From Telluria sp. (GTDB taxonomy: Bacteria > Pseudomonadota > Gammaproteobacteria > Burkholderiales > Burkholderiaceae_D), in NCBI GenBank assembly GCA_049301315.1, contig JBAQKU010000373.1, forward strand, positions 3,787 through 67,786: a stretch of 64,000 nt of DNA, read 5' to 3'. The position numbers and the translations under genes are program-made. The notes under the pieces are model-generated. The model was not told where the DNA came from and ran no database searches. It saw nothing but the letters and a program-made list of their open reading frames with translations. Below are positions 1 through 64,000 of the stretch, in pieces. Numbering within the stretch: the first letter of the stretch is position 1; the number at the start of each line of letters is the position of its first letter.

Positions 1-235
1 CGTTTTTAGCGACGTTGGTAAAAGTGATGCAAGCCACTTTCTGCTGATTCTTGGGAAGTTTAAATTGATCTCTTGAGACGATATATTTAAGCGCTTTTAC
101 TAAAGAATACGTTTTTCCTGCGCCCGCGCCAGCCTCCAATAAAAAGCTTTCTCCAGAATCCAGGCACGCGAACATGGCTGTTAAAGCTTGCTCACTCGCT
201 ATCTCGGCAGGATTCGCCAGGAGAACCTCGGTCAC
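1..235 (-). CDS. UvrD/PcrA-like SF1 helicase, N-terminal fragment (gene continues beyond left edge)
   Basis: The minus-strand frame is open from the GTG at 235 to the window edge. The translation carries Walker A LLEAGAGAGKTYSL and motif Ia ITFTNVAKN. The GTG overlaps the TGA of the upstream OLD-family gene (GTGA). Confidence 0.75.
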   Translation of the reverse strand, partial: MTEVLLANPAEIASEQALTAMFACLDSGESFLLEAGAGAGKTYSLVKALKYIVSRDQFKLPKNQQKVACITFTNVAKN

Positions 236-2301
236 GCCGCCACCTCTTCAACAACAGCCTTTTCTTCGTCAGGTGGTGCTTGCGTAACCAGCACCAACGC
301 GGGGTCGATAATGAGTGCGCCTTCTTGCGCGAGCCACCGAATTCCGTCCAATATGTAGCCTGGGGCAGTCCAATCTGGTTCACTGATCGCGTATCGGAGG
401 GCGAAGGCAGATTTCTTGATATCTTCCGTCTTTATTCTTGCTTCCGATTCTTGCAGCTCGCGTCCTACGGCTGTCAGGTCGAAAAGCTGAGGATTCGCCA
501 ACATGAACGCGTCTTCGAATGTCCTCCCACAAGGGCCGCCCGCGATTTCGGGCCGTTGATAGGCGAGACGCTTTCTTCCTCGAACCTTATCTCCCTCATC
601 CTTCAATAGAAGTTCTGCCGTTGTGCAATCCTTGCCTTCAAACCAATTTTTTACACAAGCGTTGCTCGTTGACTCACCCAAGTGGACGGCGCAAGAGATG
701 TAGCGGTTATTTCCGTTTTTCATCACGGCATCAAGATCAGTAATTACAAGAAAAGGCAATTCTAAGAAATCCAATAGTCCAAAAAATATATGAGCGTATG
801 CCCCGCTAACCTCGATTGTCGTCAAATACTGACTTGATAGCTTTGGAGCACCTGGCTCCGCTGTTTCTAACTTTTGAATAATACTGGGGAGTAATAATCG
901 CTCGGAAGTCCCTTCGACAAGCGCTACCTTATCTGCAAAGAATAGATCGCAGCGTGTCAATGTGAGATATTGATGCAAGAATTTTCTATCGGCCTCTGGA
1001 GTGCCGCCCAATCCTTGGCGAAGATCTTTGATCTTGGTGTGACGAACACCGTCAGGCTGCCCGGCTGCAGTTGTTAGAAAATATCTAATCGTCTCGAAAC
1101 CCGCTTCATTCGCTATATGTGAAGAATGCGTGGAAACGACAAATTGAACGGGCCATGGATGCTCTTGTGACTCGTTTAACTGATCTGCTATTTTGGAAAG
1201 CTGACGAATAAAGACTTCCTGCATTTGCGGGTGCAGATGTGCCTCCGGCTCCTCGATGAATATTAAGTGCACTCCTGGTGCAGTTGTTTCAGCCACAAAT
1301 GTTTTGTAAAAGCCAACAATCTGCAAGAGAATGAATATGAGATTGCGAGCACCCAGTCCATTGTAGGATTCCGGTAGCGGAATGCCGCTATAACCGGAAT
1401 ACCTGACCTTGGTGTGATTTGAAAGCAGTTTCTTAACGTCTAATATCGTCTCGGTTTGTATCTCTGGGCCGCCCAATCCCGGATAGCCAAACTCTTTAAA
1501 CGTAGGGATTAACGTTTTTAACTTCACGTTAAAATCGGCATCGATAGTTTTCTGAATTCCGTTAACCGCCTCTTGAAGCGCTTCGGCGATTAGACGGTCA
1601 TCCGCGTCGGCAGTGGGCGACATGGCAGTCGTAAAAAGACCTTCCAGTATTTTAGCCAGAACGTCCGTTTCTTTAGAAGTCACATCGTCCAGACCTCTTT
1701 GAGCGTTTATAAATCCGCTCCGCAAAAGCAATTTAAGAGAACTTTGAGTTACTGCTTTTTGGTTTGTCGAGTCATTTGGATCTTCGGCCAAAAGATTCGT
1801 CGCGAAGAGTGCGGGAATTCGGTCTCGAAGGACACGAAAAAAAGCTAATCGCGCATCCCCGGTTGGTTCCGCCTCTTGTCCGTCAAACAAATCGTCAATT
1901 TTTCCACTTTGCAACTCATATCGGATCACAACCAATGCTTCGTCAGAATCAGGGTCAAGATCGATAACAAATTCACTTAGAGGGCCTAATGGTGCGGTCG
2001 GGACGTAACGAAAAAATATTCTCAGCTCAATATAGGGGAGCAAGTTTCGTATTTCCAACTCCCCCAAGCCATCGCATTTTGCCTTCAATGCAGCACAAAA
2101 TCCATCGTAGGATGCGCTCGAAAAATCTTCTATCTGAAAAGATGGGTTAGAGTCATTCAGGAAACGCCTGATAACTTCACCCAACGAAGTTTTTCCACTA
2201 TTATTTCGCCCGACAATAACGGTTGATTTGGCTTCAAGAACCAAATCAACGTCGTGTAATAGCCGAAAATTTTTGATTTTTACCTTGTTTATGTACACCA
2301 C
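232..2301 (-). CDS. OLD-family ABC-type ATPase + TOPRIM nuclease (class 2 OLD / GajA-like)
   Basis: 689-aa ORF with a GTG start. It has KIKNFRLL...VGRNNSGKTS (Walker A), FIEEPEAHLHPQ (Walker B region), and C-terminal TOPRIM-like VALVEGTSERLLL and LVITDLDAV. It is translationally coupled to the UvrD-like gene. Confidence 0.8.
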   Translation of the reverse strand: MVYINKVKIKNFRLLHDVDLVLEAKSTVIVGRNNSGKTSLGEVIRRFLNDSNPSFQIEDFSSASYDGFCAALKAKCDGLGELEIRNLLPYIELRIFFRYVPTAPLGPLSEFVIDLDPDSDEALVVIRYELQSGKIDDLFDGQEAEPTGDARLAFFRVLRDRIPALFATNLLAEDPNDSTNQKAVTQSSLKLLLRSGFINAQRGLDDVTSKETDVLAKILEGLFTTAMSPTADADDRLIAEALQEAVNGIQKTIDADFNVKLKTLIPTFKEFGYPGLGGPEIQTETILDVKKLLSNHTKVRYSGYSGIPLPESYNGLGARNLIFILLQIVGFYKTFVAETTAPGVHLIFIEEPEAHLHPQMQEVFIRQLSKIADQLNESQEHPWPVQFVVSTHSSHIANEAGFETIRYFLTTAAGQPDGVRHTKIKDLRQGLGGTPEADRKFLHQYLTLTRCDLFFADKVALVEGTSERLLLPSIIQKLETAEPGAPKLSSQYLTTIEVSGAYAHIFFGLLDFLELPFLVITDLDAVMKNGNNRYISCAVHLGESTSNACVKNWFEGKDCTTAELLLKDEGDKVRGRKRLAYQRPEIAGGPCGRTFEDAFMLANPQLFDLTAVGRELQESEARIKTEDIKKSAFALRYAISEPDWTAPGYILDGIRWLAQEGALIIDPALVLVTQAPPDEEKAVVEEVAA

Positions 2302-2408
2302 TACATCTCCCTGTTAACACCTTGGCTACTTATTAGATCGAAGCTGGTTTTATTATCGCTCTATCGGCTCCACGACAATACAATGCGAGGCAGTGCGGAG
2401 ACGCCCCA

Positions 2409-5400
2409 TCATGCCTTCATCGCTCTCGCCAGCACATCATCGACCGAACGCGCCACGACGTATTGTGCTGGCGACTCCCCAATTGCCAATGCCTGAAAAT
2501 GCGCTTTACCACATTCGATCTTGGCGCTTTCCTTGTCGCGTAAATCGTCTGTGAAAAGACTGCTCTTCGTTTCGACTACGAAATACAAGCGCTCCTCGCC
2601 GTCCTGCTCGACCAGCACAGCCCAGTCCGGGTTGTAGCTGCCCAACGGGGTTGGCACTTTGAACCATCCAGGCAACTTGGCATACACTTTGATAGCATCA
2701 TTTTTTTCCAGCGCATCGGCAAAGTCGCGCTCGGTATTAGAGTCATACACCACATGCTCATAGATAGATTTGGTGGTGTCCATCAGCATGTTTTGCAGAT
2801 AGCCAGATAGCTCATTCTTCTCGAATAGTTCCTGCACATAGTAATGCTCGTCGCCAAGGCGCTCATATTTGATGCCATCCACCAAAGCCAGGCGCTTGCA
2901 GCGATTGATGGTCTCACTGGCCAGTTCAATGAACTGTTGCGGGTTGCGCTTGAAGTCATCCAGTCGCCCACTGCCGGTCAGAATGCGGGTGATGGTGCGC
3001 CGGGTCAGCTGGGTGCGATCCTGCAAATCAGTGAGCAGATCAGGTAGTTCGATGTCCGTCTCATCCAGCACGACGGTCGCCGCACCGGCCTTTTCTGTCG
3101 CTTCGACGCCAGCCTTACCAATAGCGATGTCCGCCTTACGCCATTGCAAACGGGCTTTGACGATGGCCGGAGCTTTCTGCAGTGTAGCAATGGAGTCCGT
3201 CACCAATTTCTCATTATCGAAAGCCACGCGATACGTCGTCTGGTGTTTTATCCGGTCCCACAGTGCCTTGAACTCAGCGCTTTGCAGCACCGCCTGACGC
3301 GTGCGCACCTGTTTACGCTCATCCGCGTTCTTGATTTCCAGGCGACCAGATACCTTGCGCAAGACTTCCGCAATCTGTCCGCGCTGTGCCTCGAACGCGA
3401 CGGGCAACGCCAGCGTTCCGTCTTTTAGCGCCTGCTTGAGCGAGTCCTGCACCTTCCCCTTGGCGTCGATGTGCCCGACAGCTTTGAGGTGTTCCCATAG
3501 TGCCTTGGACTGATCCACGCCCAGCGCCGCAGCCTGCCCGTCGATCCCCGTCACCGCGATGGCGGCGAATTGATGGTGCTCCACAATGCCGAAGCGAATA
3601 CCCGTATCCTTTTCGATCTCCTTCTGCAAATTCTCCGCGAACTGTTCGTAGTTCTCGGTGGCGATCACGGTGAGTGTATTGACTTCAAAACCGCGCAGAC
3701 GGTCCCCGTCTTGGTTGACGCACAGACGCAATCCACGACCAATGGTCTGGCGGCGCTCTCGCTCTGTTCCCATTTCACGCAAGGCGCAGATCTGGAACAC
3801 ATTTGGGTTATCCCAACCTTCCTTCAGCGCCGAATGGGAAAAGATAAACTTAAGCGGGGTCTCAAAGCCGAGGAGCTTTTCCTTCTCCTTCATGATCAGG
3901 TTGTAAGCCCGTTCGGCGTTTTCGCGATTTCCGGCATTGTTTTCGGCGGTATCCGACCAGCCGCCTTTTTTATCGATGGAGAAGTAGCCGTTGTGGACTT
4001 CCTCAGCGGCACTCGCCAAGTCCACTTCCGCGAACAGGCTTTGATAAGCGGGCTGTTTGGCTGCTCGCCGGTACTCCTCTTCAAAGATGCGGGCGTAATC
4101 GCCCTTTACGGCGTTGCCGTCAGCGTCATACTGCCGATATTTGTCAACCGCATCAATGAAAAACAGAGACAGCACTTTGATGCCCTGCGGGCGCAGACGT
4201 TTTTCCTTGTCCAGATGTTCCTTGATAGTGCGGCGAATCATTTCACGCTGCACGGCCAGTGCATCCACATCGCCATGCGCCTGGCCTATGGCTAAGTACA
4301 CCTCACCACCTGGATAACGCAGCTCCAGAAATTCGTCGCCTTTGGCCGTATTGATTTCGCCAATGCGGAAATCAGCGTAGATGGCTCGCTTGCCGGTCTG
4401 CTCCAGGTCATCTCCGTCGCACACCGTCACTTCCTGTCGCTTTACGCCATTGGCCGTGGCCACGTCCAGCTCAATTTTTGCGGCAATCGTGCCACGCTTG
4501 TTGCTGACGGATACCAGACGGACAAAGGGCTTGTTGTACGCATCTTCCACGGTCGCAGATGCGACTTCGATTTGCTTTACCAGCTTGCGTTCGTAGGCAT
4601 CAACCGCATCCAGTCGATACACCATGTGGTGCTTGTCTGCGTGTGTAGCGGAGTAACGCAGCGTGCAGAGCGGACTCATGGCGTCGAGTGCCGTCCTACC
4701 CGCACCCGTAATGCCACCGTCAACGCTTTGTGGCTCATCGACGATGACGATGGGCCGGGTCGCCTTAATCAGATCGATAGGCTTTTCACCGCCGGTCTTC
4801 TCACTGTCCTTGTAGAGGTTGTTGACTTCCTTCTTGTTGATGGCACCGACCGTGACCACCATGATCTGGATATGGCTGCTGGTAGCGAAATTACGCACCT
4901 GTCCCAGTTTTGCGGAATCGTAGATGAAGTAATCAAACGGCACGCCAGCATAAAGTCCCTTGAAATGGTCCTCAGTGATCTGCAACGACTTGTATACGCC
5001 TTCCTTGATCGCTACTGACGGCACCACGATGACGAACTTGGTAAAACCGTAGCGCTTGTTCAGTTCAAAAACGCTGCGCAGATAAACATAGGTCTTACCA
5101 GTTCCAGTCTCCATCTCCACGGTAAAATCACCAGATGCCAACGTGCCGGAAGGCGGCAAACCCCCGCGCAATTGAATATCTGCCAGATTCTTGAGCAGTT
5201 CATCGTCCAGCAAAGTCAAGCGGTTGCCGACACCAAGATCAGACTCTACTATGCCGAGGGTCAACTGTTGCGGCACTGTGCCGGGGAACATATCGTCCGG
5301 AATGGCGGCAGGCGCTTTCATCGTCACCGTAAATTCAGTACGGCACACTTCCTGACCACGAAATAGATCGCAGACTGCCTCGATGGCCTGAAGCTGGTAA

Positions 5401-5429
5401 TCGAGGTTCGGCTCGAAATGAAGTTTCAT
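2409..5429 (-). CDS. res: Type III restriction enzyme Res subunit (SF2 helicase-nuclease)
   Basis: The track ORF 2409..5435 begins at TTG. The ATG at 5429, preceded by AGGGGA, is the more likely start. It has METGTGKTYVY (Walker A) and VIVDEPQS (DExx box), is about 1000 aa, and lies directly downstream of a DPPY methyltransferase gene. Confidence 0.85.
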   Translation of the reverse strand: MKLHFEPNLDYQLQAIEAVCDLFRGQEVCRTEFTVTMKAPAAIPDDMFPGTVPQQLTLGIVESDLGVGNRLTLLDDELLKNLADIQLRGGLPPSGTLASGDFTVEMETGTGKTYVYLRSVFELNKRYGFTKFVIVVPSVAIKEGVYKSLQITEDHFKGLYAGVPFDYFIYDSAKLGQVRNFATSSHIQIMVVTVGAINKKEVNNLYKDSEKTGGEKPIDLIKATRPIVIVDEPQSVDGGITGAGRTALDAMSPLCTLRYSATHADKHHMVYRLDAVDAYERKLVKQIEVASATVEDAYNKPFVRLVSVSNKRGTIAAKIELDVATANGVKRQEVTVCDGDDLEQTGKRAIYADFRIGEINTAKGDEFLELRYPGGEVYLAIGQAHGDVDALAVQREMIRRTIKEHLDKEKRLRPQGIKVLSLFFIDAVDKYRQYDADGNAVKGDYARIFEEEYRRAAKQPAYQSLFAEVDLASAAEEVHNGYFSIDKKGGWSDTAENNAGNRENAERAYNLIMKEKEKLLGFETPLKFIFSHSALKEGWDNPNVFQICALREMGTERERRQTIGRGLRLCVNQDGDRLRGFEVNTLTVIATENYEQFAENLQKEIEKDTGIRFGIVEHHQFAAIAVTGIDGQAAALGVDQSKALWEHLKAVGHIDAKGKVQDSLKQALKDGTLALPVAFEAQRGQIAEVLRKVSGRLEIKNADERKQVRTRQAVLQSAEFKALWDRIKHQTTYRVAFDNEKLVTDSIATLQKAPAIVKARLQWRKADIAIGKAGVEATEKAGAATVVLDETDIELPDLLTDLQDRTQLTRRTITRILTGSGRLDDFKRNPQQFIELASETINRCKRLALVDGIKYERLGDEHYYVQELFEKNELSGYLQNMLMDTTKSIYEHVVYDSNTERDFADALEKNDAIKVYAKLPGWFKVPTPLGSYNPDWAVLVEQDGEERLYFVVETKSSLFTDDLRDKESAKIECGKAHFQALAIGESPAQYVVARSVDDVLARAMKA

Positions 5430-5441
5430 CACCAATCCCCT

Positions 5442-7352
5442 TTACAGACTGCGCACGTTCTGGATGCCGTACTGCTCCAGAATTGCGGCGAGATTGGTTT
5501 TTGCCACGTCGTCGGCGAAGGCGCTGTCGCGGAAAATACAGGTAGTGTCGCCCGCCGGAGAGAGTTCCTTGTGCCATGCTACGATGCCTTGGGCAAGCGG
5601 CTCCACGCCGTCGCAGGTGATTTTGTCGGTCAGGCAGGTCATTAACACGCCGCCACCGATTGAGCCAACCGTTGTGCCCGCAATACTACGAGACTCCATC
5701 GGCACGCACAGGTCCAGACCCAGCTTGAGCAATAGCTCATACACAATGTCCGCCTCCGTCCTTCCAGGCAGGATATGTTCCTCGTGGTCGAGCAGGGTTT
5801 TCTCAAAGTTGTCTCGATCTGGATTCCAAGCGCGGATGTTGGAGTGGTCGAGTTTGAATACTCTGAAGCCGGTGTCACCAGCAAACATCGGATTGTCAGC
5901 TTTGACTTTTGCTCCGGCGCGACGCAGGCGCTCTTTGGTCAGCTCGGCGATGGTTGAATATTTAAGGCCCTCTGTTATTTCAGGAAGTTGGACCAAAATA
6001 AATCGCCGATTGCCATTGTCTGATGCATTTGCAGAAAACACAGAGTGTGCTGTAGTCCCACTGCCGCCAAAAAAATCGACAACAATATCATCGGAAGAGC
6101 TTATGGTTGCAATATGCAAAATTCGCTCAATTAAGCGCGTGGGCTTTGGTGTATCAAAAGGAACCGCCTCTGGAAATAGGTCTTTTATTTCCTTTTTCCC
6201 TTCCTGATTATGTCCAACGTGCTCATACTTCCATATGGTCTGGCAAGCGACACCTTGCTTAACTTCAGTTAAGAACCGTTTGATTGAAGGTGCACTATTA
6301 CCGGCACTTCCAAACCAGACTCTATCGTCAGCAAGCATCTCCTCCATTCTGGTTTTTGTGTATACCCAGCAACGTCCACTAGGTGGCAGAAATTTTTGTC
6401 CAGAAGGAGAAACGAACTCATAAAACTGCGAAGCCGTTCCATGCCCTGCTTGAGCAGTAGAATCTGCTGGCTTCCAATCACCGCGGGGATCATTGTCTAG
6501 ATTCCGATACCTTGCGTTCATTTCGTCAGAACGATCTAGCAGGTTGGGCTTCCAAGTTTCCTTATTTGACGCATACACCAAAATAAAATCATGTGACTCA
6601 GAGAACCATTGCACCGCATTTTGAGGGCTATATCTTTTTTCCCAAATTACGGAATTTACAAAGTTCTCTTCTCCGAATATTTCGTCGCAGACTTTTCGTA
6701 AATTGCTAACCTCACCATCATCAATGCTGATGAAGATTACGCCGTCCTCCCGGAGTAGATTTTTTGCCAGCTTTAATCGCGGATACATCATGTTCAACCA
6801 GTCGGTGTGAAACCGCCCACTCGCCTCGGTATTGCTGCTGATCTTCTGCCCACCCTCCACCTGCCCGGTCAACTCCAGATAGTTCTTGATGTTGTCCTGG
6901 AAATTATCTGGGTAGACGAAGTCATTGCCGGTGTTGTATGGCGGGTCGATGTAGATCAGCTTGACCTTGCCCGCATAGCTTTTCTGTAGCAGTTTCAATA
7001 CTTCGAGGTTGTCACCCTCGATCATCAGGTTCTGGGTAGTGTCCCAATCCACGCTCTCGTCCACGCATGGACGCAGAGTGCCTGTGCTTGGGGTGAGCGC
7101 CAGTTGGCGAGCGCGACGCTTACCGTGCCAATTAAGGCCATACTTTTCGTCAGCGTCAGTGGCTACTTTACCAACCAGTTGACGCAGCACATCCACATTC
7201 ACTTCCATGCCGCTCGCGCCTTCGGTAAGCAGTTCAGGGAACAGGGCTTTTAGCTTGGCGATATTGTCGGCAATCAGGTCAGCCGATTGCGCTTCAGGGG
7301 ATAGTGCTTCAATTCTTTGCATGTGTTTCTCCATGATTCCATCAATCTTCAT
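5442..7352 (-). CDS. mod: Type III-like DNA methyltransferase Mod (N6-A/N4-C, DPPY class)
   Basis: 636 aa. It carries IYIDPPYNTGNDF (motif IV) and VVDFFGGSGTT (FxGxG AdoMet motif). An ATGA overlap joins it to the upstream gene. Confidence 0.85.
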   Translation of the reverse strand: MKIDGIMEKHMQRIEALSPEAQSADLIADNIAKLKALFPELLTEGASGMEVNVDVLRQLVGKVATDADEKYGLNWHGKRRARQLALTPSTGTLRPCVDESVDWDTTQNLMIEGDNLEVLKLLQKSYAGKVKLIYIDPPYNTGNDFVYPDNFQDNIKNYLELTGQVEGGQKISSNTEASGRFHTDWLNMMYPRLKLAKNLLREDGVIFISIDDGEVSNLRKVCDEIFGEENFVNSVIWEKRYSPQNAVQWFSESHDFILVYASNKETWKPNLLDRSDEMNARYRNLDNDPRGDWKPADSTAQAGHGTASQFYEFVSPSGQKFLPPSGRCWVYTKTRMEEMLADDRVWFGSAGNSAPSIKRFLTEVKQGVACQTIWKYEHVGHNQEGKKEIKDLFPEAVPFDTPKPTRLIERILHIATISSSDDIVVDFFGGSGTTAHSVFSANASDNGNRRFILVQLPEITEGLKYSTIAELTKERLRRAGAKVKADNPMFAGDTGFRVFKLDHSNIRAWNPDRDNFEKTLLDHEEHILPGRTEADIVYELLLKLGLDLCVPMESRSIAGTTVGSIGGGVLMTCLTDKITCDGVEPLAQGIVAWHKELSPAGDTTCIFRDSAFADDVAKTNLAAILEQYGIQNVRSL

Positions 7353-8110
7353 AGCTGTTCGCGCACTGCGGCCAGTTGGGCCTGCACACGCTTAAGCGCC
7401 AGGTTTAGTTCTACCTGTCGCGCCAATTGCTTTTCTTTAGCGACTTTCGCTCGCAAGCTGACAGCTTCAAGTTCCAGCCGCTGGCAATCCTGCAAACCCT
7501 GCCTGCGGGCGGCGGCTTGTTCCGGACTGTCTGCGTCCTTGAAACTGCCCGTTAGTCTTGCAGCCAGCAGTGCCTGCAAGGTGTCCATCCAGCCCTGATA
7601 GAGCGCATAGAGCGTAACTTGCGGTTGGCGACCCAGTGCCAGTGCCTGCATGAACGCTATCTCGACGGCAGACGATGGTCCATCACATGGCAGAGCAACT
7701 TCAACCATGCTGCCGTCCAGCATCACTTTTCCCGCTTCGTTTTGCGCCCAGCGCTTGTGGACCACGGAAAGTATCAGGTTCTGCTCCGCGTTCAACAACA
7801 GAATCATCGGATACGGCACGGCGCGGTGCACAAGTTCAGCCAGCCTCCCGGCCTTTGCGTTGCCCCTTAACGTGACGCTCAATACGGCGATTTCCAGGTA
7901 CTCTCGCACGTCGTTTCGATACTCTGGCACTCCAATGGTGTTGGGCTTGAGTGCTGCCAGCCATTGGATTTCCTCAATACCGTCGTTAATCTGGCGCTTG
8001 TCGCTTGTCGTAGGTGCACCATTTTCAATCAGCAGCTTCTTAGGCACGCGTTGATCTACCCGACAACTGCCAGGGAGATCCAGTGCGGCGACGAGGTCCT
8101 GCTCCGTCAT
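7349..8110 (-). CDS. Conserved hypothetical, DUF4391-like (family assignment from memory only)
   Basis: 253-aa ORF with 4-nt ATGA overlaps at both ends, to the SNF2 gene upstream and mod downstream. Strings such as VDQRVPKKLLIENGAPT and EIQWLAALKPNTIGVP match my recollection of DUF4391 proteins found next to type III-like R-M genes. Confidence 0.55.
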   Translation of the reverse strand: MTEQDLVAALDLPGSCRVDQRVPKKLLIENGAPTTSDKRQINDGIEEIQWLAALKPNTIGVPEYRNDVREYLEIAVLSVTLRGNAKAGRLAELVHRAVPYPMILLLNAEQNLILSVVHKRWAQNEAGKVMLDGSMVEVALPCDGPSSAVEIAFMQALALGRQPQVTLYALYQGWMDTLQALLAARLTGSFKDADSPEQAAARRQGLQDCQRLELEAVSLRAKVAKEKQLARQVELNLALKRVQAQLAAVREQL

Positions 8111-11100
8111 GCACCGTCCTCGCCCAACACGACCAGGAAGGCCACGACCTCAAAATCATTGCTGCCCGCAAATTCACCCTTCATCGCGTGTGTGCCACCC
8201 GTCGAGAACAAGCTGGCAACGGCGCGTTCTTCATTTTTTCCGACGACTGAAGCGACAGCGGAAGCAAGCAGTTTTTGCGCGTGACGCATGTCTTCGCCAT
8301 TCTTAGTGACTTTGTCAAAGCGATTGGCTGCGGCAGCATCGGGCAGATCGCGCCCCATGGCCAAGCGCTTGAGGCGGTCGAGAATGCGTTTGGTCTGGGT
8401 GTACGGCAGGAGCACGCTTCCGTCATCGCCTACATGCACTAGGTAGTACGGAGCCAAAGGGTAGCCCGTCTCACCTATCTTCTGTGCAGTTGCACCTTCT
8501 GCACGCAAGCAGAAGATAACGCCAGGTGGAATATCGGCATCGCTGCTGGTCGTAACCGCATACGCGCCCAGCGGCAGGCCATCCAGCTTACCTGGATGGG
8601 CCTTGAGATACTGGGCAAGGTCGATGCGGAAATCGGTGAGCGTCAGGTCCGTGATTGATACGCCGCTCGACAGATCTTCCAGATCAATGACTGTGTCTTG
8701 TAACTTGAGTAGTTGTTTGCGTCGGTATTCCAGATCGTTCATCGGGTTGCCGGACTGTTGCTCAATGAGGTTTTCTTCCCCTGTGGCGGAAATATCCAGG
8801 AGCACCATGCGCCCGCTCACCCTCTGTTCGAGGTTAATGTATTCCTCCAGCTCCATGTTGGGCCAGAAGTTGACGAGCTGAATACTGTTGTTGAGTGAGC
8901 CGATGCGGTCGATCCTGCCGAAGCGCTGGATGATCCGCACTGGGTTCCAGTGAATGTCGTAGTTGATCAGCCAGTCGCAATCTTGCAGGTTCTGGCCTTC
9001 GGATATGCAGTCGGTGGCAATAAGCAGATCCAGTTCACCTTCCTCCGCCAGCTCGGCTGGGCGTTCTTTGGCGCGGGGCGCAAACGCAGACAAAACGCTA
9101 CCCATATTTTTTCGCAGACCCGGAAGCGTGGTCTGGATGCCCGCGCTGCCCGTCACTAGCGCTGATTCAATACCCAAAGTGCTTTTCGCCCACGGAGCCA
9201 GCTGTGCGTACAGATATTGGGCGGTGTCGGCAAAGGCGGTGAAAACGATAATTTTTCGGTTCCCTGGGTTGATCGGGTATCTACATTTCTCTTCGATCAT
9301 TGCGCGCAGCGCGGCGAGTTTGGCGTCGCGGCTGGCATCGACCTGTTTGGCGGCCATCAGCAGTGTTGCCAAACGGTCGCGGTCTTCGGCTAGGTCTTGT
9401 TTCCAGCGGATGAGATCAACGTCGCCCAATAGCACCTTGACCTTGCGGCCAACGAGCAGGGTCTCGAAGGCTGGGTCATCAATGTCCACATCGGCGATGT
9501 CGATTTCCTCAATACCATCGACGTGCGCTTCGATATGGGCCAAGGTGGCTTCCACGTCTTTCAGTTGCCGCTGGATAGTCAATGTAAATGAGGAAACTGC
9601 GCTTTCCATCCGCTTAAGTACGTTGATGCGCAGCAGATGAATAAGACTCTCTTCGCGATCCGACTGGCGAAAGAAGCTCTCGCCATCGCGTATCCGGGTG
9701 CTGTATTTGGCGTCGTAGGCGGCCTGCTTGTGGGGCAGCACATAGCGCAGGGGTGCATAGCTGGCAAGATTGAGACGGCGGATTTCCTGATTAATGTCCC
9801 GAATAGCGCGAAATTTTCCAGCCGAGTCAACGTCAGCTTTGATATTGATCGGTGGAAGGCGAACCGGGAAGCGTCCTGTTTCACTGGTACCGTAGTATTT
9901 TTCGACATGCCGACGCGACCGGGCGATGGTGAGATGGTCCAGAAGAGTGAAATAGTCAAAGCCAAGCATTTCGATCAGCTTGGCCGGGGTCTTGTCCAAC
10001 TCGCCTAAACTCAGCCAGCGATTGAACTGGGCTTGCGCCTTGCGTGTGGTCGCTTCGATGCTGGCAATGCCATGGTCCAGCAGCGCAGTGTCATCCCCTT
10101 CGGTAACGAAGGCTATCTGGTTGCGCAGGTCGGCCAGGCGATTGTTGACTGGCGTGGCCGACAGCATAAGCACACGGGTCTTGACGCCTTCTTGAATAAT
10201 TCTGCGCATAAGGCGGTCGTAGCGGGACTCTTTATCCTTGTGCGTGCTCTTGTTGCGGAAGTTGTGTGATTCGTCGATCACTACCAGATCGTAATTGCCC
10301 CAGTTCACGTTGGATAAATCGATGTCGCCTGAAGAACCGCCATCGCGCGAGAGATCGGTATGGTTCAGTACGTCGTAGTTGAGACGGTCGGCAGCCAACA
10401 CATTGCGTTTGTCGTTACTTTTGTAGAGCGTCCAGTTGTCGCGCAGACGCTTGGGTGCCAGAACGAGCACACGGTCATTGCGCAGCTCATGGTACTTAAT
10501 GATCGCCAGTGCCTCAAAGGTTTTGCCTAAACCTACGCTGTCAGCAATGATGCAGCCGCCAAAGCGGTTTAGCTTGTCTATCGCGCCAACCACGCCGTCG
10601 CGCTGAAACTTGAAGAGCTTCTTCCAGACCTCGGTATTGCGGATACCCGTGGCGGATTTGACGATGCGTTCCTCGTCCATCTCGTCGCCGCTGTCACGGA
10701 AAACGTGATGCAGAATAAGTGAGTAAACCGAAACGGGGTCGCGCTGCTCACCAATGGACTGCAAGGTTTGAATCAGGGCGGCGCGCGTATCCGGCTGCGA
10801 CCGCAAACCAACCCATTGATTATCGAACCACTGGGCGAGCTGGACTGCTTCATCGGATGACTCCGATGCCTGAATCAGACTTAAGGGATTGCCAGGAGTC
10901 AACCCCAAACCATCTGTGCTGAAGGCAAAGGAACCGAGCACCACTTGCTCAGGTTTTGCTTGCGCATTTCTTAGCACCGCTGCCCCTTGAGGCACGTTGC
11001 CAAGCGCGCGGCGCAGCTCCACTTTGTCACTTACCCACTGGGCGCACCGAAGCGCCAGCCAGCGCGTTTGCAAACGGTTACGGGCAGCTCGATCTCCATC

Positions 11101-11301
11101 ACTGCCAAGGAACTCAAGTGAACCATCTTCTGGGGGCAGTATCAGCTGCACTTTCTCTAAATTCGATAGCAACGCTATCAACTCGGCAAAGGCAAAGAGA
11201 GAGAATGTAGGGGTAACACAGCCAAGTTGACTTCCGCGCTTAAGGTGCGGGCGAATCAGGTCAATGACGCGGTCGGTACCCGTGTTGTGGATGAGTTTCA
11301 T
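8107..11301 (-). CDS. SNF2-family helicase with an N-terminal ~190-aa extra domain
   Basis: 1064 aa. It has ADSVGLGKTFEALAI (motif I), VVIDESHNFRN (motif II), LSATPVNN (motif III) and C-terminal helicase motifs (ISEGQNLQD, HWNPVRIIQRFGRIDRIG). Confidence 0.85.
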   Translation of the reverse strand: MKLIHNTGTDRVIDLIRPHLKRGSQLGCVTPTFSLFAFAELIALLSNLEKVQLILPPEDGSLEFLGSDGDRAARNRLQTRWLALRCAQWVSDKVELRRALGNVPQGAAVLRNAQAKPEQVVLGSFAFSTDGLGLTPGNPLSLIQASESSDEAVQLAQWFDNQWVGLRSQPDTRAALIQTLQSIGEQRDPVSVYSLILHHVFRDSGDEMDEERIVKSATGIRNTEVWKKLFKFQRDGVVGAIDKLNRFGGCIIADSVGLGKTFEALAIIKYHELRNDRVLVLAPKRLRDNWTLYKSNDKRNVLAADRLNYDVLNHTDLSRDGGSSGDIDLSNVNWGNYDLVVIDESHNFRNKSTHKDKESRYDRLMRRIIQEGVKTRVLMLSATPVNNRLADLRNQIAFVTEGDDTALLDHGIASIEATTRKAQAQFNRWLSLGELDKTPAKLIEMLGFDYFTLLDHLTIARSRRHVEKYYGTSETGRFPVRLPPINIKADVDSAGKFRAIRDINQEIRRLNLASYAPLRYVLPHKQAAYDAKYSTRIRDGESFFRQSDREESLIHLLRINVLKRMESAVSSFTLTIQRQLKDVEATLAHIEAHVDGIEEIDIADVDIDDPAFETLLVGRKVKVLLGDVDLIRWKQDLAEDRDRLATLLMAAKQVDASRDAKLAALRAMIEEKCRYPINPGNRKIIVFTAFADTAQYLYAQLAPWAKSTLGIESALVTGSAGIQTTLPGLRKNMGSVLSAFAPRAKERPAELAEEGELDLLIATDCISEGQNLQDCDWLINYDIHWNPVRIIQRFGRIDRIGSLNNSIQLVNFWPNMELEEYINLEQRVSGRMVLLDISATGEENLIEQQSGNPMNDLEYRRKQLLKLQDTVIDLEDLSSGVSITDLTLTDFRIDLAQYLKAHPGKLDGLPLGAYAVTTSSDADIPPGVIFCLRAEGATAQKIGETGYPLAPYYLVHVGDDGSVLLPYTQTKRILDRLKRLAMGRDLPDAAAANRFDKVTKNGEDMRHAQKLLASAVASVVGKNEERAVASLFSTGGTHAMKGEFAGSNDFEVVAFLVVLGEDGA

Positions 11302-11303
11302 TT

Positions 11304-11534
11304 TTACTTGCCACTGTCCGTCGGGTTGGCGCTGCCGTCACTTTGCGCCATGGATGTTTGCCGTGCGATCCATCCGTCGATGTCTGCACGCAAAAAGCGC
11401 CACATCCCGCCAACCTTGAAGGCCGGGATCTTCTTGGCCGCAGCCAGTCTGTAGATCGTCCGCTCTGTGACTTTTAGGTAGTCCGCGACCTGCTTAATAG
11501 TGAGGATCTCGCCCTCGCTGGTACTTGTTGGCAT
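11304..11534 (-). CDS. Small helix-turn-helix protein, excisionase/MerR-like DNA-binding family
   Basis: I use the internal ATG at 11534 (MPTSTSEGEILTIKQVADYLKVTERTIYRLAAAKKIPAFKVGGMWRF...). The 5' part of the 172-aa track ORF looks non-coding. The stop is 2 nt from the SNF2 ATG. Confidence 0.6.
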   Translation of the reverse strand: MPTSTSEGEILTIKQVADYLKVTERTIYRLAAAKKIPAFKVGGMWRFLRADIDGWIARQTSMAQSDGSANPTDSGK

Positions 11535-12175
11535 TGTGATGGTTGGATTAGGGCAAACAACGACAGAATAGTACAAAATTTTCAATCCAGCAACGACCAC
11601 TGGCAAAATTCGGTAGCTGCATTCTCCGATTATCCGCCATGTTGTTTTGACGTACTTCGGGGCAAGCCAGCGCGCAAATTGGAGCGCGAAACCGCGAGGA
11701 CCTAGAGAACGCCACGGGTTACTGAAAGGCAGGGCGGAGACTTTTGATCCGGCGTAGGCGCGGCGGAGCCATATACCGGCATGGACGCCGTGCAGGTGAA
11801 AGCCACAAGCCGGATCGCACACACCATAAGCGCAAACCGCGCCAAAGAGGCGGCATACCTCCTTTGAGCTTCAAATGACTTGAGCCTGTCGAAATGGGTC
11901 CCGTGAAGAATCTGGGATCGACCGTTGTCGTAAACGTCTTTTACAACCTGGCCCAGGGTCTGTGGGTTGCTAACGAATGCCGGAATGCGCCGTTCGCTGA
12001 GCGCCGGGTTTCCCTGTCCACGCGGCCCTTAGGCCGAATCGAGGCGGCTTCGACACCTTGCTGGAGCAGCAAGTACCAGGGCTCCCCGCCACATCCTTGC
12101 CACAGGCTCAAAAATGTCGGCGCGGAGAATGGCGGATTTCTGCGGGTTATAGCGGACAGCTCTATGTGGCAAAAG

Positions 12176-12198
12176 CGGCCCCGAAGGGCCGCTTTTTG
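12176..12198. terminator. Bidirectional rho-independent terminator
   Basis: GCGGCCC-CGAA-GGGCCGC is followed by TTTTT on the plus strand and preceded by AAAA, which gives a T-run on the minus strand. It lies ~40 nt beyond the CCA end of the tRNA-Pro fragment. Confidence 0.6.
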
Positions 12199-12234
12199 TG
12201 AACCATTTAGCAGCTAAGTGATTGATTTCTCAAT

Positions 12235-12284
12235 GGTCGGAGTGACAGGATTTGAACCTGCGACCCCTTGCACCCCATGCAAAT
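12235..12284 (-). pseudogene. Truncated tRNA-Pro(GGG), 3' ~50 nt only (att-type repeat)
   Basis: The minus strand reads TTTGC-ATGGGGT-GCAAG GGGTC GCAGG-TTCAAAT-CCTGT CACTCCGA CCA. That gives an anticodon arm (GGG), T arm, 3' acceptor and CCA. No matching 5' acceptor or D arm lies upstream. Confidence 0.7.
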
Positions 12285-12307
12285 AAAAATCCCGCTAGAT
12301 CAGCGAC

Positions 12308-13543
12308 TTAGGTAAGGCTTGCCACAGACTCGCCACAGCTTTCCCGTGACACCCTGCTCAAGACCCCCTCGTCTATGTTCTCGCCATCGTCGAGGAGATG
12401 TCCATAGACATTCAATGTGGTCTCGATGTTCTTGTGCCCCATGAGTTTTTGCAGCTTCTTGAGGTTGGTCTTCTTCTCGATGTGGTACGAGGCGAAAAAG
12501 TGCCGCAGGTCGTACGGACGGTACTTTGGAACCGTTACCGTGCCTCCCTTTTTGTCCGTTATTTTGTTTCCGTTTTCGTCGATCTTTTCGACCATGAGCC
12601 CGGCTTTCTCGCAGGCGATATCGAAACCCCGCCGTTGCCAGTTGCGTCGGCACTGCCAAGAGCCGTTTCTATCGGGGAAGATGAGGTCATAGTCATTTTT
12701 TGATGCGATCTTCTCTGCATAGTGACGGACCAGCGACATCGTTCCCGGACTGAGATCGATGTGCCTACGGCCCGTAGGTGTTTTGGTTACGGAAATCTTG
12801 CTTCCATCCCCCTCAATGGCCCTTTCGACCCGGATGCCGTTTTCTGTCAGGGCTGACTTGGCTGCGGCCAAATACTCCTGCGGCCTCATGCCGGAATCCA
12901 CCGCCAGGTAGAGCATCGGGCGATAACGTTGCCACGGAACGGCGATTGTTTGATTGGAGACGCCACTGAGTTCATCTGCGGCACGAAGAAGTGCTTGAAT
13001 GTCGGCCATGCTCGGAATGACAACCGGCGTGTCGTAGCGGGAGTCGCTTCTCACGCTAATGCCAGCCGCGCAGTTGATTGGAATATGACCTCGCACGGTC
13101 ATTTCCTTCATCATGGACTGAAATGAGAACAGCACCTTTCCCGCGAGGTCGCGACTTAGGTCGCTGCGCAGTAGCCAGGAGCGGAACTCGACGACATCGG
13201 GAGCGGCCAGCTCTTGAAGATTTTTTGTCCAGAGATAGGCCTTGATGAACGAGGCGCGATATTTGTAGTTCTCCAAGGTGTAGTCGGTTACCGGCTCGCG
13301 ACCATTGAGCCCTTCTACTTCACAGATATCGAGCCACTGGCTCACGGCGGTCTTGACGGGAAGGCCGTGCTTCGGGTCCGTCCCGCCCTCGTCTTGGACG
13401 CCGCAGCTTTCCCGAAAGCTGCGCGCCTCTTTGGCCGTTCTGAAAGTCTTATAGGAATACCCAGTGCGCGCGGCCTTGTTGGCGTATCGCACCTGATACG
13501 TCGTTGTGCCATTTTTGGCCGTGCGCTTTCTGATATCGGACAT
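12308..13543 (-). CDS. int: Tyrosine site-specific integrase
   Basis: 411 aa. The C-terminal catalytic region has RPYDLRHFFAS and LMGHKNIETTLNVYGHL (R..HxxR..Y pattern). The gene ends 23 nt from the tRNA-Pro fragment. Confidence 0.9.
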   Translation of the reverse strand: MSDIRKRTAKNGTTTYQVRYANKAARTGYSYKTFRTAKEARSFRESCGVQDEGGTDPKHGLPVKTAVSQWLDICEVEGLNGREPVTDYTLENYKYRASFIKAYLWTKNLQELAAPDVVEFRSWLLRSDLSRDLAGKVLFSFQSMMKEMTVRGHIPINCAAGISVRSDSRYDTPVVIPSMADIQALLRAADELSGVSNQTIAVPWQRYRPMLYLAVDSGMRPQEYLAAAKSALTENGIRVERAIEGDGSKISVTKTPTGRRHIDLSPGTMSLVRHYAEKIASKNDYDLIFPDRNGSWQCRRNWQRRGFDIACEKAGLMVEKIDENGNKITDKKGGTVTVPKYRPYDLRHFFASYHIEKKTNLKKLQKLMGHKNIETTLNVYGHLLDDGENIDEGVLSRVSRESCGESVASLT

Positions 13544-13560
13544 GATTCTGAATACACCGC

Positions 13561-13833
13561 TCAGGGGCTCGGATCAAGACCATTTTGCAAAGAATTCGGT
13601 TTTATATGAGCATTGTTTAATGCGTTGACCTGACACCGGTTGTAGATGGCCAGAAGGGTGTTTTTCTCGATCTTGAGGCGCTTGTCGATAGGGTCAACGA
13701 AGAACGGCAGCTTGCGCTTTCCGTGCGCGTCGGGATCTGCTGCGCGTTTGATCTGACGAGCCGTGAGATGGATGCCGATTTCAGCGAGGGCCTTGCGGGC
13801 TCCTTCAATCCCAATGTATGTCGGTGTACTCAT
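13561..13833 (-). CDS. Small hypothetical protein upstream of integrase (possible regulator/RDF)
   Basis: 90-aa ORF 18 nt upstream of int on the same strand. I recognise no motif. Confidence 0.4.
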   Translation of the reverse strand: MSTPTYIGIEGARKALAEIGIHLTARQIKRAADPDAHGKRKLPFFVDPIDKRLKIEKNTLLAIYNRCQVNALNNAHIKPNSLQNGLDPSP

Positions 13834-13877
13834 GATGGCGCTCAGTCATCCTCCCTTCCCGTGGGTTACCTGCGTCG

Positions 13878-14114
13878 CTATAGCTTCAAATCGTCAGCAG
13901 CACTGCGATATGGACCATCGCTGAATACTTTGGTGACTACCCTTCCGTCCCGTCGCAGCAAGACGGGTTCTCCGAATTCGTTTATGGGGTTGAAGTAGAG
14001 GGTCGCGCCCTGGCTGTAACCGAGGGCAAAGCTGTTTTCCAGCTCGTGCAATTTCTCAAAAAGCGCCTGCCGGAGCTGGTCCATGGTCAGCGCGCCACGA
14101 ATAGTGATCTGCAT
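13878..14114 (-). CDS. Hypothetical protein
   Basis: 78-aa ORF on the same strand as the two genes downstream. No recognisable motif. Confidence 0.3.
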   Translation of the reverse strand: MQITIRGALTMDQLRQALFEKLHELENSFALGYSQGATLYFNPINEFGEPVLLRRDGRVVTKVFSDGPYRSAADDLKL

Positions 14115-14458
14115 GTTGAGTGTCCCCCTCCCGCGCTTCGAGTCATATTTCCATGTTAAAAGGCGAAGGTTGACGATGCGTTAATTTTCTCCACCGCAAG
14201 TTGTTACTCGGAAAGATTTTTCGCATCATGATCCATTTGAGTCCGCCGCAATCCGGGCGAGTGGAATGCGCGAGGAATTTATCGCGCGCTATGCCTCCTA
14301 CAGTGAATACATCCGTATGGTGCAATCCCGCGAGGAATCTGGGAGGCGTTTGCAATGCGTTCATCGGTAGAGTGGATTCATGGCAACTCCAGGAGAAATC
14401 ACATGACATCGCCCTATCCATCGACGCGGAATTTTGGCCGCTGCACGACGGGCTAATC

Positions 14459-14797
14459 ATGGACGATCACGCCCTGCCCTTGCCTTGCAAACGGGGCCTG
14501 TCGAAAGAACAGGCGGCGGACTATCTCGGGATCGGCGTTACGCTTCTGAGCGAACTGGACATTCCCTCTATCAAACTGGGCCGACGCTGCATCTATGATC
14601 GGCTTGACCTGGACATATGGCTCGACGATACTAAGAAGCGAGGGCGGGCCGGAAAGGAAACTTTATGGCCCAACAGAGTGGTGTCTACCGAAGGCCCGAT
14701 TCAAGGCACTGGTGGATTAGTACAACCCTTCCAGACGGCAGGCGCATACGCCAAAGCTCTGGGACTGAAATCCTCGAAGACGCGCAAGCGCTCTTAG
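14459..14797 (+). CDS. AlpA/excisionase-like HTH protein
   Basis: I use the internal ATG at 14459 ([55 protein letters not shown]). Its tail overlaps the integrase start in another frame, so the 3' end is uncertain. Confidence 0.5.
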
Positions 14798-15735
14798 CCA
14801 AGCTTACCCTTGACGCCTACAGAGCAACGCACTTCGGGATCAAGCCCAAGCGCAGTTGGCAGGAGGCTGTCGTTCGGTATCTCGCAGTCAAAGCTTCGCT
14901 GAGAAGTTATCGCGATCTACAGCGGATTTGTCGGATGCTGGATGTGTATTTGGGTGCCATGACGCTTGATCAGATGAACGGTGACGTGATCTGGTCGATT
15001 GTTCAACGGGAACTCAAACGCGGCAACAAACCAGCCACGGTAAATCGCTATCTGGCGCTCATTCGCAATTTATTGCGGATGGCGCGGGACGAATGGCAGT
15101 GGATTGATAACTTTCCGATGATTCGCCTGTTGCCGGGCGAGGTCGAGCGGGACCGCTGGCTCACGCGAGAGGAAGCGGACACACTGATTAACGTTTGTCC
15201 GCCGCATCTCGCCGCACTGGTACGGTTTGCTTTATCGACCGGATGCCGGGCCGGAGAGATTACGGGTCTGGAATGGGATCGTGTGGATTTGGACAGGCAT
15301 ACCGCCTGGCTCAATCGCACGAAGAATGGCACGTCGCGAGGGGTGCCGTTGAATTTGGATGCAGTTGCAGTATTGCAGGAACAGGTGGGAAACCATCCGC
15401 TGGCCTGTTTCACCTATCGCGGCGCGCCGATTCGTTGGGATGTTACCAATACGGCCTGGCACAATGCGACGCGCAAGGCAGGCTTAACGGATGTTCGCTT
15501 TCATGATCTGCGCCATACATGGGCGTCCTGGCATCGGCAAGCTGGGACGAGCTGTGACGAGTTGAAAGACTTGGGCGGCTGGAAGTCACGCAACATGGTG
15601 GATCGGTACGCAAAGTTTGCAACCGACAACCTTTCAGTTGCTGCGGCGCGGATTGAGCAAGCAAAGCAGGTGGATAACGTGATTCGGCTGTCACGTTTGC
15701 GTCACGTTCAGGAAACAAAAAAGGCCAGCACCTAA
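14665..15735 (+). CDS. int: Tyrosine site-specific integrase (phage-type)
   Basis: 356 aa. It has [30 protein letters not shown] and [16 protein letters not shown] (R..HxxR..Y). The gene ends 20 nt from the CCA end of the tRNA-Asn fragment. Confidence 0.9.
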
Positions 15736-15755
15736 GCGCTAGCCCTTATGTATTC

Positions 15756-15805
15756 TGGCTCCCCGACCTGGACTCGAACCAGGGACCTGCGGATTAACAG
15801 TCCAG
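15756..15805 (-). pseudogene. Truncated tRNA-Asn(GTT), 3' ~48 nt only (att-type repeat)
   Basis: The minus strand reads GGACTGTTAATCCGCAGGTCCCTGGTTCGAGTCCAGGTCGGGGAGCCA. This is nearly the E. coli tRNA-Asn 3' half, with a GTT anticodon loop, T arm and CCA. The 5' acceptor and D arm are absent. Confidence 0.75.
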
Positions 15806-16963
15806 CTGAAAAACCTTAAAAATCAAAATGATAGGCGATTTTTTTGTTCCGCTATTTAGTCGGCCTCATCAGAAAAATTGTGGGGCGTGGCGCAAAGCTG
15901 TGACTTCTTTGCGGAACGATACTGATGAAAGAGCCACCTTGGTCTTCTGGCCCTCCTCCAAGTGGCGTCCAGAGGCCAATGTCCACGATGTGCGGACCAC
16001 ATGAGACGGGGATTCGAACCCCTGATAGGTTATGAACCTACGGCTGGGGGGATTGCAGGGGCTACGGAGGGGCACGCCTCCCTATGAGAGCATCCCCACC
16101 ACTCCCCTGAAATCCCCTCAAAAATCCCCGCAATAATCCCAAAAAACCCAAAGTGGATTTCCGACAAGCGAACAGAGGTGGATGCAGCCGTCGCTTACGG
16201 CCCTTGGATGCTACGCGCGATTGGCGTGCATCAAGCGTCTGCTATGGCCAGGCAGATACCTTGTGAACTCCACTTGGAGCACACATGCAAGCAATATCCT
16301 CAACCCGCCCGAATCTCGCCAGCGCGCTGGTAGTTGACAATGGGCTCTCGCTCAATCATTTTTTTGGGAGACGCACGGCGGCCTTGTTCATGCATGCTAA
16401 TGGAATCAACTTTCGAGTAATTGTGCGCGTTCTGGCTGAACCCAAAAGTCGGCGCAATCACACCAAGTTCAACTAGCGTGCCCGTCGACCATCCGTTCCC
16501 GGTCCCAGCCAAAGCCACACTTAGCCACGCGATGATGCACGCGGCCGCAACCGCATAGCTGCAGGAATGTTGTCAGCAGCGGTTGTAAACTGACACAGGC
16601 ATCGATTGAAAACTGATACACCGATTTGAGAGGATGGTCGCTTCGCGGAGCGGCCTTAAAACCCAAAGAGGTGTACGTGGAAATTCAACTACTGAAGACA
16701 CGGGTTAAGCCTGCGGCAGATCGCCGCCGAGGTGGGCTGCGCGGTGAACAGGCAAACTAGGGGCGCGCACCACGAAAGTGCATCGAACACGTCGGCATCA
16801 AATACAGTGACGATACTGCATGGCAATAACTTGTCAGGTGTCAACGTAAGCATGCGTCGGTAGGCGTAGGCTGCTTTTGTAGGTTTCCTGCCGACACGGT
16901 CGCTGCACAGTGCTCGGATGAGTCCGAGGAAGATCGGGAAACGGAGAGATAGCACGCTAAGCT

Positions 16964-18379
16964 ATGGAGCTTTCGATGGGTTATGGTACAACCGATACGT
17001 GGCGCGTTTGGAGTGATCTCAGGCGCAAAGAAGATGATCTGAAATGGTGCGGACACCGGCCCGGCTCTGAGCAGCACTATGACAGCATGGGACGTGCCGC
17101 ACACGCCGCTTCCCATCTGTGCGGCTGGGGGAACGAGCAGATGGGGCGCGTGGACCGTGTGCGCCAAGCGTTAGCTGAGTCGGGACCGTCGGCGCAACAC
17201 ATGATTGCCCGAAGGCTTTCCGGCATCAACCTGTCAACGATCTGGCACATCCTCATTTCAGTGTGCGAGGATATCGCCCTGTATTACGGCGGATCGGTGG
17301 TCGCGGGCGGGCTGATCGGGGGATTCGGCGGGGCGTTCCTTGGCGGCGTTGGTGCGGTGCCAGGCGCGGCGGCCGGCGCGGCGGTCGGCAGCTATGTCGG
17401 CGGCGCGGTGTTGTCGATGCTGGGCTTGAAGTCGCTGGTCCTGGGCGTGGTCCAGTCCGTCCCCGAAGCATTGGATTACTACAAAAAAGGATTTCTCGAA
17501 GCGTGGGGGCCGACCCGGCAGGATCGCCTGCAGGGTTTCGGCATGACCGCACGAGGCAGCCCATCTTCGGCGGCGTTTTACCTGGCCCATGGCCACGTCA
17601 TCATGGTCACAACCATCCTTGCCGTGCTGCTGGCTTACGTTACCCGAGGGAAGGGCGACAAGGCGGCGCTGCTGAAGGAAATCGAACAGAGTCCGCGCCT
17701 GGGACCGAAAGTAGCGAAATGGGTCGAGCAAAACGAAGAAAAGCTACGCCATCACCCCGCGCTTCAATGGCGTGGCTCAGGAGGGGCCGGAGCACTGCCC
17801 CGTGAAGAGCCGCCCCTGCCGAGCCGCAGAGCCAGGCGGGAGCCAGAGCGCTCAAGGCCCAGTGGGATGCCGAAGAAGACGGTGCCGTGCTTCAAAACCA
17901 AGAGCTTACCTCAAGGCAGTGTGCCGGAGTTTGACCGCCAGCTCACCGGACAGGAGACGGGCATCAACAATATGACGGTTGATGAGTACCTCAACGGACG
18001 CGAGGCGTTTGAGTCAGAGAAATCGACGCGCAGTTCAAGCATTGCACGAAATGCGAGAGCTTCCTATGAAGGAAAAATGACTTTCGCTGTGGCGAAAAAA
18101 CTTCAAGAAGAAGGATTATCCTTGATAGAAGCTGACAAGAAAGCCGAACAGATAGCCGCTGAGAAAATGAAGACATTAGCGGCGCTGCATATCCCCGATA
18201 TGATTGCTGGCGGCAAGGATGTGATTGGCGACTTTGGGGATAGGAATATAAATTCGCGCATCGGAGCGCAATGGAATAAGGGAGGGCGATTGGCCGAACT
18301 CGATAAGGCTGCGAACGCTCTCCCACAAGCCATCCGCGCGATTACGAAGATGAACGTGAAGCTTGAACGGTGTAAATAA
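16964..18379 (+). CDS. Polymorphic toxin, Ntox15/Tde-like C-terminal DNase domain with glycine-zipper region (start uncertain)
   Basis: 471-aa ORF. It has a Gly-zipper stretch, GGLIGGFGGAFLGGVGAVPGAAAGAAVGSYVGG. The C-terminus has LAALHIPDMIAGGKDVIGDFGDRNINSRIGAQW with an HxxD motif, as in Agrobacterium Tde1/Tde2. Confidence 0.6.
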   Translation: MELSMGYGTTDTWRVWSDLRRKEDDLKWCGHRPGSEQHYDSMGRAAHAASHLCGWGNEQMGRVDRVRQALAESGPSAQHMIARRLSGINLSTIWHILISVCEDIALYYGGSVVAGGLIGGFGGAFLGGVGAVPGAAAGAAVGSYVGGAVLSMLGLKSLVLGVVQSVPEALDYYKKGFLEAWGPTRQDRLQGFGMTARGSPSSAAFYLAHGHVIMVTTILAVLLAYVTRGKGDKAALLKEIEQSPRLGPKVAKWVEQNEEKLRHHPALQWRGSGGAGALPREEPPLPSRRARREPERSRPSGMPKKTVPCFKTKSLPQGSVPEFDRQLTGQETGINNMTVDEYLNGREAFESEKSTRSSSIARNARASYEGKMTFAVAKKLQEEGLSLIEADKKAEQIAAEKMKTLAALHIPDMIAGGKDVIGDFGDRNINSRIGAQWNKGGRLAELDKAANALPQAIRAITKMNVKLERCK

Positions 18380-18388
18380 GGGAAAATC

Positions 18389-19006
18389 ATGGATGAAAAT
18401 TTCGCGTATTTTATAGAGAAGTTGGGTCCGGCCTTCGACAAGCGCGACGTTCCGCGGTCGAGCATCGAACGCTACCGTGGCAAGCTGCCGGATCAATTGT
18501 TGGCGTATTGGGAAGAATATGGTTGGTGCGGCTATGGAGACGGCCTGTTCTGGACCGTTAACCCCCAGGAGTACGAGCCAGCGTTAGAGGCATGGATCGG
18601 TGATACGCAATTCATGGAGCAGGATGCGTATCATATTATCGCAAGAAGCGCATTTGGAGATTTATATTTTTTCGGAGAAAAAACTGGCAGCAATCTTCAG
18701 ATTGTTGCTGCTGACGCAAATGCAATTGCCGATAGCTATAGGACATCAGATCTGAATAGGAACGTGAAGGTATTCTTTAGCGCCCTTAACAAAGCAGGTT
18801 GTGATCATAGTGATGTTGATGGCGTCAAACTTTTCGCTCGCGCATTAAAAAAATTGGGCCGACAAAAGCATGATGAAATATATGGTTTCGTGCCCGCACT
18901 AGCTCTCGGCGGCCCCGCCACGCTGGATCACTTGCAAAGAGTCAAAGCTGTAGAGCATTTAGTCCTACTTGCCCAGCTCGCGCCATTGAACGTGATTTCC
19001 GTCTAG
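18389..19006 (+). CDS. Cognate immunity protein, GAD-like + DUF1851-type (Tdi-like)
   Basis: 205 aa, starting 10 nt after the toxin stop. Strings such as LPDQLLAYWEEYGWCGYGDGLFWTVNP and AFGDLYFF are typical of GAD-like/DUF1851 immunity proteins as I remember them. Confidence 0.6.
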   Translation: MDENFAYFIEKLGPAFDKRDVPRSSIERYRGKLPDQLLAYWEEYGWCGYGDGLFWTVNPQEYEPALEAWIGDTQFMEQDAYHIIARSAFGDLYFFGEKTGSNLQIVAADANAIADSYRTSDLNRNVKVFFSALNKAGCDHSDVDGVKLFARALKKLGRQKHDEIYGFVPALALGGPATLDHLQRVKAVEHLVLLAQLAPLNVISV

Positions 19007-19401
19007 AAGTACGTCGGCACCGTCAAGAACCAGAGGCACTGCTCCCCTCACGTTCCGTCTTGGCCTGCCCCCGCGACCTGTTGTTGTCGTAGCCGTTCAC
19101 ACCCCGACCGGAATTGCTGGCAGTGCTGGCACCGCAAGACCGCGGCGAGCTGCGGCAATGAACAATTTTCGGACCAATTGGGGGCCGATTTGAAACGAAA
19201 ACGACGTGCACACGCGCCTGTATTGAGATTGTGACGAACGAAATAGGTCCGAGGCAGTGTTCCTACCTACGCAGCTAATAGGCGGCCACTCTCCAGGAAC
19301 CTGCGCGCGCTTTGAGCACGCGCAACACTATTCAAAATAGCCGGCGGGCGACCGTGGCCCATGCTGGATAATTGACATGGAGATCTTGCGGAGGCGCGGC
19401 C

Positions 19402-19704
19402 ATGACAAACGTTGTGAAATTTCCGGGCGTAAATGTTGTTACATCGCCCGCTGTTCCGGAGACCGTCCAGCCTGTTAAGAAGGAAAACTCCCCCGTCTTA
19501 CTCAAGTTCGTTTGGGTGGTCGTCGTCTTGCTTTGGCCTATCCTGAAATGGGTGATGTCGATTGATTGTGTCGTCCAATTGCTTCGGACCATGTACTACT
19601 GGAATACTGCTGGTGTGCATGCCGGCTGGACCTTTATTCTCCACTTTGCTGCGCTGACTGCGCTGACGTTCTTCGTGTCCGCCTACAAACCGAAAGGGCT
19701 TTGA
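19402..19704 (+). CDS. Small membrane protein, KleE-like (from memory)
   Basis: ATG at 19402 follows a GGAGG. The protein begins MTNVVKFPG and has two hydrophobic segments (LKFVWVVVVLLWPILKWV, WTFILHFAALTALTFFV). It sits just upstream of korB. Confidence 0.45.
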   Translation: MTNVVKFPGVNVVTSPAVPETVQPVKKENSPVLLKFVWVVVVLLWPILKWVMSIDCVVQLLRTMYYWNTAGVHAGWTFILHFAALTALTFFVSAYKPKGL

Positions 19705-19721
19705 TTCACGTACATAATTTG

Positions 19722-20774
19722 ATGGCAGTCACGCGAAACGAATTCGACGAAACAGGGCAATCACATGACGACCGACGCGGCATGAAAAATGACGACAACG
19801 ATATGGCGAGAACAAGGATTGGCGCTCAGCAGGTTGAAGGAAGGGCACTAGGGAAAGCAGCGATCAACGGCGCCCCCCTAATGATCGACATTGACCTTGT
19901 CGACGAAGATCCTGAACAACCGCGCACCAAGGACAATCCTGGATTCTCCGCCGCCAGTATTGCCGAGCTGGCGGCATCCTACGGCCCAAAGGGTCCCAAG
20001 TCGCCTATATCATTGCGTGACAACCCCGATGCTCCCGGTCGCTTCATTATCAACCATGGATCTCGGCGCTGCCGCGCTGCGAAAGTCAAAGGACTGAGGA
20101 CCATCCCGTCATTCATCGACAATGACTACCAACAGATCGACCAGGTGATCGAAAACCTGCAACGCGATGCGCTGACACCGCGCGAAATCGCCGACTGGAT
20201 TGGCCGTGAACTGGCGAAGGGCCAAAAGAAAAGGGAAATAGCGAAGGCGCTCGGAAAGTCGCCTTCGTTCGTTTCGCAGCACGCAACGCTTTTGGACCTG
20301 CCCGATCCGATAGCCAGTGTGTTCAGTGCGGGTCGGGTAAACGATGTGACCGTGATAAACGAACTGGTGACGGCGTTCAAGAAGAACCCGAATGAGGTGA
20401 CCTCGTGGCTAACCGACGAACACCAGGATGTGACTCGGACTGAGGTCAAGCTGTTGCGCGCGTACCTTGACGAGAAGCTTGCGAACGAGCGATCCAATTC
20501 AAGTCCAGGTGAAAGACCTGGCGGAGCGCCCCAACCCACTGAGCTGCCAGCACAAGACGGCGGGAGGAAGGACAAAGAGGCTGCACCCGAGATGTTTAAA
20601 AAAGCGATCGTTCGGGTTGAACACAGCGAGCGGCTTGCACGCCTGATTCTTACCCGCCGTCCGCCCTCAGATGGCTACGCTTGGCTGAAATACGAAGATG
20701 ATGATCACGAGCTTGAGGTGTGTTTGGCAGACGTGAAATTGGTGGCCCTGCTGGACGGCGAACACCGCTCCTAA
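19722..20774 (+). CDS. korB: KorB (ParB-family global regulator/partition protein of IncP-1 type)
   Basis: 350 aa from the ATG at 19722. By eye it is colinear with RK2 KorB: DLVDEDPEQPRTKDNPGFS, RFIINHGSRRCRAAK, VIENLQRDALTPREIADWIGRELAKG, LILTRRPPSDGYAWLKYEDD. Confidence 0.9.
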   Translation: MAVTRNEFDETGQSHDDRRGMKNDDNDMARTRIGAQQVEGRALGKAAINGAPLMIDIDLVDEDPEQPRTKDNPGFSAASIAELAASYGPKGPKSPISLRDNPDAPGRFIINHGSRRCRAAKVKGLRTIPSFIDNDYQQIDQVIENLQRDALTPREIADWIGRELAKGQKKREIAKALGKSPSFVSQHATLLDLPDPIASVFSAGRVNDVTVINELVTAFKKNPNEVTSWLTDEHQDVTRTEVKLLRAYLDEKLANERSNSSPGERPGGAPQPTELPAQDGGRKDKEAAPEMFKKAIVRVEHSERLARLILTRRPPSDGYAWLKYEDDDHELEVCLADVKLVALLDGEHRS

Positions 20775-20901
20775 GGTGCCCGCCAAATAGCTCAGAGATA
20801 GCAATTTCCGAGAAGCTGCTGGTTGAACGTCGGATTACATGCTCCGCCTCTCCCTGGCGACAGCACCACGTTTCCAGCGCCACCCCCATCAGGAGCATTA
20901 C

Positions 20902-21243
20902 ATGAAGATCCGTATCCTTGTCATGAACGGACAGCGTCTTGTTCAGAGCGAACAAGGCGCTCAATGGAATACCGAAAAAGTGGAAAAGGCCGGCGCCGTC
21001 AAACCTGGCATCTACAACATTCACCTGGCGGCCGTCGCCGACAAAAGTAAGTCGCACGATGGCCCGATCATCTACGCCGACAAGGAACACGTGTATCAGC
21101 AAACCGGCAGGAGTTTTGTCAAACACGATCTGGCTGATTTCGATAAAGTACCAGAGATCGGAGGCAATTCCAGCGTCAAGTACAACGGCGAAAAGGCAGT
21201 GGTGTCGAAGGCTTCGATCAAACTGGGACGTGGTATTTCCTGA
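20902..21243 (+). CDS. Hypothetical protein, possibly KfrB-like
   Basis: ATG at 20902 follows an AGGAG. The protein begins MKIRILVMNGQRLVQSEQGAQW. Its position downstream of korB matches the kfr region of IncP-1. The family name is a recollection, not verified. Confidence 0.4.
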   Translation: MKIRILVMNGQRLVQSEQGAQWNTEKVEKAGAVKPGIYNIHLAAVADKSKSHDGPIIYADKEHVYQQTGRSFVKHDLADFDKVPEIGGNSSVKYNGEKAVVSKASIKLGRGIS

Positions 21244-21248
21244 CGAAC

Positions 21249-21261
21249 TTTAGCCGCTAAA
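21249..21261. promoter_or_regulatory. KorB operator (OB) TTTAGCCGCTAAA
   Basis: Perfect 13-bp palindrome matching the RK2 OB consensus TTTAGC(G/C)GCTAAA. It lies 15 nt upstream of the GTG of the 207-aa coiled-coil gene. Confidence 0.75.
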
Positions 21262-21275
21262 ACGGAGGCCTGATC

Positions 21276-21899
21276 GTGAACAGTCAGAAAGAACAAATAC
21301 CTCAGCAAACCAGAGCCGCCCAGCAGGCCATCAATAGCGCCAGCGATGCGGAAGCCCAGGCCGATAGCCTCCTGGAACGTGCTCATGAGCTAACCGAACA
21401 AGCTGGCCGGCTGGATACGCTCTCGGTCGAAACACAATACAGCACCGCCCTCGCTGCCCAGGTCGAAAGCAAGCATGACCAGGCCGAACGCATTGAGGAC
21501 AGGCTAGAAAATCTGATTGAGCAGCAGTCCTCTCGCCTGCAGCAAGCCAGGGCACAGCAGCCAGGACTCATCGCCCTCCCTGGCTCCCGCTCCAAGTGGC
21601 AGCAGCAAGTACAGCAGCAACAAGGCACGTTGCAGCGCCTTCAAGGGCGCCTGGAGTTAGTCCGCGAGATCAAGGACGGCATGGGTGTCCACGGGGCGCA
21701 TATCGAGGAATTGGCTGCCCGCAAATTACGTCGGTTGGCCCCTGGCCTTGCCAGCGAATGGGACGAACAGCAGGAAGCGCAGCGCCAGCACATGGCCATG
21801 CTGCGCAAGAAGGAGCAGGAACACCGGCAATCGCAGGGTCTTGCAGGTGGAAAGGGCTGGTCCTTGTCGAACACGCTTAATGGTCGCAATCCCAGTTGA
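21276..21899 (+). CDS. Gln/Glu/Arg-rich coiled-coil protein (KfrA/KfrC-position gene)
   Basis: 207 aa. The GTG start follows GGAGG at 6-nt spacing. The sequence is heptad-like and Q/E/R/L-rich throughout. An OB operator lies immediately upstream. Confidence 0.5.
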   Translation: MNSQKEQIPQQTRAAQQAINSASDAEAQADSLLERAHELTEQAGRLDTLSVETQYSTALAAQVESKHDQAERIEDRLENLIEQQSSRLQQARAQQPGLIALPGSRSKWQQQVQQQQGTLQRLQGRLELVREIKDGMGVHGAHIEELAARKLRRLAPGLASEWDEQQEAQRQHMAMLRKKEQEHRQSQGLAGGKGWSLSNTLNGRNPS

Positions 21900-22128
21900 C
21901 AGACACCTCGCCGCAGGGGAGCATGCCCGTGTGGTACGATATTGCTCGCAGGGAATGCAGTCGACGGCAAGGCGCGGTGCGCCGGCTGTCTTGACGTCGC
22001 CAGGGCAGCACTGTCGCCCTGGCCTGGCCGGGCGGGTGACAATCGGCCGCCGCGCCACCTCCGCAACGCATTGCCCTTGGCCCTACTTATCGACACGCGT
22101 GCTACCCGTCAACCATTACCGCCAGCCC

Positions 22129-23694
22129 ATGAGCAATTCCGCCACGCCAGCTACCAATGCCCTGACCTTGCAGCAGCAGATCGTGCGCCGCAAGCTGAAC
22201 GACGACATGGTCAAGATCCTCAACCGTCGTCCCGCTTCCCCGCTGGACCGGTTTGCCCACAACGTCGTCGCCGCCAGCGACTGGATTGTCGACGAACAGC
22301 CGGTCAGGTTGCTACCGCTGGCGCTGTGTCAGCTGATCTCGCTACAGCAGCGCGACGTCGGCAACGCCCTGATCGAAGAAACTCGTGCACTGAACAACCA
22401 GTATGTCGGCTGCAGCTTCCGGACGGCCGAGGTGATGCTGGCCGGCGATCCGGACTTTCTCGACCTCCACGCACGCGCCCAGGCTTGGGGCGAGGACGTG
22501 GCCCGGCAGGTCAACTTCAAGCTGCGTCACCAGGCGCGCAATGATCCTTACCGGACTTTCTTTAGCGCCTACGACTCGATCATCGCGCCGATTGACATGA
22601 CCATCGTGCACGGCAAGGAGCGCCTGTACTCGATGGTGTGGGAAACCGTCATCGACCTCCTGCCGTACCAGCTGCTTGACTCGATGGTGTTCAAGCCGGG
22701 CCACTGCACGCTGTCCCACGATGCGACCGCAGCGCACGTGCCCGAGCTCACGCTGGCGTGCGACATGCCGTCGCCACGGGACCGGGAACGCTTCAACACC
22801 GTAATCAGCTTGTATGCGGTGGAATCGGTAGCGTACATGGACAACGTCGTACTTACCCCGCTGCTGGCGGCGTTGCGCCAAGACCACACCATGCCGGGGT
22901 GCAAAGAAGAGCGCCTGCAATACCAACAGATGTTCACCGACATGCTGGAAGCCTATCCATACCTGATGTCGAGCGACCGCGCCGAACGCTACATGTTCAG
23001 CATCCCCGGGACGAGCTGCATGGCGGCATTCTCGTTCCTGTCCCCAAGCGGCTGCGCTAGAATCATGTTCTGCGATGACGCCGAGAGCCTGCGCCGCGGC
23101 CTGCACACGAATTTCATGCGGGGCGCTTTGAATGTCGGGTACGATGGGCAAATCAAATGGTGGATGCATCCTTGGCGCACGCTCGACGCCGTGTTTGGTC
23201 CGGAAGACGCCGTGACCCTCTCTTGGTGGCTGCTCAAGCAGGTCCACGGGCAGCTGGTCAAGGACTATCTCAATATTGAGCATTATTACCTGCATGGGAC
23301 CAATGCGCAGACCGCGGAACCGGCAGCGTGCGACCTGCGGGATGAAACCCTGCTGTACGTGGCCCTGGCCAAGGCGTCGAAAAGGGAGGACGCCGCAGCC
23401 GACGCCGATCTCGCCGAGTCCCCCGCGGGACCGCATGCGGACGCTGGCAGCGCGTCGAGCATGCTGCCGCAGTTGCGCAGGCGCTACTTCTTCAAGCTAC
23501 TAGAACATTGCGGCGTCCAGGTCGCACAGGGCAAGGGATCGGAAATCAAGTTGCTGCGCAAGACCAAGAGGCCATTCCGGCTCGGTAATCACTACGGCAG
23601 CAACCCCACCATTCCCGCTTTTCTCGCTGCGAATATCCTCAAACGCCTCGACATCACGCACGAGGAATGGGTAGACGCGATCGCCGCCAGCTAA
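22129..23694 (+). CDS. Hypothetical 521-aa protein with HicA-like C-terminal ~70 aa
   Basis: I chose the ATG at 22129; the track ORF starts at 21685 but overlaps the preceding gene. The C-terminus is FFKLLEHCGVQVAQGKGSEIKLLRKTKRPFRLGNHYGSNPTIPAFLAANILKRLDIT, which follows the HicA/YcfA pattern. Confidence 0.5.
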   Translation: MSNSATPATNALTLQQQIVRRKLNDDMVKILNRRPASPLDRFAHNVVAASDWIVDEQPVRLLPLALCQLISLQQRDVGNALIEETRALNNQYVGCSFRTAEVMLAGDPDFLDLHARAQAWGEDVARQVNFKLRHQARNDPYRTFFSAYDSIIAPIDMTIVHGKERLYSMVWETVIDLLPYQLLDSMVFKPGHCTLSHDATAAHVPELTLACDMPSPRDRERFNTVISLYAVESVAYMDNVVLTPLLAALRQDHTMPGCKEERLQYQQMFTDMLEAYPYLMSSDRAERYMFSIPGTSCMAAFSFLSPSGCARIMFCDDAESLRRGLHTNFMRGALNVGYDGQIKWWMHPWRTLDAVFGPEDAVTLSWWLLKQVHGQLVKDYLNIEHYYLHGTNAQTAEPAACDLRDETLLYVALAKASKREDAAADADLAESPAGPHADAGSASSMLPQLRRRYFFKLLEHCGVQVAQGKGSEIKLLRKTKRPFRLGNHYGSNPTIPAFLAANILKRLDITHEEWVDAIAAS

Positions 23695-24202
23695 CGGCCA
23701 GTGCGGTCCCGGCACCCCTGCGGGCACGCTACCGGAAGCCGCGCCGGCGGTGTGCAACGCCAGCGGGTCATTCCGCTGCCGCAGCCGAGCTTACGCGGCA
23801 GATACTCCCAAAGCCTTCTAGTCTTGAGAACGGACAGGGTGCCCGTCAGCGCTGTCCGGTCATCAATGCGCGGTCGGCCACCTGTCGAACAGACGGTGAA
23901 TTGGGCATGAGCATCGAAAAAGGAGTAGAGCTCGTAGGGAAGGAGTGCTGGGCTATGGCGTCAGTTCCGGCTGAGGAAATACACGTCATGGAAATACGCT
24001 GCCCGTGACGACCTCCGGTGCCTACGGACTGGAGGCTTGTACTTCCGGTTTACGACCCAGTGCGGCCGTGACGACGTTAGATGCTTCCAAATGCACGCTC
24101 TTTGTCAGTCCGCTTTGGGTCGAAGGAAACGGTCAGCCAAGCGGCCGTTTTGATCGACCGTTTTCGCCCCCAAGGAGTCATTGGATTTTCTCCGACGCTG
24201 AC

Positions 24203-24260
24203 ATTTAACGTCAAAGCTCACGGGCGGCCGAAGGCCGTCCGGTGGAGCGCGAGGTTAGAT
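24203..24260 (-). repeat. attC site (58 nt)
   Basis: The minus strand reads ATCTAAC-CTCGC-GCTCCAC-(20 nt)-GTGAGC-TTTGAC-GTTAAAT. The L boxes pair except for one bulged C on the ORF-proximal arm. The 554-aa ORF reads through this site. Confidence 0.75.
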
Positions 24261-25875
24261 TCACCTCTCGGACCTTCAAGACCACGCTCGCAACATCCTT
24301 GACTAGAGCGCGTGCTTGCGGAGCCGTTACTTCAGCTCTGGTATGAGCTATCCGATTCCTCAGTGCCACGTGGGCGCGAAGCTGTGTGTAAAGCTTCGGT
24401 TCAAGAATTTCGCGCGATTTCGCAAACTCGAGTAGCTGACCCAAGCTTGATCTAGTCATGAACTTGTCGAATCCGGCGATTTCCATGTTCTGCCGGAGCT
24501 CATGTTCCAGCAAAGAGAACGCCGCGATGACCGCGGCTCGGTATTCCTTCTTGGCAATGAGGCGGCTCGGTTCATCTTCCAATGCCGGAGAGAGTTTCTG
24601 AAAGGCAGCCGCAAAAGCGGACTCAAGCGCCTTTAGAAAAGTGGTCGATTCACCGTCTAGTGTGCGAGGCCTGCGGATGACTAGATGCATTCCAAGATCA
24701 AATGGAACGCTAGCGTCATCCTCTACAATTAGGATCAGCGGCTTGGCCATTCCTTCTTTGGATAGAACCATTCCCACTTCGAATACCGTGTTTGGTGAGC
24801 TCAGGTCCGCAACAACAACAGCAGACTTCTCGATCAGTGCGTAGACCTTAGCCATTAGGCTATCGCCCGGCGCGATCACTTCAGCCGCCATAACAGGACT
24901 GAAGCCGTACTGTTCGGCAATCGGGTAGACGCGTGCCTTATACAGCGCTGCATACCGCGTAGGCACTGAAAAGAATGCTAGGCGACTCTGGGCACTTGGA
25001 GGAAGCGACAGTTCGGCTTGCGGTTCGAGCTCAGTTGAGGTGCTTTGGGAGATCACCTGTGAAGTCCAGTACTCTCGAAGTTCCCGAAAAACGGCCTCAA
25101 GTACCTCTGCGTAAGACTTTGAGGAACTCTTGGGGAGGTTAATGACCTTGACTCCTCGCCGTTCGTAACGCGCTACGAGGTTCGCAGGAGCCCCAACTTG
25201 CAGTACATACGCGGGGCGGCGTAGGGCGCCGAGCCTCTCTTTGACCACTTGCCAGATTTGGCGAAAGTCCGGATCGTCAAGGCTGTATCCAATGAAGAAC
25301 GCCGTGTGGTCAATGAGCAGGCTTGCCAAATGAGTTGCGAGCAGAGGCAGGCTGTTCAAGAACGCGTCATAGTCTTCTTCTGTTACGACAAGGCGATTGG
25401 GGTGGTGCAGGTCGCCGTGAAGTTTCAAAAGCCGCACGCCCGCTTGGGGGTCGCCTACTGCGAGTTGATCTTCTGCCACTAGGGGAATGCAATACCTGTT
25501 CAGTTTCGCGTAGGCCTGTTCAAGTAGGAAATCAAAGTTGGTCGTGACTACTCTATCAAACGGTAGGCGGCAGAATTCTTCGTGGGTCTTTGCAGGTTGG
25601 ATGCTGGCGATGAGCAGTGCAGAGGACAGAAACTCTACGAGTTTCACTCTTGAAAACTCGTGAGAGTACGCCGACAGCGCTTCTAGCGCGGTTGTGTACT
25701 GGTACTCTGGAAGCGCCGCGGCCACCTGCTTCCCTAATCCGTCCCAATCGAGCATCTTCTTGCCTCTCGGGATCTTGGCATTGAGCGAGAAGCCGGCTCC
25801 GACAAAGGGGAGGCATCGCCCACGAACGATGTCTTCTAGGAAAGGTGCAGGGAAGTGGCTTATGTAGTCGGGCAT
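24211..25875 (-). CDS. SIR2-family (SIR2_2-type) protein fused to a TIR/NDT-like Rossmannoid module and a C-terminal HEPN-like domain
   Basis: 554 aa. SIR2-type strings are LPFVGAGFS, VVTTNFD and LLKLHGDLHHP. The middle module reads AVVVADLSSPNTVFEVGMVL...PLILIVEDDASVPFDLG. The C-terminal helical region carries ALRNRIAH (Rx4H). Confidence 0.7.
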   Translation of the reverse strand: MPDYISHFPAPFLEDIVRGRCLPFVGAGFSLNAKIPRGKKMLDWDGLGKQVAAALPEYQYTTALEALSAYSHEFSRVKLVEFLSSALLIASIQPAKTHEEFCRLPFDRVVTTNFDFLLEQAYAKLNRYCIPLVAEDQLAVGDPQAGVRLLKLHGDLHHPNRLVVTEEDYDAFLNSLPLLATHLASLLIDHTAFFIGYSLDDPDFRQIWQVVKERLGALRRPAYVLQVGAPANLVARYERRGVKVINLPKSSSKSYAEVLEAVFRELREYWTSQVISQSTSTELEPQAELSLPPSAQSRLAFFSVPTRYAALYKARVYPIAEQYGFSPVMAAEVIAPGDSLMAKVYALIEKSAVVVADLSSPNTVFEVGMVLSKEGMAKPLILIVEDDASVPFDLGMHLVIRRPRTLDGESTTFLKALESAFAAAFQKLSPALEDEPSRLIAKKEYRAAVIAAFSLLEHELRQNMEIAGFDKFMTRSSLGQLLEFAKSREILEPKLYTQLRAHVALRNRIAHTRAEVTAPQARALVKDVASVVLKVREVNLTSRSTGRPSAAREL

Positions 25876-25893
25876 CTGTGAGTGTATTGGCGA

Positions 25894-25980
25894 ATCTAAC
25901 GTAGAGCTAACCGGCGCTGCGCAGCTTTATCGCGCAGCGGCCAGCGACCGAAGGGAGCGAGGTTCAGCGCCATGTTAGAT
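25894..25980 (-). repeat. attC site (87 nt)
   Basis: The minus strand reads ATCTAAC-ATGGC-GCTGAACC-(48 nt)-GGTTAGC-TCTAC-GTTAGAT, with one bulged base in the ORF-proximal L box. The TAA stop of the 320-aa ORF lies inside the RYYYAAC box. Confidence 0.8.
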
Positions 25981-26937
25981 TTCGTGTTCACCGCTTGGAT
26001 TTCTGTTGGTCAGCCCGATCAGGCGCTTAGTAAGCTTTCCGCGGAGATCTCGTAAGTTGTCATAGTCGGGGCAATTGTAGCCAGCAAGGTCAAAGTGAAG
26101 GCCCGTGCCGGACTTGCGAAATAGAATCACGCGCTTGCCAAGAGCATGAGCAAAACCAACCTCATAGTAGACGTTTGGTCTTGCCCCAGTCAGATCGGCG
26201 AATAGGAATTCAGAAGTGTGGATTTCAGAGAGAATTCTGTCCGTGATAAGGCCCTCGTGTTCGATATCGTCGGCCCGCAAGGCCTTAATACCAAAGCACG
26301 AAAATACTGATTTCACCGTATCCGCAACGTCAGTAAGCTCAGGAAGTTTTTGATCCATCCACATCATGATGAATGCCGTGCCTGCACGGTACTTAGTAGG
26401 CGCTACGGTTGTACCAGACGGCAGCATAGCCGCTTCGAACTCCCTTCCCGATTCGACTAGCTTTAGTACAGTGCGGAGTTTGGATAGACCGTCAAAAAAG
26501 ACTTTTTCGGCCTCTATGGGTACTAAGCCAAGTCTCTCGGATTGTTCTGCTGGTCGGAACCCGAGAACTCTGTCCTCGTCATGTATTACGTGGGGTTCTT
26601 GATACTGATAGCGTCTTAGTAGAAGGGCCGCCCGCATGGCTTTCGCGGCATTCTTCACATCCTGCACATCTTCATTTCCAGTAAGGGGCGCCGCTTTCGC
26701 AACTTGCGCAACTTGAGCGGCAATACGCAGTAGGCGATCAGAGATGCCGTTAGCAATGTCTTTCGTGGGATTGGCAAGTAGCTCCCAAAGGTCGGCAACC
26801 TCGTAATCTATGCCCCACCCAAAAGGGCCTTGCTTTGCATGTGGCTCACACTCAACCTTCGCTTGGCGGAAGTAGCCTTCTGCATCGCCTGCGATTGAGG
26901 CAACTTCGGCGGAAACGTCTAGATGTTCGGTCGCCAT
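25975..26937 (-). CDS. Hypothetical cassette protein: helical N-terminal half + TIR/NDT-like Rossmannoid C-terminal module
   Basis: 320 aa. The C-terminal AFIMMWMD...FLFADLTGARPNVYYEVGFAHALGKRVILFRKSGTGLHFDLAG aligns by eye with the middle module of the 554-aa SIR2 protein. Confidence 0.6.
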   Translation of the reverse strand: MATEHLDVSAEVASIAGDAEGYFRQAKVECEPHAKQGPFGWGIDYEVADLWELLANPTKDIANGISDRLLRIAAQVAQVAKAAPLTGNEDVQDVKNAAKAMRAALLLRRYQYQEPHVIHDEDRVLGFRPAEQSERLGLVPIEAEKVFFDGLSKLRTVLKLVESGREFEAAMLPSGTTVAPTKYRAGTAFIMMWMDQKLPELTDVADTVKSVFSCFGIKALRADDIEHEGLITDRILSEIHTSEFLFADLTGARPNVYYEVGFAHALGKRVILFRKSGTGLHFDLAGYNCPDYDNLRDLRGKLTKRLIGLTNRNPSGEHEI

Positions 26938-26950
26938 GATGTTCCAAGAA

Positions 26951-27006
26951 ATTTAACGTTGCGGTTCAGCGGCGCCGCAGGCGTCCGCTGGAATATGTGG
27001 TTGGGC
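26951..27006 (-). repeat. attC site (56 nt)
   Basis: The minus strand reads GCCCAAC-CACAT-ATTCCAGC-(16 nt)-GCTGAAC-CGCAAC-GTTAAAT. It has classic 59-base-element size and geometry, with a bulged C that gives an extrahelical G on the bottom strand. Confidence 0.85.
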
Positions 27007-27014
27007 AAACTGAA

Positions 27015-27275
27015 TCATTTAGTGTGGCGCTCCAAGAATGCGACCGCTTTTTCGGTTAGCTTGAGCGGTTGAGGGCCTCCACCTTCAACAAAATCAGTCA
27101 TGCGGCCGACCGACCAGGATTCGACGGTTCCGTCAACAAATACAAGTCCATGGTCGTCACCTCGGTAGTCATGCCAGTAGGAAGCTACAAGATGACCATC
27201 CCGAAGAATTTGATACTTGTATTCGTCGAAGTCTTCTCGCCTCCGTGAATTATCGCGTTCGATCGAATAGCTCAT
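27015..27275 (-). CDS. Small hypothetical cassette protein (86 aa)
   Basis: ATG at 27275 lies 6 nt downstream of a GTTGGGC core site. The longer track ORF (to 27323) would begin inside or beyond the core. No motif recognised. Confidence 0.45.
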   Translation of the reverse strand: MSYSIERDNSRRREDFDEYKYQILRDGHLVASYWHDYRGDDHGLVFVDGTVESWSVGRMTDFVEGGGPQPLKLTEKAVAFLERHTK

Positions 27276-27730
27276 GATGGGGCCCAACTGGTACTTATAC
27301 AAACAGGACGGGCCGGTATGCATGGTGGAAGGCTGATAAACACTTTGGTCTGTTCCTCCAGAAGCCGCACCAGTGCTAGCTTCGGCATCAAACTGTATAT
27401 GCGCACAGTGCTAAATTATCGTGAAACACGTCACACCCGAGAACGTTCGCCACAACCGCCAAAACTGTTCGATCAGCGAGTCGTTACATTAAGGAATTAT
27501 TGCAGTCTACGTACTGAATGCGCCTGTGTCTACTGGACAAGATGGAACGTTTGGTTTGATTGTCCGAATAAATAAATTTAGTCACCAGGCGGATGACTGC
27601 TCCTGGCCGGTTCCGGCCGGTCGTGACAGTCCGTGATTTTTCCAACGTAGCAAGATGCTATGCTATATCAAACGGCCGGGTTCGGCCAGAAGCGGACAGT
27701 AGGAGGAGCTATACTAATTGATCAGCTTCG

Positions 27731-28660
27731 ATGAAGGAAACAGCGATGTCGCGTCTAGGTATAGATGTCAACACAGGGCTAGTGTACGAGGGCCGCACTG
27801 GGCCAACTCATCCAGTCTGGCCGTCACCGCCAGTTTGCAACGCAACCTCGCTCGAAACGCCAAGTGATTTGCAAAAAGTTCCGCGAAGCTTTACAAGTGA
27901 TCCTTTCGGTTGGATTTTTGTTGAGACATCCTTCGATTTTGGTACGAGGGTTCGGCGCGGCAGGTTATACCAAAATTTTGGCAATGTGAGCAAGGAAACG
28001 GTTCAAGTTGAGGCCCATCCGGCTGTTCACTCCGACCTGATTAAGGCTGCAAATAATGGATGGCGCGTTCCGAAGGAACTGACGGTCTACATCGAGGGCA
28101 CGGACCTACTTCTCCGGCGCATTAGAGGTGAAGGTGCAAGAATAGCATTAGGACAAGCTGATGCCTATTCCGTCTGGAAAATCGTTCAGGTAGAGCGTTC
28201 CCTTGGATCTGATGTGCTTCTCACACTGCGTGCTGAATCAGCGTTAGGCATATTGCCGGAACTTGACACTACCAGAATCAATCCGTCAAATTTCGCAACC
28301 GTGAAGTCAGCATACGATCGGGCTTTGGACGCCGCTTATCGAGAACTTCCAACATCAGTCGTTGACCAATGTCGAAACGCGGCTGTTGTATTCATTTCGA
28401 GGTGGATGCAACAGGAGGAAGGTTTGGAATTGCCCTTAGAAAAGGATCTTGGCGCTTGGATCAAAGCGATACAGATCCGGTTTGGCGAAAGGGAAAAGGT
28501 AGCGCTTCGCTCCACCTTAGAAATCATCGCCAAACTTCATTCCAGGGGCAAGGATAATGAACGACATAAAATGTCGCTAAGGACGGTGGAAGAGGATGAT
28601 GCAGCACTCGTCGTACAAGCGCTAGGATTCATATTGCGCGAGATTGGATGGGCCGCTTGA
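27731..28660 (+). CDS. Hypothetical 309-aa protein (alternative start 27746)
   Basis: Clean ORF in the AT-richer cargo block, 176 nt upstream of the Gabija-like pair. GAAGGAAA precedes the second ATG (27746). I recognise no family. Confidence 0.5.
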   Translation: MKETAMSRLGIDVNTGLVYEGRTGPTHPVWPSPPVCNATSLETPSDLQKVPRSFTSDPFGWIFVETSFDFGTRVRRGRLYQNFGNVSKETVQVEAHPAVHSDLIKAANNGWRVPKELTVYIEGTDLLLRRIRGEGARIALGQADAYSVWKIVQVERSLGSDVLLTLRAESALGILPELDTTRINPSNFATVKSAYDRALDAAYRELPTSVVDQCRNAAVVFISRWMQQEEGLELPLEKDLGAWIKAIQIRFGEREKVALRSTLEIIAKLHSRGKDNERHKMSLRTVEEDDAALVVQALGFILREIGWAA

Positions 28661-28836
28661 GATTACATAAAGCGCTAGGTTCCTCCAAAGCCTTATGAAT
28701 CTGCCTATGTCCATACCGTAGGTCTATAATCAAAGATTTCTGTCGTTTGAGAATTGGCAGTTCGTATGGATTCCGTCGGGCGGGAACGGTCATGGCCGTT
28801 CTTCTGGATAATTTCAAAAACTGAGGATTTCGCTGC

Positions 28837-30540
28837 GTGAAAATTAGAAGAATAACTATCAAGAACTTTCGCGGCGTTAAGGAGCTTGAATGGAGTTTGC
28901 CAGCAAGCGATATTTTCTGCTTGATTGGCAAGGGCGACTCTTCCAAGTCCACTATTCTGGAGGCCATTCGTTATGCCTTCTACCCTCAATGGAATCCCAT
29001 TTTTACCGACGCAGATTTCCACCAGTGCAAGGTTGACGACAGCATTATCATTGAAGTGACCTTTGGCGATTTGATACCCGACTTCTGCTCATTGCAAAAA
29101 TATGGCAATCATCAACGGGGCTGGGATAAGGCAACCCAGACGCTCGTTGATGAAGAGGTTGATCCCTTGGAGCCGGTCCTGACGGTTCGCCTGACTGTCG
29201 GCAAGGAACTGGAACCAAAGTGGGTCATCTATACTGATCGGACCCCTGAAGGCGTGCCGTTCAAGCAAGCAGATCGCAACAAGGTCAGTGTTGGGCTGAT
29301 CGGTGCTTACAGTGAGAGGCAGCTATCGTGGGCGACTGGCACGGCACTGGCGAAACTGACCGAAGCCCAAAGCTTGAACGAGCTCTTGGCTACCGCCTCC
29401 AGAACTGCCCGCACGTCGCTGGACGTCGACCGCCTGGTAACGCTCAAGAATTTTGACGCTGCTGCTGAGAAGTCGCAGGTTATAGCCAAGCTCCTTGGCG
29501 TGCCGGTCAACACCTCATACCAGGCGCACTTGGATTTAAGTTCTATCAACCTGAAGGTGGGTGGCTTGGCACTGCATGATGGCGACATTCCACTGCGTCA
29601 GTTAGGCTTGGGCTCTCGGCGCATGCTCCTGTGCGGGATTCAACAAGTAGGCTTGGACGACGGCCACATCACCTTGTTTGACGAGGTTGAATTCGGCTTG
29701 GAGCCGCACCGAATTTCTCGCCTCATCAAGCATGTAAGGGAAGACAAGCGGGGTCAATATTTCCTGACGACGCATTCGCCTGTTGTGCTGCGTGAGCTCA
29801 CCGTGAAGGAGCTTTACATCGTCCACAGCAAGGCCGGTGTCGTTAAAATCATTCCTGCCTTTTCTGAAAGCTTGTCAGAGCATGAGGCTCAAGGAAAAAT
29901 TCGTTCAAGCGCTGAAGCGTTCTTGGCGAAAAAGGTCATCGTCTGTGAAGGTGCCACTGAGGTTGGATTTCTGAGAGGATTTGATGACTACCAAGTGCGG
30001 AAGGGAGGTGATCCGTTTTCCTATCATGGTGTCGCACTGCTCGATGTAAGGGGCGGCAGTAAGGTCAAGGCAATGGGGAGAGCTTTCCATTTCCTCTGCT
30101 ACCAAGCATGCGTGTTTGCCGACGCTGATGCAGACGATCAATTTTCCCCTGCCGACAAAGCTGAGTTGGAAAAACTTGGGGTGCCCGTGTACGTCTGGGA
30201 CGACAAGCTGTCGTTGGAGCAGCGGCTCTTCCAGGACTTGCCATGGGCCAGCGTCCTTGCCAGTGTAAAACTTGCTAAAGAACTGGCTTATGTGGTCCAC
30301 AACCAGATTCATTCAAAGTTTCAAGAGGACTTGGACAAGGACATGGGCCTTTGGGAAGACACCCCAAAACTACGAACGGCCATCGGTTTGGCTGCAAAGA
30401 AAGGCGAGTGGTTCAAAGACATTACGCGAGGCGACAAGTGGTTCTCAACCATAAGCCCGGCGTTTGCAGATCCGAATTTTGCAGAAAAGGACACTGCCTT
30501 AAAGCTGGCCCTGCTGTGGACATGGGCCTCCAATGTCTGA
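28837..30540 (+). CDS. gajA: GajA-like OLD-family ATPase + TOPRIM nuclease
   Basis: 567 aa, GTG start. It has ITIKNFRGVKEL...LIGKGDSSKST (P-loop variant), FDEVEFGLEPH (Walker B region), and TOPRIM VIVCEGATEVGFL plus VFADADADD. Confidence 0.75.
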   Translation: MKIRRITIKNFRGVKELEWSLPASDIFCLIGKGDSSKSTILEAIRYAFYPQWNPIFTDADFHQCKVDDSIIIEVTFGDLIPDFCSLQKYGNHQRGWDKATQTLVDEEVDPLEPVLTVRLTVGKELEPKWVIYTDRTPEGVPFKQADRNKVSVGLIGAYSERQLSWATGTALAKLTEAQSLNELLATASRTARTSLDVDRLVTLKNFDAAAEKSQVIAKLLGVPVNTSYQAHLDLSSINLKVGGLALHDGDIPLRQLGLGSRRMLLCGIQQVGLDDGHITLFDEVEFGLEPHRISRLIKHVREDKRGQYFLTTHSPVVLRELTVKELYIVHSKAGVVKIIPAFSESLSEHEAQGKIRSSAEAFLAKKVIVCEGATEVGFLRGFDDYQVRKGGDPFSYHGVALLDVRGGSKVKAMGRAFHFLCYQACVFADADADDQFSPADKAELEKLGVPVYVWDDKLSLEQRLFQDLPWASVLASVKLAKELAYVVHNQIHSKFQEDLDKDMGLWEDTPKLRTAIGLAAKKGEWFKDITRGDKWFSTISPAFADPNFAEKDTALKLALLWTWASNV

Positions 30541-31966
30541 TGAACTGGCAATCACGCTTGGAAATTGCACGACCAAAGGGTATGTAATTGCCCCCGCTGG
30601 ATACGGCAAGACCCATCTGATTGCCATGGCGGTGAAAACCGCCAACCAGAGGCAGCTAATCTTGACGCACACGTTTGCGGGTGTGAATTCAATCAAGGCC
30701 AAGATGGCGGCTTTGAAGGTGCCAGCCTCGCAATACCAGGTTGACACGATAGCCAGTTGGTCGCTGCGGTTGTGCTTGGCCTATCCCAAGGGTTCGGGTT
30801 GGAAGGTGGATAGCCCTTCAAGCAAGCAGTGGGACAAGCTCTATGAATCCTGCTCGGGCCTGCTTACCAAGGCGTTCATACGGCACATTATCTTGTGCAG
30901 TTATGCCGGCGTCTACGTGGACGAATATCAAGACTGCTCAGACCTCCAGCACCTACTGGTGTGTAGGTTGGCCGACATCCTCCCATGTCGTGTCCTGGGC
31001 GACCCCATGCAGGCTATTTTTGACTTTGAGAATGGCCAGAAGCCAGTTGACTGGGACGCTAGTATTTATCCCCACTTTGAGTGTCTTGGGAAGCTGGAGA
31101 CGCCATGGCGCTGGGACAATGCAAAAGCGCCTTTGCTTGGCGCCTGGTTAAAGAAGTGTCGTGAACGGTTGGAGAAAGGTATGAAGCTTGATCTCGTCAA
31201 TGGGGTGCCAGTGAGCGTGACGCGGGTCTACACTGGACCGGACTTCCTTCCTCAGAATCAATACACCTCGCTCATGAAGTTGTTTAACACCGAAGGCTCG
31301 GTCATTGCTCTTCACGGCGGCGATCAACTGCTCAAAGCAAAGACGCACGCTCTGGCTCGTATGTTGAGCGGGAAGTTCTCGTCTATTGAAGAAGTTGAAG
31401 GGAAGGCACTTCATTCCATCATCAAAAAACTTGTGACAGCCAAGAGTACCAAAGCGGCCTTTCTTCATGCGTTGGATTTTGCGAAGAAGTGTTTCACGGG
31501 TGTAGACAATGCTCTTGCGGCAGGAACAAAAAAAGGCGAAGTCGCCAAGCAGATTAAGACAACGAAGTATCCGTTTATGTTGAAGGCGGCTAATCTTTAT
31601 CTAAGTGACCCAACCACGAAAAACCTGAACGCCTTCTTCCTGGAACTAAAAGAGAATCCAGGAACGTCACCTTTTAGAAGGGACTTGTTCTACCGTTTCC
31701 TGAATGTTTTGAAAATGCATATTGATGGTGAGGGCGACACGTTGAATGATTCAGCGAAGCTCTACCAGCGTGATATGAGGCATACCGGCAGGCCAATCCG
31801 TCATACGAAGCTCATTGGCACCACGTTGTTGGTGAAAGGCTTGGAATACGACCATGCGATTATTTTGGACGCCGATAGTCTTGACGCAAAAGACCTGTAT
31901 GTTGCCATGACCCGTGGCGCAAAATCGTTGACGATCATTTTTACAGGCAATCCGCTTCCAGTTTAA
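30533..31966 (+). CDS. gajB: GajB-like UvrD-family helicase
   Basis: 477 aa with an 8-nt overlap with the gajA-like gene. It has APAGYGKTH (Walker A), VYVDEYQD (motif II), and LVKGLEYDHAIIL / VAMTRGAKSLTII (motif VI region). Confidence 0.75.
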   Translation: MSDELAITLGNCTTKGYVIAPAGYGKTHLIAMAVKTANQRQLILTHTFAGVNSIKAKMAALKVPASQYQVDTIASWSLRLCLAYPKGSGWKVDSPSSKQWDKLYESCSGLLTKAFIRHIILCSYAGVYVDEYQDCSDLQHLLVCRLADILPCRVLGDPMQAIFDFENGQKPVDWDASIYPHFECLGKLETPWRWDNAKAPLLGAWLKKCRERLEKGMKLDLVNGVPVSVTRVYTGPDFLPQNQYTSLMKLFNTEGSVIALHGGDQLLKAKTHALARMLSGKFSSIEEVEGKALHSIIKKLVTAKSTKAAFLHALDFAKKCFTGVDNALAAGTKKGEVAKQIKTTKYPFMLKAANLYLSDPTTKNLNAFFLELKENPGTSPFRRDLFYRFLNVLKMHIDGEGDTLNDSAKLYQRDMRHTGRPIRHTKLIGTTLLVKGLEYDHAIILDADSLDAKDLYVAMTRGAKSLTIIFTGNPLPV

Positions 31967-32116
31967 GAGCGCCTAACAAAACCACTTACTTGCTCTGACA
32001 GCAACAAGCCCGTACACTGGACCGTTCCGACCGCCCGCTTTCGGCCAGAAGCGGTCCGTGGAGACCGTTTTCTAGACGCAGGACGTCGGACATGCCAGAT
32101 CAATGCAGAGTAAAAA

Positions 32117-33082
32117 ATGACAATTCAGCACCCGCTTCAGACAAAAGTGTCGGAACTCAATCTCGACCCAACTTTGCATATGAACATGGTGAGGAACCTT
32201 ACGAGTGCGCTATGGGCCCATATCAGCGGGAAACGCCGCCTGTCTATGGCTGCGATTGCGTATCGTGTAAATGAACTACTTCGCTATACCGTCTTGATAC
32301 CAATACCAATTCCATTGGAAGAAATGATCTGCTTTACCCGTGCGACAAAGTTTGATGGAACCGAAACAAACCACTGCTACAAAAAAGTAGCCCGACTATC
32401 ATATCTGCCACTTGATCACGCGAAGTGCCCAGAATTGGGCAGGTTAAATAAGGAAGGGGATCGTCTATTCTATTGTTGCTGGGATGTTAACCACATATCG
32501 CTTTTTGCTTCCTTGGCTGAAATTAGGGCAGTTGATGGTGACGTGGTAAATATATTGGTGAGCCATACGAAACCTACGACGAGTCCTGTCCGCCAAGATC
32601 AATTCTTGTACGTTACTCCAATTGGTATAAATGACTATTTTTACCGGGGTGCGGACCTACCATTTGTTCTCCACAATTCCTACAGGCAGCACTATGAATT
32701 TCTTGCCCAGAATCTTCGGCCTCGTGCGTTAAGAGCAATGCTCGACTGCGATCGTTTTCTAGTGAAGGTCTTGAGCATGGAGGAAGTAGAAGGCCTGTAT
32801 CAGGTGACTTCTGAGATCGCTAAGAATTGTCTTGGCAGTTCGAATATTGACGGAATAATCTACCCTTCAACCAGATTTGGCGGTTTCCCGAACATCGGAC
32901 TGAAGATTGCCTCTGTCGATTCGAAACTTCAGCACGTCGGAGCCAAATCTGTCGAGGTACATCAAGGTGGAAAAGCCTACAAAACGCTCTACAACGGTTT
33001 TATAGATGGTGAAAAAATTATCTGGATTTCGGCAGACGGCCCAGTTACTGTCGATGGAGTTCAAGTGCAGAGCACCGATTAG
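32117..33082 (+). CDS. RES-domain protein (solo; no adjacent Xre/ParS-type antitoxin gene)
   Basis: 321 aa. It shows the R...E...S pattern: LGRLNKEGDRLFYC, SLAEIR, IDGIIYPSTRFGG. Confidence 0.55.
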   Translation: MTIQHPLQTKVSELNLDPTLHMNMVRNLTSALWAHISGKRRLSMAAIAYRVNELLRYTVLIPIPIPLEEMICFTRATKFDGTETNHCYKKVARLSYLPLDHAKCPELGRLNKEGDRLFYCCWDVNHISLFASLAEIRAVDGDVVNILVSHTKPTTSPVRQDQFLYVTPIGINDYFYRGADLPFVLHNSYRQHYEFLAQNLRPRALRAMLDCDRFLVKVLSMEEVEGLYQVTSEIAKNCLGSSNIDGIIYPSTRFGGFPNIGLKIASVDSKLQHVGAKSVEVHQGGKAYKTLYNGFIDGEKIIWISADGPVTVDGVQVQSTD

Positions 33083-33281
33083 GCAGCAGGTATTCAATAC
33101 TGATGCTGAACGCCCGCTTTGGGTCGACCCAGACATGCGCAATCTGACACGTCCTGTTAGGTCACGTCACAACTTATAATCTAGGGCAATTTCTAATTTT
33201 CTCGTTCGACCTTCATATCAGATGTCAGCTTCGGGGCGGAAGCAGCCGCTCTTACGCAAGGTGTCAGGCCACTACCACATA

Positions 33282-33728
33282 TTAATGATGGGCAGCCCAT
33301 AGCGCGATTCCCGCCGCTGCCATCGTAATACACGCGGCGAATACGTTCAGGATGGCGATGCGACGGGCAACCCGGACAGGCACGGCCACCCTGACCAACG
33401 CCTCATCAATTTCAGCGCCAATCTTGACAGCTGATGCTTTCGCAGCCTCGTCTAGCATGTGCCCCATTGCCTCCTTGCTGGCCGTCAGTGAGGCGTTGAG
33501 GATGCGCTCCGCCTTTCCCTTGGCGTCATCCCCCCATCGAGCAGCCAGCGCCTCCAGTTCTTCCTTGAAATGGTCGAGCATGACCTGCTGGGCTTTGGCG
33601 CTGTCCAGCAAGAGGCGATTATTGATGGTTTGCAGGACCAAGATCGGATCGTCACGCGACACCGCGATGCCATGCCGGGTGGCGATTTCGCGGATGATTT
33701 CCTCAAGCTGTTCGCGCTCATCCATCAA
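33282..33728 (-). CDS. traM: TraM-like relaxosome/leader operon protein
   Basis: 148 aa with a 4-nt overlap with traL. Size and position match RP4 TraM, and the C-terminus has a TM segment. Confidence 0.65.
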   Translation of the reverse strand: MMDEREQLEEIIREIATRHGIAVSRDDPILVLQTINNRLLLDSAKAQQVMLDHFKEELEALAARWGDDAKGKAERILNASLTASKEAMGHMLDEAAKASAVKIGAEIDEALVRVAVPVRVARRIAILNVFAACITMAAAGIALWAAHH

Positions 33729-34450
33729 AGCACCGCAGCGTTCTCAAGCTGGGCGTAGACCTGGCCTTTGATGATTTTCAGGCGCTGGCGCGTCATGATC
33801 GTTCGGGATTCCATGGCGATCGCCTCGTCGAAGGTGAGCCGGTCCTGGAGCATATCGCTCAGGTCGCGGCCGTACGTTTCTTTCTTAAGCGCCGGAATCT
33901 GGATGATGGCCGACACCCTCGCCTTGTTAGACGTGTATGCCTTCATCTGCTCGAACCCCTTTCCGTCATGCTGAATCTGCCCCCAGTACGGATTCAACCA
34001 AACGACGAACAGCGCTTCGGACGGAAACTGGCTGGCCAGCTGCGAGAATCCGCTGATCGTATCGAGCAGCGCCTGGCCGCCCGTGACGACAGTGTGCACA
34101 ACGAGATCGTGGCCCATATCCCTGAGGAGCGCCGGCACCTGATTGCTAATGAGAAAATGCGACAAGGGCACGAAGGAGCTGGCGCCGTTGTCGATGATCA
34201 CGTCGCCCTTTGACACGGCGATCATTTCGACCAGGGTATCGAAGCTGCGCGGGTCGATCTCATCCGCTTCCATGATCTGCAGACGTTGGACCTGCAGTGC
34301 CTTGTAGCCGAAAAAGGTTGCATTGACCGGATCGGTGTCTATGCAAGACGGTTCCTGTCCCTTCTCAACCTTGTATTGCGCGAGGAAGGCTGCGGCGACC
34401 GATTTCCCTACGCCGCCTTTCCCTTGCAGAATTACGTGAATTTTAGACAT
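33725..34450 (-). CDS. traL: TraL, ParA/MinD-like ATPase of the leader operon
   Basis: 241 aa, the same length as RP4 TraL. It has the deviant Walker A ILQGKGGVGKS. Confidence 0.85.
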   Translation of the reverse strand: MSKIHVILQGKGGVGKSVAAAFLAQYKVEKGQEPSCIDTDPVNATFFGYKALQVQRLQIMEADEIDPRSFDTLVEMIAVSKGDVIIDNGASSFVPLSHFLISNQVPALLRDMGHDLVVHTVVTGGQALLDTISGFSQLASQFPSEALFVVWLNPYWGQIQHDGKGFEQMKAYTSNKARVSAIIQIPALKKETYGRDLSDMLQDRLTFDEAIAMESRTIMTRQRLKIIKGQVYAQLENAAVL

Positions 34451-34851
34451 TATATTAAGTCCTCCTTCGTTGGTGTTGAGTTGAAGGTAAAGCCGGGAAG
34501 CACTCCCGGCGTATGCACTTTCGGCGCGGTTTCCTTCGGATTAGTCGAAGGAAAATTCCGCGACGGATTGCTGACCAGGCGCGAATCCGGCCTGGCTGGA
34601 GCCACCACGTTCGGCTTAGAGGGTGGCCGGCGAATGTAGCGGTTCACGTAGTTCAAGAACGTGTCGTATCCGAATGCGACACGCTTGTTCTCGTGCATGT
34701 TCGCCCAGATTGTTTTGACCGCATAACCCTCGTCAACAGCCGCCTTCACGTCATCACGCACAGCCAGGAAAGCGACAAGGTTTCTGTCACGTCTTGCCGA
34801 TTCACGTCGCTTGACCCACTCGCCCAGCACCTCGGGATATGTGTTCGCCAT
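34450..34851 (-). CDS. traK: TraK, oriT-binding protein
   Basis: 133 aa. The N-terminus MANTYPEVLGEWVKRRE...VAFLAVRDDVKAAV resembles RP4 TraK. The gene is divergent from traJ across oriT. Confidence 0.8.
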   Translation of the reverse strand: MANTYPEVLGEWVKRRESARRDRNLVAFLAVRDDVKAAVDEGYAVKTIWANMHENKRVAFGYDTFLNYVNRYIRRPPSKPNVVAPARPDSRLVSNPSRNFPSTNPKETAPKVHTPGVLPGFTFNSTPTKEDLI

Positions 34852-35030
34852 GAAGGTTTTCCATCTGTGAAGTTTTCGTCGGATCGCTTGTACTGCAAGC
34901 CTCGCCTCCTAAATTCGATTATAGGAACGTTCGATATATACGTTGTAAAAACGACGTGGTTTCTTGATCAAATCGAGGATAAATCGAAGAGCCGACGGTA
35001 TGCTTTCTTGGCGTAATTGACTCGAAGAGT

Positions 35031-35140
35031 CGGGCAGGATAGGTGAAGTTAGCTAACCGGCGAGCCGGTTACCTATCTTCACTCTTCCCTTATTCGCGCC
35101 TGCGGCGCTCAACGGGTTCCTGCTCTGCGAGGCCGGGCGG
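35031..35140 (-). other. oriT: oriT (RP4-type): nick region plus 20-bp imperfect inverted repeat; predicted nic on minus strand between 35035 and 35034
   Basis: The minus strand reads ...CTTCACCTATCCTG|CCCG, which matches RP4 CTTCACCTATCCTG|CCCGG and the consensus YATCCTG|Y. The IR arms are 35042-35061 and 35064-35083 (17/20). The flanking CGCAGAGCAGGAACCCGTTGAGCGCCGC...GCGAATAAGGGA is nearly the RP4 sequence. Confidence 0.9.
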
Positions 35141-35187
35141 CTACCGCCGCCATCAGCATCGCCTGCGGGCGATCGGGGAGGCAAAAA

Positions 35188-35559
35188 ATGACGGATACAG
35201 CATCAAAGTTGACGCGCAAGCGACGGCACCTGCGCGTGCCTGTGCTACCCGACGAGGAACAGCAGATCAAGCGCAATGCAGCTGCTGCTGGGAGGTCGGT
35301 TGCCGCGTACTTGCGCAATGTGGGACTGGGCTACGAAGTGCGCGGCATCCTGGACAACCGCCGCGTAGAGGAGTTGGCGCGGATAAATGGCGACCTCGGC
35401 CGACTTGGCGGGCTGTTGAAGCTCTGGCTCACCAACGACACGCGCACCGAGGATTTTGGCGAGGCCACCATACGCGCCCTACTCTCGAAAATCGAGGATA
35501 CCCAAGACAAGATGCACGCAGTCATGCGTGCGGTCATCATCCCTAGGGCCGAACGGTGA
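35188..35559 (+). CDS. traJ: TraJ relaxosome accessory protein
   Basis: 123 aa. ELARINGDLGRLGGLLKLWLTND... is almost identical to the RP4 TraJ core. GGGGAGG precedes the start. Confidence 0.85.
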   Translation: MTDTASKLTRKRRHLRVPVLPDEEQQIKRNAAAAGRSVAAYLRNVGLGYEVRGILDNRRVEELARINGDLGRLGGLLKLWLTNDTRTEDFGEATIRALLSKIEDTQDKMHAVMRAVIIPRAER

Positions 35560-35563
35560 AAAC

Positions 35564-35576
35564 TTTAGCCGCTAAA
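35564..35576. promoter_or_regulatory. KorB operator (OB) TTTAGCCGCTAAA
   Basis: Second perfect copy of the 13-bp OB palindrome, in the 34-nt traJ-traI spacer. Confidence 0.75.
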
Positions 35577-35593
35577 ATTTCTGGAGTGAGGTC

Positions 35594-38116
35594 ATGATCG
35601 CCAAGCATGTACCCATGACCTCCGCGACGAAAAGCAATTTTTCCGGCCTTGTGGAATACCTCACGGCTCCGAACGGAAAGCACGAGCGTGTCGGAGTTGT
35701 CAGCGTCACTAACTGCGAAACCGACCAGGCAGAGATTGCAATACTCGAAGTGTTGAATATCCAGGCACAAAACATGCGATCTGCGGCCGACAAGACCTAC
35801 CACCTGATTGTGAGCTTCCGCCCAGGCGAACTGCCTGACGAGGCCGTCCTTCAAGCAATTGAGGAGCGCATCTGTGCTGGTCTTGGATTCAGCGGCCACC
35901 AGCGCATTCGTGTCGTACACCACGACACCGACAACCTGCACATGCACATCGCCATCAACAAGATCCATCCCGAGCGCTACACCATTCATGAGCCGTTCAA
36001 CGCGTATCACACACTCGGCCAGCTTTGCGACAAATTGGAAAATGAATACGGACTCGAAAAAGACAACCATAAGGCAGCGAGGGTCGGAAGCGAGAACCGG
36101 GCCGCCGACATGGAACGGCACGCCCATGTCGAAAGTCTTCTTGGCTGGATCAAGCGCGAATGCAAGGACCATATTCAAGGCGCACAGTCATGGGCTGAAA
36201 TGCATGAAGTCATGCGCGAGCATGGCCTGACAATGCACGAGAGAGCAAACGGCCTGGTCATCACGGCGGAAAACGGCGTGAGCGTAAAAGCCAGTTCAGT
36301 TGGCCGTGAATTCTCCAAGGGCAAACTGGAAGAACGCCTGGGCGCGTTTGTGTCGCAAGTCAAGCCGACAACGAACAGCCACGCACGCAAACATTACGAC
36401 AAGCGGCCGATGCTTTCGCGCGTAAATACCGTTGAGTTGCATGGGCGATACAAACTCGCTCAGGCAGAAACCGGAAGCACACGCGCCATCGAGTGGGCCA
36501 AGGCCGTCGCCCGCAAGAACAGACTGATCGAGGACGCAAAGCGTAACGGCCGATTGAAACGTGCGGCGATCAAGCTGGTGCAGGCGCCGGCCATCGGCAA
36601 GAAACTCACGTATGCGGCGACAAGCACTGTGCTACGCGACGACATCGCCGCGATTAACAGGCAATATCGAAAAGAGCGCCAGGAGATCTACGAGAAATAT
36701 CGGCGCCGCGTCTGGGCAGACTGGCTGCGCAGCGAGGCGATGGCGGGCGACAAGGAAGCATTGGAGGCGTTGCGCGCTCGGGAAATTCCAACTGGCCTCG
36801 TGGGCAATACCGTGGGTGGGCATCGGGGCCCGGTGGGAACCGGCAGTCCCGGGCCGCGGCACGACAGCATCACAAAGAAGGGCACGATCATCTATCGATT
36901 TGGCGCGAGCGCTGTGCGCGACGATGGACATAAGCTCAAAGTTTCGCGCGACGCCGACCAGGTCGGCCTGCAGGCCGCGCTGCGCATGGCGATGGAGCGT
37001 TACGGCAGCTGCCTGGCCGTCAATGGAACAACGGAATTCAAGAAACAAATCGTTCGGGCGGCGGCAGCAGCCAATCTTTCCGTCAGCTTCGACGATGCCG
37101 CGCTGGAGCGTCGTCGTCAACAGCTGACTTACTCACCAACGACAAAGGAGAACAAGCATGGACGCGAAAGCAGAAACGACGGAAAAATTGTCGGACGACG
37201 ATCTGATCACAAGCGCCATGGAGGCGCTGCACAAGCCGCCGCCAGCCGCGCCGCCGCACGCGACGATGCGGCCGTCCCCGTCAAGCACCCTGCCCGACAT
37301 GCCAACGGCGACAAGTCCCACGCTCGAAGCGCTGGACCCAAATCGCCGACCCAAATTCGCAACGGCATGCGAGGGCTGTCCGAACTCGGTGTGGTTCACG
37401 TCGCCCACGGAAGTGAAGTGCTATTGCCGGGTCATGTACCTGGTCACATGGAGCGTCAAGGAACCAAACCAGATCACGGCTTGCGACGGGGTCTTCGTGG
37501 GGCAGGACGACTGAAAGCGCACAGTACGGTTCAATCTGGGAGCACAGGCTCAAAGCCGACATCTCTGAGCATCGCAGCAAGCGACAACGCACGCAGCCCG
37601 ACGCGCCCGGCAAGCGCAGGCAACAAACCGACGGTGGGTCGCGCCGGCTCGGCACCTCCGCCGGAAGGTCAGGATCGCTTGCGGCGTCTGTCACAGCTCG
37701 GTGCAGTCGTGATTGATGTGTCGGGCAGCGATACGGTGTCAACCGCCCCATTCCCAACGACGACCGCACCGACAACACGCACGCTCATCGCACCGCTTGA
37801 AAATGTCCGCTTGGAAGTGAAAACAACCGCAATTGCAGCAGCCGAGAAATACGTCATTGAGCGAGAGCAAAAGAGGCGCATTGGGTTCGATATACCGAAG
37901 CACAAACGATTTACATTTACTGATGACGTGGCAGCTGGCTACTCGGGTACGCGCCTTATCGACGGACAGGCTCTCGCCCTGCTCAAGGTCGGCGACGAGG
38001 TCATGGTTCTTCCGGTAGACGATGCGACGGCGCGACGCCTCAAGCGCTTGCCACTCGGCAGACCAGTGGAAGTGAGCGCCACAGGCGCCATCAAGTCGAA
38101 AGGACGGAGCAGATGA
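35594..38116 (+). CDS. traI: TraI relaxase (MOBP family)
   Basis: 840 aa. It has MIAKHVPM..., ADKTYHLIVSFRPGE and VVHHDTDNLHMHIAINKIHP (the HxDxxxHxH three-His motif), as in RP4 TraI. Confidence 0.95.
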   Translation: MIAKHVPMTSATKSNFSGLVEYLTAPNGKHERVGVVSVTNCETDQAEIAILEVLNIQAQNMRSAADKTYHLIVSFRPGELPDEAVLQAIEERICAGLGFSGHQRIRVVHHDTDNLHMHIAINKIHPERYTIHEPFNAYHTLGQLCDKLENEYGLEKDNHKAARVGSENRAADMERHAHVESLLGWIKRECKDHIQGAQSWAEMHEVMREHGLTMHERANGLVITAENGVSVKASSVGREFSKGKLEERLGAFVSQVKPTTNSHARKHYDKRPMLSRVNTVELHGRYKLAQAETGSTRAIEWAKAVARKNRLIEDAKRNGRLKRAAIKLVQAPAIGKKLTYAATSTVLRDDIAAINRQYRKERQEIYEKYRRRVWADWLRSEAMAGDKEALEALRAREIPTGLVGNTVGGHRGPVGTGSPGPRHDSITKKGTIIYRFGASAVRDDGHKLKVSRDADQVGLQAALRMAMERYGSCLAVNGTTEFKKQIVRAAAAANLSVSFDDAALERRRQQLTYSPTTKENKHGRESRNDGKIVGRRSDHKRHGGAAQAAASRAAARDDAAVPVKHPARHANGDKSHARSAGPKSPTQIRNGMRGLSELGVVHVAHGSEVLLPGHVPGHMERQGTKPDHGLRRGLRGAGRLKAHSTVQSGSTGSKPTSLSIAASDNARSPTRPASAGNKPTVGRAGSAPPPEGQDRLRRLSQLGAVVIDVSGSDTVSTAPFPTTTAPTTRTLIAPLENVRLEVKTTAIAAAEKYVIEREQKRRIGFDIPKHKRFTFTDDVAAGYSGTRLIDGQALALLKVGDEVMVLPVDDATARRLKRLPLGRPVEVSATGAIKSKGRSR
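37158..37514 (+). CDS. traH: TraH-like protein encoded inside traI in another frame
   Basis: 118-aa ORF with its own AAGGAG 7 nt upstream of the ATG. The C-terminal Cys-rich string is CEGCPNSVWFTSPTEVKCYCRVMYLVTW. RP4 has a nested traH of similar size at this place. Confidence 0.6.
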   Translation: MDAKAETTEKLSDDDLITSAMEALHKPPPAAPPHATMRPSPSSTLPDMPTATSPTLEALDPNRRPKFATACEGCPNSVWFTSPTEVKCYCRVMYLVTWSVKEPNQITACDGVFVGQDD

Positions 38117-40092
38117 AAGACCGTTTCAACAACGCAGTAGGCCCGCAAGTGCGCACCAAGACGCCGGGGTCCAGCAAGATCATACCCGCCCTTGCTACTT
38201 TGGCGTTGGGGGGCGGGTTGCAAGCGGCCACCCAGTTCTTCGCGCACGACATGCGCTACCAAACGGCGCTGGGCACCAACATCCACCAAGTGTACCCGCC
38301 ATGGGGCATCGTCCTGTGGGCCGGCAAGTGGTACCAGGAGTACCCGGACGCCATTATGCGCGCCGGTGGCGTCGGCATCTGCGTGGCCGGCATCGGTCTG
38401 ATCGGCCTCGTGGTCGCGAAGATGATAATGGCGAACACTTCCAAGGTGAATGAGTATCTGCACGGGTCCGCACGCTGGGCCAACAAGAAGGATATCCAGG
38501 ATTCTGGTCTGCTGCCGCGTGCGCGCAAGTGGCACGAAATCATGCGCCGCGTCCGGCCAAGCGGGAACAGCGGCGTCTACGTCGGCGCGTGGGTGGATAA
38601 GAACGGGAAAGTGCACTACTTGCGCCACAATGGCCCGGAGCACGTTCTGACCTATGCGCCGACACGTTCCGGCAAGGGCCTTGGCCTGGTGCTGCCGACC
38701 TTATTGTCCTGGCCCGCGAGCGCCGTCATAACCGACCTGAAAGGCGAGCTGTGGGCCATGACGGCCGGCTGGCGGCAGAAGCACGCGAACAACAAGGTGC
38801 TGCGCTTCGAGCCGGCCGATCCAAACTGCGACGTATTCTGGAATGCGCTGGACGAGTGCCGCATCGGCACCGGCAATGAAGTGGGCGATGTGCAGAACCT
38901 GGCGACCCTGCTGGTCGACCCGGATGGTAAAGGGCTTGAAACCCACTGGCAAAAGACCGGCCAAGCCTTGCTGGTCGGGGTCATCCTGCACGCACTCTAC
39001 AAGCGCAAGAACGAGGGTTCGCCGGCCTCGCTGCCATACGTCGATCACCTGCTGGCCGACCCGAACCGCAGCGTGGCCGAGCTGTGGATGGAAATGGCGA
39101 CCTACGGCCACGTCAACGGCCAGAACCATCCAGTCGTCGGTGCCGCTGCGCGCGACATGATGGACCGGCCGGAAGAAGAAGCGGGTTCGGTCTTGTCCAC
39201 CGCGAAGTCCTACCTGGCCCTTTACCGCGATCCGGTCGTGGCGCGCAACGTCAGTTCGTGCAACTTCCGCATCAAGGACCTGATGAACCACGACCAGCCG
39301 GTCAGCCTGTATATCGTCACCCAGCCGAACGACAAGGCGCGACTGCGCCCGCTGGTGCGGATCATGATCAATACGGTCGTTCGTCTGCTGGCCGACAAGA
39401 TTGAGTTCGAGCGCGTTGTAGCCGACATGCCATGGTGGCGCCGGTTGTTGGTCAAGGCAGGCTTCGACCAAGCCGCTACCTCCTACGTGCGCTCAAAGAA
39501 GAATTACAAGCACAGGCTGCTGGGCATGATCGACGAATTTCCCAGCCTCGGCAAACTGGAAATTCTGCAGGAGTCGCTGGCCTTCGTCGCCGGCTATGGA
39601 ATCAAGTTTTACCTGATCTGCCAGGATATCAACCAGCTCAAGAGCCGGGAAACCGGCTACGGACCGGACGAGACAATCACCTCGAATTGCCACGTCCAGA
39701 ACGCATTCCCACCCAACCGGCTCGAGACGGCCGAGCACCTGTCCAAACTTACCGGCACAACCACCGTGGCGAAAGAGCAGATCACCACTAGCGGGCGACG
39801 CACCAGCGCCTTGCTCGGACAGGTCTCCCGCACCATCCAAGAGGTGCAGCGCCCGCTGCTGACCCCGGACGAATGCCTTCGGATGCCAGGGCCGAAGAAG
39901 GACGGCGAAATGATCGTCGAGCCAGGCGACATGGTGGTCTATGTCGCCGGCTTCCCGGCGATCTACGGCCGCCAGCCGCTTTACTTCCAGGACAAGACGT
40001 TCGCCGCACGCGCCGCCGTCCCCGAACCGAGAGGCAGCGACAAGCTGCGCATCATTAATGCTGCGCCTGCGAACGAAGGAATCAGGATATGA
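38113..40092 (+). CDS. traG: TraG type IV coupling protein (VirD4 family)
   Basis: 659 aa with N-terminal TM segments. It has Walker A YAPTRSGKGLGLVLP and IDEFPSLGKL (Walker B). An ATGA overlap joins it to traI. Confidence 0.95.
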   Translation: MKDRFNNAVGPQVRTKTPGSSKIIPALATLALGGGLQAATQFFAHDMRYQTALGTNIHQVYPPWGIVLWAGKWYQEYPDAIMRAGGVGICVAGIGLIGLVVAKMIMANTSKVNEYLHGSARWANKKDIQDSGLLPRARKWHEIMRRVRPSGNSGVYVGAWVDKNGKVHYLRHNGPEHVLTYAPTRSGKGLGLVLPTLLSWPASAVITDLKGELWAMTAGWRQKHANNKVLRFEPADPNCDVFWNALDECRIGTGNEVGDVQNLATLLVDPDGKGLETHWQKTGQALLVGVILHALYKRKNEGSPASLPYVDHLLADPNRSVAELWMEMATYGHVNGQNHPVVGAAARDMMDRPEEEAGSVLSTAKSYLALYRDPVVARNVSSCNFRIKDLMNHDQPVSLYIVTQPNDKARLRPLVRIMINTVVRLLADKIEFERVVADMPWWRRLLVKAGFDQAATSYVRSKKNYKHRLLGMIDEFPSLGKLEILQESLAFVAGYGIKFYLICQDINQLKSRETGYGPDETITSNCHVQNAFPPNRLETAEHLSKLTGTTTVAKEQITTSGRRTSALLGQVSRTIQEVQRPLLTPDECLRMPGPKKDGEMIVEPGDMVVYVAGFPAIYGRQPLYFQDKTFAARAAVPEPRGSDKLRIINAAPANEGIRI

Positions 40093-40625
40093 AGCGCATT
40101 CTGAAGAAAATCACCGCTGCCACGGCGATTGCCGGCGGTGGCATCATCGCCCTCGGCCTGGCTTGTTACGCTATCGGCGCGCGCGTCAATACGAGCAAGA
40201 GCATTCCGGTCGGCCTGTATTGGACCAGCGACAAGCCGGCCGAGAAAGGCGACTACGTGCTGTTTTGTCCGCCGCAGGTCGGCGTCATCGCCGAGGCGAA
40301 GCGACGCGGCTACCTGGCTTCCGGTTTCTGTCCCGGCGACTACGGCTACATGATGAAGAAGATTCTAGCGGCGAAGAACGACACCGTGTCGATCACCGAT
40401 GCAGGCGTCAGCGTGAATGGTGCACTGCTGCCGCTCAGTGTACCGCTCACGCTCGACCGGGCAGACCGGCCGCTGCCGCGCTTTCAGTCCGCCAATTTCA
40501 TCGTCGGCAATTCAGAGGTGCTGCTCATGTCGGACGTGAGCGCAACGTCTTTCGATGGCCGCTATTTCGGCCCAGTCAATCGTTCTCAAATCAAGACCGT
40601 CATCGTGCCGGTCATCATCTGGTAG
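40089..40625 (+). CDS. traF: TraF, signal-peptidase-like pilin maturation protease
   Basis: 178 aa with an ATGA overlap with traG. It has an N-terminal TM segment and an S26-like core (NTSKSIPVGLYW, SFDGRYFGPV). Confidence 0.8.
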   Translation: MKRILKKITAATAIAGGGIIALGLACYAIGARVNTSKSIPVGLYWTSDKPAEKGDYVLFCPPQVGVIAEAKRRGYLASGFCPGDYGYMMKKILAAKNDTVSITDAGVSVNGALLPLSVPLTLDRADRPLPRFQSANFIVGNSEVLLMSDVSATSFDGRYFGPVNRSQIKTVIVPVIIW

Positions 40626-40731
40626 GAGGTGCGTAACTGATATGCAAATAGACCCGCATCGACAGCAAGGGCAAGCCCGGCCACCACCACAACGGCACCG
40701 CCGCACCTAATTCACATTCAAGGAGAACAAC

Positions 40732-41010
40732 GTGAACCATTCGACCGCTACGATTATTCCAATCACCCCCGAGGCCCGCACCGACGACGCGATGCAAGAA
40801 GCCATCGCCGTCGATTACGGCGCTCTGGCGCCCGACTCGGTGCACGAAAAACTGGCCGACGCACTCACGCCCGGCTATCAAGCCGAGTTCGACCCGGCCG
40901 AAGCTGAAGCTGCCGGCGCGTTTGCAGAGGATGCGCTGTCCGAGGCTGACGCCCTCGCCAGCACGCACGACTCCGTGCAATTCCCGGTCATCCGTCCGAT
41001 GAAATCGTAA
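40732..41010 (+). CDS. Small, strongly acidic hypothetical protein
   Basis: 92 aa. The GTG start follows AGGAG at 6-nt spacing. The protein is very rich in D/E/A with very few basic residues. Confidence 0.45.
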
Positions 41011-41034
41011 CCGCCTATCCAGGAGGGACACGAA

Positions 41035-44000
41035 ATGAACAGCGATAAAATGCCGTTCCACGAAACCGTCGCGGAAAAGCTGATCAAGCAGCTAAGGGAA
41101 GGCACGGCACCATGGCAGAAACCGTGGGAACCGGGCGAGGCCGGCGCGGTCATGCCGCTCAATCCCACCACCGGCAAGCGCTACAAGGGCATCAACGCCC
41201 TGCAGCTCATGAGTGAAGGCCACGAGGATCAGCGCTGGATGACCTACAAGCAGGCTGCTGCAATCGATGCCCAAGTACGCAAGGGCGAGCGAGGCACACA
41301 AATCCAGTATTGGAAATTCACCGAGGAACAGGCAAAGACGGACGCCAGCGGAAAACCGATCCTCGATGGCAGGGGTGCCCCTATCAAGGAGTCGGTCAAG
41401 CTGGAACGCCCGAGGGTCTTCTTCGCCACAGTGTTCAACGCCGAGCAGATCGATGGCCTGCCGCCATTGGCGCCGCGCAAGGAGCAATCCTGGAGCGCGG
41501 TTGTGCGCGCCGAGCAGATCCTGCAGGCATCCGGCGCCGTTATCCGCAACGGCGAACACGACCGGGCATTCTACCGGCCGACGACCGACAGCATCCACCT
41601 GCCGGAGAAAAGCCGCTTCCCGACCGCCGACAACTACTACGCAACGGCATTGCACGAGCTGGGCCACTGGACGGGCCATGAGACGCGACTTGACCGCGAT
41701 CTGGTGCACCCGTTCGGCAGCGAGGGCTACGCCAAGGAGGAACTACGCGCCGAAATCGCCAGCATGATCCTTGGCGACGAGCTCGGCATCGGGCACGATC
41801 CCGAGCAGCATGCCGCCTACGTCGGTTCCTGGATCAAGGCGCTGGAGGACGATCCGTTGGAGATTTTCAGGGCCGCCGCTGACGCCGAGAAGATTCAGGA
41901 CTACGTGCTGGGCCTGGAACAGATGCAAGTGCAGGAGCTCGCAAAGGCGGAACTGCAGGCGGTTTCGGCGCACCCTCCGGCATTCATCGATATAAACGGA
42001 CAATTACGGGCTTGGACGACTGCCGACCACTTGTCTGAGGATTGGCAAGGCATCGTCAGGCATGCGGATGCGTTCTGGTTTGCCGGGCACGATGCCGGAG
42101 CCCGAATCTTCACCCGATTGGAGGCAACGACAATCGGCGAAGCGGAAGCAGCCGTAGAAAAAGGCGTGGGCGTCGAAGTATTGCAAGAGCACAGAGACAA
42201 TGTCGAGGAGGTCACAATGAATATGACAGAAAGGTTCGTCGCAGTTCCTGAACCGTCGGAAGCCCACCGAACGCTCCAGGAACAAGCTGAGAAGTGGACG
42301 CTTGCGCGCATTGTGCAAGGGACAATTGCGCGCGCCCTCGACCACGCCAGCCATGCGCAGATCAACCGCATGCAAGAGGTGCTGGCAACGATGGAACCGC
42401 TGAACACACAAAACCCGTTCTGGCAGCGCCACGAGCTGCCGTGGGACTTGGAGCCGCTTCAGGCGCGGATCGACGCAGCCCACATGCTGGCCGAGCTGCG
42501 ACAGGCCGACGCACCCGTGGTGGCTGCCCGACTTGGTATGCTCACCGGTCAGGCCTTCGGGCCTGGGCGAGGCGGTGACGGCGAGGCCTTCGACCAGGTG
42601 GTCGACGGAGCGCTGGGCCTCGTGCTGCCGCACGACTGGAATGGCCGTGTACAGGTGCAAGGCAACGTCGTTGAAGAAGTCGATGGCAAGATCATTGTGA
42701 CCCCGGCACTGGCGAAAGGGGTGGAACCGCAGACGTGGGCCGTCTACGCCCAGCATGCCGATGGCACTTACCAATGGCTTTCCGACCTCCCGAGCGAGCT
42801 GCGAGCCGAGCAACTTGCCGAGCGCCTGGCGCTGATCGACGCCCACTCGACCATCAGCGAGCACGAGAAGGCGGCCAAGCTGGCCCGCATCAACGAGGAA
42901 CGCGTGCGGCGCGACCCGAACAGCACCGACGAGGACATAACGGCCGCCAAGGAGGCGCGCAAGGATGCCGAATTCGCGGCCACAACGAACGACGATGATC
43001 TGCAGCGGCGCATCGAGTTCGAGGAGCGTGAACGGGCGCAACTGGCGACGGCACAGGGTTCCGCGATGGCAGACGGCCAGAAGACGACAAGGATGCTGAT
43101 CGACGTGCCCTACAAGCAAAAGGACGAGGCGAAGGCGCTGGGCGCGAAGTGGGACCGCCAGGATCAGTCCTGGTACGTGCCCGCCGGCGCCGATGTCACC
43201 CCTTTTGCAAGATGGGTCCAGGGATCTGCCATAACGGCTGCTGACGAGGCGCAGCCGGCATCCGTGACCGCAGACAGCCAGCCGACTCCCGAGCGCACCG
43301 AGGTCTGCCAATACCTGGCCGTGCCCTATAGCGAACGCGCGGCGGCCAAGGCGGCCGGCGCCGAATGGGACAAGGCGGCCAAGTCCTGGTACGCAGGTCC
43401 GAATTCCGACATGACCAAGCTGGAGCAATGGAAACCGGAGAACGTGGCGGTGCAACAGGGGCCGGCGATGACGCCCAGGGAGGAATTTGCCGATGCGCTC
43501 AAGTCGGTCGGCTGCGTCATCAGCGGCGACCACCCTGTCATGGACGGCACGAAGCATCGCATCTCAGTCGAGGGCGAGAAGTTCACCAAGAACTCGGGTT
43601 CCGGATTCTACGTTGGCCATCTGGACGGACACCCGGCCGGCTACATCAAGAACAACAAGACAGGCGTTGACCTGACTTGGAAATCCAAGGGCTACACACT
43701 CGATCCGGAACAGAAGGCACTGATGGCGGCCGAGGCAGCAGCTAAGCTGCAGCAGCGCGACGCCGATCTGTCCAAGCGGCAGGACCAGGCTGCAAAGCGC
43801 GTAGTCAAGCAGATGGACAAGCTGGTGCCGGTCCTGCAGCCCACGTTGTACATGCTGGCCAAGGGCATCGCGCCGGAAGCTGGCGCGTTCACGGACAAAG
43901 ATGGCAAGAAGACCTACCTGCCGGCGATCGACGTGACCGGCAAGCAGTGGTCCATGCAGTACATTCAGGAAAACGGGGCCAAACGCTTCGCCAAGGACAG

Positions 44001-44658
44001 CAAGAAGGAAGGCTGCTTCCATGTCATTGGCGGAATGGACGAACTGGCCAAGGCGCCGGCCATCGTCATAAGCGAAGGCTACGCCACGGCGGCCAGTCTG
44101 AAACGCTCATTGGACTATGCGACGGTTTCTGCCTTCGACTCGGGAAATCTGGCACTTGTCGCCCAGGCGTTGCACCGGAAATTCCCGGACAAGCCAATCG
44201 TGATTGCCGGCGACGACGACAGGCACCTCGAAGTCGTCCAGGGCGTAAACCCTGGACGCTCGAAGGCCGAAGAAGCGGCCAAACTGGTCGGCGGCAAGGT
44301 GCTGCTGCCGGTCTTCGTTCCCGGCGAGAACAGCTACCCGGCCAGCCTTGATCCAGTAACACCAAAAAAATACCGCGAACATCAGAAGAACGGCAGCTCG
44401 TTAAGCGACGAGCAACTGGCGGCCCTCGGTCGAATGAAGCAATACACCGACTTCAATGACCTCGCAACCAGGAGCACGCTTGGCCAGGATGGGGTTGACC
44501 GACAAGTGAGGTCAGTGGTGAACTCCATGATCGAGAAACATGGTCAGGCGCAGGCAACGCAGCAGGAGTGTGGTCGGAGCCAAGTGCATGATGCCGTTGG
44601 TATGCATGCCGCTCAAAACGAGGAACCGAAGCGTCGTCGAGCTGTTACGGCAGTATAA
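41035..44658 (+). CDS. traC: ArdC-like (ssDNA-binding + HExxH metalloprotease) domain fused to TraC-type TOPRIM primase
   Basis: 1207 aa. The N-terminus has PWQKPW...YKGINALQL and HELGHWTGH. A WY motif is duplicated (KALGAKWDRQDQSWYVP / KAAGAEWDKAAKSWYAG). The C-terminus has VISEGYATAASL and IVIAGDDDRH (TOPRIM). Confidence 0.85.
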   Translation: MNSDKMPFHETVAEKLIKQLREGTAPWQKPWEPGEAGAVMPLNPTTGKRYKGINALQLMSEGHEDQRWMTYKQAAAIDAQVRKGERGTQIQYWKFTEEQAKTDASGKPILDGRGAPIKESVKLERPRVFFATVFNAEQIDGLPPLAPRKEQSWSAVVRAEQILQASGAVIRNGEHDRAFYRPTTDSIHLPEKSRFPTADNYYATALHELGHWTGHETRLDRDLVHPFGSEGYAKEELRAEIASMILGDELGIGHDPEQHAAYVGSWIKALEDDPLEIFRAAADAEKIQDYVLGLEQMQVQELAKAELQAVSAHPPAFIDINGQLRAWTTADHLSEDWQGIVRHADAFWFAGHDAGARIFTRLEATTIGEAEAAVEKGVGVEVLQEHRDNVEEVTMNMTERFVAVPEPSEAHRTLQEQAEKWTLARIVQGTIARALDHASHAQINRMQEVLATMEPLNTQNPFWQRHELPWDLEPLQARIDAAHMLAELRQADAPVVAARLGMLTGQAFGPGRGGDGEAFDQVVDGALGLVLPHDWNGRVQVQGNVVEEVDGKIIVTPALAKGVEPQTWAVYAQHADGTYQWLSDLPSELRAEQLAERLALIDAHSTISEHEKAAKLARINEERVRRDPNSTDEDITAAKEARKDAEFAATTNDDDLQRRIEFEERERAQLATAQGSAMADGQKTTRMLIDVPYKQKDEAKALGAKWDRQDQSWYVPAGADVTPFARWVQGSAITAADEAQPASVTADSQPTPERTEVCQYLAVPYSERAAAKAAGAEWDKAAKSWYAGPNSDMTKLEQWKPENVAVQQGPAMTPREEFADALKSVGCVISGDHPVMDGTKHRISVEGEKFTKNSGSGFYVGHLDGHPAGYIKNNKTGVDLTWKSKGYTLDPEQKALMAAEAAAKLQQRDADLSKRQDQAAKRVVKQMDKLVPVLQPTLYMLAKGIAPEAGAFTDKDGKKTYLPAIDVTGKQWSMQYIQENGAKRFAKDSKKEGCFHVIGGMDELAKAPAIVISEGYATAASLKRSLDYATVSAFDSGNLALVAQALHRKFPDKPIVIAGDDDRHLEVVQGVNPGRSKAEEAAKLVGGKVLLPVFVPGENSYPASLDPVTPKKYREHQKNGSSLSDEQLAALGRMKQYTDFNDLATRSTLGQDGVDRQVRSVVNSMIEKHGQAQATQQECGRSQVHDAVGMHAAQNEEPKRRRAVTAV

Positions 44659-44788
44659 TTTCCGACCGGGCGATTCCTGATCAAGCTCGAATCACATATC
44701 GGGGAGAGCGAAAAGTACACCATAATTGAAAAACCGTGTGTCGTTAGTTTGAGTCGGCCCCGTACCATCACGAACACACCTTACCAAG

Positions 44789-44819
44789 CGCCAACCCACG
44801 CAGGTTGGCGTTTTTGTTT
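44789..44819 (+). terminator. Rho-independent terminator after traC
   Basis: CGCCAACC-cacgca-GGTTGGCG followed by TTTTTGTTT. Confidence 0.65.
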
Positions 44820-45017
44820 CCGGATCGATTGCCCATGAAACACCTGCACAGAAACACGGGAGACCTGGCAGTTTTTTCGGATATCGTGGCGCCACGCTCA
44901 CTCAAATACTCAAATGGCTTGTGTGGGGGCAATGCGGTACAATTCGTTGGGCGCAGCTATTGGTCAATTGTGGTCCTTCGCCTGCGATTAACATATCAAA
45001 ATTGCAGGGCGCCATCG

Positions 45018-48017
45018 ATGACTGAGCAAGAAATAGAACAAAGCTTCATCAACAAACTGACGCAGCTTAAATACGCGTACCGCCCGGACATCACGGATCG
45101 GGCCTCGATGGAGCGCAACTTCCGCGAGAACTTCGAAGCCTTAAACCGTGTCAATCTCACAGAGGGCGAGTTCAAGCGCCTCCTTAAGGAAATTATCTCC
45201 CCGGATGTGTTCACCGCTGCCCGCACGCTACGCGAGCGCAACAGCTTCACCCGCGACGACGGCACGCCGCTCAATTACACCTTGGTTAACATCAAGGACT
45301 GGTGCAAAAACACCTTCGAAGTCATCAACCAGCTTCGGATCAACTCCGACAACAGCCACCATCGTTACGACGTCATTGTTCTTATCAATGGCGTGCCGGT
45401 TGTACAGGTCGAGCTGAAAACCCTGGGCATCAATCCGCGCCGGGCGATGGAACAAATCGTCGACTACAAAAACGATCCTGGCAACGGCTATACCCGGACG
45501 CTCCTCTGCTTCCTCCAGCTCTTCATTGTGAGCAATCGCGACAGCACTCACTACTTCACCAACAATAACGCCCGCCACTTCGCCTTCAACGCCGACGAGC
45601 GCTTCCTGCCGATTTATCAGTTCGCTAGCGAGGACAACAAGAAGATCGCTCACCTCGATGACTTCGCGGACAGCTTCCTCGTCAAATGCACACTGGCCCA
45701 GATGATTAGCAGGTACATGGTGCTCATCGCCAGCGAACAGAAGCTGATGATGATGCGCCCGTATCAGATCTATGCGGTCAAGGCCATCGTGAACTGTATC
45801 CACCAGAACTGTGGCAACGGCTACATCTGGCATACCACTGGCAGTGGTAAAACGCTTACATCCTTCAAGGCATCTACGCTGCTAAAGGACAACCCCGACA
45901 TCGAAAAATGCCTCTTCGTCGTGGACCGCAAGGACCTGGACCGGCAGACGCGCGAGGAGTTCAACAAATTCCAAGAAGGCTGCGTGGAGGAAAACACCAA
46001 CACCGGAACCCTCGTCCGCCGTCTCCTCTCTGATGACTACGCCGACAAGGTCATCGTCACCACCATTCAGAAGCTCGGCCTCGCGCTGGATGAAAACAGC
46101 AAGCGCAACAAGCAGCAAAAAAGGGATGGCAAATCCACTTACAAAGAGCAGTTGGAGCCGCTTCGCGACAAACGCATCGTCTTCATCTTCGACGAGTGCC
46201 ACCGCTCACAGTTCGGCGAGAACCACAAGGCAATCAAGGAATTCTTCCCACAAGCCCAGCTCTTTGGCTTCACCGGCACCCCCATCTTTGAGGTGAACTC
46301 GACCGCGAAGCAGTTTGAGGGGGAGGTGGGGCAATTCAAGACCACGGTGGACCTTTTCCAAAAGCAGCTACACGCCTACACCATCACCCACGCCATCGAG
46401 GATGCGAACGTCCTGCGCTTCCATGTGGACTACTTTAAGCCCGAGGGGAAAGGCGCGCCCAAGCCCGGCGAGAGCCTCGCCAAACGCGCCATTGTTGACG
46501 CCATTCTGACCAAGCACGATACCGCCACTGGCGGACGCCGGTTCAATGCCCTGCTCGCCACAGCCTCCATCAATGACGCCATCGAATACCATGCCCTTTT
46601 CAAGGCCCATCAGGCCGAGAAACAGGCTGCCGATCCCGACTTCCAGCCGTTGAATATCGCCTGCGTCTTCTCCCCGCCCGCCGAAGGTGATAAGGACGTG
46701 CAGCAGATTCAGGAAGACCTGCCGCAGGAAAAGGAGGACAACGCCGTCGAGCCCGAGAAGAAAAAAGCAGCCCTCAAGGCCATTCTTGCAGACTACAACG
46801 CGAGCTTCGGCTCCAATCACACTGTCAGCGAGTTCGATCTCTACTATCAGGATGTGCAAAAGCGCATCAAAGACCAGCAATGGCCCAACGCCGACCACCC
46901 CCATGCGCAGAAAATCGACCTTACCATCGTGGTGGACATGCTCCTCACCGGCTTCGATTCCAAATACCTGAATACGCTATACGTGGACAAAACCCTCAAG
47001 CATCACGGCTTGATCCAGGCCTTCTCCCGCACCAACCGCGTGCTCAACGGCACCAAGCCCTACGGCAATATCCTCGACTTCCGCCAGCAGCAGGATGCCG
47101 TGGATGCCGCCATCGCTCTGTTCTCGGGAGAAAATGCTGGGCCCCAAGCCCGCGAAATCTGGCTCGTGGACAAAGCCCCCGTGGTCATCGAAAAACTGCA
47201 AGGCGCGGTGCAGAAGCTGGACGCTTTCATGAAATCCCAGGGACTAGCCTGCGCCCCGGAGGCCGTGCCCAACCTCAAGGGCGACGAAGCCCGCGCCGCC
47301 TTCATCAACCACTTCAAGGAAGTGCAGCGGCTCAAGACCCAGCTCGACCAATACACTGACCTCTCTGACGACAACGCTGCCGCCATCGAGCAAATTCTGC
47401 CGAAGGAAAACCTGCTCGGCTTCCGTGGCGCCTACCTAGAGACCGCACAGCGCTTCAAGGAGCAGCAGGGCAAAGGCACCCATAAGCCCAGCCCGGACGC
47501 GGACCAGTTGGATTTCGAGTTCGTCCTCTTTGCCTCCGCCGTCATTGATTACGACTACATCATGGGCCTCATCGCCCGCTTCACCGAGCAGACACCGGGC
47601 AAGCAGAAGATGAGCCGCGAGCAGCTCGTCGGCCTGATCCAGTCCGACGCCAAGTTCATGGATGAACGGGAGGACATCGGCGCCTACATTGCCACCCTGA
47701 AGGCAGGGGAAGCCCTCAGCGAAGTGACCATTCGCGAGGGCTACCAGCGCTTCAAAGCCGAGAAACAGTCCGAAGAACTTGCCGACCTCGCCAATCGCTA
47801 CAGCCTTGGAACCGCCGCCCTCCAAGCATTCGTGGACGGCATCCTCTTGCGCATGATTTTCGATGGCGAGCAGTTGGTCGAACTCATGGCCCCTCTGGGC
47901 CTCGGCTGGAAAGCCCGCACCCAAAAGGAACTTGCCCTCATGGCCGAACTCGCCCCGCTCCTGCGCAAACGTGCCCAAGGTCGCGACATCTCAGGACTCA
48001 GCGCGTATGAGCAATAA
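45018..48017 (+). CDS. hsdR: Type I restriction enzyme R subunit
   Basis: I use the ATG at 45018 (MTEQEIEQSFINKL...). It has an N-terminal nuclease-type region (RYDVIVLINGVPVVQVELK), HTTGSGKT (motif I) and FIFDECHRSQ (DEAH-type). Length is 999 aa. Confidence 0.9.
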   Translation: MTEQEIEQSFINKLTQLKYAYRPDITDRASMERNFRENFEALNRVNLTEGEFKRLLKEIISPDVFTAARTLRERNSFTRDDGTPLNYTLVNIKDWCKNTFEVINQLRINSDNSHHRYDVIVLINGVPVVQVELKTLGINPRRAMEQIVDYKNDPGNGYTRTLLCFLQLFIVSNRDSTHYFTNNNARHFAFNADERFLPIYQFASEDNKKIAHLDDFADSFLVKCTLAQMISRYMVLIASEQKLMMMRPYQIYAVKAIVNCIHQNCGNGYIWHTTGSGKTLTSFKASTLLKDNPDIEKCLFVVDRKDLDRQTREEFNKFQEGCVEENTNTGTLVRRLLSDDYADKVIVTTIQKLGLALDENSKRNKQQKRDGKSTYKEQLEPLRDKRIVFIFDECHRSQFGENHKAIKEFFPQAQLFGFTGTPIFEVNSTAKQFEGEVGQFKTTVDLFQKQLHAYTITHAIEDANVLRFHVDYFKPEGKGAPKPGESLAKRAIVDAILTKHDTATGGRRFNALLATASINDAIEYHALFKAHQAEKQAADPDFQPLNIACVFSPPAEGDKDVQQIQEDLPQEKEDNAVEPEKKKAALKAILADYNASFGSNHTVSEFDLYYQDVQKRIKDQQWPNADHPHAQKIDLTIVVDMLLTGFDSKYLNTLYVDKTLKHHGLIQAFSRTNRVLNGTKPYGNILDFRQQQDAVDAAIALFSGENAGPQAREIWLVDKAPVVIEKLQGAVQKLDAFMKSQGLACAPEAVPNLKGDEARAAFINHFKEVQRLKTQLDQYTDLSDDNAAAIEQILPKENLLGFRGAYLETAQRFKEQQGKGTHKPSPDADQLDFEFVLFASAVIDYDYIMGLIARFTEQTPGKQKMSREQLVGLIQSDAKFMDEREDIGAYIATLKAGEALSEVTIREGYQRFKAEKQSEELADLANRYSLGTAALQAFVDGILLRMIFDGEQLVELMAPLGLGWKARTQKELALMAELAPLLRKRAQGRDISGLSAYEQ

Positions 48018-49290
48018 AGAGGAAGAAACGACGATGAAGCCAGACGGCAAACCCTCGTTGACGCCCAAGCTGCGCTTTCCGGAGTTTCGGGATGCGGAGG
48101 GGTGGGAGGAGAAACAGGTCGGCGACTTCTTGAGCGAGAGCCGATTGCCCGGAAGCAAAGGGAACGTCGCCAAAAAAATAACCGTCAAACTTTGGGGAAA
48201 TGGAGTATTCGAGAAAAGCGAAGCCGTTCAAGGCAGTATCAACACTCAATATTTCAAGCGCAAATCTGGGCAGTTCATTTACAGCAAACTTGATTTTCTC
48301 AATCAGGCTTTTGGTGTTATTCCGCCCAGCTTGGACAACTTCGAGTCAACGGTTGATTTGCCATGCTTTGACATCGCTGACGGCCTGAATTCCGTCTTCT
48401 TGCTCGAATACGTTATGCGGAAAGACTTTTATGAAAAGCTTGGGGAAACTGCCGACGGCAGCAGAAAGGCGAGGCGCATCCATGCCGAAACCTTCCTCTC
48501 GTTCTCAATAGCGCTTCCCACTCCCCCCGAGCAACAACGCATCGCCGATTGCCTGAGCGCCGTGGACGAGCTGATTGCCGCCCAAGCCCGGAAACTGGAC
48601 GCGCTCAAGACCCATAAAAAAGGACTGATGCAGCAGCTTTTCCCCCGCAAAGGCGAAACCCAACCCCGCCTCCGCTTCCCCGAATTCCAAGACAAAGGGG
48701 AGTGGGTTAATGACTCGCTAGGAGCCATCTTCGACACATCTTCTGGAGGCACCCCTGACCGTTCCAATGAGGAGTATTGGAATGGAAATATCCCGTGGAT
48801 TACGACTTCGCGAGTCGCCTTTAATATCATCACAGAAGCAGACGAGTTAATTACCGATGCAGGATTGAAGAATTCATCAGCAAAGGTTTTTCCGGAAAAG
48901 TCCATTCTGATCGCAATGTATGGCCAAGGTAAGACACGCGGACAAGTTGCGATGCTTGGGATTAAGGCCGCGACCAATCAGGCATGTGCTGCCGTCCTTC
49001 CGAGGAAAGACATTGATCCGCGTTTCGTGTTTCTGAATCTTGGAAGTCGTTATGAAGAAATGCGCGGCTTGAGCAATAGTGGTGGGCAAGAGAACTTGAG
49101 CCAAGGACTTATTCAGGGACTTCAATTTTCGTATCCGAAGGACGTTGTGGAACAACATCGCATCGCCGACTGCCTCACCTCCCTCGACGAACTCATTGCC
49201 GCCCAAAGCGCCAAGCTCGAAGCCCTCAAGACCCATAAGAAAGGGCTGATGCAGCAACTTTTCCCATCCCTAGAGGAGGTTGAAGCATGA
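48007..49290 (+). CDS. hsdS: Type I specificity subunit
   Basis: It has two target-recognition halves, each followed by the conserved helix RIADCL..LDELIAAQ..KL.ALKTHKKGLMQQLFP. The start overlaps the hsdR stop (alternative ATG at 48034). Confidence 0.85.
   Translation: MSNKEEETTMKPDGKPSLTPKLRFPEFRDAEGWEEKQVGDFLSESRLPGSKGNVAKKITVKLWGNGVFEKSEAVQGSINTQYFKRKSGQFIYSKLDFLNQAFGVIPPSLDNFESTVDLPCFDIADGLNSVFLLEYVMRKDFYEKLGETADGSRKARRIHAETFLSFSIALPTPPEQQRIADCLSAVDELIAAQARKLDALKTHKKGLMQQLFPRKGETQPRLRFPEFQDKGEWVNDSLGAIFDTSSGGTPDRSNEEYWNGNIPWITTSRVAFNIITEADELITDAGLKNSSAKVFPEKSILIAMYGQGKTRGQVAMLGIKAATNQACAAVLPRKDIDPRFVFLNLGSRYEEMRGLSNSGGQENLSQGLIQGLQFSYPKDVVEQHRIADCLTSLDELIAAQSAKLEALKTHKKGLMQQLFPSLEEVEA
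48529..48644 (+). repeat. hsdS internal conserved repeat, copy 1 (116 nt)
   Basis: Direct repeat with 49150-49265. It encodes EQQRIADCLSAVDELIAAQARKLDALKTHKKGLMQQLFP. Confidence 0.8.
49150..49265 (+). repeat. hsdS internal conserved repeat, copy 2 (116 nt)
   Basis: It encodes EQHRIADCLTSLDELIAAQSAKLEALKTHKKGLMQQLFP, and its nucleotide similarity to copy 1 is obvious by eye. Confidence 0.8.
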
Positions 49291-50525
49291 GCGGCATCCG
49301 CACTTACAAGAGCTTAGGAACCTTGGTGAGCCGTCTTCGCGACGATCTCAACCAGAGCGAGACCGAATCCAAAAAGAAAGTTATTAATAAACCAGCAACT
49401 ATCCTGCTTCTCTATGCCTACAACCGCACCGGCAAGACCAGACTCTCCATGGAGTTCAAGGACGCAGGCAAGCGTAAGACCAAGAAGAACCCCGCAGGCA
49501 ATGCCGACACACTCTACTTTAATGCGTTCACTGAGGACCTATTCACTTGGGAAAACGATCTGGAAGGCGACAGTGTCCGCCAGCTCTTGCTCAACAAAAA
49601 TTCAAAGTTCTTCGAGGCTCTAAATGGGCTTGCTCTGGACCAAACCATCGCTGTCTACCTCAGTCGTTACACCGACTTTGAGTTCGATATCGACTACGAG
49701 TCATGGAAGATCACCTTTCGCAAAGTCGAGGCGGAGAACATCAAGATATCACGGGGCGAGCAAAACATCTTCGTCTGGTGCCTCTTCATGGCCATCTGCG
49801 AGCGTATGCTCGACGGCCACGAATCCTATCAATGGGTGAAGTTTCTCTACATCGACGACCCCATCTCCTCCCTCGACGACAACAACGCCATTTCTGTTGC
49901 CTGCGACCTCGCCAAACTCCTGCGCCGCGCAGCGAGCCGGAAGGACAGCAACGGTGCTCCTGCCCCCATCAAGATTATCTTCTCTTCCCACCACGCCCTC
50001 TTTTTCAACGTGATGTGCAATGAGATCGGCAGGTCAAAGGAGGGGGAGCCCAAAGTCACTCACAAGCGCTACTTCCTTCACCGCCCAAATGGCGAAGGCG
50101 GCTATACTCTTCGTGCCACCGAAGACACTCCGTTTTTCCACCACGTCGCGACCCTCGCCGAACTAAAGCGTGCCGCAGATCTCGACAACGGGAAGCTCTA
50201 TACGTTCCACTTCAACGCTCTGCGCAGCATCATGGAGAAAACGGCCTCATTCTTCGGGCACTCAGAAATTTCCTTCTGCCTTAAAGCTCTTGAAAACGAG
50301 GATGATAGAGCGCTCTACAACCGCGCCCTCAACCTGCTTAGCCACGGCAAGTACGCCATTCAGGAACCCACCGAAATGGGCGACGACAACAAAGACCTCT
50401 TTCGTCGCATTCTTGGAGATTTCGTGACCAAATTCCAATTCGCCCTGCCGGACATTGTGAAGACATCTCCAGCCGCAGCGGCGCCCGCACCAGCACCAGC
50501 ACCCGAGGAAACCGCAACATCATGA
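49287..50525 (+). CDS. prrC: PrrC-like anticodon nuclease / ABC-type ATPase embedded in the R-M operon
   Basis: 412 aa with ATGA overlaps to hsdS and hsdM. ATPase motifs are the P-loop AYNRTGKT, an ABC-signature-like ISRGEQ and Walker B FLYIDDPISSLDD. The C-terminal LRSIMEKT...LNLLSHGK reproduces the R-x3-E ... H spacing I remember for the EcoPrrC nuclease motif. Confidence 0.6.
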   Translation: MSGIRTYKSLGTLVSRLRDDLNQSETESKKKVINKPATILLLYAYNRTGKTRLSMEFKDAGKRKTKKNPAGNADTLYFNAFTEDLFTWENDLEGDSVRQLLLNKNSKFFEALNGLALDQTIAVYLSRYTDFEFDIDYESWKITFRKVEAENIKISRGEQNIFVWCLFMAICERMLDGHESYQWVKFLYIDDPISSLDDNNAISVACDLAKLLRRAASRKDSNGAPAPIKIIFSSHHALFFNVMCNEIGRSKEGEPKVTHKRYFLHRPNGEGGYTLRATEDTPFFHHVATLAELKRAADLDNGKLYTFHFNALRSIMEKTASFFGHSEISFCLKALENEDDRALYNRALNLLSHGKYAIQEPTEMGDDNKDLFRRILGDFVTKFQFALPDIVKTSPAAAAPAPAPAPEETATS

Positions 50526-52135
50526 GCGACCAGGACCAAAAACAACTCGGGAAAATTCTCTGGAACATTGCCGACCAATTGCGTGGCGCGATGGACGCGG
50601 ACGATTTCCGCGACTACATGCTGTCGTTCCTGTTCCTGCGCTACCTCTCGGACAACTACGAGGCGGCGGTCCAACGCGAATTGGGCGCGGACTATCCAAA
50701 GCTAGAAGTCGATGGACGCCGCGTGCCTCTCGCCCTCTGGTATGCGAACAACTCCAACGATGTTGTCGAGTTTGAAAAGCAGATGCGGCGCAAGGTGCAT
50801 TACGTCATCAAGCCGGAATACCTCTGGACCAGCATCGCCAACATGGCCCGCCGGCAGGACGGGGAGCTGCTCAACACCCTGCAAGCGGGCTTCAAATACA
50901 TCGAGAACGACTCCTTTCAAAGCACCTTCCAAGGGCTGTTTTCCGAGATTGATCTGGCCTCCCATAAGCTGGGCAAAACCTATGCCGACCGTAACGCAAA
51001 GATCTGCACCATCCTCCAAAAGCTCGCGGAGGGCTTGGCCGAATTTTCCACCAACATTGATGCTCTTGGCGATGCCTACGAATACCTGATCGGCCAGTTC
51101 GCCGCCGGTTCCGGCAAGAAGGCGGGCGAGTTTTACACCCCGCAGCAGATTTCCGACATTCTCTCTGCCATCGTCACTCTGGACAGCCAGGAACCCGCAA
51201 CCGGCAAGAAGCCGCGACTGGAGAAAGTCCTCGACTTCGCCTGCGGCTCCGGCTCCCTGCTCCTTAACGTGCGAAAGCGCATGGGAGCGAATGGCATCGG
51301 CAAGATTTATGGACAGGAAAAGAACATCACCACCTACAACCTTGCCCGCATGAACATGCTGCTGCATGGGGTGAAGGATTCGGAGTTCGAGATTTACCAC
51401 GGGGACACCCTGACCAACGACTGGGACCTCCTGCGCGAACTCAACCCGGCCAAGAAGCCCTACTTCGACGCCATCGTCGCCAATCCGCCCTTCAGCTACC
51501 GGTGGGACCCCGCCGACGCGATGGGCGACGATGTGCGTTTCAAGAACCACGGCCTCGCCCCCAAATCCGCCGCCGATTTTGCCTTCCTCCTGCACGGTTT
51601 CCACTTCCTGAAAGACGAAGGTGTGATGGCGATCATCCTGCCCCACGGCGTGCTCTTCCGTGGCGGCGCGGAGGAACGCATCCGCACCAAACTGCTCAAC
51701 GACGGCCATATCGACACCGTCATCGGTCTGCCCGCCAATCTATTCTATTCCACGGGCATCCCGGTCTGCATCCTCGTGCTCAAGAAGTGTAAGAAGCCGG
51801 ACAACGTGCTCTTCATCAACGCCAGCGGCCCGGAAAACTTCGAGAAAGACAAACGCCAGAACCGCCTCACGGATGAGCACATCGCCAAGATCATCGACAC
51901 CTACCAATTCCGCAAGGAAGAGGATCGCTATTCCAAGCGAGTCTCAATGGAGCGAATCGCCGAGGAAGGATACAATCTGAATATCTCTCGCTACATCAGC
52001 ACGGCGATCACGGAGAATGAGATTAAGTTGGAAACAGTTAATGCCGAATTAGTGACACTGGAGAAAGACATTAAGTCAGCACGGGATAAACATAATACTT
52101 TTCTGAAAGAACTGGGGCAGCCCGCCTTGCCGTGA
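50522..52135 (+). CDS. hsdM: Type I DNA methyltransferase M subunit (N6-adenine)
   Basis: 537 aa. It has VLDFACGSGSLLL (motif I) and IVANPPFSYRW (NPPF, motif IV). Confidence 0.9.
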   Translation: MSDQDQKQLGKILWNIADQLRGAMDADDFRDYMLSFLFLRYLSDNYEAAVQRELGADYPKLEVDGRRVPLALWYANNSNDVVEFEKQMRRKVHYVIKPEYLWTSIANMARRQDGELLNTLQAGFKYIENDSFQSTFQGLFSEIDLASHKLGKTYADRNAKICTILQKLAEGLAEFSTNIDALGDAYEYLIGQFAAGSGKKAGEFYTPQQISDILSAIVTLDSQEPATGKKPRLEKVLDFACGSGSLLLNVRKRMGANGIGKIYGQEKNITTYNLARMNMLLHGVKDSEFEIYHGDTLTNDWDLLRELNPAKKPYFDAIVANPPFSYRWDPADAMGDDVRFKNHGLAPKSAADFAFLLHGFHFLKDEGVMAIILPHGVLFRGGAEERIRTKLLNDGHIDTVIGLPANLFYSTGIPVCILVLKKCKKPDNVLFINASGPENFEKDKRQNRLTDEHIAKIIDTYQFRKEEDRYSKRVSMERIAEEGYNLNISRYISTAITENEIKLETVNAELVTLEKDIKSARDKHNTFLKELGQPALP

Positions 52136-52244
52136 AGCTTAATGCGAATCAATAGTAGTGCACAATTCTGCGTTGAACTACCGCTTCCCCGTTTTCTACC
52201 GTTAGCTTTGTAGAGTCGGGTGTGTCCGCCAAAGGGGGAAATGA

Positions 52245-52832
52245 TCACGGGCGACCGCCGACCAGCAGTTGGCGCGGCACATAGGTGGCGCCCTGCCAGG
52301 TGGTCGGTCGGGTCTGCTCGGGCGCCGGTGTGGCGACTAGCTCACCGCAGTAAATGCGCGTGGCTGAAGAGGGCGTGGGGGCGGCGCCAATCAGCGCGAA
52401 ATCATGGGCCGGATATCGCGCCATCAGCCAGTCGGCCCACTTGGCTGCACGCCATATCAAGTCTGCCCGGTACACACCGTTAAATTTCGGGTTGCGCGAA
52501 TGGTAGTTCGCGGCGCGTGTCCACAGGTCCCCTCGATCCTTTGTGATGTGCTGCCTAAGCCGCCACGACGCTAGGTCGTAGGGGTAGCAGCCGGCAGCTG
52601 CCACGTCGGCCGGCGTAATTCCAAATCGTGCCAACCCGGCCAAGTAGGCCGTGTTGAACTGGAGCGGGCCCACGTCGTGCGTGCCGTTGGCGTTGCGCAC
52701 CCACTGCCCTGGCCGACCGGCTTCCTTTTCGGCGACCGCGAGGACGATGTTCGCCGGGATCTCGTACTTCGCCGCGGCGGAGATCGAGCACACGATCCGC
52801 TCTTGCATCTGCTGTGGCATGTCAATTGGCAT
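52245..52832 (-). CDS. trbN: TrbN-like lytic transglycosylase (VirB1 analogue)
   Basis: 195 aa. It has an SLT-type core (LAVAEKEAGRPGQW...GPLQFN) and is the last gene of the trb block. Confidence 0.75.
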   Translation of the reverse strand: MPIDMPQQMQERIVCSISAAAKYEIPANIVLAVAEKEAGRPGQWVRNANGTHDVGPLQFNTAYLAGLARFGITPADVAAAGCYPYDLASWRLRQHITKDRGDLWTRAANYHSRNPKFNGVYRADLIWRAAKWADWLMARYPAHDFALIGAAPTPSSATRIYCGELVATPAPEQTRPTTWQGATYVPRQLLVGGRP

Positions 52833-52869
52833 AGTAGAAGTCCTTGGTGGCCTCCTTCGATCTGATTAC

Positions 52870-54516
52870 TCAAGAGGATCTTGAATCGCGGTCGCGGAAG
52901 GCTGCAATCTCAGCTGCGGCATCCACTATCTTGCTGCCAGCGGATAGGCTGTTGCTGTCGAACGTTGCCGACTCCTCTCCCGCTTTGGCCGCGGCCGCGC
53001 GGACCTTGATAGCGGTGGCGATCTTACCGCCAGTCGTCTCGCTAATCCGATCCATCGCCGATTCCTTTATTGCACCCGCCTTTGCCTTAGTCACGTCCCA
53101 CGAACCTTGCGCGAGATTGACTGCGGTTCCAGCAGCCACCTTGGCAACCTTGGCCGCGATGGCGCCAGCTGCTGCCATCGTGCCGCCGGACTTCACCTCA
53201 TCAGGTGAACTGCTTTCATTGGGCGCCGTTCCCTTATCTGACAAACTGCCGCTCTCAGTGCCACGATCGGCGTTCGTGGCTGACGCACCAGGACGCGCTT
53301 CCTCCGCCATGTCCGAAGAACTGGCCGATTTGAATGAGCCCGATCCAGACTGGCTCGAACTGGATGAATTAGTGTGCATGTCACCCATCGCCGAGGCAAG
53401 AGAACTCCCGCCGCCGTTACCGCCACCACCGCTGTCGCCGGCGGCCCCGCCACCCGCAGCAGCCATGATTGCAGCCGATGCACCGCCACCCGCGCTCTCT
53501 GAGGCGTTAGCTTTCGAGAAGGCGGCCATCAAAGCCTGCGCGCCACCAGCCATGCCGGCGGCCCCCGCTGCAACTGCGGCGCCTGCCGTGCCTAACGCCG
53601 CAGCGCCCATGGCTGCTGCGCCCAATGCCGCACCAGCCCCAAATCCACTTCCCAACGAACCGGTATGGCCCCCGGCCAGGCTGCCGATCAGACCAGGGAT
53701 GGTTTTAACGAGCGCTAACATGATGGCCGCGACAACAAGCATCACCCCCAGCTCCTTGATGCTAATGCCAGCGCTCATCGACGCATAGTACTGATCCACG
53801 AACGACTTGCCGATCCCAACGATCAACACCATCGTGAAGAGCTGGGCCGCAATATTCAAGACTGTTTTGAAGTACCCAATTGCCATGTCGGAAGTCCAAC
53901 GCGATCCGCCGAAACCGAGAAAGAAGACTCCCGCGTAGGCAAGAATCCAGCCGCTGATAAGTAGCAGCAACATGTTCACGCCGACCAAAGCGAAAACTAC
54001 AAGGATGATTGCGCCGATGGTGATGCCGCATGCGCTATCGACCGGTGACCAAACCGAGGACTGGTCGAGCACCTTGAAGAATATATCGAAGCCAATATCG
54101 ACGATCCCCGATGGCGCAAGCGAATTGCCGAGGCCGGTGGCTTCCGCGGCAATCTGACGCAGCGATTTCATGATGGAGACCGCGAAGTCCGGACCGTTCA
54201 GCAGCAACCACCAGAAGAAGCCGGTAAAAATCGTGAAGCGTACAAACTCGGCAAAGAATTCGCCAAGATCGGCTTTCCGGAGCGCCATCATCCCAAACGT
54301 CCAGACCATACTAATAACTGTCAATGTCCAGAACAGCCATGTCGCCCGCTTGGTGATGATGGCGCCCCAGGCGGAAGCCGCCGCAGAGTAACGGGACAGC
54401 ACGTTATCCATAATGCCGGCATTGTCGATCGCGGCAAACGCCTGAGCGGAAAAGAATGCCAGACAAAGAAGCAGCAGCACCGATGGACAACGTCTAAGGA
54501 TGACTGGCGCTCTCAT
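52870..54516 (-). CDS. trbL: TrbL (VirB6-like polytopic membrane protein) with Gly/Ala/Ser-rich C-terminal half
   Basis: I use the ATG at 54516 (MRAPVILRR..., signal-like). It has multiple TM segments followed by long low-complexity G/A/S tracts. Confidence 0.85.
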   Translation of the reverse strand: MRAPVILRRCPSVLLLLCLAFFSAQAFAAIDNAGIMDNVLSRYSAAASAWGAIITKRATWLFWTLTVISMVWTFGMMALRKADLGEFFAEFVRFTIFTGFFWWLLLNGPDFAVSIMKSLRQIAAEATGLGNSLAPSGIVDIGFDIFFKVLDQSSVWSPVDSACGITIGAIILVVFALVGVNMLLLLISGWILAYAGVFFLGFGGSRWTSDMAIGYFKTVLNIAAQLFTMVLIVGIGKSFVDQYYASMSAGISIKELGVMLVVAAIMLALVKTIPGLIGSLAGGHTGSLGSGFGAGAALGAAAMGAAALGTAGAAVAAGAAGMAGGAQALMAAFSKANASESAGGGASAAIMAAAGGGAAGDSGGGGNGGGSSLASAMGDMHTNSSSSSQSGSGSFKSASSSDMAEEARPGASATNADRGTESGSLSDKGTAPNESSSPDEVKSGGTMAAAGAIAAKVAKVAAGTAVNLAQGSWDVTKAKAGAIKESAMDRISETTGGKIATAIKVRAAAAKAGEESATFDSNSLSAGSKIVDAAAEIAAFRDRDSRSS

Positions 54517-54526
54517 TGTTAGCTCC

Positions 54527-54733
54527 CTACCATTTTTTCTCTGGGCTTGGTTTGTAGACTGGGCCGCTGCGCGGACATTTCTTGAGCAGTTCGGCCTTTT
54601 GTACTGGATCGGTAATCTTTTCAAGATCAGCACACGTCGGACTCGCCACTGGCGGCCTATCGCCGCAGCCTGCAAGGAGCAACGTGTTCATCAGTACGAA
54701 CACGGCGACGATTGAATTTTTTTGGCTCATCAT
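54527..54733 (-). CDS. trbK: TrbK-like entry-exclusion lipoprotein
   Basis: 68 aa with the lipobox LLLAGCG. Size and position between trbJ and trbL match RP4. Confidence 0.55.
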   Translation of the reverse strand: MMSQKNSIVAVFVLMNTLLLAGCGDRPPVASPTCADLEKITDPVQKAELLKKCPRSGPVYKPSPEKKW

Positions 54734-54743
54734 TAGTCTCTCC

Positions 54744-55520
54744 TTACCAGGTAGTTTCGGGACTCGAATGGAAGGTTCCAGAACGCAGTTGTGTAGCGGC
54801 AGCGGCTTCCTTGGCCTCGCGATCCGCGAGAGCCTGGTTTCGTGTGGCGATGGCGTTCTGCTGTGCAATAAGGAGACCACGGATCTGCAGAAGTTGATTT
54901 GCCTGATGGCTTGCCAACTGATTGGCATAGCCAATTGCCTCAAGCTGCCCCGCCGATCCCTGCGCCGCAGATTGTAGTCGTTGCAGCTGCGCAGCATCAC
55001 CCTGCATGGCATCCTGCTGCCGATCAAGGCCCTTAAATACTGCGTCATTCGCCTTCTTTTGTGATTCGGACCCAAGTCTCTCGGAGTCCTTCATTGCCGC
55101 CCATTCCGCCGGCGTACAGCCGTTCACGGAATAGCATGGCGATCCCCTATAAGCCGCCGTGTCCTTGAACTTGCCCAGGTAGGCATCGACGCTGCCCAAA
55201 TTGGCTTTGTAGTAGTTCAAGGTGTCGATGGAACCACGAAGCAGGCTCATCGTCGCGGCGGCCGAATCCCAGATCTGCATCGCAGGCGCCGTTGTATTCC
55301 GCAGCATATTTTCATATTGCTGGAGTTGGGTTTGGTATTGCTGGATCTGCTTCAATGTGTGCGTCACGTTCTCAATGGCAGTGACGATGTTCTGACGGAG
55401 GTTGCTCGCGTCAACGACGGGGAGAACGGCAAAAGCAGGCGCGATGACGCCAGGGATGGGCGACACAGTCAAAATCACAGCGACTTTAACCGATACAAAT
55501 TTGCGAATGAACGGTTTCAT
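54744..55520 (-). CDS. trbJ: TrbJ (VirB5-like)
   Basis: 258 aa with a signal peptide. The helical N-terminus PVVDASNLRQNIVTAIENVTHTLKQIQQYQTQLQQYENML is typical of TrbJ. Confidence 0.8.
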   Translation of the reverse strand: MKPFIRKFVSVKVAVILTVSPIPGVIAPAFAVLPVVDASNLRQNIVTAIENVTHTLKQIQQYQTQLQQYENMLRNTTAPAMQIWDSAAATMSLLRGSIDTLNYYKANLGSVDAYLGKFKDTAAYRGSPCYSVNGCTPAEWAAMKDSERLGSESQKKANDAVFKGLDRQQDAMQGDAAQLQRLQSAAQGSAGQLEAIGYANQLASHQANQLLQIRGLLIAQQNAIATRNQALADREAKEAAAATQLRSGTFHSSPETTW

Positions 55521-55535
55521 TTCCTCTCCTTGGCG

Positions 55536-56966
55536 TTAATAATCAAAAGCCGCATACGGCTTCGAGAATGTCATGTCCTTGATGACGATGACGTTGAACC
55601 GGTAGCCAGGCCGGATTTCCAGCGTTGGTGCGATGTTCAAATTCTTGGCGATTAGCTGCGCCGTCACCTGGCCCAGCTGCTGGCCGAGGGCTTCGCTCAT
55701 GGCGCTGCTGGCGGTCGGCCTGGCATTGGGGTTTCTGGCCTCCGGCTGGCTGAGCGCGATCCCCGCCGTCACGCCGGACATGAGGAAGGCCGACGAGAAC
55801 AGACGGAAGAAATGGTTGTTCACCTGGTCCTTGAAGCCGGCGTAGCCGGCGCTGTCAGCGCCTGGCATCGCGCCGATGTCCATCGCTTTCCCGTCCGGGA
55901 AGACGATACGTTGCCAGGCCACTAGAATGCGTGACTGGCCGTAAGCCACTTCGCTCGAATAGCTGCCGACCAGACGCGCCCCCTGCGGGATAAGCTTGTA
56001 CTTGCCGAGCGGCGTGTCGTACACGTCCTGGCTCACCTGCGCCATGATCTGGCCCGGCAGCTCGGAGTTGATGCCGGAAATGAGCGTGGCCGGCACCACG
56101 AAGCCTGCCCGCAGTTCGTACGGGGTGCGCGGCGCCTCCGGCTGCGATTCCAGACGCCAGCGGTCGTCCTGTACCGCTCCGGCGAACTTAGCGATGCCGT
56201 TGCGGACGGCCGAGGCTGGAACCAGCTTCGGCGCGGCAGCGCTCTGCCCGCCACCGCTCGCCCCGCCACCCAGGACCGCGCCTTGGATCTGCTGCAGGCG
56301 GGCCTCATAGGCCGCCGTGGGGTCGTCGCGCGTGCTGGCCTCGATCTGCTGGCGCACAGCCGCCAGGCGTGCCAGCGCCTCGTCGCGGCTCGCCGGCGCG
56401 TTCTGCATGCCCATTGGGACAGCTGCCGGACTTGAGCCGGCGCTGCGCGGCGTCGCCACCGACAGGCTGGTCCTGGCCTTGACCGCTTCGTCGAACTGCT
56501 GCAGCTTCATCATGCGGATGCGGTCGGCCTCCTCGTCGCGGGCGCTGCGTGCTTGCTGGTACTGCGCCTGCTGCTGGGAGGTCGGGGGCGCCCGCGTGCC
56601 GGGCGGCGTGGGAGGCAAGTCGAAACTGGTCGGCCGCGCGATGGCAATGGAGCCCGGCACCTCCAGATCCGGCACCGCTGGGGGCGTCGCGCCTTTCGCC
56701 TGAATCATGCCGTCCTTCTGGTCGCCAGCGATTTCTTTGGCAAACATGCTGGTGTTGCCACCTTTCGGTCCCTCGACGCGCTGCCCGGGCTGGTTCTGCT
56801 TCGCCGCGCGGTCGGAGGCGACGAGGACCATGATGAGCAGGAAAACGGCCAGGCCGCCAACCACGATGTAGAGGGGCATGTTGTTGACGCGGCGCACGCC
56901 CGACCGGTTCGATAGTTCGCCGGGCGAGGTGTCGGGCGGCATTTGATCTTCGTTGGTGATGCTCAT
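55536..56966 (-). CDS. trbI: TrbI (VirB10-like)
   Basis: 476 aa with an N-terminal TM segment, a Pro-rich linker and a conserved C-terminal beta domain (GYAGFKDQVNNHF..., RPGYRFNVIV). Confidence 0.85.
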   Translation of the reverse strand: MSITNEDQMPPDTSPGELSNRSGVRRVNNMPLYIVVGGLAVFLLIMVLVASDRAAKQNQPGQRVEGPKGGNTSMFAKEIAGDQKDGMIQAKGATPPAVPDLEVPGSIAIARPTSFDLPPTPPGTRAPPTSQQQAQYQQARSARDEEADRIRMMKLQQFDEAVKARTSLSVATPRSAGSSPAAVPMGMQNAPASRDEALARLAAVRQQIEASTRDDPTAAYEARLQQIQGAVLGGGASGGGQSAAAPKLVPASAVRNGIAKFAGAVQDDRWRLESQPEAPRTPYELRAGFVVPATLISGINSELPGQIMAQVSQDVYDTPLGKYKLIPQGARLVGSYSSEVAYGQSRILVAWQRIVFPDGKAMDIGAMPGADSAGYAGFKDQVNNHFFRLFSSAFLMSGVTAGIALSQPEARNPNARPTASSAMSEALGQQLGQVTAQLIAKNLNIAPTLEIRPGYRFNVIVIKDMTFSKPYAAFDY

Positions 56967-56972
56967 GCTCGC

Positions 56973-57449
56973 TTACTCCTTCCGTACCCAATAGCCGGCT
57001 GGTGCGATCTTTCCGTCTTTCGTCTGGTAGAGGCGTGACAGGGATTGGCTGTTGACGAGGACAGTGACCCGGTACAGCCCTGCATCCAGGGGCTGGTCTA
57101 CCACGTAGGCCAGCGCAACGTCCCCGGACTGGCCCGGCGCGGCAGTTGCTGTGCCATCCGGTGCGCCAGCTGGCGGGGCTGGCTTGAACTCGGCCATCGC
57201 GTAGCCCTTCGTGCGTAGCGAGGCGACGAGCGAGGCGCCGAAGGCGTCCGGCGTCGCCTGCCGCAGCTTGAAGCGGGTGCGGGCCGGTGGATACAGCGCG
57301 GCCAGCTTTTTCGCCACGTCGTCAGCCATCATCTTGTCGTCGGCCGCCACGGTGCCCTGAACGAAGTTGCCGTAGACGGCTGGCGCCGGACCGCTGACGC
57401 ATCCGGCCAGGCTCATTGCGATCAACGCGAGGGAGGTGAGCTTGCGCAT
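56973..57449 (-). CDS. trbH: TrbH lipoprotein (VirB7-like)
   Basis: 158 aa with the lipobox SLAGCVS, lying between trbG and trbI. Confidence 0.7.
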   Translation of the reverse strand: MRKLTSLALIAMSLAGCVSGPAPAVYGNFVQGTVAADDKMMADDVAKKLAALYPPARTRFKLRQATPDAFGASLVASLRTKGYAMAEFKPAPPAGAPDGTATAAPGQSGDVALAYVVDQPLDAGLYRVTVLVNSQSLSRLYQTKDGKIAPAGYWVRKE

Positions 57450-57450
57450 G

Positions 57451-58377
57451 TCATTTTTCCCTTGTGATCGTCACACGGTCCTGGCCATGGCCGACGCCGG
57501 CGATGAGGATCGCTTTATCGAACACCGTGTCCACGATGTAGCGGTCGCCTTGGACACGGTAATTGACCATGACGGTGTCATCGTCCGAGAACCAGCCGCC
57601 TTCCTTGCGCACCACCAGCAAGGTCGGTGCCTCGGTCTGCGCCATCGCCACCGGCATCTGAATGACGGTCTTGACGCCATCGTTGTAGACGCGGACGGGC
57701 TTCCAGGGCGCGGAGCCGGCCAGGTCGTACTTGAAATTCAGGTCGCCCAGATATTCCTTGGTCTGCGGTATGGTCTGGTCCTGCTTCTCCCTGACCTCGC
57801 GGGTCTTGATTGCGTCCCACTTCGCGGCGGTGTCCTCGGGGTAGATAAAGCTCACCTGCGGCATGAACTCGGTTCGGTGGGACCGCAGGTTCATGCGGTA
57901 GGTGCGGCGGTTCGTGGTGACGACCAGCGTGGTCAGCAAGCCCACATCAAGCGGCTTGATGATGAGGTGGAGGATTTCCGCCGCGCCACCCCCGCTGACG
58001 GCCGGCTCGACCGTGAAGCGCGGATCGCCGACGTTCAGGTTGTTGAGCTGTTCGCCTGGCTGCAGTTCCACGTCGCAGACCTGCAGCACGGCGCATACGA
58101 TGTTGACCTGCTGCGCGCCGTAGACGAAACGCACCGAGCCAGCTGGTCCGGCTACCGGTTTCATGCCGGTGGCCGCGCCGGCCTGCCACTTCTGCGCGAT
58201 GGTAATGGCCGCCTTCTCCTGCGGCGTGAGCTTCGGGTTCTGCTTCGAGAAATAGGCGTCGGCCGGGTTGTCGCTGGAGGCGCGTTCCTTCGCCTTGGCA
58301 GCGGCGCCGTTCTCACCGTAAGCCAGGGACAGCAGGGGCACCGCGCCCAAGATCATTGCTACAAACAGTTTTTTCAT
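57451..58377 (-). CDS. trbG: TrbG (VirB9-like)
   Basis: The track ORF starts at a TTG (58392). I prefer the ATG at 58377 (MKKLFVAM...), preceded by GAGGGG. The protein has a signal peptide and a VirB9-type C-terminus. Confidence 0.85.
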   Translation of the reverse strand: MKKLFVAMILGAVPLLSLAYGENGAAAKAKERASSDNPADAYFSKQNPKLTPQEKAAITIAQKWQAGAATGMKPVAGPAGSVRFVYGAQQVNIVCAVLQVCDVELQPGEQLNNLNVGDPRFTVEPAVSGGGAAEILHLIIKPLDVGLLTTLVVTTNRRTYRMNLRSHRTEFMPQVSFIYPEDTAAKWDAIKTREVREKQDQTIPQTKEYLGDLNFKYDLAGSAPWKPVRVYNDGVKTVIQMPVAMAQTEAPTLLVVRKEGGWFSDDDTVMVNYRVQGDRYIVDTVFDKAILIAGVGHGQDRVTITREK

Positions 58378-58388
58378 GGCGTTGCCCC

Positions 58389-59156
58389 TCAAAGTTGTTT
58401 CGACCAGGAGAAGTCACGGACGTGGACGCCGAGCGGGTTGTTGCGCATGTCCTCGTCCGTGGTTTCCGGCGTGGTCGGCATCGTGTACACAGTCACGAGG
58501 GCGCGCCAGCGCTGCGCCTCACCCTTCTTGACGCCCTGGCGATCGCGCACCGTCTCGGTCCAATCGACCTGCCAAGTATCGGGCGTCTGCGGGAGGACCG
58601 AAGCAATTTCGATGCTCACCGTCTCCTTGGCCGCGCGCTTGAACGGGCTGCTTTCCTCGGTGCCGTTGAGCCATTCATTGGTCTTGGCCGTCGCCGGGTC
58701 GTTGGGTGCGAGCATCGCGTACACCTTGAAGATCGCCTTGCGCTGCAGCGCGATATCCGGCGTGACCAGGCGCATGCTGCCGATCCAGTCGGCTACCGCC
58801 GCATGCACGACGCGCTGGTCCACCGGCGCCGCGCGGTCGACCGGCGCGACGGCCTGCCGCTGTCCCAGCCGGTCCACTTCCACCACGTATGGGATGAATT
58901 TCGACTGACTGCCGATGTAGATCACGCCGCCAACCCCAGCGAGCGCCACCAGAAGCGCCAGTACGCCAAGAAGCTGGAACATCTGCCGGCTGGCCACGTT
59001 CGCCGCGCTCTGATCGTTCCAGGTGCGGCGCGCCGCCAGGAAAGGATTCTCGTTCTCTCCTGGGCGCCGTCCACCTTTCAGTGCGTCCCCGTCTTGCCGC
59101 TCGTCGCCGGTCGTCTTCTTGAAGACCCGCCATTTCATGGTTTCCCCGAGATTCAT
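58389..59156 (-). CDS. trbF: TrbF (VirB8-like)
   Basis: I use the ATG at 59156, which overlaps the trbE stop (ATGA). The protein is 255 aa with a single TM segment (LLGVLALLVALAGVGGVIYI). Confidence 0.85.
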   Translation of the reverse strand: MNLGETMKWRVFKKTTGDERQDGDALKGGRRPGENENPFLAARRTWNDQSAANVASRQMFQLLGVLALLVALAGVGGVIYIGSQSKFIPYVVEVDRLGQRQAVAPVDRAAPVDQRVVHAAVADWIGSMRLVTPDIALQRKAIFKVYAMLAPNDPATAKTNEWLNGTEESSPFKRAAKETVSIEIASVLPQTPDTWQVDWTETVRDRQGVKKGEAQRWRALVTVYTMPTTPETTDEDMRNNPLGVHVRDFSWSKQL

Positions 59157-61690
59157 GCCATTACTCCGTAGTCGTTGAGGTTCAGTCCCTTGGATGCCAG
59201 CCATTCGTGCACCCAGCCTTCTCCGTGCTGGGCTTCGAACTGCTGGATCGTGGCAATCGATTCCTTGTCCGTCGAACCCGCAAAGGCGAGCGCCAGCGGA
59301 CCGAGGGCCGCGTCGTACAGCCTGCATCCGCCTTCGGACACCACGTAGTACTGGCGCTTAGGTATGGCCGTGGCGATGATGTCGATCTGCTTGGTGTTCA
59401 GGTTCATCTGGCGGTACAGGGCGGCGGCCTCGTCGCTCTTGGCGTCGCGGTTGGGCAGGTAGATCTTGGTTGCCGTCGATTCGATGATGACGTCGAGGAT
59501 GCCGCTCTTCGAGGCGTCCGTGAGGCTCTGCGTGGACAGCAGTAATAGGCAATTCGCCTTGGCGAACGCCTTGAGCCATTCGCGGATCTTGTCGCGAAAT
59601 GCAGGGTGGCCTAGCATCAGCCAGGCCTCGTCGATCAGTATCATCGTCGGCTTACCGTGCAGGTTGCGCTCGATGCGGCGGAACAGGTAGAGCAGGACCG
59701 GCAGGGCGAACTTCTCGCCAAGGTTCATCAGCTCGGCGATTTCAAAGGTGGTGAATGTGGACAGGCTCAGGCCGTCCTCTTCGGCATCGAGCAGGTGCCC
59801 CATGAGACCATCGACGGTGTACTGTTTCAGCGCTGCCCGGATTTCCTTGTCCTGGATCGTCAGCGTGAACTCGGTCATGGTGCGCGCACCGCTGTCGTGC
59901 ATGTTCATGATCGTCTGGCCGATTTCGTTGCGCTGGTCCGGCGTGGTCGTCACGTTGTTGAGCGCCAGGATTGTGTCGATCCACTCCATCGCCCAGGCGC
60001 GGTCGCCCTTGGTGTCGAGGAATTGCAGCGGGCAGAAGGCGAGGCGGCTGTCGTCGGCCGCGACCTTGAAATGGTTGCCCTTGACGCCCTTGGTCGTCGG
60101 GTACATCGACATGCCCTTGTCGAAAACGTAGATCGACATGCCCAGGTAGCGGCGCGCCTGCATGGCGATCAGGGCCAGCATGGTCGATTTTCCCATCCTG
60201 GTCGGGCCCAGCATGAGCGTGTGCCCGAGGTCGAGGAAGTGCAGATTGAGACGAAACGGGGTGGCGCCGTGGGTGACGCAACTCATCAGCGGCGGTGACT
60301 GCGCCGGGTACAGCGGGCACGGGGCATAATTCAAGCCGGTCCAGATCGTACTCGTCGGCATCAGGTCCGCCAGGTTCATCGTGTGGATCAGCGGCCGGCG
60401 CACGTTCTCGACGCCGTGCCCCGGCAGACTGCCAAGGAAGGCGTCGAGCGTATTGATCGTCTCGATGCGGGCGGTGAAGCCGATCCGGTTGATGGCCTTT
60501 TCCAGCATGCGAGCCGCCCCTTCGAGCTTGTCGCGGTCCTCGTCCATCAGAATCACGACGCTGGTGTAGTAGCCCTGCGAAACTAGGCCGCTATTGGTCT
60601 CTGCGATGGCTGATTGCGCGTCGGCGACCATCGACATCGCGTCCTCGTCGATGGCGCCGGTGTTGGTGTTGAATACCTGGTCGAAGAATCCCCGGATCTT
60701 CTGCTTCCACTTCTTGCGAAACTTGTCCAGGTGGGCCACCGCCTCGTGCGGGTCCATGAAGATGAAGCGTGACGACCAGCGGTATTCGCAGGGCTGTTCC
60801 CCGAGGGCCGTCAGGATGCCAGGCGTCGATTCGAGGGGGAAGCCCTCGATGGCGACGGCCTGGACGAACTTGCGACCGATCTTCGGCACCACGCCGGTCC
60901 ACAGCTCCTGCCCCCCGATCAACGCGTCGAGGTACATGGGATTGCTCGGCAGTAGAACGGGGTGGTTCAGGCCCGTGACGCAGAACTGCAGCCAGCGCAA
61001 AAAATCGTCGTGGGTGACGGTGCTGCCGTCCTCCTGGACGACCTTCTGGCCCCCCAGGCGCGTGAGCTTGACGGCGGCCGACAAGCGCGACTCGATGCTG
61101 ACGCACTCGCGCTTGAAGTAGTCGATCAGCCCATGCGTGCGCGACTTGCGGTCCTGCGGCGCAGCCTCGTCGTCGAACATCAGCTCGACGAATTTGCGCT
61201 GCGCGAGCAGCGGCGGGAAGTAGGTCACGGTCAGCACGAAGTAGCCCTCGTACATGGTACCCAGCCTCTCGAACAGCCGGCGCCTTTCCTCATCCACCGC
61301 GGCTGTCAACGGATCGGGGAAATTCGAGGCGCCCGGTGCCGGATAGGCGGGCGCGGGCCGGCGCACCGCGTCCGCGTGGATCATCCAGCCGTTGCCCATG
61401 CCAGACAGTGCCTGGTTAAGGCGGAACGAGACCATTTCCCGCTGCTCGTCGGTGCTGCTGGCGTTGTCCTCGCCCTGGTAGAGCCAGGATGCCATAAACG
61501 ATCCATTCTTCCCGACGATAATCCCGTCCTCGACCATCGCCGCGTAGTTCAGCAAGTCGGCAAAGCCGGCGTCCTTGGAACGATGCTTTTTCAATTCCAG
61601 TTGGCTGTTGGCGGCGCGGATTCGCGAATACAGTAAAAGCAGCATCACCGCGCCGAGGACTGCGATGGCTAGGGTTATGGTGGCGATCAT
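59153..61690 (-). CDS. trbE: TrbE (VirB4 ATPase)
   Basis: I use the ATG at 61690, which overlaps the trbD stop. The protein is 845 aa with Walker A LMLGPTRMGKST and Walker B MILIDEAW. Confidence 0.95.
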   Translation of the reverse strand: MIATITLAIAVLGAVMLLLLYSRIRAANSQLELKKHRSKDAGFADLLNYAAMVEDGIIVGKNGSFMASWLYQGEDNASSTDEQREMVSFRLNQALSGMGNGWMIHADAVRRPAPAYPAPGASNFPDPLTAAVDEERRRLFERLGTMYEGYFVLTVTYFPPLLAQRKFVELMFDDEAAPQDRKSRTHGLIDYFKRECVSIESRLSAAVKLTRLGGQKVVQEDGSTVTHDDFLRWLQFCVTGLNHPVLLPSNPMYLDALIGGQELWTGVVPKIGRKFVQAVAIEGFPLESTPGILTALGEQPCEYRWSSRFIFMDPHEAVAHLDKFRKKWKQKIRGFFDQVFNTNTGAIDEDAMSMVADAQSAIAETNSGLVSQGYYTSVVILMDEDRDKLEGAARMLEKAINRIGFTARIETINTLDAFLGSLPGHGVENVRRPLIHTMNLADLMPTSTIWTGLNYAPCPLYPAQSPPLMSCVTHGATPFRLNLHFLDLGHTLMLGPTRMGKSTMLALIAMQARRYLGMSIYVFDKGMSMYPTTKGVKGNHFKVAADDSRLAFCPLQFLDTKGDRAWAMEWIDTILALNNVTTTPDQRNEIGQTIMNMHDSGARTMTEFTLTIQDKEIRAALKQYTVDGLMGHLLDAEEDGLSLSTFTTFEIAELMNLGEKFALPVLLYLFRRIERNLHGKPTMILIDEAWLMLGHPAFRDKIREWLKAFAKANCLLLLSTQSLTDASKSGILDVIIESTATKIYLPNRDAKSDEAAALYRQMNLNTKQIDIIATAIPKRQYYVVSEGGCRLYDAALGPLALAFAGSTDKESIATIQQFEAQHGEGWVHEWLASKGLNLNDYGVMA

Positions 61691-61998
61691 TTGTATTGCT
61701 TCCCTTGGCTTCTCGTGTTGATACGGAAAGGAGTGCTGCGCGCCGGGTAGTACGGCTTGTACTTGCGGTGCCGCATATACACGAAGCGCAGCTTGGGATC
61801 GGACTTCGCCATGAGCCGGCACAAATACAGTGCGCCGAACCACAACAGTAGGCCGACGACCGTCGCCCTCAACTCTTGAGCGCTGAATATCAGCGCGAAT
61901 GCCATCAGCCCGGAAAACATCACCAGTTCACGATCCCCGCCCATGAACAGGTTCTGTCGATTGCCGGCCCGACGAATGGGGATCGTGCGCAACGCCAT
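61687..61998 (-). CDS. trbD: TrbD (VirB3-like)
   Basis: It starts MALRTIPIRRAGNRQNLFMGGDRELVM, nearly identical to the RP4 TrbD N-terminus. Length is 103 aa. Confidence 0.85.
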   Translation of the reverse strand: MALRTIPIRRAGNRQNLFMGGDRELVMFSGLMAFALIFSAQELRATVVGLLLWFGALYLCRLMAKSDPKLRFVYMRHRKYKPYYPARSTPFRINTRSQGKQYK

Positions 61999-62000
61999 GA

Positions 62001-62432
62001 CTACGCCACCCAACCCGTCGCTGCCATGGTGATCAGCTGCAGCTGCGTCGCCGCGGCGTCGCCGAGGGCAGCGATTTCAGCGCCACGACCGAAGAAGGTG
62101 CTCATCACGTTTTGCGCACCGACTAGCAGTGCCATCACCAGAACCAGGAAGATCAGCGTACGGAAGAAACCGTTGAGGTCGCCGCCGAAGATCAGGACGC
62201 CGCCCGCGATCACGATGCCGATGATCGACAACGTGAAGGCGACCGGGCCGGTGACGGAATTGCGCAGGTTGGTAAGCCAGGATTCGTAGGGCAGCGAACC
62301 GCCCGTGCCCTCCGAGGCGAAGGCGTGAAGAGGCGCCAGCAGGATGAATGCCAACAGGATCGCCCCGCCAATGAAGAACATCCTGGAGCGATTGATGGTG
62401 GTATCGGGTTGGTGGTACAGAGGTGCGTGCAT
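62001..62432 (-). CDS. trbC: TrbC pilin precursor (VirB2-like)
   Basis: I use the ATG at 62432 (MHAPLYHQ...). The protein is 143 aa with a signal-like segment and two hydrophobic helices. Confidence 0.85.
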
Positions 62433-62442
62433 GGGATGGCTC

Positions 62443-63405
62443 CTAAATGGTATTGGTAAGGTACCGGCCGTCCCCGTACCCGGAAATCTCGATGATTTCC
62501 TGGATGCGGCGGCCGTCGGGGACGCGGGCGATATGGACAACCAACTGAACCGCCTCGCCGATGAGCGGTTCGATGTCGGATGGAGCCGCCTCGTTACGGC
62601 TGATGAGCGACTTCAATCGAGTCAGGGCCGTATGCGGTGTGTTGGCATGCAGCGTTGCCGCGCCCCCTTCGTGCCCAGTGTTCCAGGCGTCGAGCAGATC
62701 GAGCGCTTCGGCGCCGCGCACCTCGCCGACCAGGATGCGGTCCGGCCGCATGCGCAGAATGACCTTGAGCAGCGCCGTCATTGGCACTTCCAGGGTCGTG
62801 TGATATTGAACGTAGTTCTCGGCGGAGCACTGGATCTCCCCGGTGTCCTCGATGATGCACACCCGCTCGATGGGATTGCACAGCACCATTTCATTGATGA
62901 TCGCGTTGACCAGAGTGGTCTTGCCGGACCCGGTGCCGCCGCTGACAAGGATGTTGCGGTGGTTCCTGACTGCGGCTTTGATCGCGTCGTAGTGCTTGCC
63001 GGACATGATGCCGCCTTCCAGGTACTGCTCGAGCGTGAAAATGGCGATGGCCTTCTTCCTGATGGCGAAGGTCGGCGCGGCAACGATGGGGGGCAGTTGG
63101 CCGGCGAACCGAGAGCCGTCGAGCAGTAGCTCGCCCTCGACGATGGGCATGGTCGCGGTGACCGTCTTGCCGAGGCAGCTGGCCACCGTCCGAATGATGG
63201 CCTCGCCCTGCGCCGGCCGCAGCGTTCCGATGCACTTCATTGGCTCGCCCAGGCGCTCTTGCCACAGCCGTCCATCGGCGTTGAGCAGGATTTCGACTGT
63301 CTTGGGGTCGTGCAGCGCCGCCAGCATCAGCGGCCCCATGTCGCGCTCAAGCTTTCTCTTCGCGCGGATGCCGCTATCTGACGTGTCTGTTTCCTGATCG
63401 GCCAT
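62443..63405 (-). CDS. trbB: TrbB (VirB11-family hexameric ATPase)
   Basis: 320 aa, the same length as RP4 TrbB. It has Walker [13 protein letters not shown] and the conserved [12 protein letters not shown]. Confidence 0.95.
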
Positions 63406-63629
63406 CGTAACCTCCGTTCAACCGCAGTCAATCTATATGCGACGGATATAACGAAATAGCGTTTTAAACAAACTTTCTAAAAAAATATCTCTTATTACGC
63501 CAGAATTTGTGGGGAATCAAGCCCACAGCTCGCTTGGGACCGTGCGGACGCAGCTTGAGAGCGGGGACGGAGTGCTACCAGCCGGTTGTTCGATGGACAA
63601 ACGTGATGCTGCTTTTGGTGTTGCGCTTC

Positions 63630-63995
63630 CTAGCGCTTCTTGCCGATTTTCTTGCGGTTCTCTTGATCCCATTGCTTGACATTAAAAGCTTGGAATTCGG
63701 TCAACACAGCGGAGACCCGCACGAAGCCGTCCGGCAAACTCTTGAGGGCGGTGCCGCCGGCGAGAGCGTCCAGCGTTTCCTGATCGAGGTCGGTGATTTC
63801 AAGCAATGCGGGCAGCGCGGTTTTCAAGGCCTTGGCGATGGCCTCCATAATCTTGAGCGATGGATTTGCTTTGCCATTGGTAAGGTCCGACAAGAATGAC
63901 ACCGAAATTTCGGCCTGGTCTGCAAGCTCGCTCTTCGTCATGTTCTGCTCATCAAGCAGCCGCAGGACGTTTGTGAAAAATATTTGGTTGTGCAC
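63630..63995 (-). CDS. trbA: TrbA-like XRE-family HTH repressor (5' end may extend past the window)
   Basis: 121 aa from a GTG 5 nt from the window edge. It has the HTH MTKSELADQAEISVSFLSDLTNGKANPSLKIMEAIAKAL and lies upstream of trbB, as in IncP-1. Confidence 0.65.
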   Translation of the reverse strand: MHNQIFFTNVLRLLDEQNMTKSELADQAEISVSFLSDLTNGKANPSLKIMEAIAKALKTALPALLEITDLDQETLDALAGGTALKSLPDGFVRVSAVLTEFQAFNVKQWDQENRKKIGKKR

Positions 63996-64000
63996 GGTAA

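Follow-up and report, generated by a model that had tools for sequence, protein, structure and literature searches.

Cassette arrays without an integrase

Clusters of attC sites that lack an integron integrase are called CALINs in the IntegronFinder definition (Cury et al. 2016, PMC4889954), and such clusters may arise through loss of intI (PMC4889954). An intI pseudogene was found near only 15 of 279 CALINs in a search that used a C-terminal IntI profile (PMC4889954), and so an N-terminal relic like the one described below would escape it. The segment from 23.76 to 27.57 kb of the 64-kb stretch of DNA analyzed here (the window) would be called a CALIN under this definition. It has three attC sites within 4 kb, all in one polarity and each after a promoterless ORF, with no functional IntI nearby; the cassettes are non-resistance cassettes, and an IS fragment at one end of the array fits the IS-mediated origin that has been discussed (PMC4889954). 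Unlike a typical CALIN, however, it keeps an intI relic and a probable attI, and its carrier is a conjugative IncP-1-like element, not a chromosome.

Other described systems resemble the locus in part. The sedentary integrons found on chromosomes of environmental Betaproteobacteria and others, for which L004 (a Parasulfuritortus MAG), L014, L003 and L018 serve as examples here, carry the same cassettes at 75-87% nucleotide identity, include one attC that is 94% identical to attC2 of the window, and have intI divergent from attI and the cassettes, as in the window; in contrast, the window has an intI reduced to about 35 decayed codons and only three cassettes. Defense genes are also known as cassettes (BRiCs) in mobile integrons (bioRxiv 10.1101/2024.07.02.601719), and the window similarly has predicted defense genes packaged as cassettes on a conjugative element. 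As with BRiCs, homologues of these genes occur outside integrons as well (here the SIR2 gene, in L001/L002), but the integrons that house BRiCs belong to class 1 or class 2 and have a functional integrase, and SIR2 and TIR both go unmentioned in the text of that preprint. Like class 1 integrons on IncP-1 plasmids, the array is an integron-derived accessory load on an IncP-1-type conjugative backbone. It differs from them in its insertion site, kfrB-traM, and in that intI1, qacEdelta1, sul1 and the tni module were not found in the window, just as the initial annotation had stated. At the DNA level, the window cassettes have no match in PLSDB.

The segment is probably what remains of an integron, not of class 1, whose integrase has been lost and which retains three complete cassettes, each with an ORF and an attC. 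Read along the minus strand, the order is the intI relic (on the opposite strand), the probable attI with its G|TTGGGC end, three cassettes, a stump and an IS5-family transposase fragment:

27453..27557, plus strand: decayed relic of the intI N-terminus, about 35 codons (PPKLFDQRVVTLRNYCSLRTECACVYWTRWNVWF); found with tblastn and an IntI N-terminus HMM
27504..27532, minus strand: TAGACA-17-TAGACT, a candidate promoter for the cassettes, located within the intI relic and aimed into the array; from a consensus scan
27282..27288, minus strand: GTTGGGC core, probable attI crossover; based on the start of homology with the L014 cassette, attC-free DNA upstream and the intI relic upstream
26957..27287, minus strand: cassette A, 331 nt including attC1; ORF 27275 to 27015, 86 aa
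26951..27006, minus strand: attC1, GCCCAAC-CACAT-ATTCCAGC-(16)-GCTGAAC-CGCAAC-GTTAAAT; covariance model 34.0 bits, E 8e-6
25900..26956, minus strand: cassette B, 1057 nt including attC2; ORF 26937 to 25975, 320 aa
25894..25980, minus strand: attC2, 87 nt, ATCTAAC-ATGGC-GCTGAACC-(48)-GGTTAGC-TCTAC-GTTAGAT; covariance model 33.8 bits, E 8.7e-6
24209..25899, minus strand: cassette C, 1691 nt including attC3; ORF 25875 to 24211, 554 aa
24203..24260, minus strand: attC3, ATCTAAC-CTCGC-GCTCCAC-(20)-GTGAGC-TTTGAC-GTTAAAT; covariance model 34.6 bits, E 5.9e-6
23983..24202, minus strand: DNA distal to attC3, possibly the stump of a fourth cassette; read from the sequence, low confidence
23760..23982, minus strand: part of a frame-shifted IS5-family transposase gene with the N-terminal DUF4096 domain; its translation matches Pfam DUF4096 at 5.9e-6

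The attC sites

The covariance model used for scoring was derived from 19 attC sites unrelated to the window, of which class 1 arrays supplied 15 and a cyanobacterial plasmid integron 4, and the entire 64 kb was searched on both strands (128 kb) with filters off. Exactly three matches were significant, all on the minus strand at 33.8-34.6 bits, far over a background of 15 bits (next-best match 15.1 bits, E 0.23); control attC sites from the comparison integrons and arrays scored 14-45 bits. This independent model gave the same ends as the initial annotation had, with E about 1e-5 for each site, and bore out its claim that three sites of one polarity bound three cassettes. The sequence itself shows that the 320-aa ORF has its stop codon inside an ATCTAAC box. 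All three sites have the canonical 7-5-8...7-6-7 layout, with the bulged base at L'' position 4 in each model alignment, and in score and architecture they are indistinguishable from those of working integrons. The extrahelical base of the bottom strand is G in attC1 and attC3 and C in attC2; this C departs from the usual G and was counted against the integron-remnant reading.

When the bottom strands are folded with DNA parameters, as the initial annotation had suggested, attC2 and attC3 form a hairpin of R-box, unpaired spacer and bulged L-box. The expectation is only partly borne out for attC1, which forms the L-box/VTS stem alone; its full hairpin is not the minimum-energy structure, because the R-box pairing needs G-T pairs, a weakness likewise counted against the integron-remnant reading. 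The attC1 orthologue in L014 (6270-6325) differs at a few positions, and the attC3 orthologue in L003 (7797-7862) shows a compensatory L-box change (CAC/GTG versus AAC/GTT). One might suppose that all three sites are common hairpins between genes (terminators or REP-like elements, for example) whose fit to a loose attC consensus is accidental: RYYYAAC and GTTRRRY are short, degenerate boxes, the folding z-scores are modest (-1.4 to -2.4), and an unrelated hairpin motif is recurrent in the island. This explanation is so improbable that it can be taken as refuted, by the E values of the covariance model together with the lack of comparable matches elsewhere in the window, by the 94% identity over 82 nt between attC2 and the attC (7415-7496) that belongs to the first cassette of L004, a complete integron, and by homology breakpoints at G|TT in four independent arrays.

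The intI relic and the probable attI site

The intI relic is divergent from the cassettes and lies about 165 nt upstream of the GTTGGGC core on the opposite strand; its frame ends at a stop at 27575, beyond which IntI similarity is absent. A tblastn search with L004 IntI (aa 8-41) gave E 0.065, and an HMM of IntI N-termini returned the relic as its sole match in the six-frame window (E 1.5e-4; next 0.42). With an HMM built from four full-length IntIs only, the relic scored 16.6 bits (E 4.5e-4), against 9.8 bits for the best of 30 shuffled windows. At 16.6-18 bits the match is short and weak, and Pfam and NCBIfam models did not detect it at 27453-27557, although they did detect the comparable relic in L003. 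The relic nevertheless bears the LxDQ...SLRTE...W motif characteristic of the IntI family. The initial annotation had reported no IntI-like recombinase, which is correct in that a profile search found no functional IntI within the 64-kb window, but it overlooked the relic and two tyrosine recombinases (12308-13543, minus strand; 14665-15735, plus strand). The latter were rejected as IntI candidates because their TIGR02249 scores, 30.5 and 21.8 bits, fall far short of the cut-off of 265.

The GTTGGGC core consists of the G at 27288, which belongs to the platform, and TTGGGC, the 5' end of cassette A. Homology with the L014 copy of cassette A starts precisely at this G, the covariance model found no attC upstream of the core (64 kb, both strands), and the attI regions of L003, L004 and L014 likewise terminate in ...AC-GTTAG. 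The core had been described as a lone element 6 nt before the ATG at 27275; it is indeed located there (27288 to 27282), but it is most likely attI. Its similarity to other attI regions is limited to the GTT core, as expected across integron classes, which lends the attI assignment no backing of its own.

Because the probable attI and the intI relic are retained, the array is read as a degenerate integron rather than a bare cassette insertion. The initial proposal of a bare CALIN in the kfr-traM gap is thus supported in its attC array without a functional IntI but not in its bareness, given the roughly 35 codons of intI. An alternative is that the CALIN arose de novo, through an IntI acting in trans that serially inserted cassettes into a secondary GTT site on the plasmid, with no intI/attI platform ever present here. 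Curated integrase models do miss the relic, the putative attI has no specific similarity to other attI regions, a recognizable intI pseudogene is missing near most CALINs (PMC4889954), and integrase-mediated cassette insertion outside att sites has been reported (bioRxiv 10.1101/2022.09.11.507474). De novo assembly is still unlikely, because the only six-frame stretch resembling an IntI N-terminus is found about 165 nt from the core, in divergent orientation, where intI sits in L003, L004 and L014, and because it carries the IntI-family motif; so strong a chance match on that strand of the 450-nt interval is very unlikely.

The promoter inside the relic of the degenerate integron is a candidate only, because such sites in this region are not above shuffle expectation. 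The class 1 analogue is Pc, which is located within intI1.

The cassettes and their relatives

Close relatives of all three cassettes occur in other integrons or cassette arrays. Those of A and B are next to an intact intI, and those of C are next to a truncated intI or in an array where no intI is visible. Homology begins at the predicted G|TT junction for A, B and C, and also ends there for A. The initial annotation had named two outcomes that would refute it, boundaries unrelated to these junctions in related elements and attC scores below threshold, and neither was observed. By sequence comparison the cassettes recur as independent G|TT-bounded units across other arrays.

Cassette A aligns over 335 nt at 87.5% identity with cassette four (5988-6322) of L014, a complete integron with intI at 3771-4760, and the homology stops within the R' GTT at both ends. 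Its ORF, first given as 102 aa, is corrected to 86 aa starting at 27275, and the homologues are 83-107 aa in 24 of 24 cases. No known domain was found in the 86-aa protein.

At the nucleotide level, cassette B is 81% identical to cassette three of L004, a complete integron with intI at 5982-6959; the homology runs from G|TTAGAT to the stop codon in R''. The attC of cassette B differs from that of its L004 orthologue, the breakpoint being the R'' box. The encoded protein combines a helical/beta domain at the N-terminus with a nucleoside 2-deoxyribosyltransferase/TIR-like domain at the C-terminus, which includes the motif RPNVYYEVGFAHALGK; the matches are to Pfam Nuc_deoxyrib_tr (8.8e-5), Pfam CAP12-PCTIR_TIR (1.8e-3) and the PADLOC TIR effector (7.8e-11). 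Its AlphaFold model (pLDDT 77) has its best Foldseek matches to NDT/DNPH1 (prob 1.0, target-normalised TM 0.6-0.75), and protein-level matches to this NDT/TIR-like protein were not found in PLSDB.

Cassette C recurs in two arrays, L003 and L018, where its start, G|TTAGATTCGC, is the same but its upstream neighbors are different. The gene is also present array-free in L001/L002, where homology is confined to the ORF. In the protein, a SIR2 domain at the N-terminus is followed by a Rossmann-like domain akin to the one in cassette B and then by a helical C-terminal part; attC3 encodes the final 17 or so codons. Pfam (SIR2_2 7.1e-26), PADLOC (ThsA 2.5e-30, Dsr2 2.4e-23), sequence matches in the PDB (ThsA, DSR2, KomC) and Foldseek with the model (ThsA and DSR2 at E 2e-12) support a ThsA/DSR2-like SIR2 protein, and PLSDB proteins match at only 42-44%.

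The accessory island

The possible stump distal to attC3 contains a 34-codon ORF with its stop in an ATCTAAC box (24083 to 24077), the matching 3' half of which is absent, and the covariance model found no attC in 23983-24202. This DNA holds one copy (24108-24124) of a hairpin motif that is unrelated to attC and recurs across the island. The IS5-family fragment, which closes the integron-derived segment, is 71% identical in nucleotides to a similar pseudogene adjoining a decayed array in L017.

The array had been placed just after traK-L-M, but about 5.6 kb and four ORFs intervene before traM: a 309-aa ORF, GajA, GajB and a 321-aa ORF. All four lack an attC. Gabija and its neighbors are not cassettes, because attC is absent elsewhere in the window. 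In the related element L013, traM is followed directly by kfrB, and the DNA from 21.3 to 33.2 kb is therefore accessory. Judged from the sequence, the array is one module of an accessory island of about 12 kb, shared with Gabija, between kfrB and traM; the L013 comparison thus agrees with the initial placement in accessory DNA in the kfr-traM gap of an IncP-1-like conjugative backbone. If the RP4 leader operon is a guide, the island would lie on the side of oriT that enters a recipient first.

Predicted defense functions

The initial view that the cassettes carry defense-like genes holds for B and C but not for A, which has no known domain. Cassettes B and C encode probable anti-phage enzymes. 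Each might be a single-protein abortive-infection defense that destroys NAD+ or nucleotides upon phage sensing, B via its NDT/TIR-like N-glycosidase domain and C via its ThsA/DSR2-like SIR2 NADase. Against ThsA and DSR2, the SIR2 domain of C gives sequence matches at E 1e-10 to 1e-13 and structural matches by Foldseek at E about 1e-12, with TM 0.73-0.78 for the isolated SIR2 domain of DSR2. However, the protein has an additional helical C-terminal domain with faint HEPN-like hints, has no conserved ThsB partner, is much shorter than DSR2 (554 aa), and falls below the Dsr1/Dsr2 family cut-offs.

The two cassettes could instead form a two-cassette Thoeris-like system, in which B would make a nucleotide signal that is sensed by the SLOG-like middle domain of C. 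In favor of this, the two genes lie side by side in one orientation, the fold of B is related to TIR, a structural alignment of C with ThsA spans about 420 columns (SIR2 and the following Rossmann-like domain), and both proteins share a weakly similar domain, ADL..PN..(Y/F)EVG. Such a pair is nonetheless quite improbable. In all other contexts examined, B occurs without C (L004, L019) or C without B (L003, L018, L001/L002), the neighbors of C in L003, L018 and L001/L002 lack a TIR signature, and the C-terminal domain of B is closer to nucleoside deoxyribosyltransferases/DNPH1 than to signal-producing TIRs. Each cassette moves independently because it owns an attC, and their independence in other arrays argues that B and C are probably not a Thoeris pair.

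Origin and fate of the array

IntI acting at attI would have assembled the cassettes before intI was truncated, probably during insertion or deletion of neighboring DNA. Cassette transcription would start at a promoter in the attI/intI-relic region. The cassettes would now be unable to rearrange alone, but they could be excised and re-captured if a resident integron supplied IntI in trans. Elements of this type are already known, and the present case is a clear but not an unusual one.

Cassette genes and attC sites

Three co-oriented ORFs lie on the minus strand of the Telluria sp. contig at 27.3-24.2 kb, and each is followed by an imperfect palindrome. The corresponding cassettes A (27287 to 26957), B (26956 to 25900) and C (25899 to 24209) end in the sites attC1, attC2 and attC3. 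Because Rfam holds no attC family, a covariance model (R1) was built from unrelated sites, and its scores are included below.

Genes and attC sites of the array, with the next best R1 match in the window
27275 to 27015, minus strand: cassette A ORF, 86 aa
26951-27006, minus strand: attC1; R1 34.0 bits, E 8e-6
26937 to 25975, minus strand: cassette B ORF, 320 aa; stop inside the ATCTAAC box
25894-25980, minus strand: attC2; R1 33.8 bits, E 8.7e-6
25875 to 24211, minus strand: cassette C ORF, 554 aa; runs through the palindrome, with its stop in the spacer just before GTTAAAT
24203-24260, minus strand: attC3; R1 34.6 bits, E 5.9e-6
54433-54524, minus strand: next best R1 match; 15.1 bits, E 0.23

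The training set of R1 consisted of 19 attC sites unrelated to the window, four from a Kovacikia plasmid integron and 15 from class 1 arrays on plasmids. The class 1 sites follow blaVIM-11, aac(6')-Ib, blaOXA-1, catB3, dfrA14, estX, psp and aadA2, and the remainder follow cmlA1, aadA1, qacL, a gcu, qacG2, dfrA17 and aadA5. The canonical R-box/L-box structure, with a bulge at L'' position 4, was imposed and the model was calibrated. This structure is supported because pairing and covariation in the training alignment exceed those in shuffles (80.5% of cells paired versus 72%, and covariation of 0.273 versus 0.156). When applied to the integrons and arrays fetched for comparison, R1 scored their attC sites at 14-45 bits, and it found none in non-integron loci. 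The Rfam families gave no match in 23.6-28 kb at E <= 1.

With both strands of the 64-kb window searched and filters off, R1 gave exactly three significant matches (E 6e-6 to 9e-6, 33.8-34.6 bits, against 15.1 bits for the next), and their ends agree to the base with the three sites that the initial annotation had read from the sequence. All three have the outer boxes R'' (RYYYAAC) and R' (GTTRRRY) and, read on the coding strand, mark the 3' end of an ORF; neither AAC nor GTT varies among the 19 reference sites and the three window sites. The R1 alignments place an extrahelical base at L'' position 4 in each site, and so bear out the claim that the bulge is always on the ORF-proximal arm. On the bottom strand this base is a C in site 2 and a G in the other two. 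Folding of the bottom strands with DNA parameters, which had been proposed as a check, gave the expected hairpin for sites 2 and 3, with R box, unpaired spacers and bulged L box all reproduced, but only the L-box/VTS stem for site 1. The architecture of site 1 is thus partial, since G-T pairs account for most of the pairing between its R boxes (GCCCAAC/GTTAAAT).

As had been noted from the sequence, the 320-aa ORF does have its stop codon within its RYYYAAC box (ATCTAAC). A longer reading of the first ORF, 102 aa from 27323, finds no support; the 86-aa start at 27275 is preferred because the 24 homologues all fall between 83 and 107 aa, and most between 83 and 92 aa. For cassette C, the start at 25875 that gives 554 aa is supported by conservation from residue 8 onward in >100 homologues. 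A public MAG annotation gives the SIR2 gene of this cassette as 514 aa, so that 25756-25875 is the stretch in question.

Cassette boundaries in other arrays

Homologues of all three cassette proteins are widespread in metagenomes, and the two larger proteins have identical or near-identical entries (P0121 and P0004 in the homology search), although looking them up by exact sequence gave no record of either. Several of the homologous genes lie in integrons, which allowed the predicted cassette boundaries to be compared between arrays. Cassette A is 87.5% identical over 335 nt (window 27288->26954) to the fourth cassette of L014, a complete integron with a divergent intI (329 aa) followed by six attC matches. 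The alignment begins at the G of GTTGGGC and ends within the GTT of the attC1 R' box, and the flanks are unrelated on both sides. Cassette B is 81% identical (window 26959->25974) to the third cassette of L004, a complete integron adjoining uvrC in a Parasulfuritortus MAG; its intI encodes 325 aa, its attI ends in ...ACACGTTAGAG, and it has three attC matches. Here the homology begins 2 nt before the R' core G (26957) and runs as far as the stop codon, which lies in the R'' box.

The SIR2 gene of cassette C occurs as a cassette in two further arrays. L003 has a truncated intI (NCBIfam integron integrase, E 6.8e-10), an attI, four attC matches and, beyond the fourth, a fifth ORF. In L018 there are seven attC matches at E <= 0.1, and the 8-kb contig has no intI. 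The cassette has an identical start in both, G|TTAGATTCGC, and the upstream neighbours differ in each. Between attC3 and the site of its L003 orthologue, an L-box pair has changed on both arms, from CAC/GTG to AAC/GTT. In L001 and L002 no array surrounds the cassette C gene (86-88% aa identity); the homology covers the ORF only, and no attC is present. A comparison for presence or absence of individual cassettes exactly at the G|TT junctions had been proposed as a check, and such differences are what the alignments reveal: A in L014, B in L004, and C in L003 and L018 are discrete units bounded at G|TT.

The L004 copy of the B gene has a different attC from that of the window, and attC2 shares 94% identity over 82 nt with the attC of the first L004 cassette. 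The sequences beyond the NDT/TIR-like ORF (81% nt identity) are unrelated attC sites (window 25974-25980 versus L004 8958-9026 and 7413-7502), and the breakpoint of the homology is the R'' box ATCTAAC common to both. This pattern suggests an attC swap or a deletion between R'' boxes.

The probable integron platform

The initial annotation reported no IntI or attI and described the array as a CALIN, a cluster of attC sites lacking an integron integrase, next to a lone GTTGGGC core (27288->27282). IntegronFinder retains attC sites at E < 1 (PMC4889954), and its CALIN class requires two or more attC sites clustered within 4 kb and the absence of an integron integrase gene from their vicinity. The array is a CALIN by this definition, with three R1-detected attC sites within 2.8 kb and no family-level IntI in the window; indeed, no intact IntI was found in the 64 kb by family scores. 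Nevertheless, an intI relic and a probable attI survive, and the locus is probably a decayed integron rather than an array without a platform.

In place of the intact intI of a complete integron, there is a decayed IntI N-terminus of ~35 codons at 27453-27557 on the plus strand. Residues 8-41 of the L004 IntI match 27459-27557 (+) in tblastn at E 0.065. In the six-frame translation of the window, this relic is the only match to a profile of the IntI N-terminus (E 1.5e-4; next match, 0.42), and a profile of four full-length IntIs scores it at 16.6 bits (E 4.5e-4), compared with 9.8 bits for the best of 30 shuffled windows. The peptide, PPKLFDQRVVTLRNYCSLRTECACVYWTRWNVWF, retains the LLDQ...YSLRTE...W signature, and its frame stops at 27575. 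Pfam and NCBIfam scans of the translated relic gave no match. The relic is oriented opposite to the cassettes and lies ~165 nt from the GTTGGGC core, an arrangement also found in L003, L004 and L014. Because an IntI relic lies upstream of it, the core is probably the attI crossover site and the whole array probably a degenerate integron. Beyond the GTT core, the putative attI resembles none of the four other attI regions aligned with it. A candidate promoter within the relic (TAGACA-17-TAGACT) is directed into the array and scores no better than chance against shuffles; the promoter and terminator scan as a whole gave nothing above shuffle expectation.

Other candidates for an integrase or a related platform were rejected. 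The two tyrosine recombinases of the window (12308-13543, minus strand, and 14665-15735, plus strand) score only 30.5 and 21.8 bits against TIGR02249, which has a cut-off of 265. A 309-aa ORF at 27731-28660 sits at the place of intI and has no recombinase domain in Pfam or NCBIfam. A metagenome scan with a 21-mer spanning the attI core identified one contig (L020), a chance match, since this contig lacks an attC and resembles the window nowhere else.

The locus is not a class 1 integron. In agreement with the earlier reading, no intI1/attI1, qacEdelta1, sul1 or tni module is present among the window's proteins, and megablast of 23.5-28 kb against PLSDB gave no match.

The ~220 nt that follow attC3 may be the stump of a fourth cassette: they include a 34-codon ORF ending in an ATCTAAC box, with no 3' half after it. 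An insertion sequence fragment lies beyond this stretch:

23982 to 23760, minus strand: IS5-family transposase gene fragment, frame-shifted; DUF4096 E 5.9e-6

This fragment resembles a pseudogene beside the decayed array in L017.

The cassette proteins

The N-terminal domain of the cassette C protein is a SIR2 domain (Pfam, 7.1e-26; PADLOC ThsA, 2.5e-30, and Dsr2, 2.4e-23). Its sequence matches in the PDB are ThsA, DSR2 and KomC, Foldseek matches ThsA/DSR2 at E about 1e-12, and the TM score on the isolated DSR2 SIR2 domain is 0.73-0.78. The rest of the protein consists of a Rossmann-like domain at about residues 299-402 and a helical C-terminus with faint HEPN-type hints only. H153 and H158, either of which could be the catalytic His of the SIR2 domain, are both invariant. 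The C-terminal domain of the B protein is of the nucleoside 2-deoxyribosyltransferase/DNPH1/TIR type (Pfam, 8.8e-5; PADLOC TIR effector, 7.8e-11; Foldseek probability 1.0, target TM 0.6-0.75), with an invariant ...PNVYYEVG... motif and E259 as a predicted catalytic residue; the N-terminal domain is helical/beta. The cassettes had been said to carry defence-like genes, and this is true of B and C by domain content, but the cassette A protein has no recognisable domain in Pfam, NCBIfam or PADLOC scans.

The middle domain of C shows weak similarity to the C-terminal domain of B (E 0.003), and C has a SIR2 domain in a ThsA-like two-domain fold. One conceivable reading is a Thoeris-like signalling system whose two parts sit in separate attC-bounded units and were brought together on a conjugative element by integron recombination; in it, B would be the TIR/NDT-like enzyme and C the ThsA-like SIR2 protein, its middle domain homologous to the catalytic domain of B. 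If this pairing were true, sensor and effector could be swapped separately. Such cooperation is quite improbable, however: no other context examined has B and C together, their linkage is unconserved in five other contexts, and the neighbours of C elsewhere carry no TIR signature. Because they are found apart, B and C are taken as independent single-protein defences rather than a Thoeris pair, and their domain content suggests that the two would act by NAD+/nucleotide-depleting abortive infection. Both cassettes are widely spread, uncharacterised single-gene candidates for this type of defence.

The accessory island and the conjugative backbone

The surrounding backbone includes KorB, KfrB, TraM, a ParA-like TraL, oriT, TraI, TraG, an ArdC-primase protein, TrbL, TrbI and TrbE. 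A traJ-II RNA at oriT (101.9 bits) was the only family to reach the gathering threshold in the Rfam scan. The IncP-1-like assignment rests on KorB/Kfr next to the Tra1 region together with the Trb genes, and synteny with L013 agrees with it. The backbone is only distantly related to PLSDB plasmids; megablast of 1-23.5 kb gave short backbone matches only, and the cassettes are essentially absent from PLSDB plasmids.

L013, the one related backbone that a genome-collection scan with TraM returned, has kfrB directly after traM and no cassettes, which argues that window 21.3-33.2 kb is accessory. (This related backbone sits in a 379-kb contig.) The accessory order is a 669-aa ORF, the IS fragment, the integron remnant, the 309-aa ORF, GajA, GajB and a 321-aa ORF, a larger defence island in which the array makes up one module. 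The array had been placed immediately after traK-L-M, which is incorrect: non-integron genes intervene, and the array is ~5.6 kb from traM. In RP4, traK-L-M is the leader operon and that side of oriT enters the recipient first. By analogy, the side of oriT that carries the array would also enter first.

Between traM and the integron remnant stands a complete Gabija system (28837-31966, plus strand), with GajA of 567 aa (PADLOC E 1e-201) and GajB of 477 aa (PADLOC E 1e-160), flanked by the 309-aa (27731-28660) and 321-aa (32117-33082) ORFs, which have no detectable domains and no attC. None of these genes is a cassette, since R1 found no attC with them in the window. A 28-nt direct repeat (82% identical) flanks the 309-aa/GajA/GajB block. 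In addition, a hairpin motif (~GnCCGCTTyKGGyCGAA) occurs four times in the window, at 24108-24124, 27673-27700, 32032-32059 and 33105-33126, all inside the 24-33 kb accessory island (up to 3 mismatches; 4 matches versus 0.37 expected). The copies stand after the 3' end of each module, and in two unrelated metagenome contigs comparable motifs come after cassette-like ORFs (L017 at ~3684-3750 and ~4190, L019 at ~3360). The motif could be REP-like, a terminator, or the junction of another mobile unit.

Further defence-type genes are present elsewhere in the window. A second defence island on the minus strand (232-13543) encodes an OLD-family ATPase/TOPRIM protein, a type III-like restriction helicase-endonuclease, an N6/N4 methylase, a DUF4391 protein, a SNF2 helicase, an HTH_17 protein and a 411-aa tyrosine recombinase. 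A polymorphic-toxin pair just upstream of korB (16964-19006, plus strand) consists of a DUF6861/Ntox15 toxin of 471 aa and, after it, a GAD-like/Tdi1 immunity protein of 205 aa. Between the Tra1 and Trb genes, a type I restriction-modification system is inserted (44805-52135, plus strand; HsdR, HsdS, AAA_13 ATPase, HsdM).

At 15757-15803, 20 nt past the recombinase gene at 14665-15735 (+), lies the 3' half of a tRNA-Asn(GTT) gene in reverse complement, with its CCA end; it is 91-98% identical to Neisseria and Acinetobacter records. A second tRNA-like 3' end follows ~250 nt later (~16000-16040); neither ARAGORN nor Rfam called a complete tRNA. Judged by sequence, the fragment and the adjacent recombinase look like the att site of an integrative element, and the whole element may be an ICE, or may contain an integrated island.

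Relation to known integrons

CALINs were described with IntegronFinder, with loss of intI or IS-mediated rearrangement as possible origins, and searches with C-terminal and PF00589 profiles found an intI pseudogene near 15 of 279 of them (PMC4889954). Defence systems have been shown experimentally to occur as cassettes of mobile integrons, in a study that also cites a companion study on defence cassettes of the Vibrio superintegron and does not mention a SIR2 or TIR cassette (bioRxiv 10.1101/2024.07.02.601719). Another plasmid integron apparently carries defence-type genes: in Kovacikia minuta plasmid pB (NZ_CP083584, 1-8000), a DNA cytosine methyltransferase and an AAA ATPase lie downstream of intI, with a 1049-aa TIR-domain gene nearby. 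CALINs, defence cassettes and integrons on IncP-1 plasmids were all known before, and current concepts are unchanged.

The locus analysed here is what remains of a non-class-1 integron, and an IncP-1-like conjugative element carries it together with its environmental cassettes. Truncation of intI that left the attI and attC sites intact would yield an array classed as a CALIN, and the locus offers one concrete example of this route. N-terminal relics such as this one escape profile searches of the IntI C-terminus, and so some CALINs called without a pseudo-intI could also be decayed integrons. The locus is, moreover, a clean and fully bounded case of environmental chromosomal integron cassettes on a conjugative element of broad-host-range type. 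Conjugative carriage is the step that makes integron cargo widely mobile, and the cargo here is putative phage defence rather than antibiotic resistance.

Follow-up and report, generated by a model that had tools for sequence, protein, structure and literature searches.

SIR2 NADases and HEPN RNases are among the commonest executioners of bacterial immunity, and as a rule a distinct sensor domain or a partner protein governs them. The protein considered here is encoded in a stretch of Telluria sp. DNA of 64 kb (the window), and it joins both executioner modules to a domain of predicted TIR/nucleoside 2-deoxyribosyltransferase (NDT)-like fold within ~550 residues. ThsA of type I Thoeris (SIR2-SLOG; PDB 6lhx, 8bto, 8wc0 and 7uxt) is the best structure and sequence match to its N-terminal 280 residues. 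The two proteins share the catalytic Asn and His motifs (TTNxD and HGD), the order of a SIR2 domain followed by a Rossmannoid domain, and a similar size; however, the second domain of ThsA is SLOG/STALD (type I) or Macro (type II), whereas here it is TIR/NDT-like and is followed by an extra HEPN domain. Additionally, the PADLOC ThsA model covers only residues 6–225 of the window protein, and an adjacent ThsB gene is missing from more than 90% of the family loci. DSR2 and DSR1 are likewise single-gene SIR2 NADase defence proteins, and the SIR2 core superposes on that of DSR2 (8wyc_D, TM 0.78, rmsd 3.3). The profile likeness to DSR2 is limited to the SIR2 part (PADLOC Dsr2 E 2.4e-23, NCBIfam Dsr2 E 4e-22), whereas the DSR proteins are ~1,000–1,250 residues long, feature a long helical sensor region (~700 residues, C-terminal) and have neither a TIR-like nor a HEPN domain. 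The full-length NCBIfam models score 78 bits (Dsr2) and 30 bits (Dsr1), each against a cut-off of 1,400.

Csm6/Csx1-type CARF-HEPN proteins, TIR-STING and TIR-SAVED (Cap12) share a common logic in which a Rossmannoid nucleotide-handling domain is combined with a killing domain, and the TIR domain of Cap12/SfSTING is among the fold and weak sequence matches of the window middle domain. However, CARF, SAVED and STING domains are all missing from the window protein, no cyclase is associated with it, and its Rossmannoid domain is flanked by two effector-type domains, in contrast to CARF-HEPN and TIR-STING proteins. Of the HEPN sequences with a solved structure, the HepT toxins of the MNT-HEPN (type VII) toxin-antitoxin systems (7ae9, 5yep and 6m6w) come closest, with an alignment centred on RNxxVH. 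Unlike these toxins, the HEPN of the window protein is the C-terminal domain of a 554-residue polypeptide, the E-values of the protein on its own are marginal (0.016–0.063), and the MNT antitoxin gene is absent. Integron-borne anti-phage cassettes (BRiCs and the defence cassettes of sedentary chromosomal integrons) resemble this locus in being attC-bounded, in lacking a promoter of their own and in carrying a candidate single-gene defence. The cassette described here is, at 1.69 kb, large compared with the small antiphage proteins that PMC13434031 gives as typical of integron cassettes, and its array differs in having three attC sites, no IntI and no attI, and in lying on a conjugative element.

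The ATG-started ORF on the minus strand is a real gene (Table 1). More than 120 full-length homologues, with 48–100% identity, are among the matches listed for the 554-residue protein. The identical protein is the 'SIR2 family protein' of a Telluria sp. MAG (P0004), for which the NCBI annotation gives 514 residues; the 554-residue start is considered correct because residues 1–40, which that annotation omits, are conserved across the homologues. A preliminary description of the locus had proposed a three-domain protein with a SIR2_2-type N-terminus, a TIR/NDT-like middle and a HEPN C-terminus, and each of these domain calls survives testing. All of the motifs that it quoted are found in the translation, namely CLPFVGAGFS (residues 21–30), VVTTNFD (109–115), LLKLHGDLHHP (149–159), AFFSVP (300–305), AVVVADLSSPNTVFEVGMVL (352–371), PLILIVEDDASVPFDLG (379–395) and ALRNRIAH (504–511).

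Table 1. Positions in the window of the SIR2 cassette gene, the parts of its protein and the attC sites of the array.
Feature	Residues	Position	Strand	Basis
SIR2 / TIR-NDT-like / HEPN protein gene	554 aa	24211..25875	-	ATG-started ORF
SIR2 domain (SIRim/ThsA-DSR2 type; predicted NADase)	~1-280	25036..25875	-	PF13289, PADLOC, Foldseek
Flexible linker	~281-296	24988..25035	-	pLDDT <50 at 278-295; high-entropy block
Putative TIR / nucleoside 2-deoxyribosyltransferase-like Rossmannoid domain and connecting helix	~297-432	24580..24987	-	AF2, Foldseek
HEPN domain	~433-545	24241..24579	-	R-x4-H motif, Pfam HEPN-clan matches, 7ae9, AF2 helix layout
attC closing the SIR2 cassette		24203-24260	-	ATCTAAC...GTTAAAT, bulged inverted repeat
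attC of the preceding cassette		25894-25980	-	ATCTAAC ATGGC GCTGAAC ... GGTTAGC TCTAC GTTAGAT
attC further upstream in the array		26951-27006	-	attC-type core sites

The SIR2 domain is a member of the ThsA/DSR2/KomC NADase clade in which the catalytic Asn and His are retained. It is significant both by sequence and by structure, in keeping with the SIR2_2-type call of the preliminary description. PF13289 (SIR2_2), whose gathering score is 24.5, scores 91.4 bits on the window protein (E 7.1e-26) and matches 30 of 30 homologues. In the PADLOC v2 comparison that had been suggested earlier, the SIR2 part alone is matched, by the ThsA1 model (E 2.5e-30) and by the Dsr2 model. Foldseek pairs the N-terminal domain with ThsA 8bto (E 3e-12) and with the SIR2 domain of DSR2, and the structures most like it are those of the NADases ThsA, DSR2 and KomC. 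The GAGFS loop comprises residues 26–30, and the TTNFD and HGD motifs align with the TTNYD and HGD of BcThsA (6lhx). The predicted catalytic residues Asn113 and His153, which are equivalent to N112 and H152 of ThsA, are 100% conserved in 103 non-redundant members of the family.

The C-terminal domain belongs to the HEPN superfamily and has retained both the RNxxxH RNase motif and a Glu in helix 2 (E457). In the AF2 model the C-terminal region is all-helical with the expected HEPN helix order, and R506-N-R-I-A-H511 lies at the C-terminal end of helix 3 (residues 493–511), which is the position given for the R-x4-6-H motif of HEPN domains in PMC3710099. The R-x4-H motif is present in all 242 family domains compared, 229 of which have RN. 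HEPN-clan Pfam models match within a set of 40 diverse members (DUF4145 E 3.7e-8, HEPN_RiboL-PSP E 1.2e-6, HepT-like E 1.2e-5 and Hypoth_Ymh E 6.3e-5); HepT-like matches 13 of these 40 HEPN domains, and the family fragment P0125, at 24.0 bits, exceeds its gathering score of 23.5. Taken singly, the window protein stays below threshold against the HEPN models. The HEPN toxin 7ae9 is the top PDB sequence match of the family profile (E 5.7e-4, aligned on RNxxVH), and a few family members match Csm6 HEPN models weakly. HEPN structures are absent from the best 50 Foldseek matches of the two-domain model, all 50 of which are of the TIR/NDT type.

For the middle domain a fold search was needed because sequence alone does not place it. 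Its only sub-threshold Pfam matches are CAP12-PCTIR_TIR (best, E 2.5e-4), TIR_2 (E 6e-4), TIR and Nuc_deoxyrib_tr, and the Pfam models for TIR and NDT all stay below their gathering scores; PF05014 matches one member, with E 0.007–0.05. A PDB search by HMMER with a close-homologue profile of the domain returned nothing at E up to 10, and with a broader profile the sole matches were an artefact, a de novo TIM barrel, and Cap12 (E 1.1). The AF2 sub-model of the middle and HEPN regions has a pLDDT of 88.5 and a beta-alpha-beta layout in the middle domain. Among its best 50 Foldseek matches are TLR1 TIR (E 9.6e-5), MilB (E 2.8e-4), DNPH1 (E 6.8e-4), SfSTING TIR (E 1e-3) and the further NDT-type folds BcmB and NDT 8pqt; the probability is 1.0 for TLR1, TLR10, TLR6, MyD88, SfSTING, AbTir, BtTir and PdTIR, and the TIR matches have TM (target) values of 0.56–0.65 with E about 1e-4 to 5e-3. 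On the predicted model, the middle domain therefore appears to have a TIR/NDT-like Rossmannoid (flavodoxin-like TIR) fold, and the earlier proposal for this region stands on these fold matches together with weak sequence matches to TIR, CAP12-TIR and NDT families only. A SLOG, STALD or Macro identity was considered and fails, since the best folds are TIR/NDT and no ThsA SLOG is among the best 50. The conserved residues of the domain are Y312, D357 and E366, and few parts of the protein vary as much as its second half.

The family is widespread but unnamed. An exhaustive HMMER search with residues 296–554 yielded 468 clusters at 50% identity from more than 20 phyla, archaea included. Every match inspected is a SIR2 fusion or an N-truncated fragment of one; a pairing of the TIR-like and HEPN domains with other N-terminal domains was considered and rejected, as the shorter matches are truncated fragments that still carry the SIR2 end. 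The betaproteobacterial copy in the window is 74–78% identical to copies from Desulfosporosinus, Syntrophales and Thermoanaerobaculia, and the sequences point to a family that is patchy across phyla and horizontally transferred. The preliminary description had put the fusion forward as a candidate undescribed effector. No full-length model for the SIR2/TIR-NDT-like/HEPN architecture is present in PADLOC v2 (releases up to 2023) or in NCBIfam, and no paper naming the architecture was found in the literature searched (HEPN, NAD-ADPr, SIRim and integron-defence, and a 2026 review; Burroughs et al. 2015 NAR lies outside this scope). A SIR2 cassette is likewise not mentioned in the integron-defence literature searched.

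The gene lies in a 1,691-bp cassette (24209–25899), as attC-type sites flank it on both sides; this agrees with the single cassette proposed before. These sites, which follow the pattern R'' RYYYAAC ... R' GTTRRRY and form imperfect inverted repeats with bulged bases, were established by sequence inspection and DNA folding. An ungapped-stem attC scan of the window found none, and a second attC scanner recovered one site. The closing attC runs into the end of the SIR2 gene, with which it shares the final 16 codons and the stop. The R' sequence GTTAGAT (25894–25900) of the preceding attC, for which the DNA fold is −24.2 kcal/mol (z −2.6), forms the 5' boundary of the cassette. The SIR2 gene is the third of three attC-bounded cassettes, and the upstream one, a separate cassette with its own attC, encodes a TIR/NDT-like protein. 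The cassette is carried on a conjugative element next to Gabija; type I RM, type III RM and an OLD-family nuclease are further defence genes of the window. No integron integrase IntI is found in the 64 kb, other large ORFs included, and the array is therefore a CALIN (an attC cluster lacking an integrase). Two tyrosine recombinases in the window were considered as IntI and rejected, as they score 21.8 and 30.5 bits against the TIGR02249 cut-off of 265. No sigma-70-like site is present in the 18-nt leader of the SIR2 gene or in the upstream attC spacer, which bears out the description of the cassette as promoter-less, and no attI or recognisable Pc promoter accompanies the array. Because the array has neither an integrase nor a recognisable Pc promoter, the gene may not be expressed here. 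Related loci were screened with a relaxed attC scanner and random-window controls, and other attC-bounded family members are found at L008/L022, L023 and L037; a scanner match at L028 looks like an AT-rich hairpin and was not counted.

From homology and context, the protein is perhaps a self-contained single-gene anti-phage effector of the abortive-infection type, mobile as an integron cassette and as defence-island cargo; this preferred reading is held tentatively, at somewhat less than an even chance. The domain identities and catalytic residues, the fixed architecture, the stand-alone gene, the defence neighbourhoods and the horizontal mobility speak for it, and integron cassettes are documented reservoirs of anti-phage genes (bioRxiv 10.1101/2024.07.02.601686; PMC13434031). 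On the other side, the protein has no obvious dedicated sensor domain, it holds two NAD-related folds (SIR2 and TIR-like) without explanation, the gene is perhaps silent in the window array, and many homologues lie between housekeeping genes. The protein would be auto-inhibited in the uninfected cell. An infection cue, possibly a nucleotide-derived ligand or a phage protein, would act via the middle domain together with the surfaces that vary most (residues ~361–435 and ~466–500), and we infer that the middle domain may serve as the ligand sensor or gate. The cue would drive oligomerisation through TIR-type assembly, HEPN dimers with a composite RNase site and ThsA-like SIR2 activation, which would turn on NAD+ hydrolysis and RNA cleavage together, so that the infected cell would be halted before phage release. 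A bolder reading, which is somewhat unlikely, is that one polypeptide couples a nucleotide-handling domain of TIR/NDT-like fold to two different killing enzymes, a SIR2 NADase and a HEPN RNase, and so merges the logic of Thoeris with that of CARF-HEPN. The middle domain would then read ADP-ribose-type signals, also those of unlinked or neighbouring TIR sensors ('eavesdropping'), or would make one in cis, and the whole would be a new anti-phage system that integron cassettes have carried across bacteria and archaea.

The genes beside the family bear on a related alternative, namely that the protein is a ThsA analogue in which the middle domain, in place of SLOG or Macro, would receive an ADP-ribose-derived signal from a separate TIR sensor, adjacent or elsewhere, that fires the SIR2 NADase and the HEPN RNase. 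Of 80 species-level loci, 6 have TIR-domain genes beside the family member (L036, L047 on both sides, L052, L057, L067 and L071), with best matches to TIR_2 (E 4e-26), PADLOC ThsB1 (E 1e-10) and PDC-S66 (E 2e-28). These pairings arose independently, as the family members concerned are only 34–60% identical to one another, and TIR_2 is tied with ResIII as the commonest immediate-neighbour Pfam family (4/110). A neighbour cluster that had looked IntI-like also consists of TIR-domain proteins, the one at L036 having an IntI-N-terminal-like stretch fused upstream. The TIR/NDT-like protein of the upstream cassette and the SIR2-then-Rossmannoid order that mirrors ThsA fit this account as well; however, it is unlikely, as more than 90% of the loci have no TIR neighbour, the neighbour in the window belongs to a separate cassette, SLOG, STALD and Macro do not account for the middle domain, and TIR genes are common in defence islands, which makes the 6 in 80 an apparent enrichment only. 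The middle domain could instead be catalytic, either a TIR-type NADase/cyclase or a nucleotide N-glycosidase of the NDT/MilB/DNPH1 type, and could make a cis signal for the SIR2 and HEPN domains or deplete a nucleotide pool directly. The catalytic Glu residues of TIR domains were first recognised through similarity to MilB and NDT, and the fold matches of the middle domain include enzymes with a catalytic Glu in the corresponding motif (MilB E103 in 4ohb, DNPH1 and NDT). In hhalign, where the domain aligns with the NDT/CAP12-TIR-like domain of the neighbouring cassette protein (probability 70%, E 4e-5), E366 is aligned with the Glu of NVYYEVG, and in a weak HMM alignment (E=1.1) with that of NVVFEFG in the Cap12/SfSTING TIR. 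Among the 103 non-redundant members, an acidic residue stands at position 357 in 99% and at position 366 in 91% (E or D, 94/103); the conservation of E366 would suit a passive sensor no better than an enzyme. A third enzyme is nevertheless rather improbable, as E366 is retained less strictly than the catalytic residues of SIR2 and HEPN (100%), being non-acidic in 9 of the 103, no TIR or NDT Pfam model is matched at gathering score and the second half of the domain is so variable.

Two further explanations would remove the protein from phage defence. It could be an addiction or stabilisation toxin that, like HEPN and other integron RNase toxins, stabilises the cassette array or the conjugative element and is not a phage sensor. 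HEPN proteins are known residents of integron cassettes and are proposed in PMC3710099 to be stress or dormancy RNases, HepT/HEPN toxins of MNT-HEPN systems lead the HEPN sequence matches, and the gene is on a conjugative element. No antitoxin-like partner is conserved, however: among 57 full-length loci, each from another species, no neighbour family occurs in more than 4, an MNT nucleotidyltransferase is absent, and a conserved small downstream gene was considered as an antitoxin and dismissed, as L002, L005 and the window have unrelated ORFs after the gene. With many contexts being chromosomal and non-mobile, a toxin role is highly improbable. Some databases name family members otherwise, such as 'SIR2 family NAD-dependent protein deacylase', which would make the protein a housekeeping sirtuin, and there is a very weak match to an NCBIfam deacylase model (E 0.13). 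This can hardly be so, as the domain belongs to PF13289 and not to the classical sirtuin family, its nearest structures are NADases, the distribution across phyla is patchy with horizontal transfer, and a housekeeping enzyme would hardly be expected to be fused to HEPN and TIR-like domains or to occur in cassettes and defence islands.

If the protein is protective against phage, it would add a compact, portable single-gene system, would offer a tractable model of one regulatory domain gating two enzymes, and may reveal a new ligand-receptor or catalytic role for TIR/NDT-like folds. An attC cassette of this kind on a conjugative element is a large, multi-domain addition to the emerging view of integron cassettes as libraries of defence genes.

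The surroundings of the family members vary. Defence genes are frequent beside them, and many homologues are found instead between housekeeping genes (e.g. L004 and L007). The neighbourhood of L001 contains a Lamassu-like LmuB/CTD7/MC3, that of L009 a STAND NTPase, and that of L011 a multiubiquitin/ThiF system, a dCTP deaminase and VapC; immediate neighbours across the loci include DISARM, mad, Cas3 and PbeA. Within the protein, the C-terminal tail NLTSRSTGRPSAAREL is unconserved, with a gap fraction of 0.76 over residues 541–554, and its pLDDT falls below 50 only at residues 549–554.

The 554-aa protein, built on a SIR2 domain, is a candidate single-gene defence system that has not been named. 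The preliminary description had taken its joining of SIR2, TIR/NDT-like (NDT, nucleoside 2-deoxyribosyltransferase) and HEPN domains for an unfamiliar fusion, and this view stands: PADLOC v2 (2023) and NCBIfam 20 contain no full-length model for the SIR2/TIR-NDT-like/HEPN architecture, and a full-text literature search of incomplete coverage found no description of the combination. Nor is the architecture described in the HEPN survey (PMC3710099), in the SIRim preprint or in the papers on integron-borne defence. The earlier interpretation is supported for the architecture, the mobility and the apparent absence of a prior description; the function we infer. The fusion is no conceptual surprise because reshuffling of SIR2, TIR and HEPN modules is expected, and the architecture is widespread, compact, testable and apparently unstudied.

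Homologue searches determined that the gene is genuine and conserved, and all motifs previously quoted were found in its 554-aa translation at their reported positions. A word-indexed search matched 1,504 proteins at E ≤ 1e-3, and the best 120 of these are nearly all 530-560 aa long with 48-100% identity and 90-100% query coverage. The protein P0004 from a Telluria sp. MAG is 100% identical and is annotated as 'SIR2 family protein' with a start 40 residues too late, which omits the N-terminus including the GAGFS loop. These 40 residues are kept in all homologues, therefore the 554-aa reading is correct.

The N-terminus is of the SIR2_2 type, as had been proposed. Pfam SIR2_2 matches residues 108-239 with 91.4 bits (E 7e-26, gathering score 24.5), and the PADLOC matches to ThsA1 (E 2.5e-30) and to Dsr2 (E 2.4e-23) are confined to the SIR2 part. 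The family profile matches the solved structures of ThsA (7uxt, E 1.4e-21; 6lhx, E 2.1e-18) as well as KomC and DSR2, all NADases, and aligns TTNFD and HGD with the ThsA motifs TTNYD and HGD. The full-length AlphaFold model (pLDDT 76.9) has ThsA and DSR2 as its best matches, and the DSR2 SIR2 domain superimposes with a TM of 0.78 and an rmsd of 3.3 Å. All 103 non-redundant, full-length members have N113, H153, G154 and D155.

The middle domain is barely placeable by sequence alone. A few members give sub-threshold matches to CAP12/Pycsar-TIR, TIR_2, TIR and Nuc_deoxyrib_tr, other matches are isolated, sub-threshold and to unrelated families, and a close-homologue profile found no match among PDB sequences. 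The suggested TIR/NDT-like fold was borne out by a model of residues 296-554 alone (pLDDT 88.5). Foldseek matched this model to TIR domains (TLR1, E 9.6e-5; TLR10, TLR6, MyD88, SfSTING, AbTir, BtTir and SPARTA TIR) and to NDT-superfamily enzymes (MilB, E 2.8e-4; DNPH1, E 6.8e-4; BcmB and NDT) with target TM values of 0.56-0.66, and the ThsA SLOG domain is not among the best 50 matches listed. By hhalign the domain also aligns with the TIR/NDT-like domain at the C-terminus of the protein that the neighbouring cassette encodes (probability 70%, E 4e-5); this alignment pairs E366 with the Glu of NVYYEVG.

The Foldseek list for residues 296-554 is filled by the TIR-like half, and the HEPN assignment is based on sequence and the predicted helix layout. 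The window protein alone matches HepT-like marginally (E 0.016-0.063). HEPN-clan Pfam scans of the C-terminal domains of 40 diverse members gave matches to HEPN_RiboL-PSP (14/40, best E 1.2e-6), HepT-like (13/40, 1.2e-5), DUF4145 (12/40, 3.7e-8) and Hypoth_Ymh (11/40, 6.3e-5), in addition to Swt1, HEPN and Csm6 HEPN, and one family fragment lies above the HepT-like gathering score. Among PDB entries, a broad family profile matches the HEPN toxin 7ae9 best (E 5.7e-4) and HepN toxins next, with RNxxVH as the aligned motif. The R-x4-H motif, from which a HEPN C-terminus had been proposed, is present in 242/242 family domains (RN in 229/242), and together with the clan matches it argues for that assignment. 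In the model, helix 493-511 is predicted to end with R506 to H511 at its C-terminus, and the long helix before it contains the invariant E457; the published HEPN layout (PMC3710099) has the same placement.

The architecture is fixed across the family. Residues 296-554, run by HMMER exhaustively against 1.84 billion cluster representatives, matched 468 clusters, 197 of them at E ≤ 1e-10. In one group of matches, the proteins are ~530-560 aa long and the module lies at ~296-540; shorter matches were on inspection N-truncated fragments that retain the end of the SIR2 domain, and no other N-terminal domain was seen among the matches inspected. In a 680-aa homologue (P0189) and a 407-aa fragment (P0175), HEPN is followed by an extra C-terminal domain of ~140 aa that matches no Pfam family and may serve as a further sensor or adaptor. 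Species-representative genomes hold 80 family loci, located in Alpha-, Beta- and Gammaproteobacteria, deltaproteobacterial Desulfobacterales, Geobacteraceae and Syntrophobacteraceae, Bacillota, Bacteroidota, Actinomycetota, Acidobacteriota, Chloroflexota, Planctomycetota, Nitrospirota, several candidate phyla and two archaeal MAGs (Methanobacterium, Bathyarchaeota). The betaproteobacterial window copy shares 74-78% identity with copies from Desulfosporosinus, Syntrophales and Thermoanaerobaculia, and these sequence identities point to recent horizontal transfer. Three large plasmids carry the gene, one IMG/VR contig represents viruses, where the family is rare, and GenBank phages gave no full-length match.

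The gene had been described as a single promoter-less cassette, which agrees with its surroundings. The minus strand features three attC-type sites, one behind each of three co-oriented genes, and in each the inverted repeat is imperfect, with bulged bases and a central spacer that is unpaired. These sites therefore delimit the SIR2 cassette. The start codon lies 18 nt past the upstream R', and the interval from the upstream attC to this codon has no sigma-70-like site; the only candidate on this strand is upstream of the first cassette and at chance level. The last 16 codons and the stop fall within the gene's own attC, which accounts for the unconserved tail of the protein. No integron integrase was found within the 64-kb window, so the array is a three-attC cluster without IntI. 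The G+C content falls at about 24000 from 0.60-0.65 to 0.50-0.56. The product of the second cassette matches PADLOC 'Effector TIR' (PDLC00733, E 7.8e-11), Nuc_deoxyrib_tr (E 8.8e-5) and CAP12-PCTIR_TIR (E 1.8e-3). Past the SIR2 cassette attC, a 34-codon ORF (24081-24202, minus strand) ends in an ATCTAAC motif with no recognisable R' after it, and may be a degenerate fourth cassette at the end of the array. Further attC-bounded members are located in Amphritea (L008/L022, with a run of small co-oriented ORFs downstream), L023 and L037 (Desulfobacterales), with downstream scores of 17-24 in a crude attC scan versus 15.8 for the 99th percentile of random control windows; most family copies are not cassettes. 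In the non-cassette homologue of Pseudomonas sp. D(2018) (L001, 5975-5990), GTTAGAT precedes the start codon by about 15-20 nt as in the window, and may have been left over from an origin as a cassette.

Features of the SIR2 cassette array and the surrounding window
Feature	Position	Strand	Details
SIR2-family gene	24211..25875	-	ATG-started ORF, 554 aa
SIR2 cassette	24209-25899	-	1,691 bp
attC-type site, SIR2 cassette	24203-24260	-	ATCTAAC...GTTAAAT
Second cassette gene	25975-26937	-	320 aa; N-terminal region unassigned, C-terminal TIR/NDT-like domain
attC-type site, second cassette	25894-25980	-	ATCTAAC ATGGC GCTGAAC ... GGTTAGC TCTAC GTTAGAT
First cassette gene	27015-27323	-	102 aa; no Pfam, PADLOC or NCBIfam match
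attC-type site, first cassette	26951-27006	-	GCCCAAC...GTTAAAT
ORF between Gabija and array	27731-28660		309 aa; no family match
Gabija pair	28837-31966	+	3 kb from SIR2 gene
669-aa ORF beside array	21685-23694	+	No family match; in a stretch of G+C 0.60-0.65
Defence cargo	232-11301		Next three rows
OLD-family AAA_15/TOPRIM nuclease	232-2301		
Type III RM endonuclease and methylase	2409-7352		
DUF4391 and SNF2/DrmD-like helicase	7349-11301		Helicase 1,064 aa
Non-integron tyrosine recombinases (2)	12308-13543, 14665-15735		
Polymorphic-toxin pair	16964-19006	+	DUF6861-Ntox15 toxin (471 aa), then GAD-like/Tdi1 immunity protein (205 aa)
Conjugative backbone	35594-40092, 52870-61843, 19566-20774, 33725-34450		TraI/MobP, TraG, TrbL, TrbI, TrbE/VirB4, KorB, ParA-like
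ArdC-zincin protein	41035-44658	+	1,207 aa; ArdC N-terminal anti-restriction domain, zincin-like metallopeptidase, DUF5710 repeats, Toprim
Type I RM HsdR/HsdS/HsdM	44805-52135		Inserted AAA_13 gene

Clustering of all ORFs within 3 kb of 57 full-length loci revealed no neighbour family in more than 4 of the 57, and the individual loci agree; the family gene is therefore a stand-alone unit without an obligatory partner. The adjoining genes are often defence genes, such as Lamassu-like LmuB/CTD7/MC3 in L001 and a 1,267-aa STAND NTPase in L009. The Agrobacterium plasmid copy (L011) has a multiubiquitin/ThiF system, a dCTP deaminase and VapC nearby, DISARM, mad, type I RM, Cas3 and PbeA occur among immediate neighbours, and some copies are flanked by ordinary metabolic genes. 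TIR-domain genes adjoin the family gene in 6/80 loci from different phyla (L036, L047, L052, L057, L067, L071), on either side in L047, with best matches to TIR_2 (E 4e-26), PADLOC PDC-S66 (E 2e-28) and ThsB1 (E 1e-10). The family members in these six loci share only 34-60% identity and all have the full catalytic signature. The TIR ORF of L036 features an N-terminal stretch like the N-terminus of integron integrases.

SIR2 NADases and HEPN RNases are executioners in characterised defence systems. The window protein features intact catalytic signatures in both domains with the TIR/NDT-like fold between them, and family genes are found in mobile, defence-rich contexts. Tentatively, we propose an abortive-infection effector that is auto-inhibited until cue-driven assembly unleashes NAD+ depletion and RNA cleavage. 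The infection cue would be received by the middle domain and/or the most variable surfaces, residues 361-435 and 466-500, which have a column entropy of 2.8-3.5 bits versus 0.7-2.0 in the SIR2 core. The cue would drive assembly of the protein, and assembly would in turn release both activities. Such assembly has precedents, in part from PDB entry titles, in the helical filaments of ThsA, in TIR assemblies and in HEPN dimers with composite sites.

Two other readings concern the TIR/NDT-like domain. A Thoeris-like effector dependent on a TIR-made signal would agree with the TIR neighbours, which are present in a minority of loci, and appears unlikely. ThsA and DSR2 are the nearest working likeness, to which the window protein adds a HEPN arm; ThsA features a SLOG or Macro domain and a ThsB partner, whereas the window protein has neither domain and no obligatory ThsB. 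DSR1/2 have a long sensor region that the window protein lacks, and it scores far under the cut-offs of the NCBIfam Dsr1 and Dsr2 models. It is rather doubtful that the middle domain is itself catalytic, signalling in cis or depleting a nucleotide. D357 and E366 speak for this reading, with an acidic residue at position 357 in 99% and at position 366 in 91% of 103 members; this conservation is high, yet the catalytic residues of SIR2 and HEPN reach 100%. There is very little likelihood of an addiction toxin and scarcely any of a housekeeping deacylase.

Overall, the window is a conjugative element, either an integrative one or a plasmid-like region; its TraI/MobP relaxase scores 540 bits and its TraG coupling protein 1,127 bits. 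The defence cargo of the element comprises the OLD-family nuclease, type III RM, DUF4391 with the SNF2 helicase, Gabija and type I RM. The region of the 669-aa ORF features long overlapping ORFs on both strands, and its true coding frame is uncertain. In the Gabija pair, the GajA-like protein (567 aa) combines AAA_15/AAA_21 with an OLD-like TOPRIM, and the GajB-like protein (477 aa) is a UvrD helicase. The conjugative element probably transfers the ArdC-zincin product as an anti-defence or primase protein.
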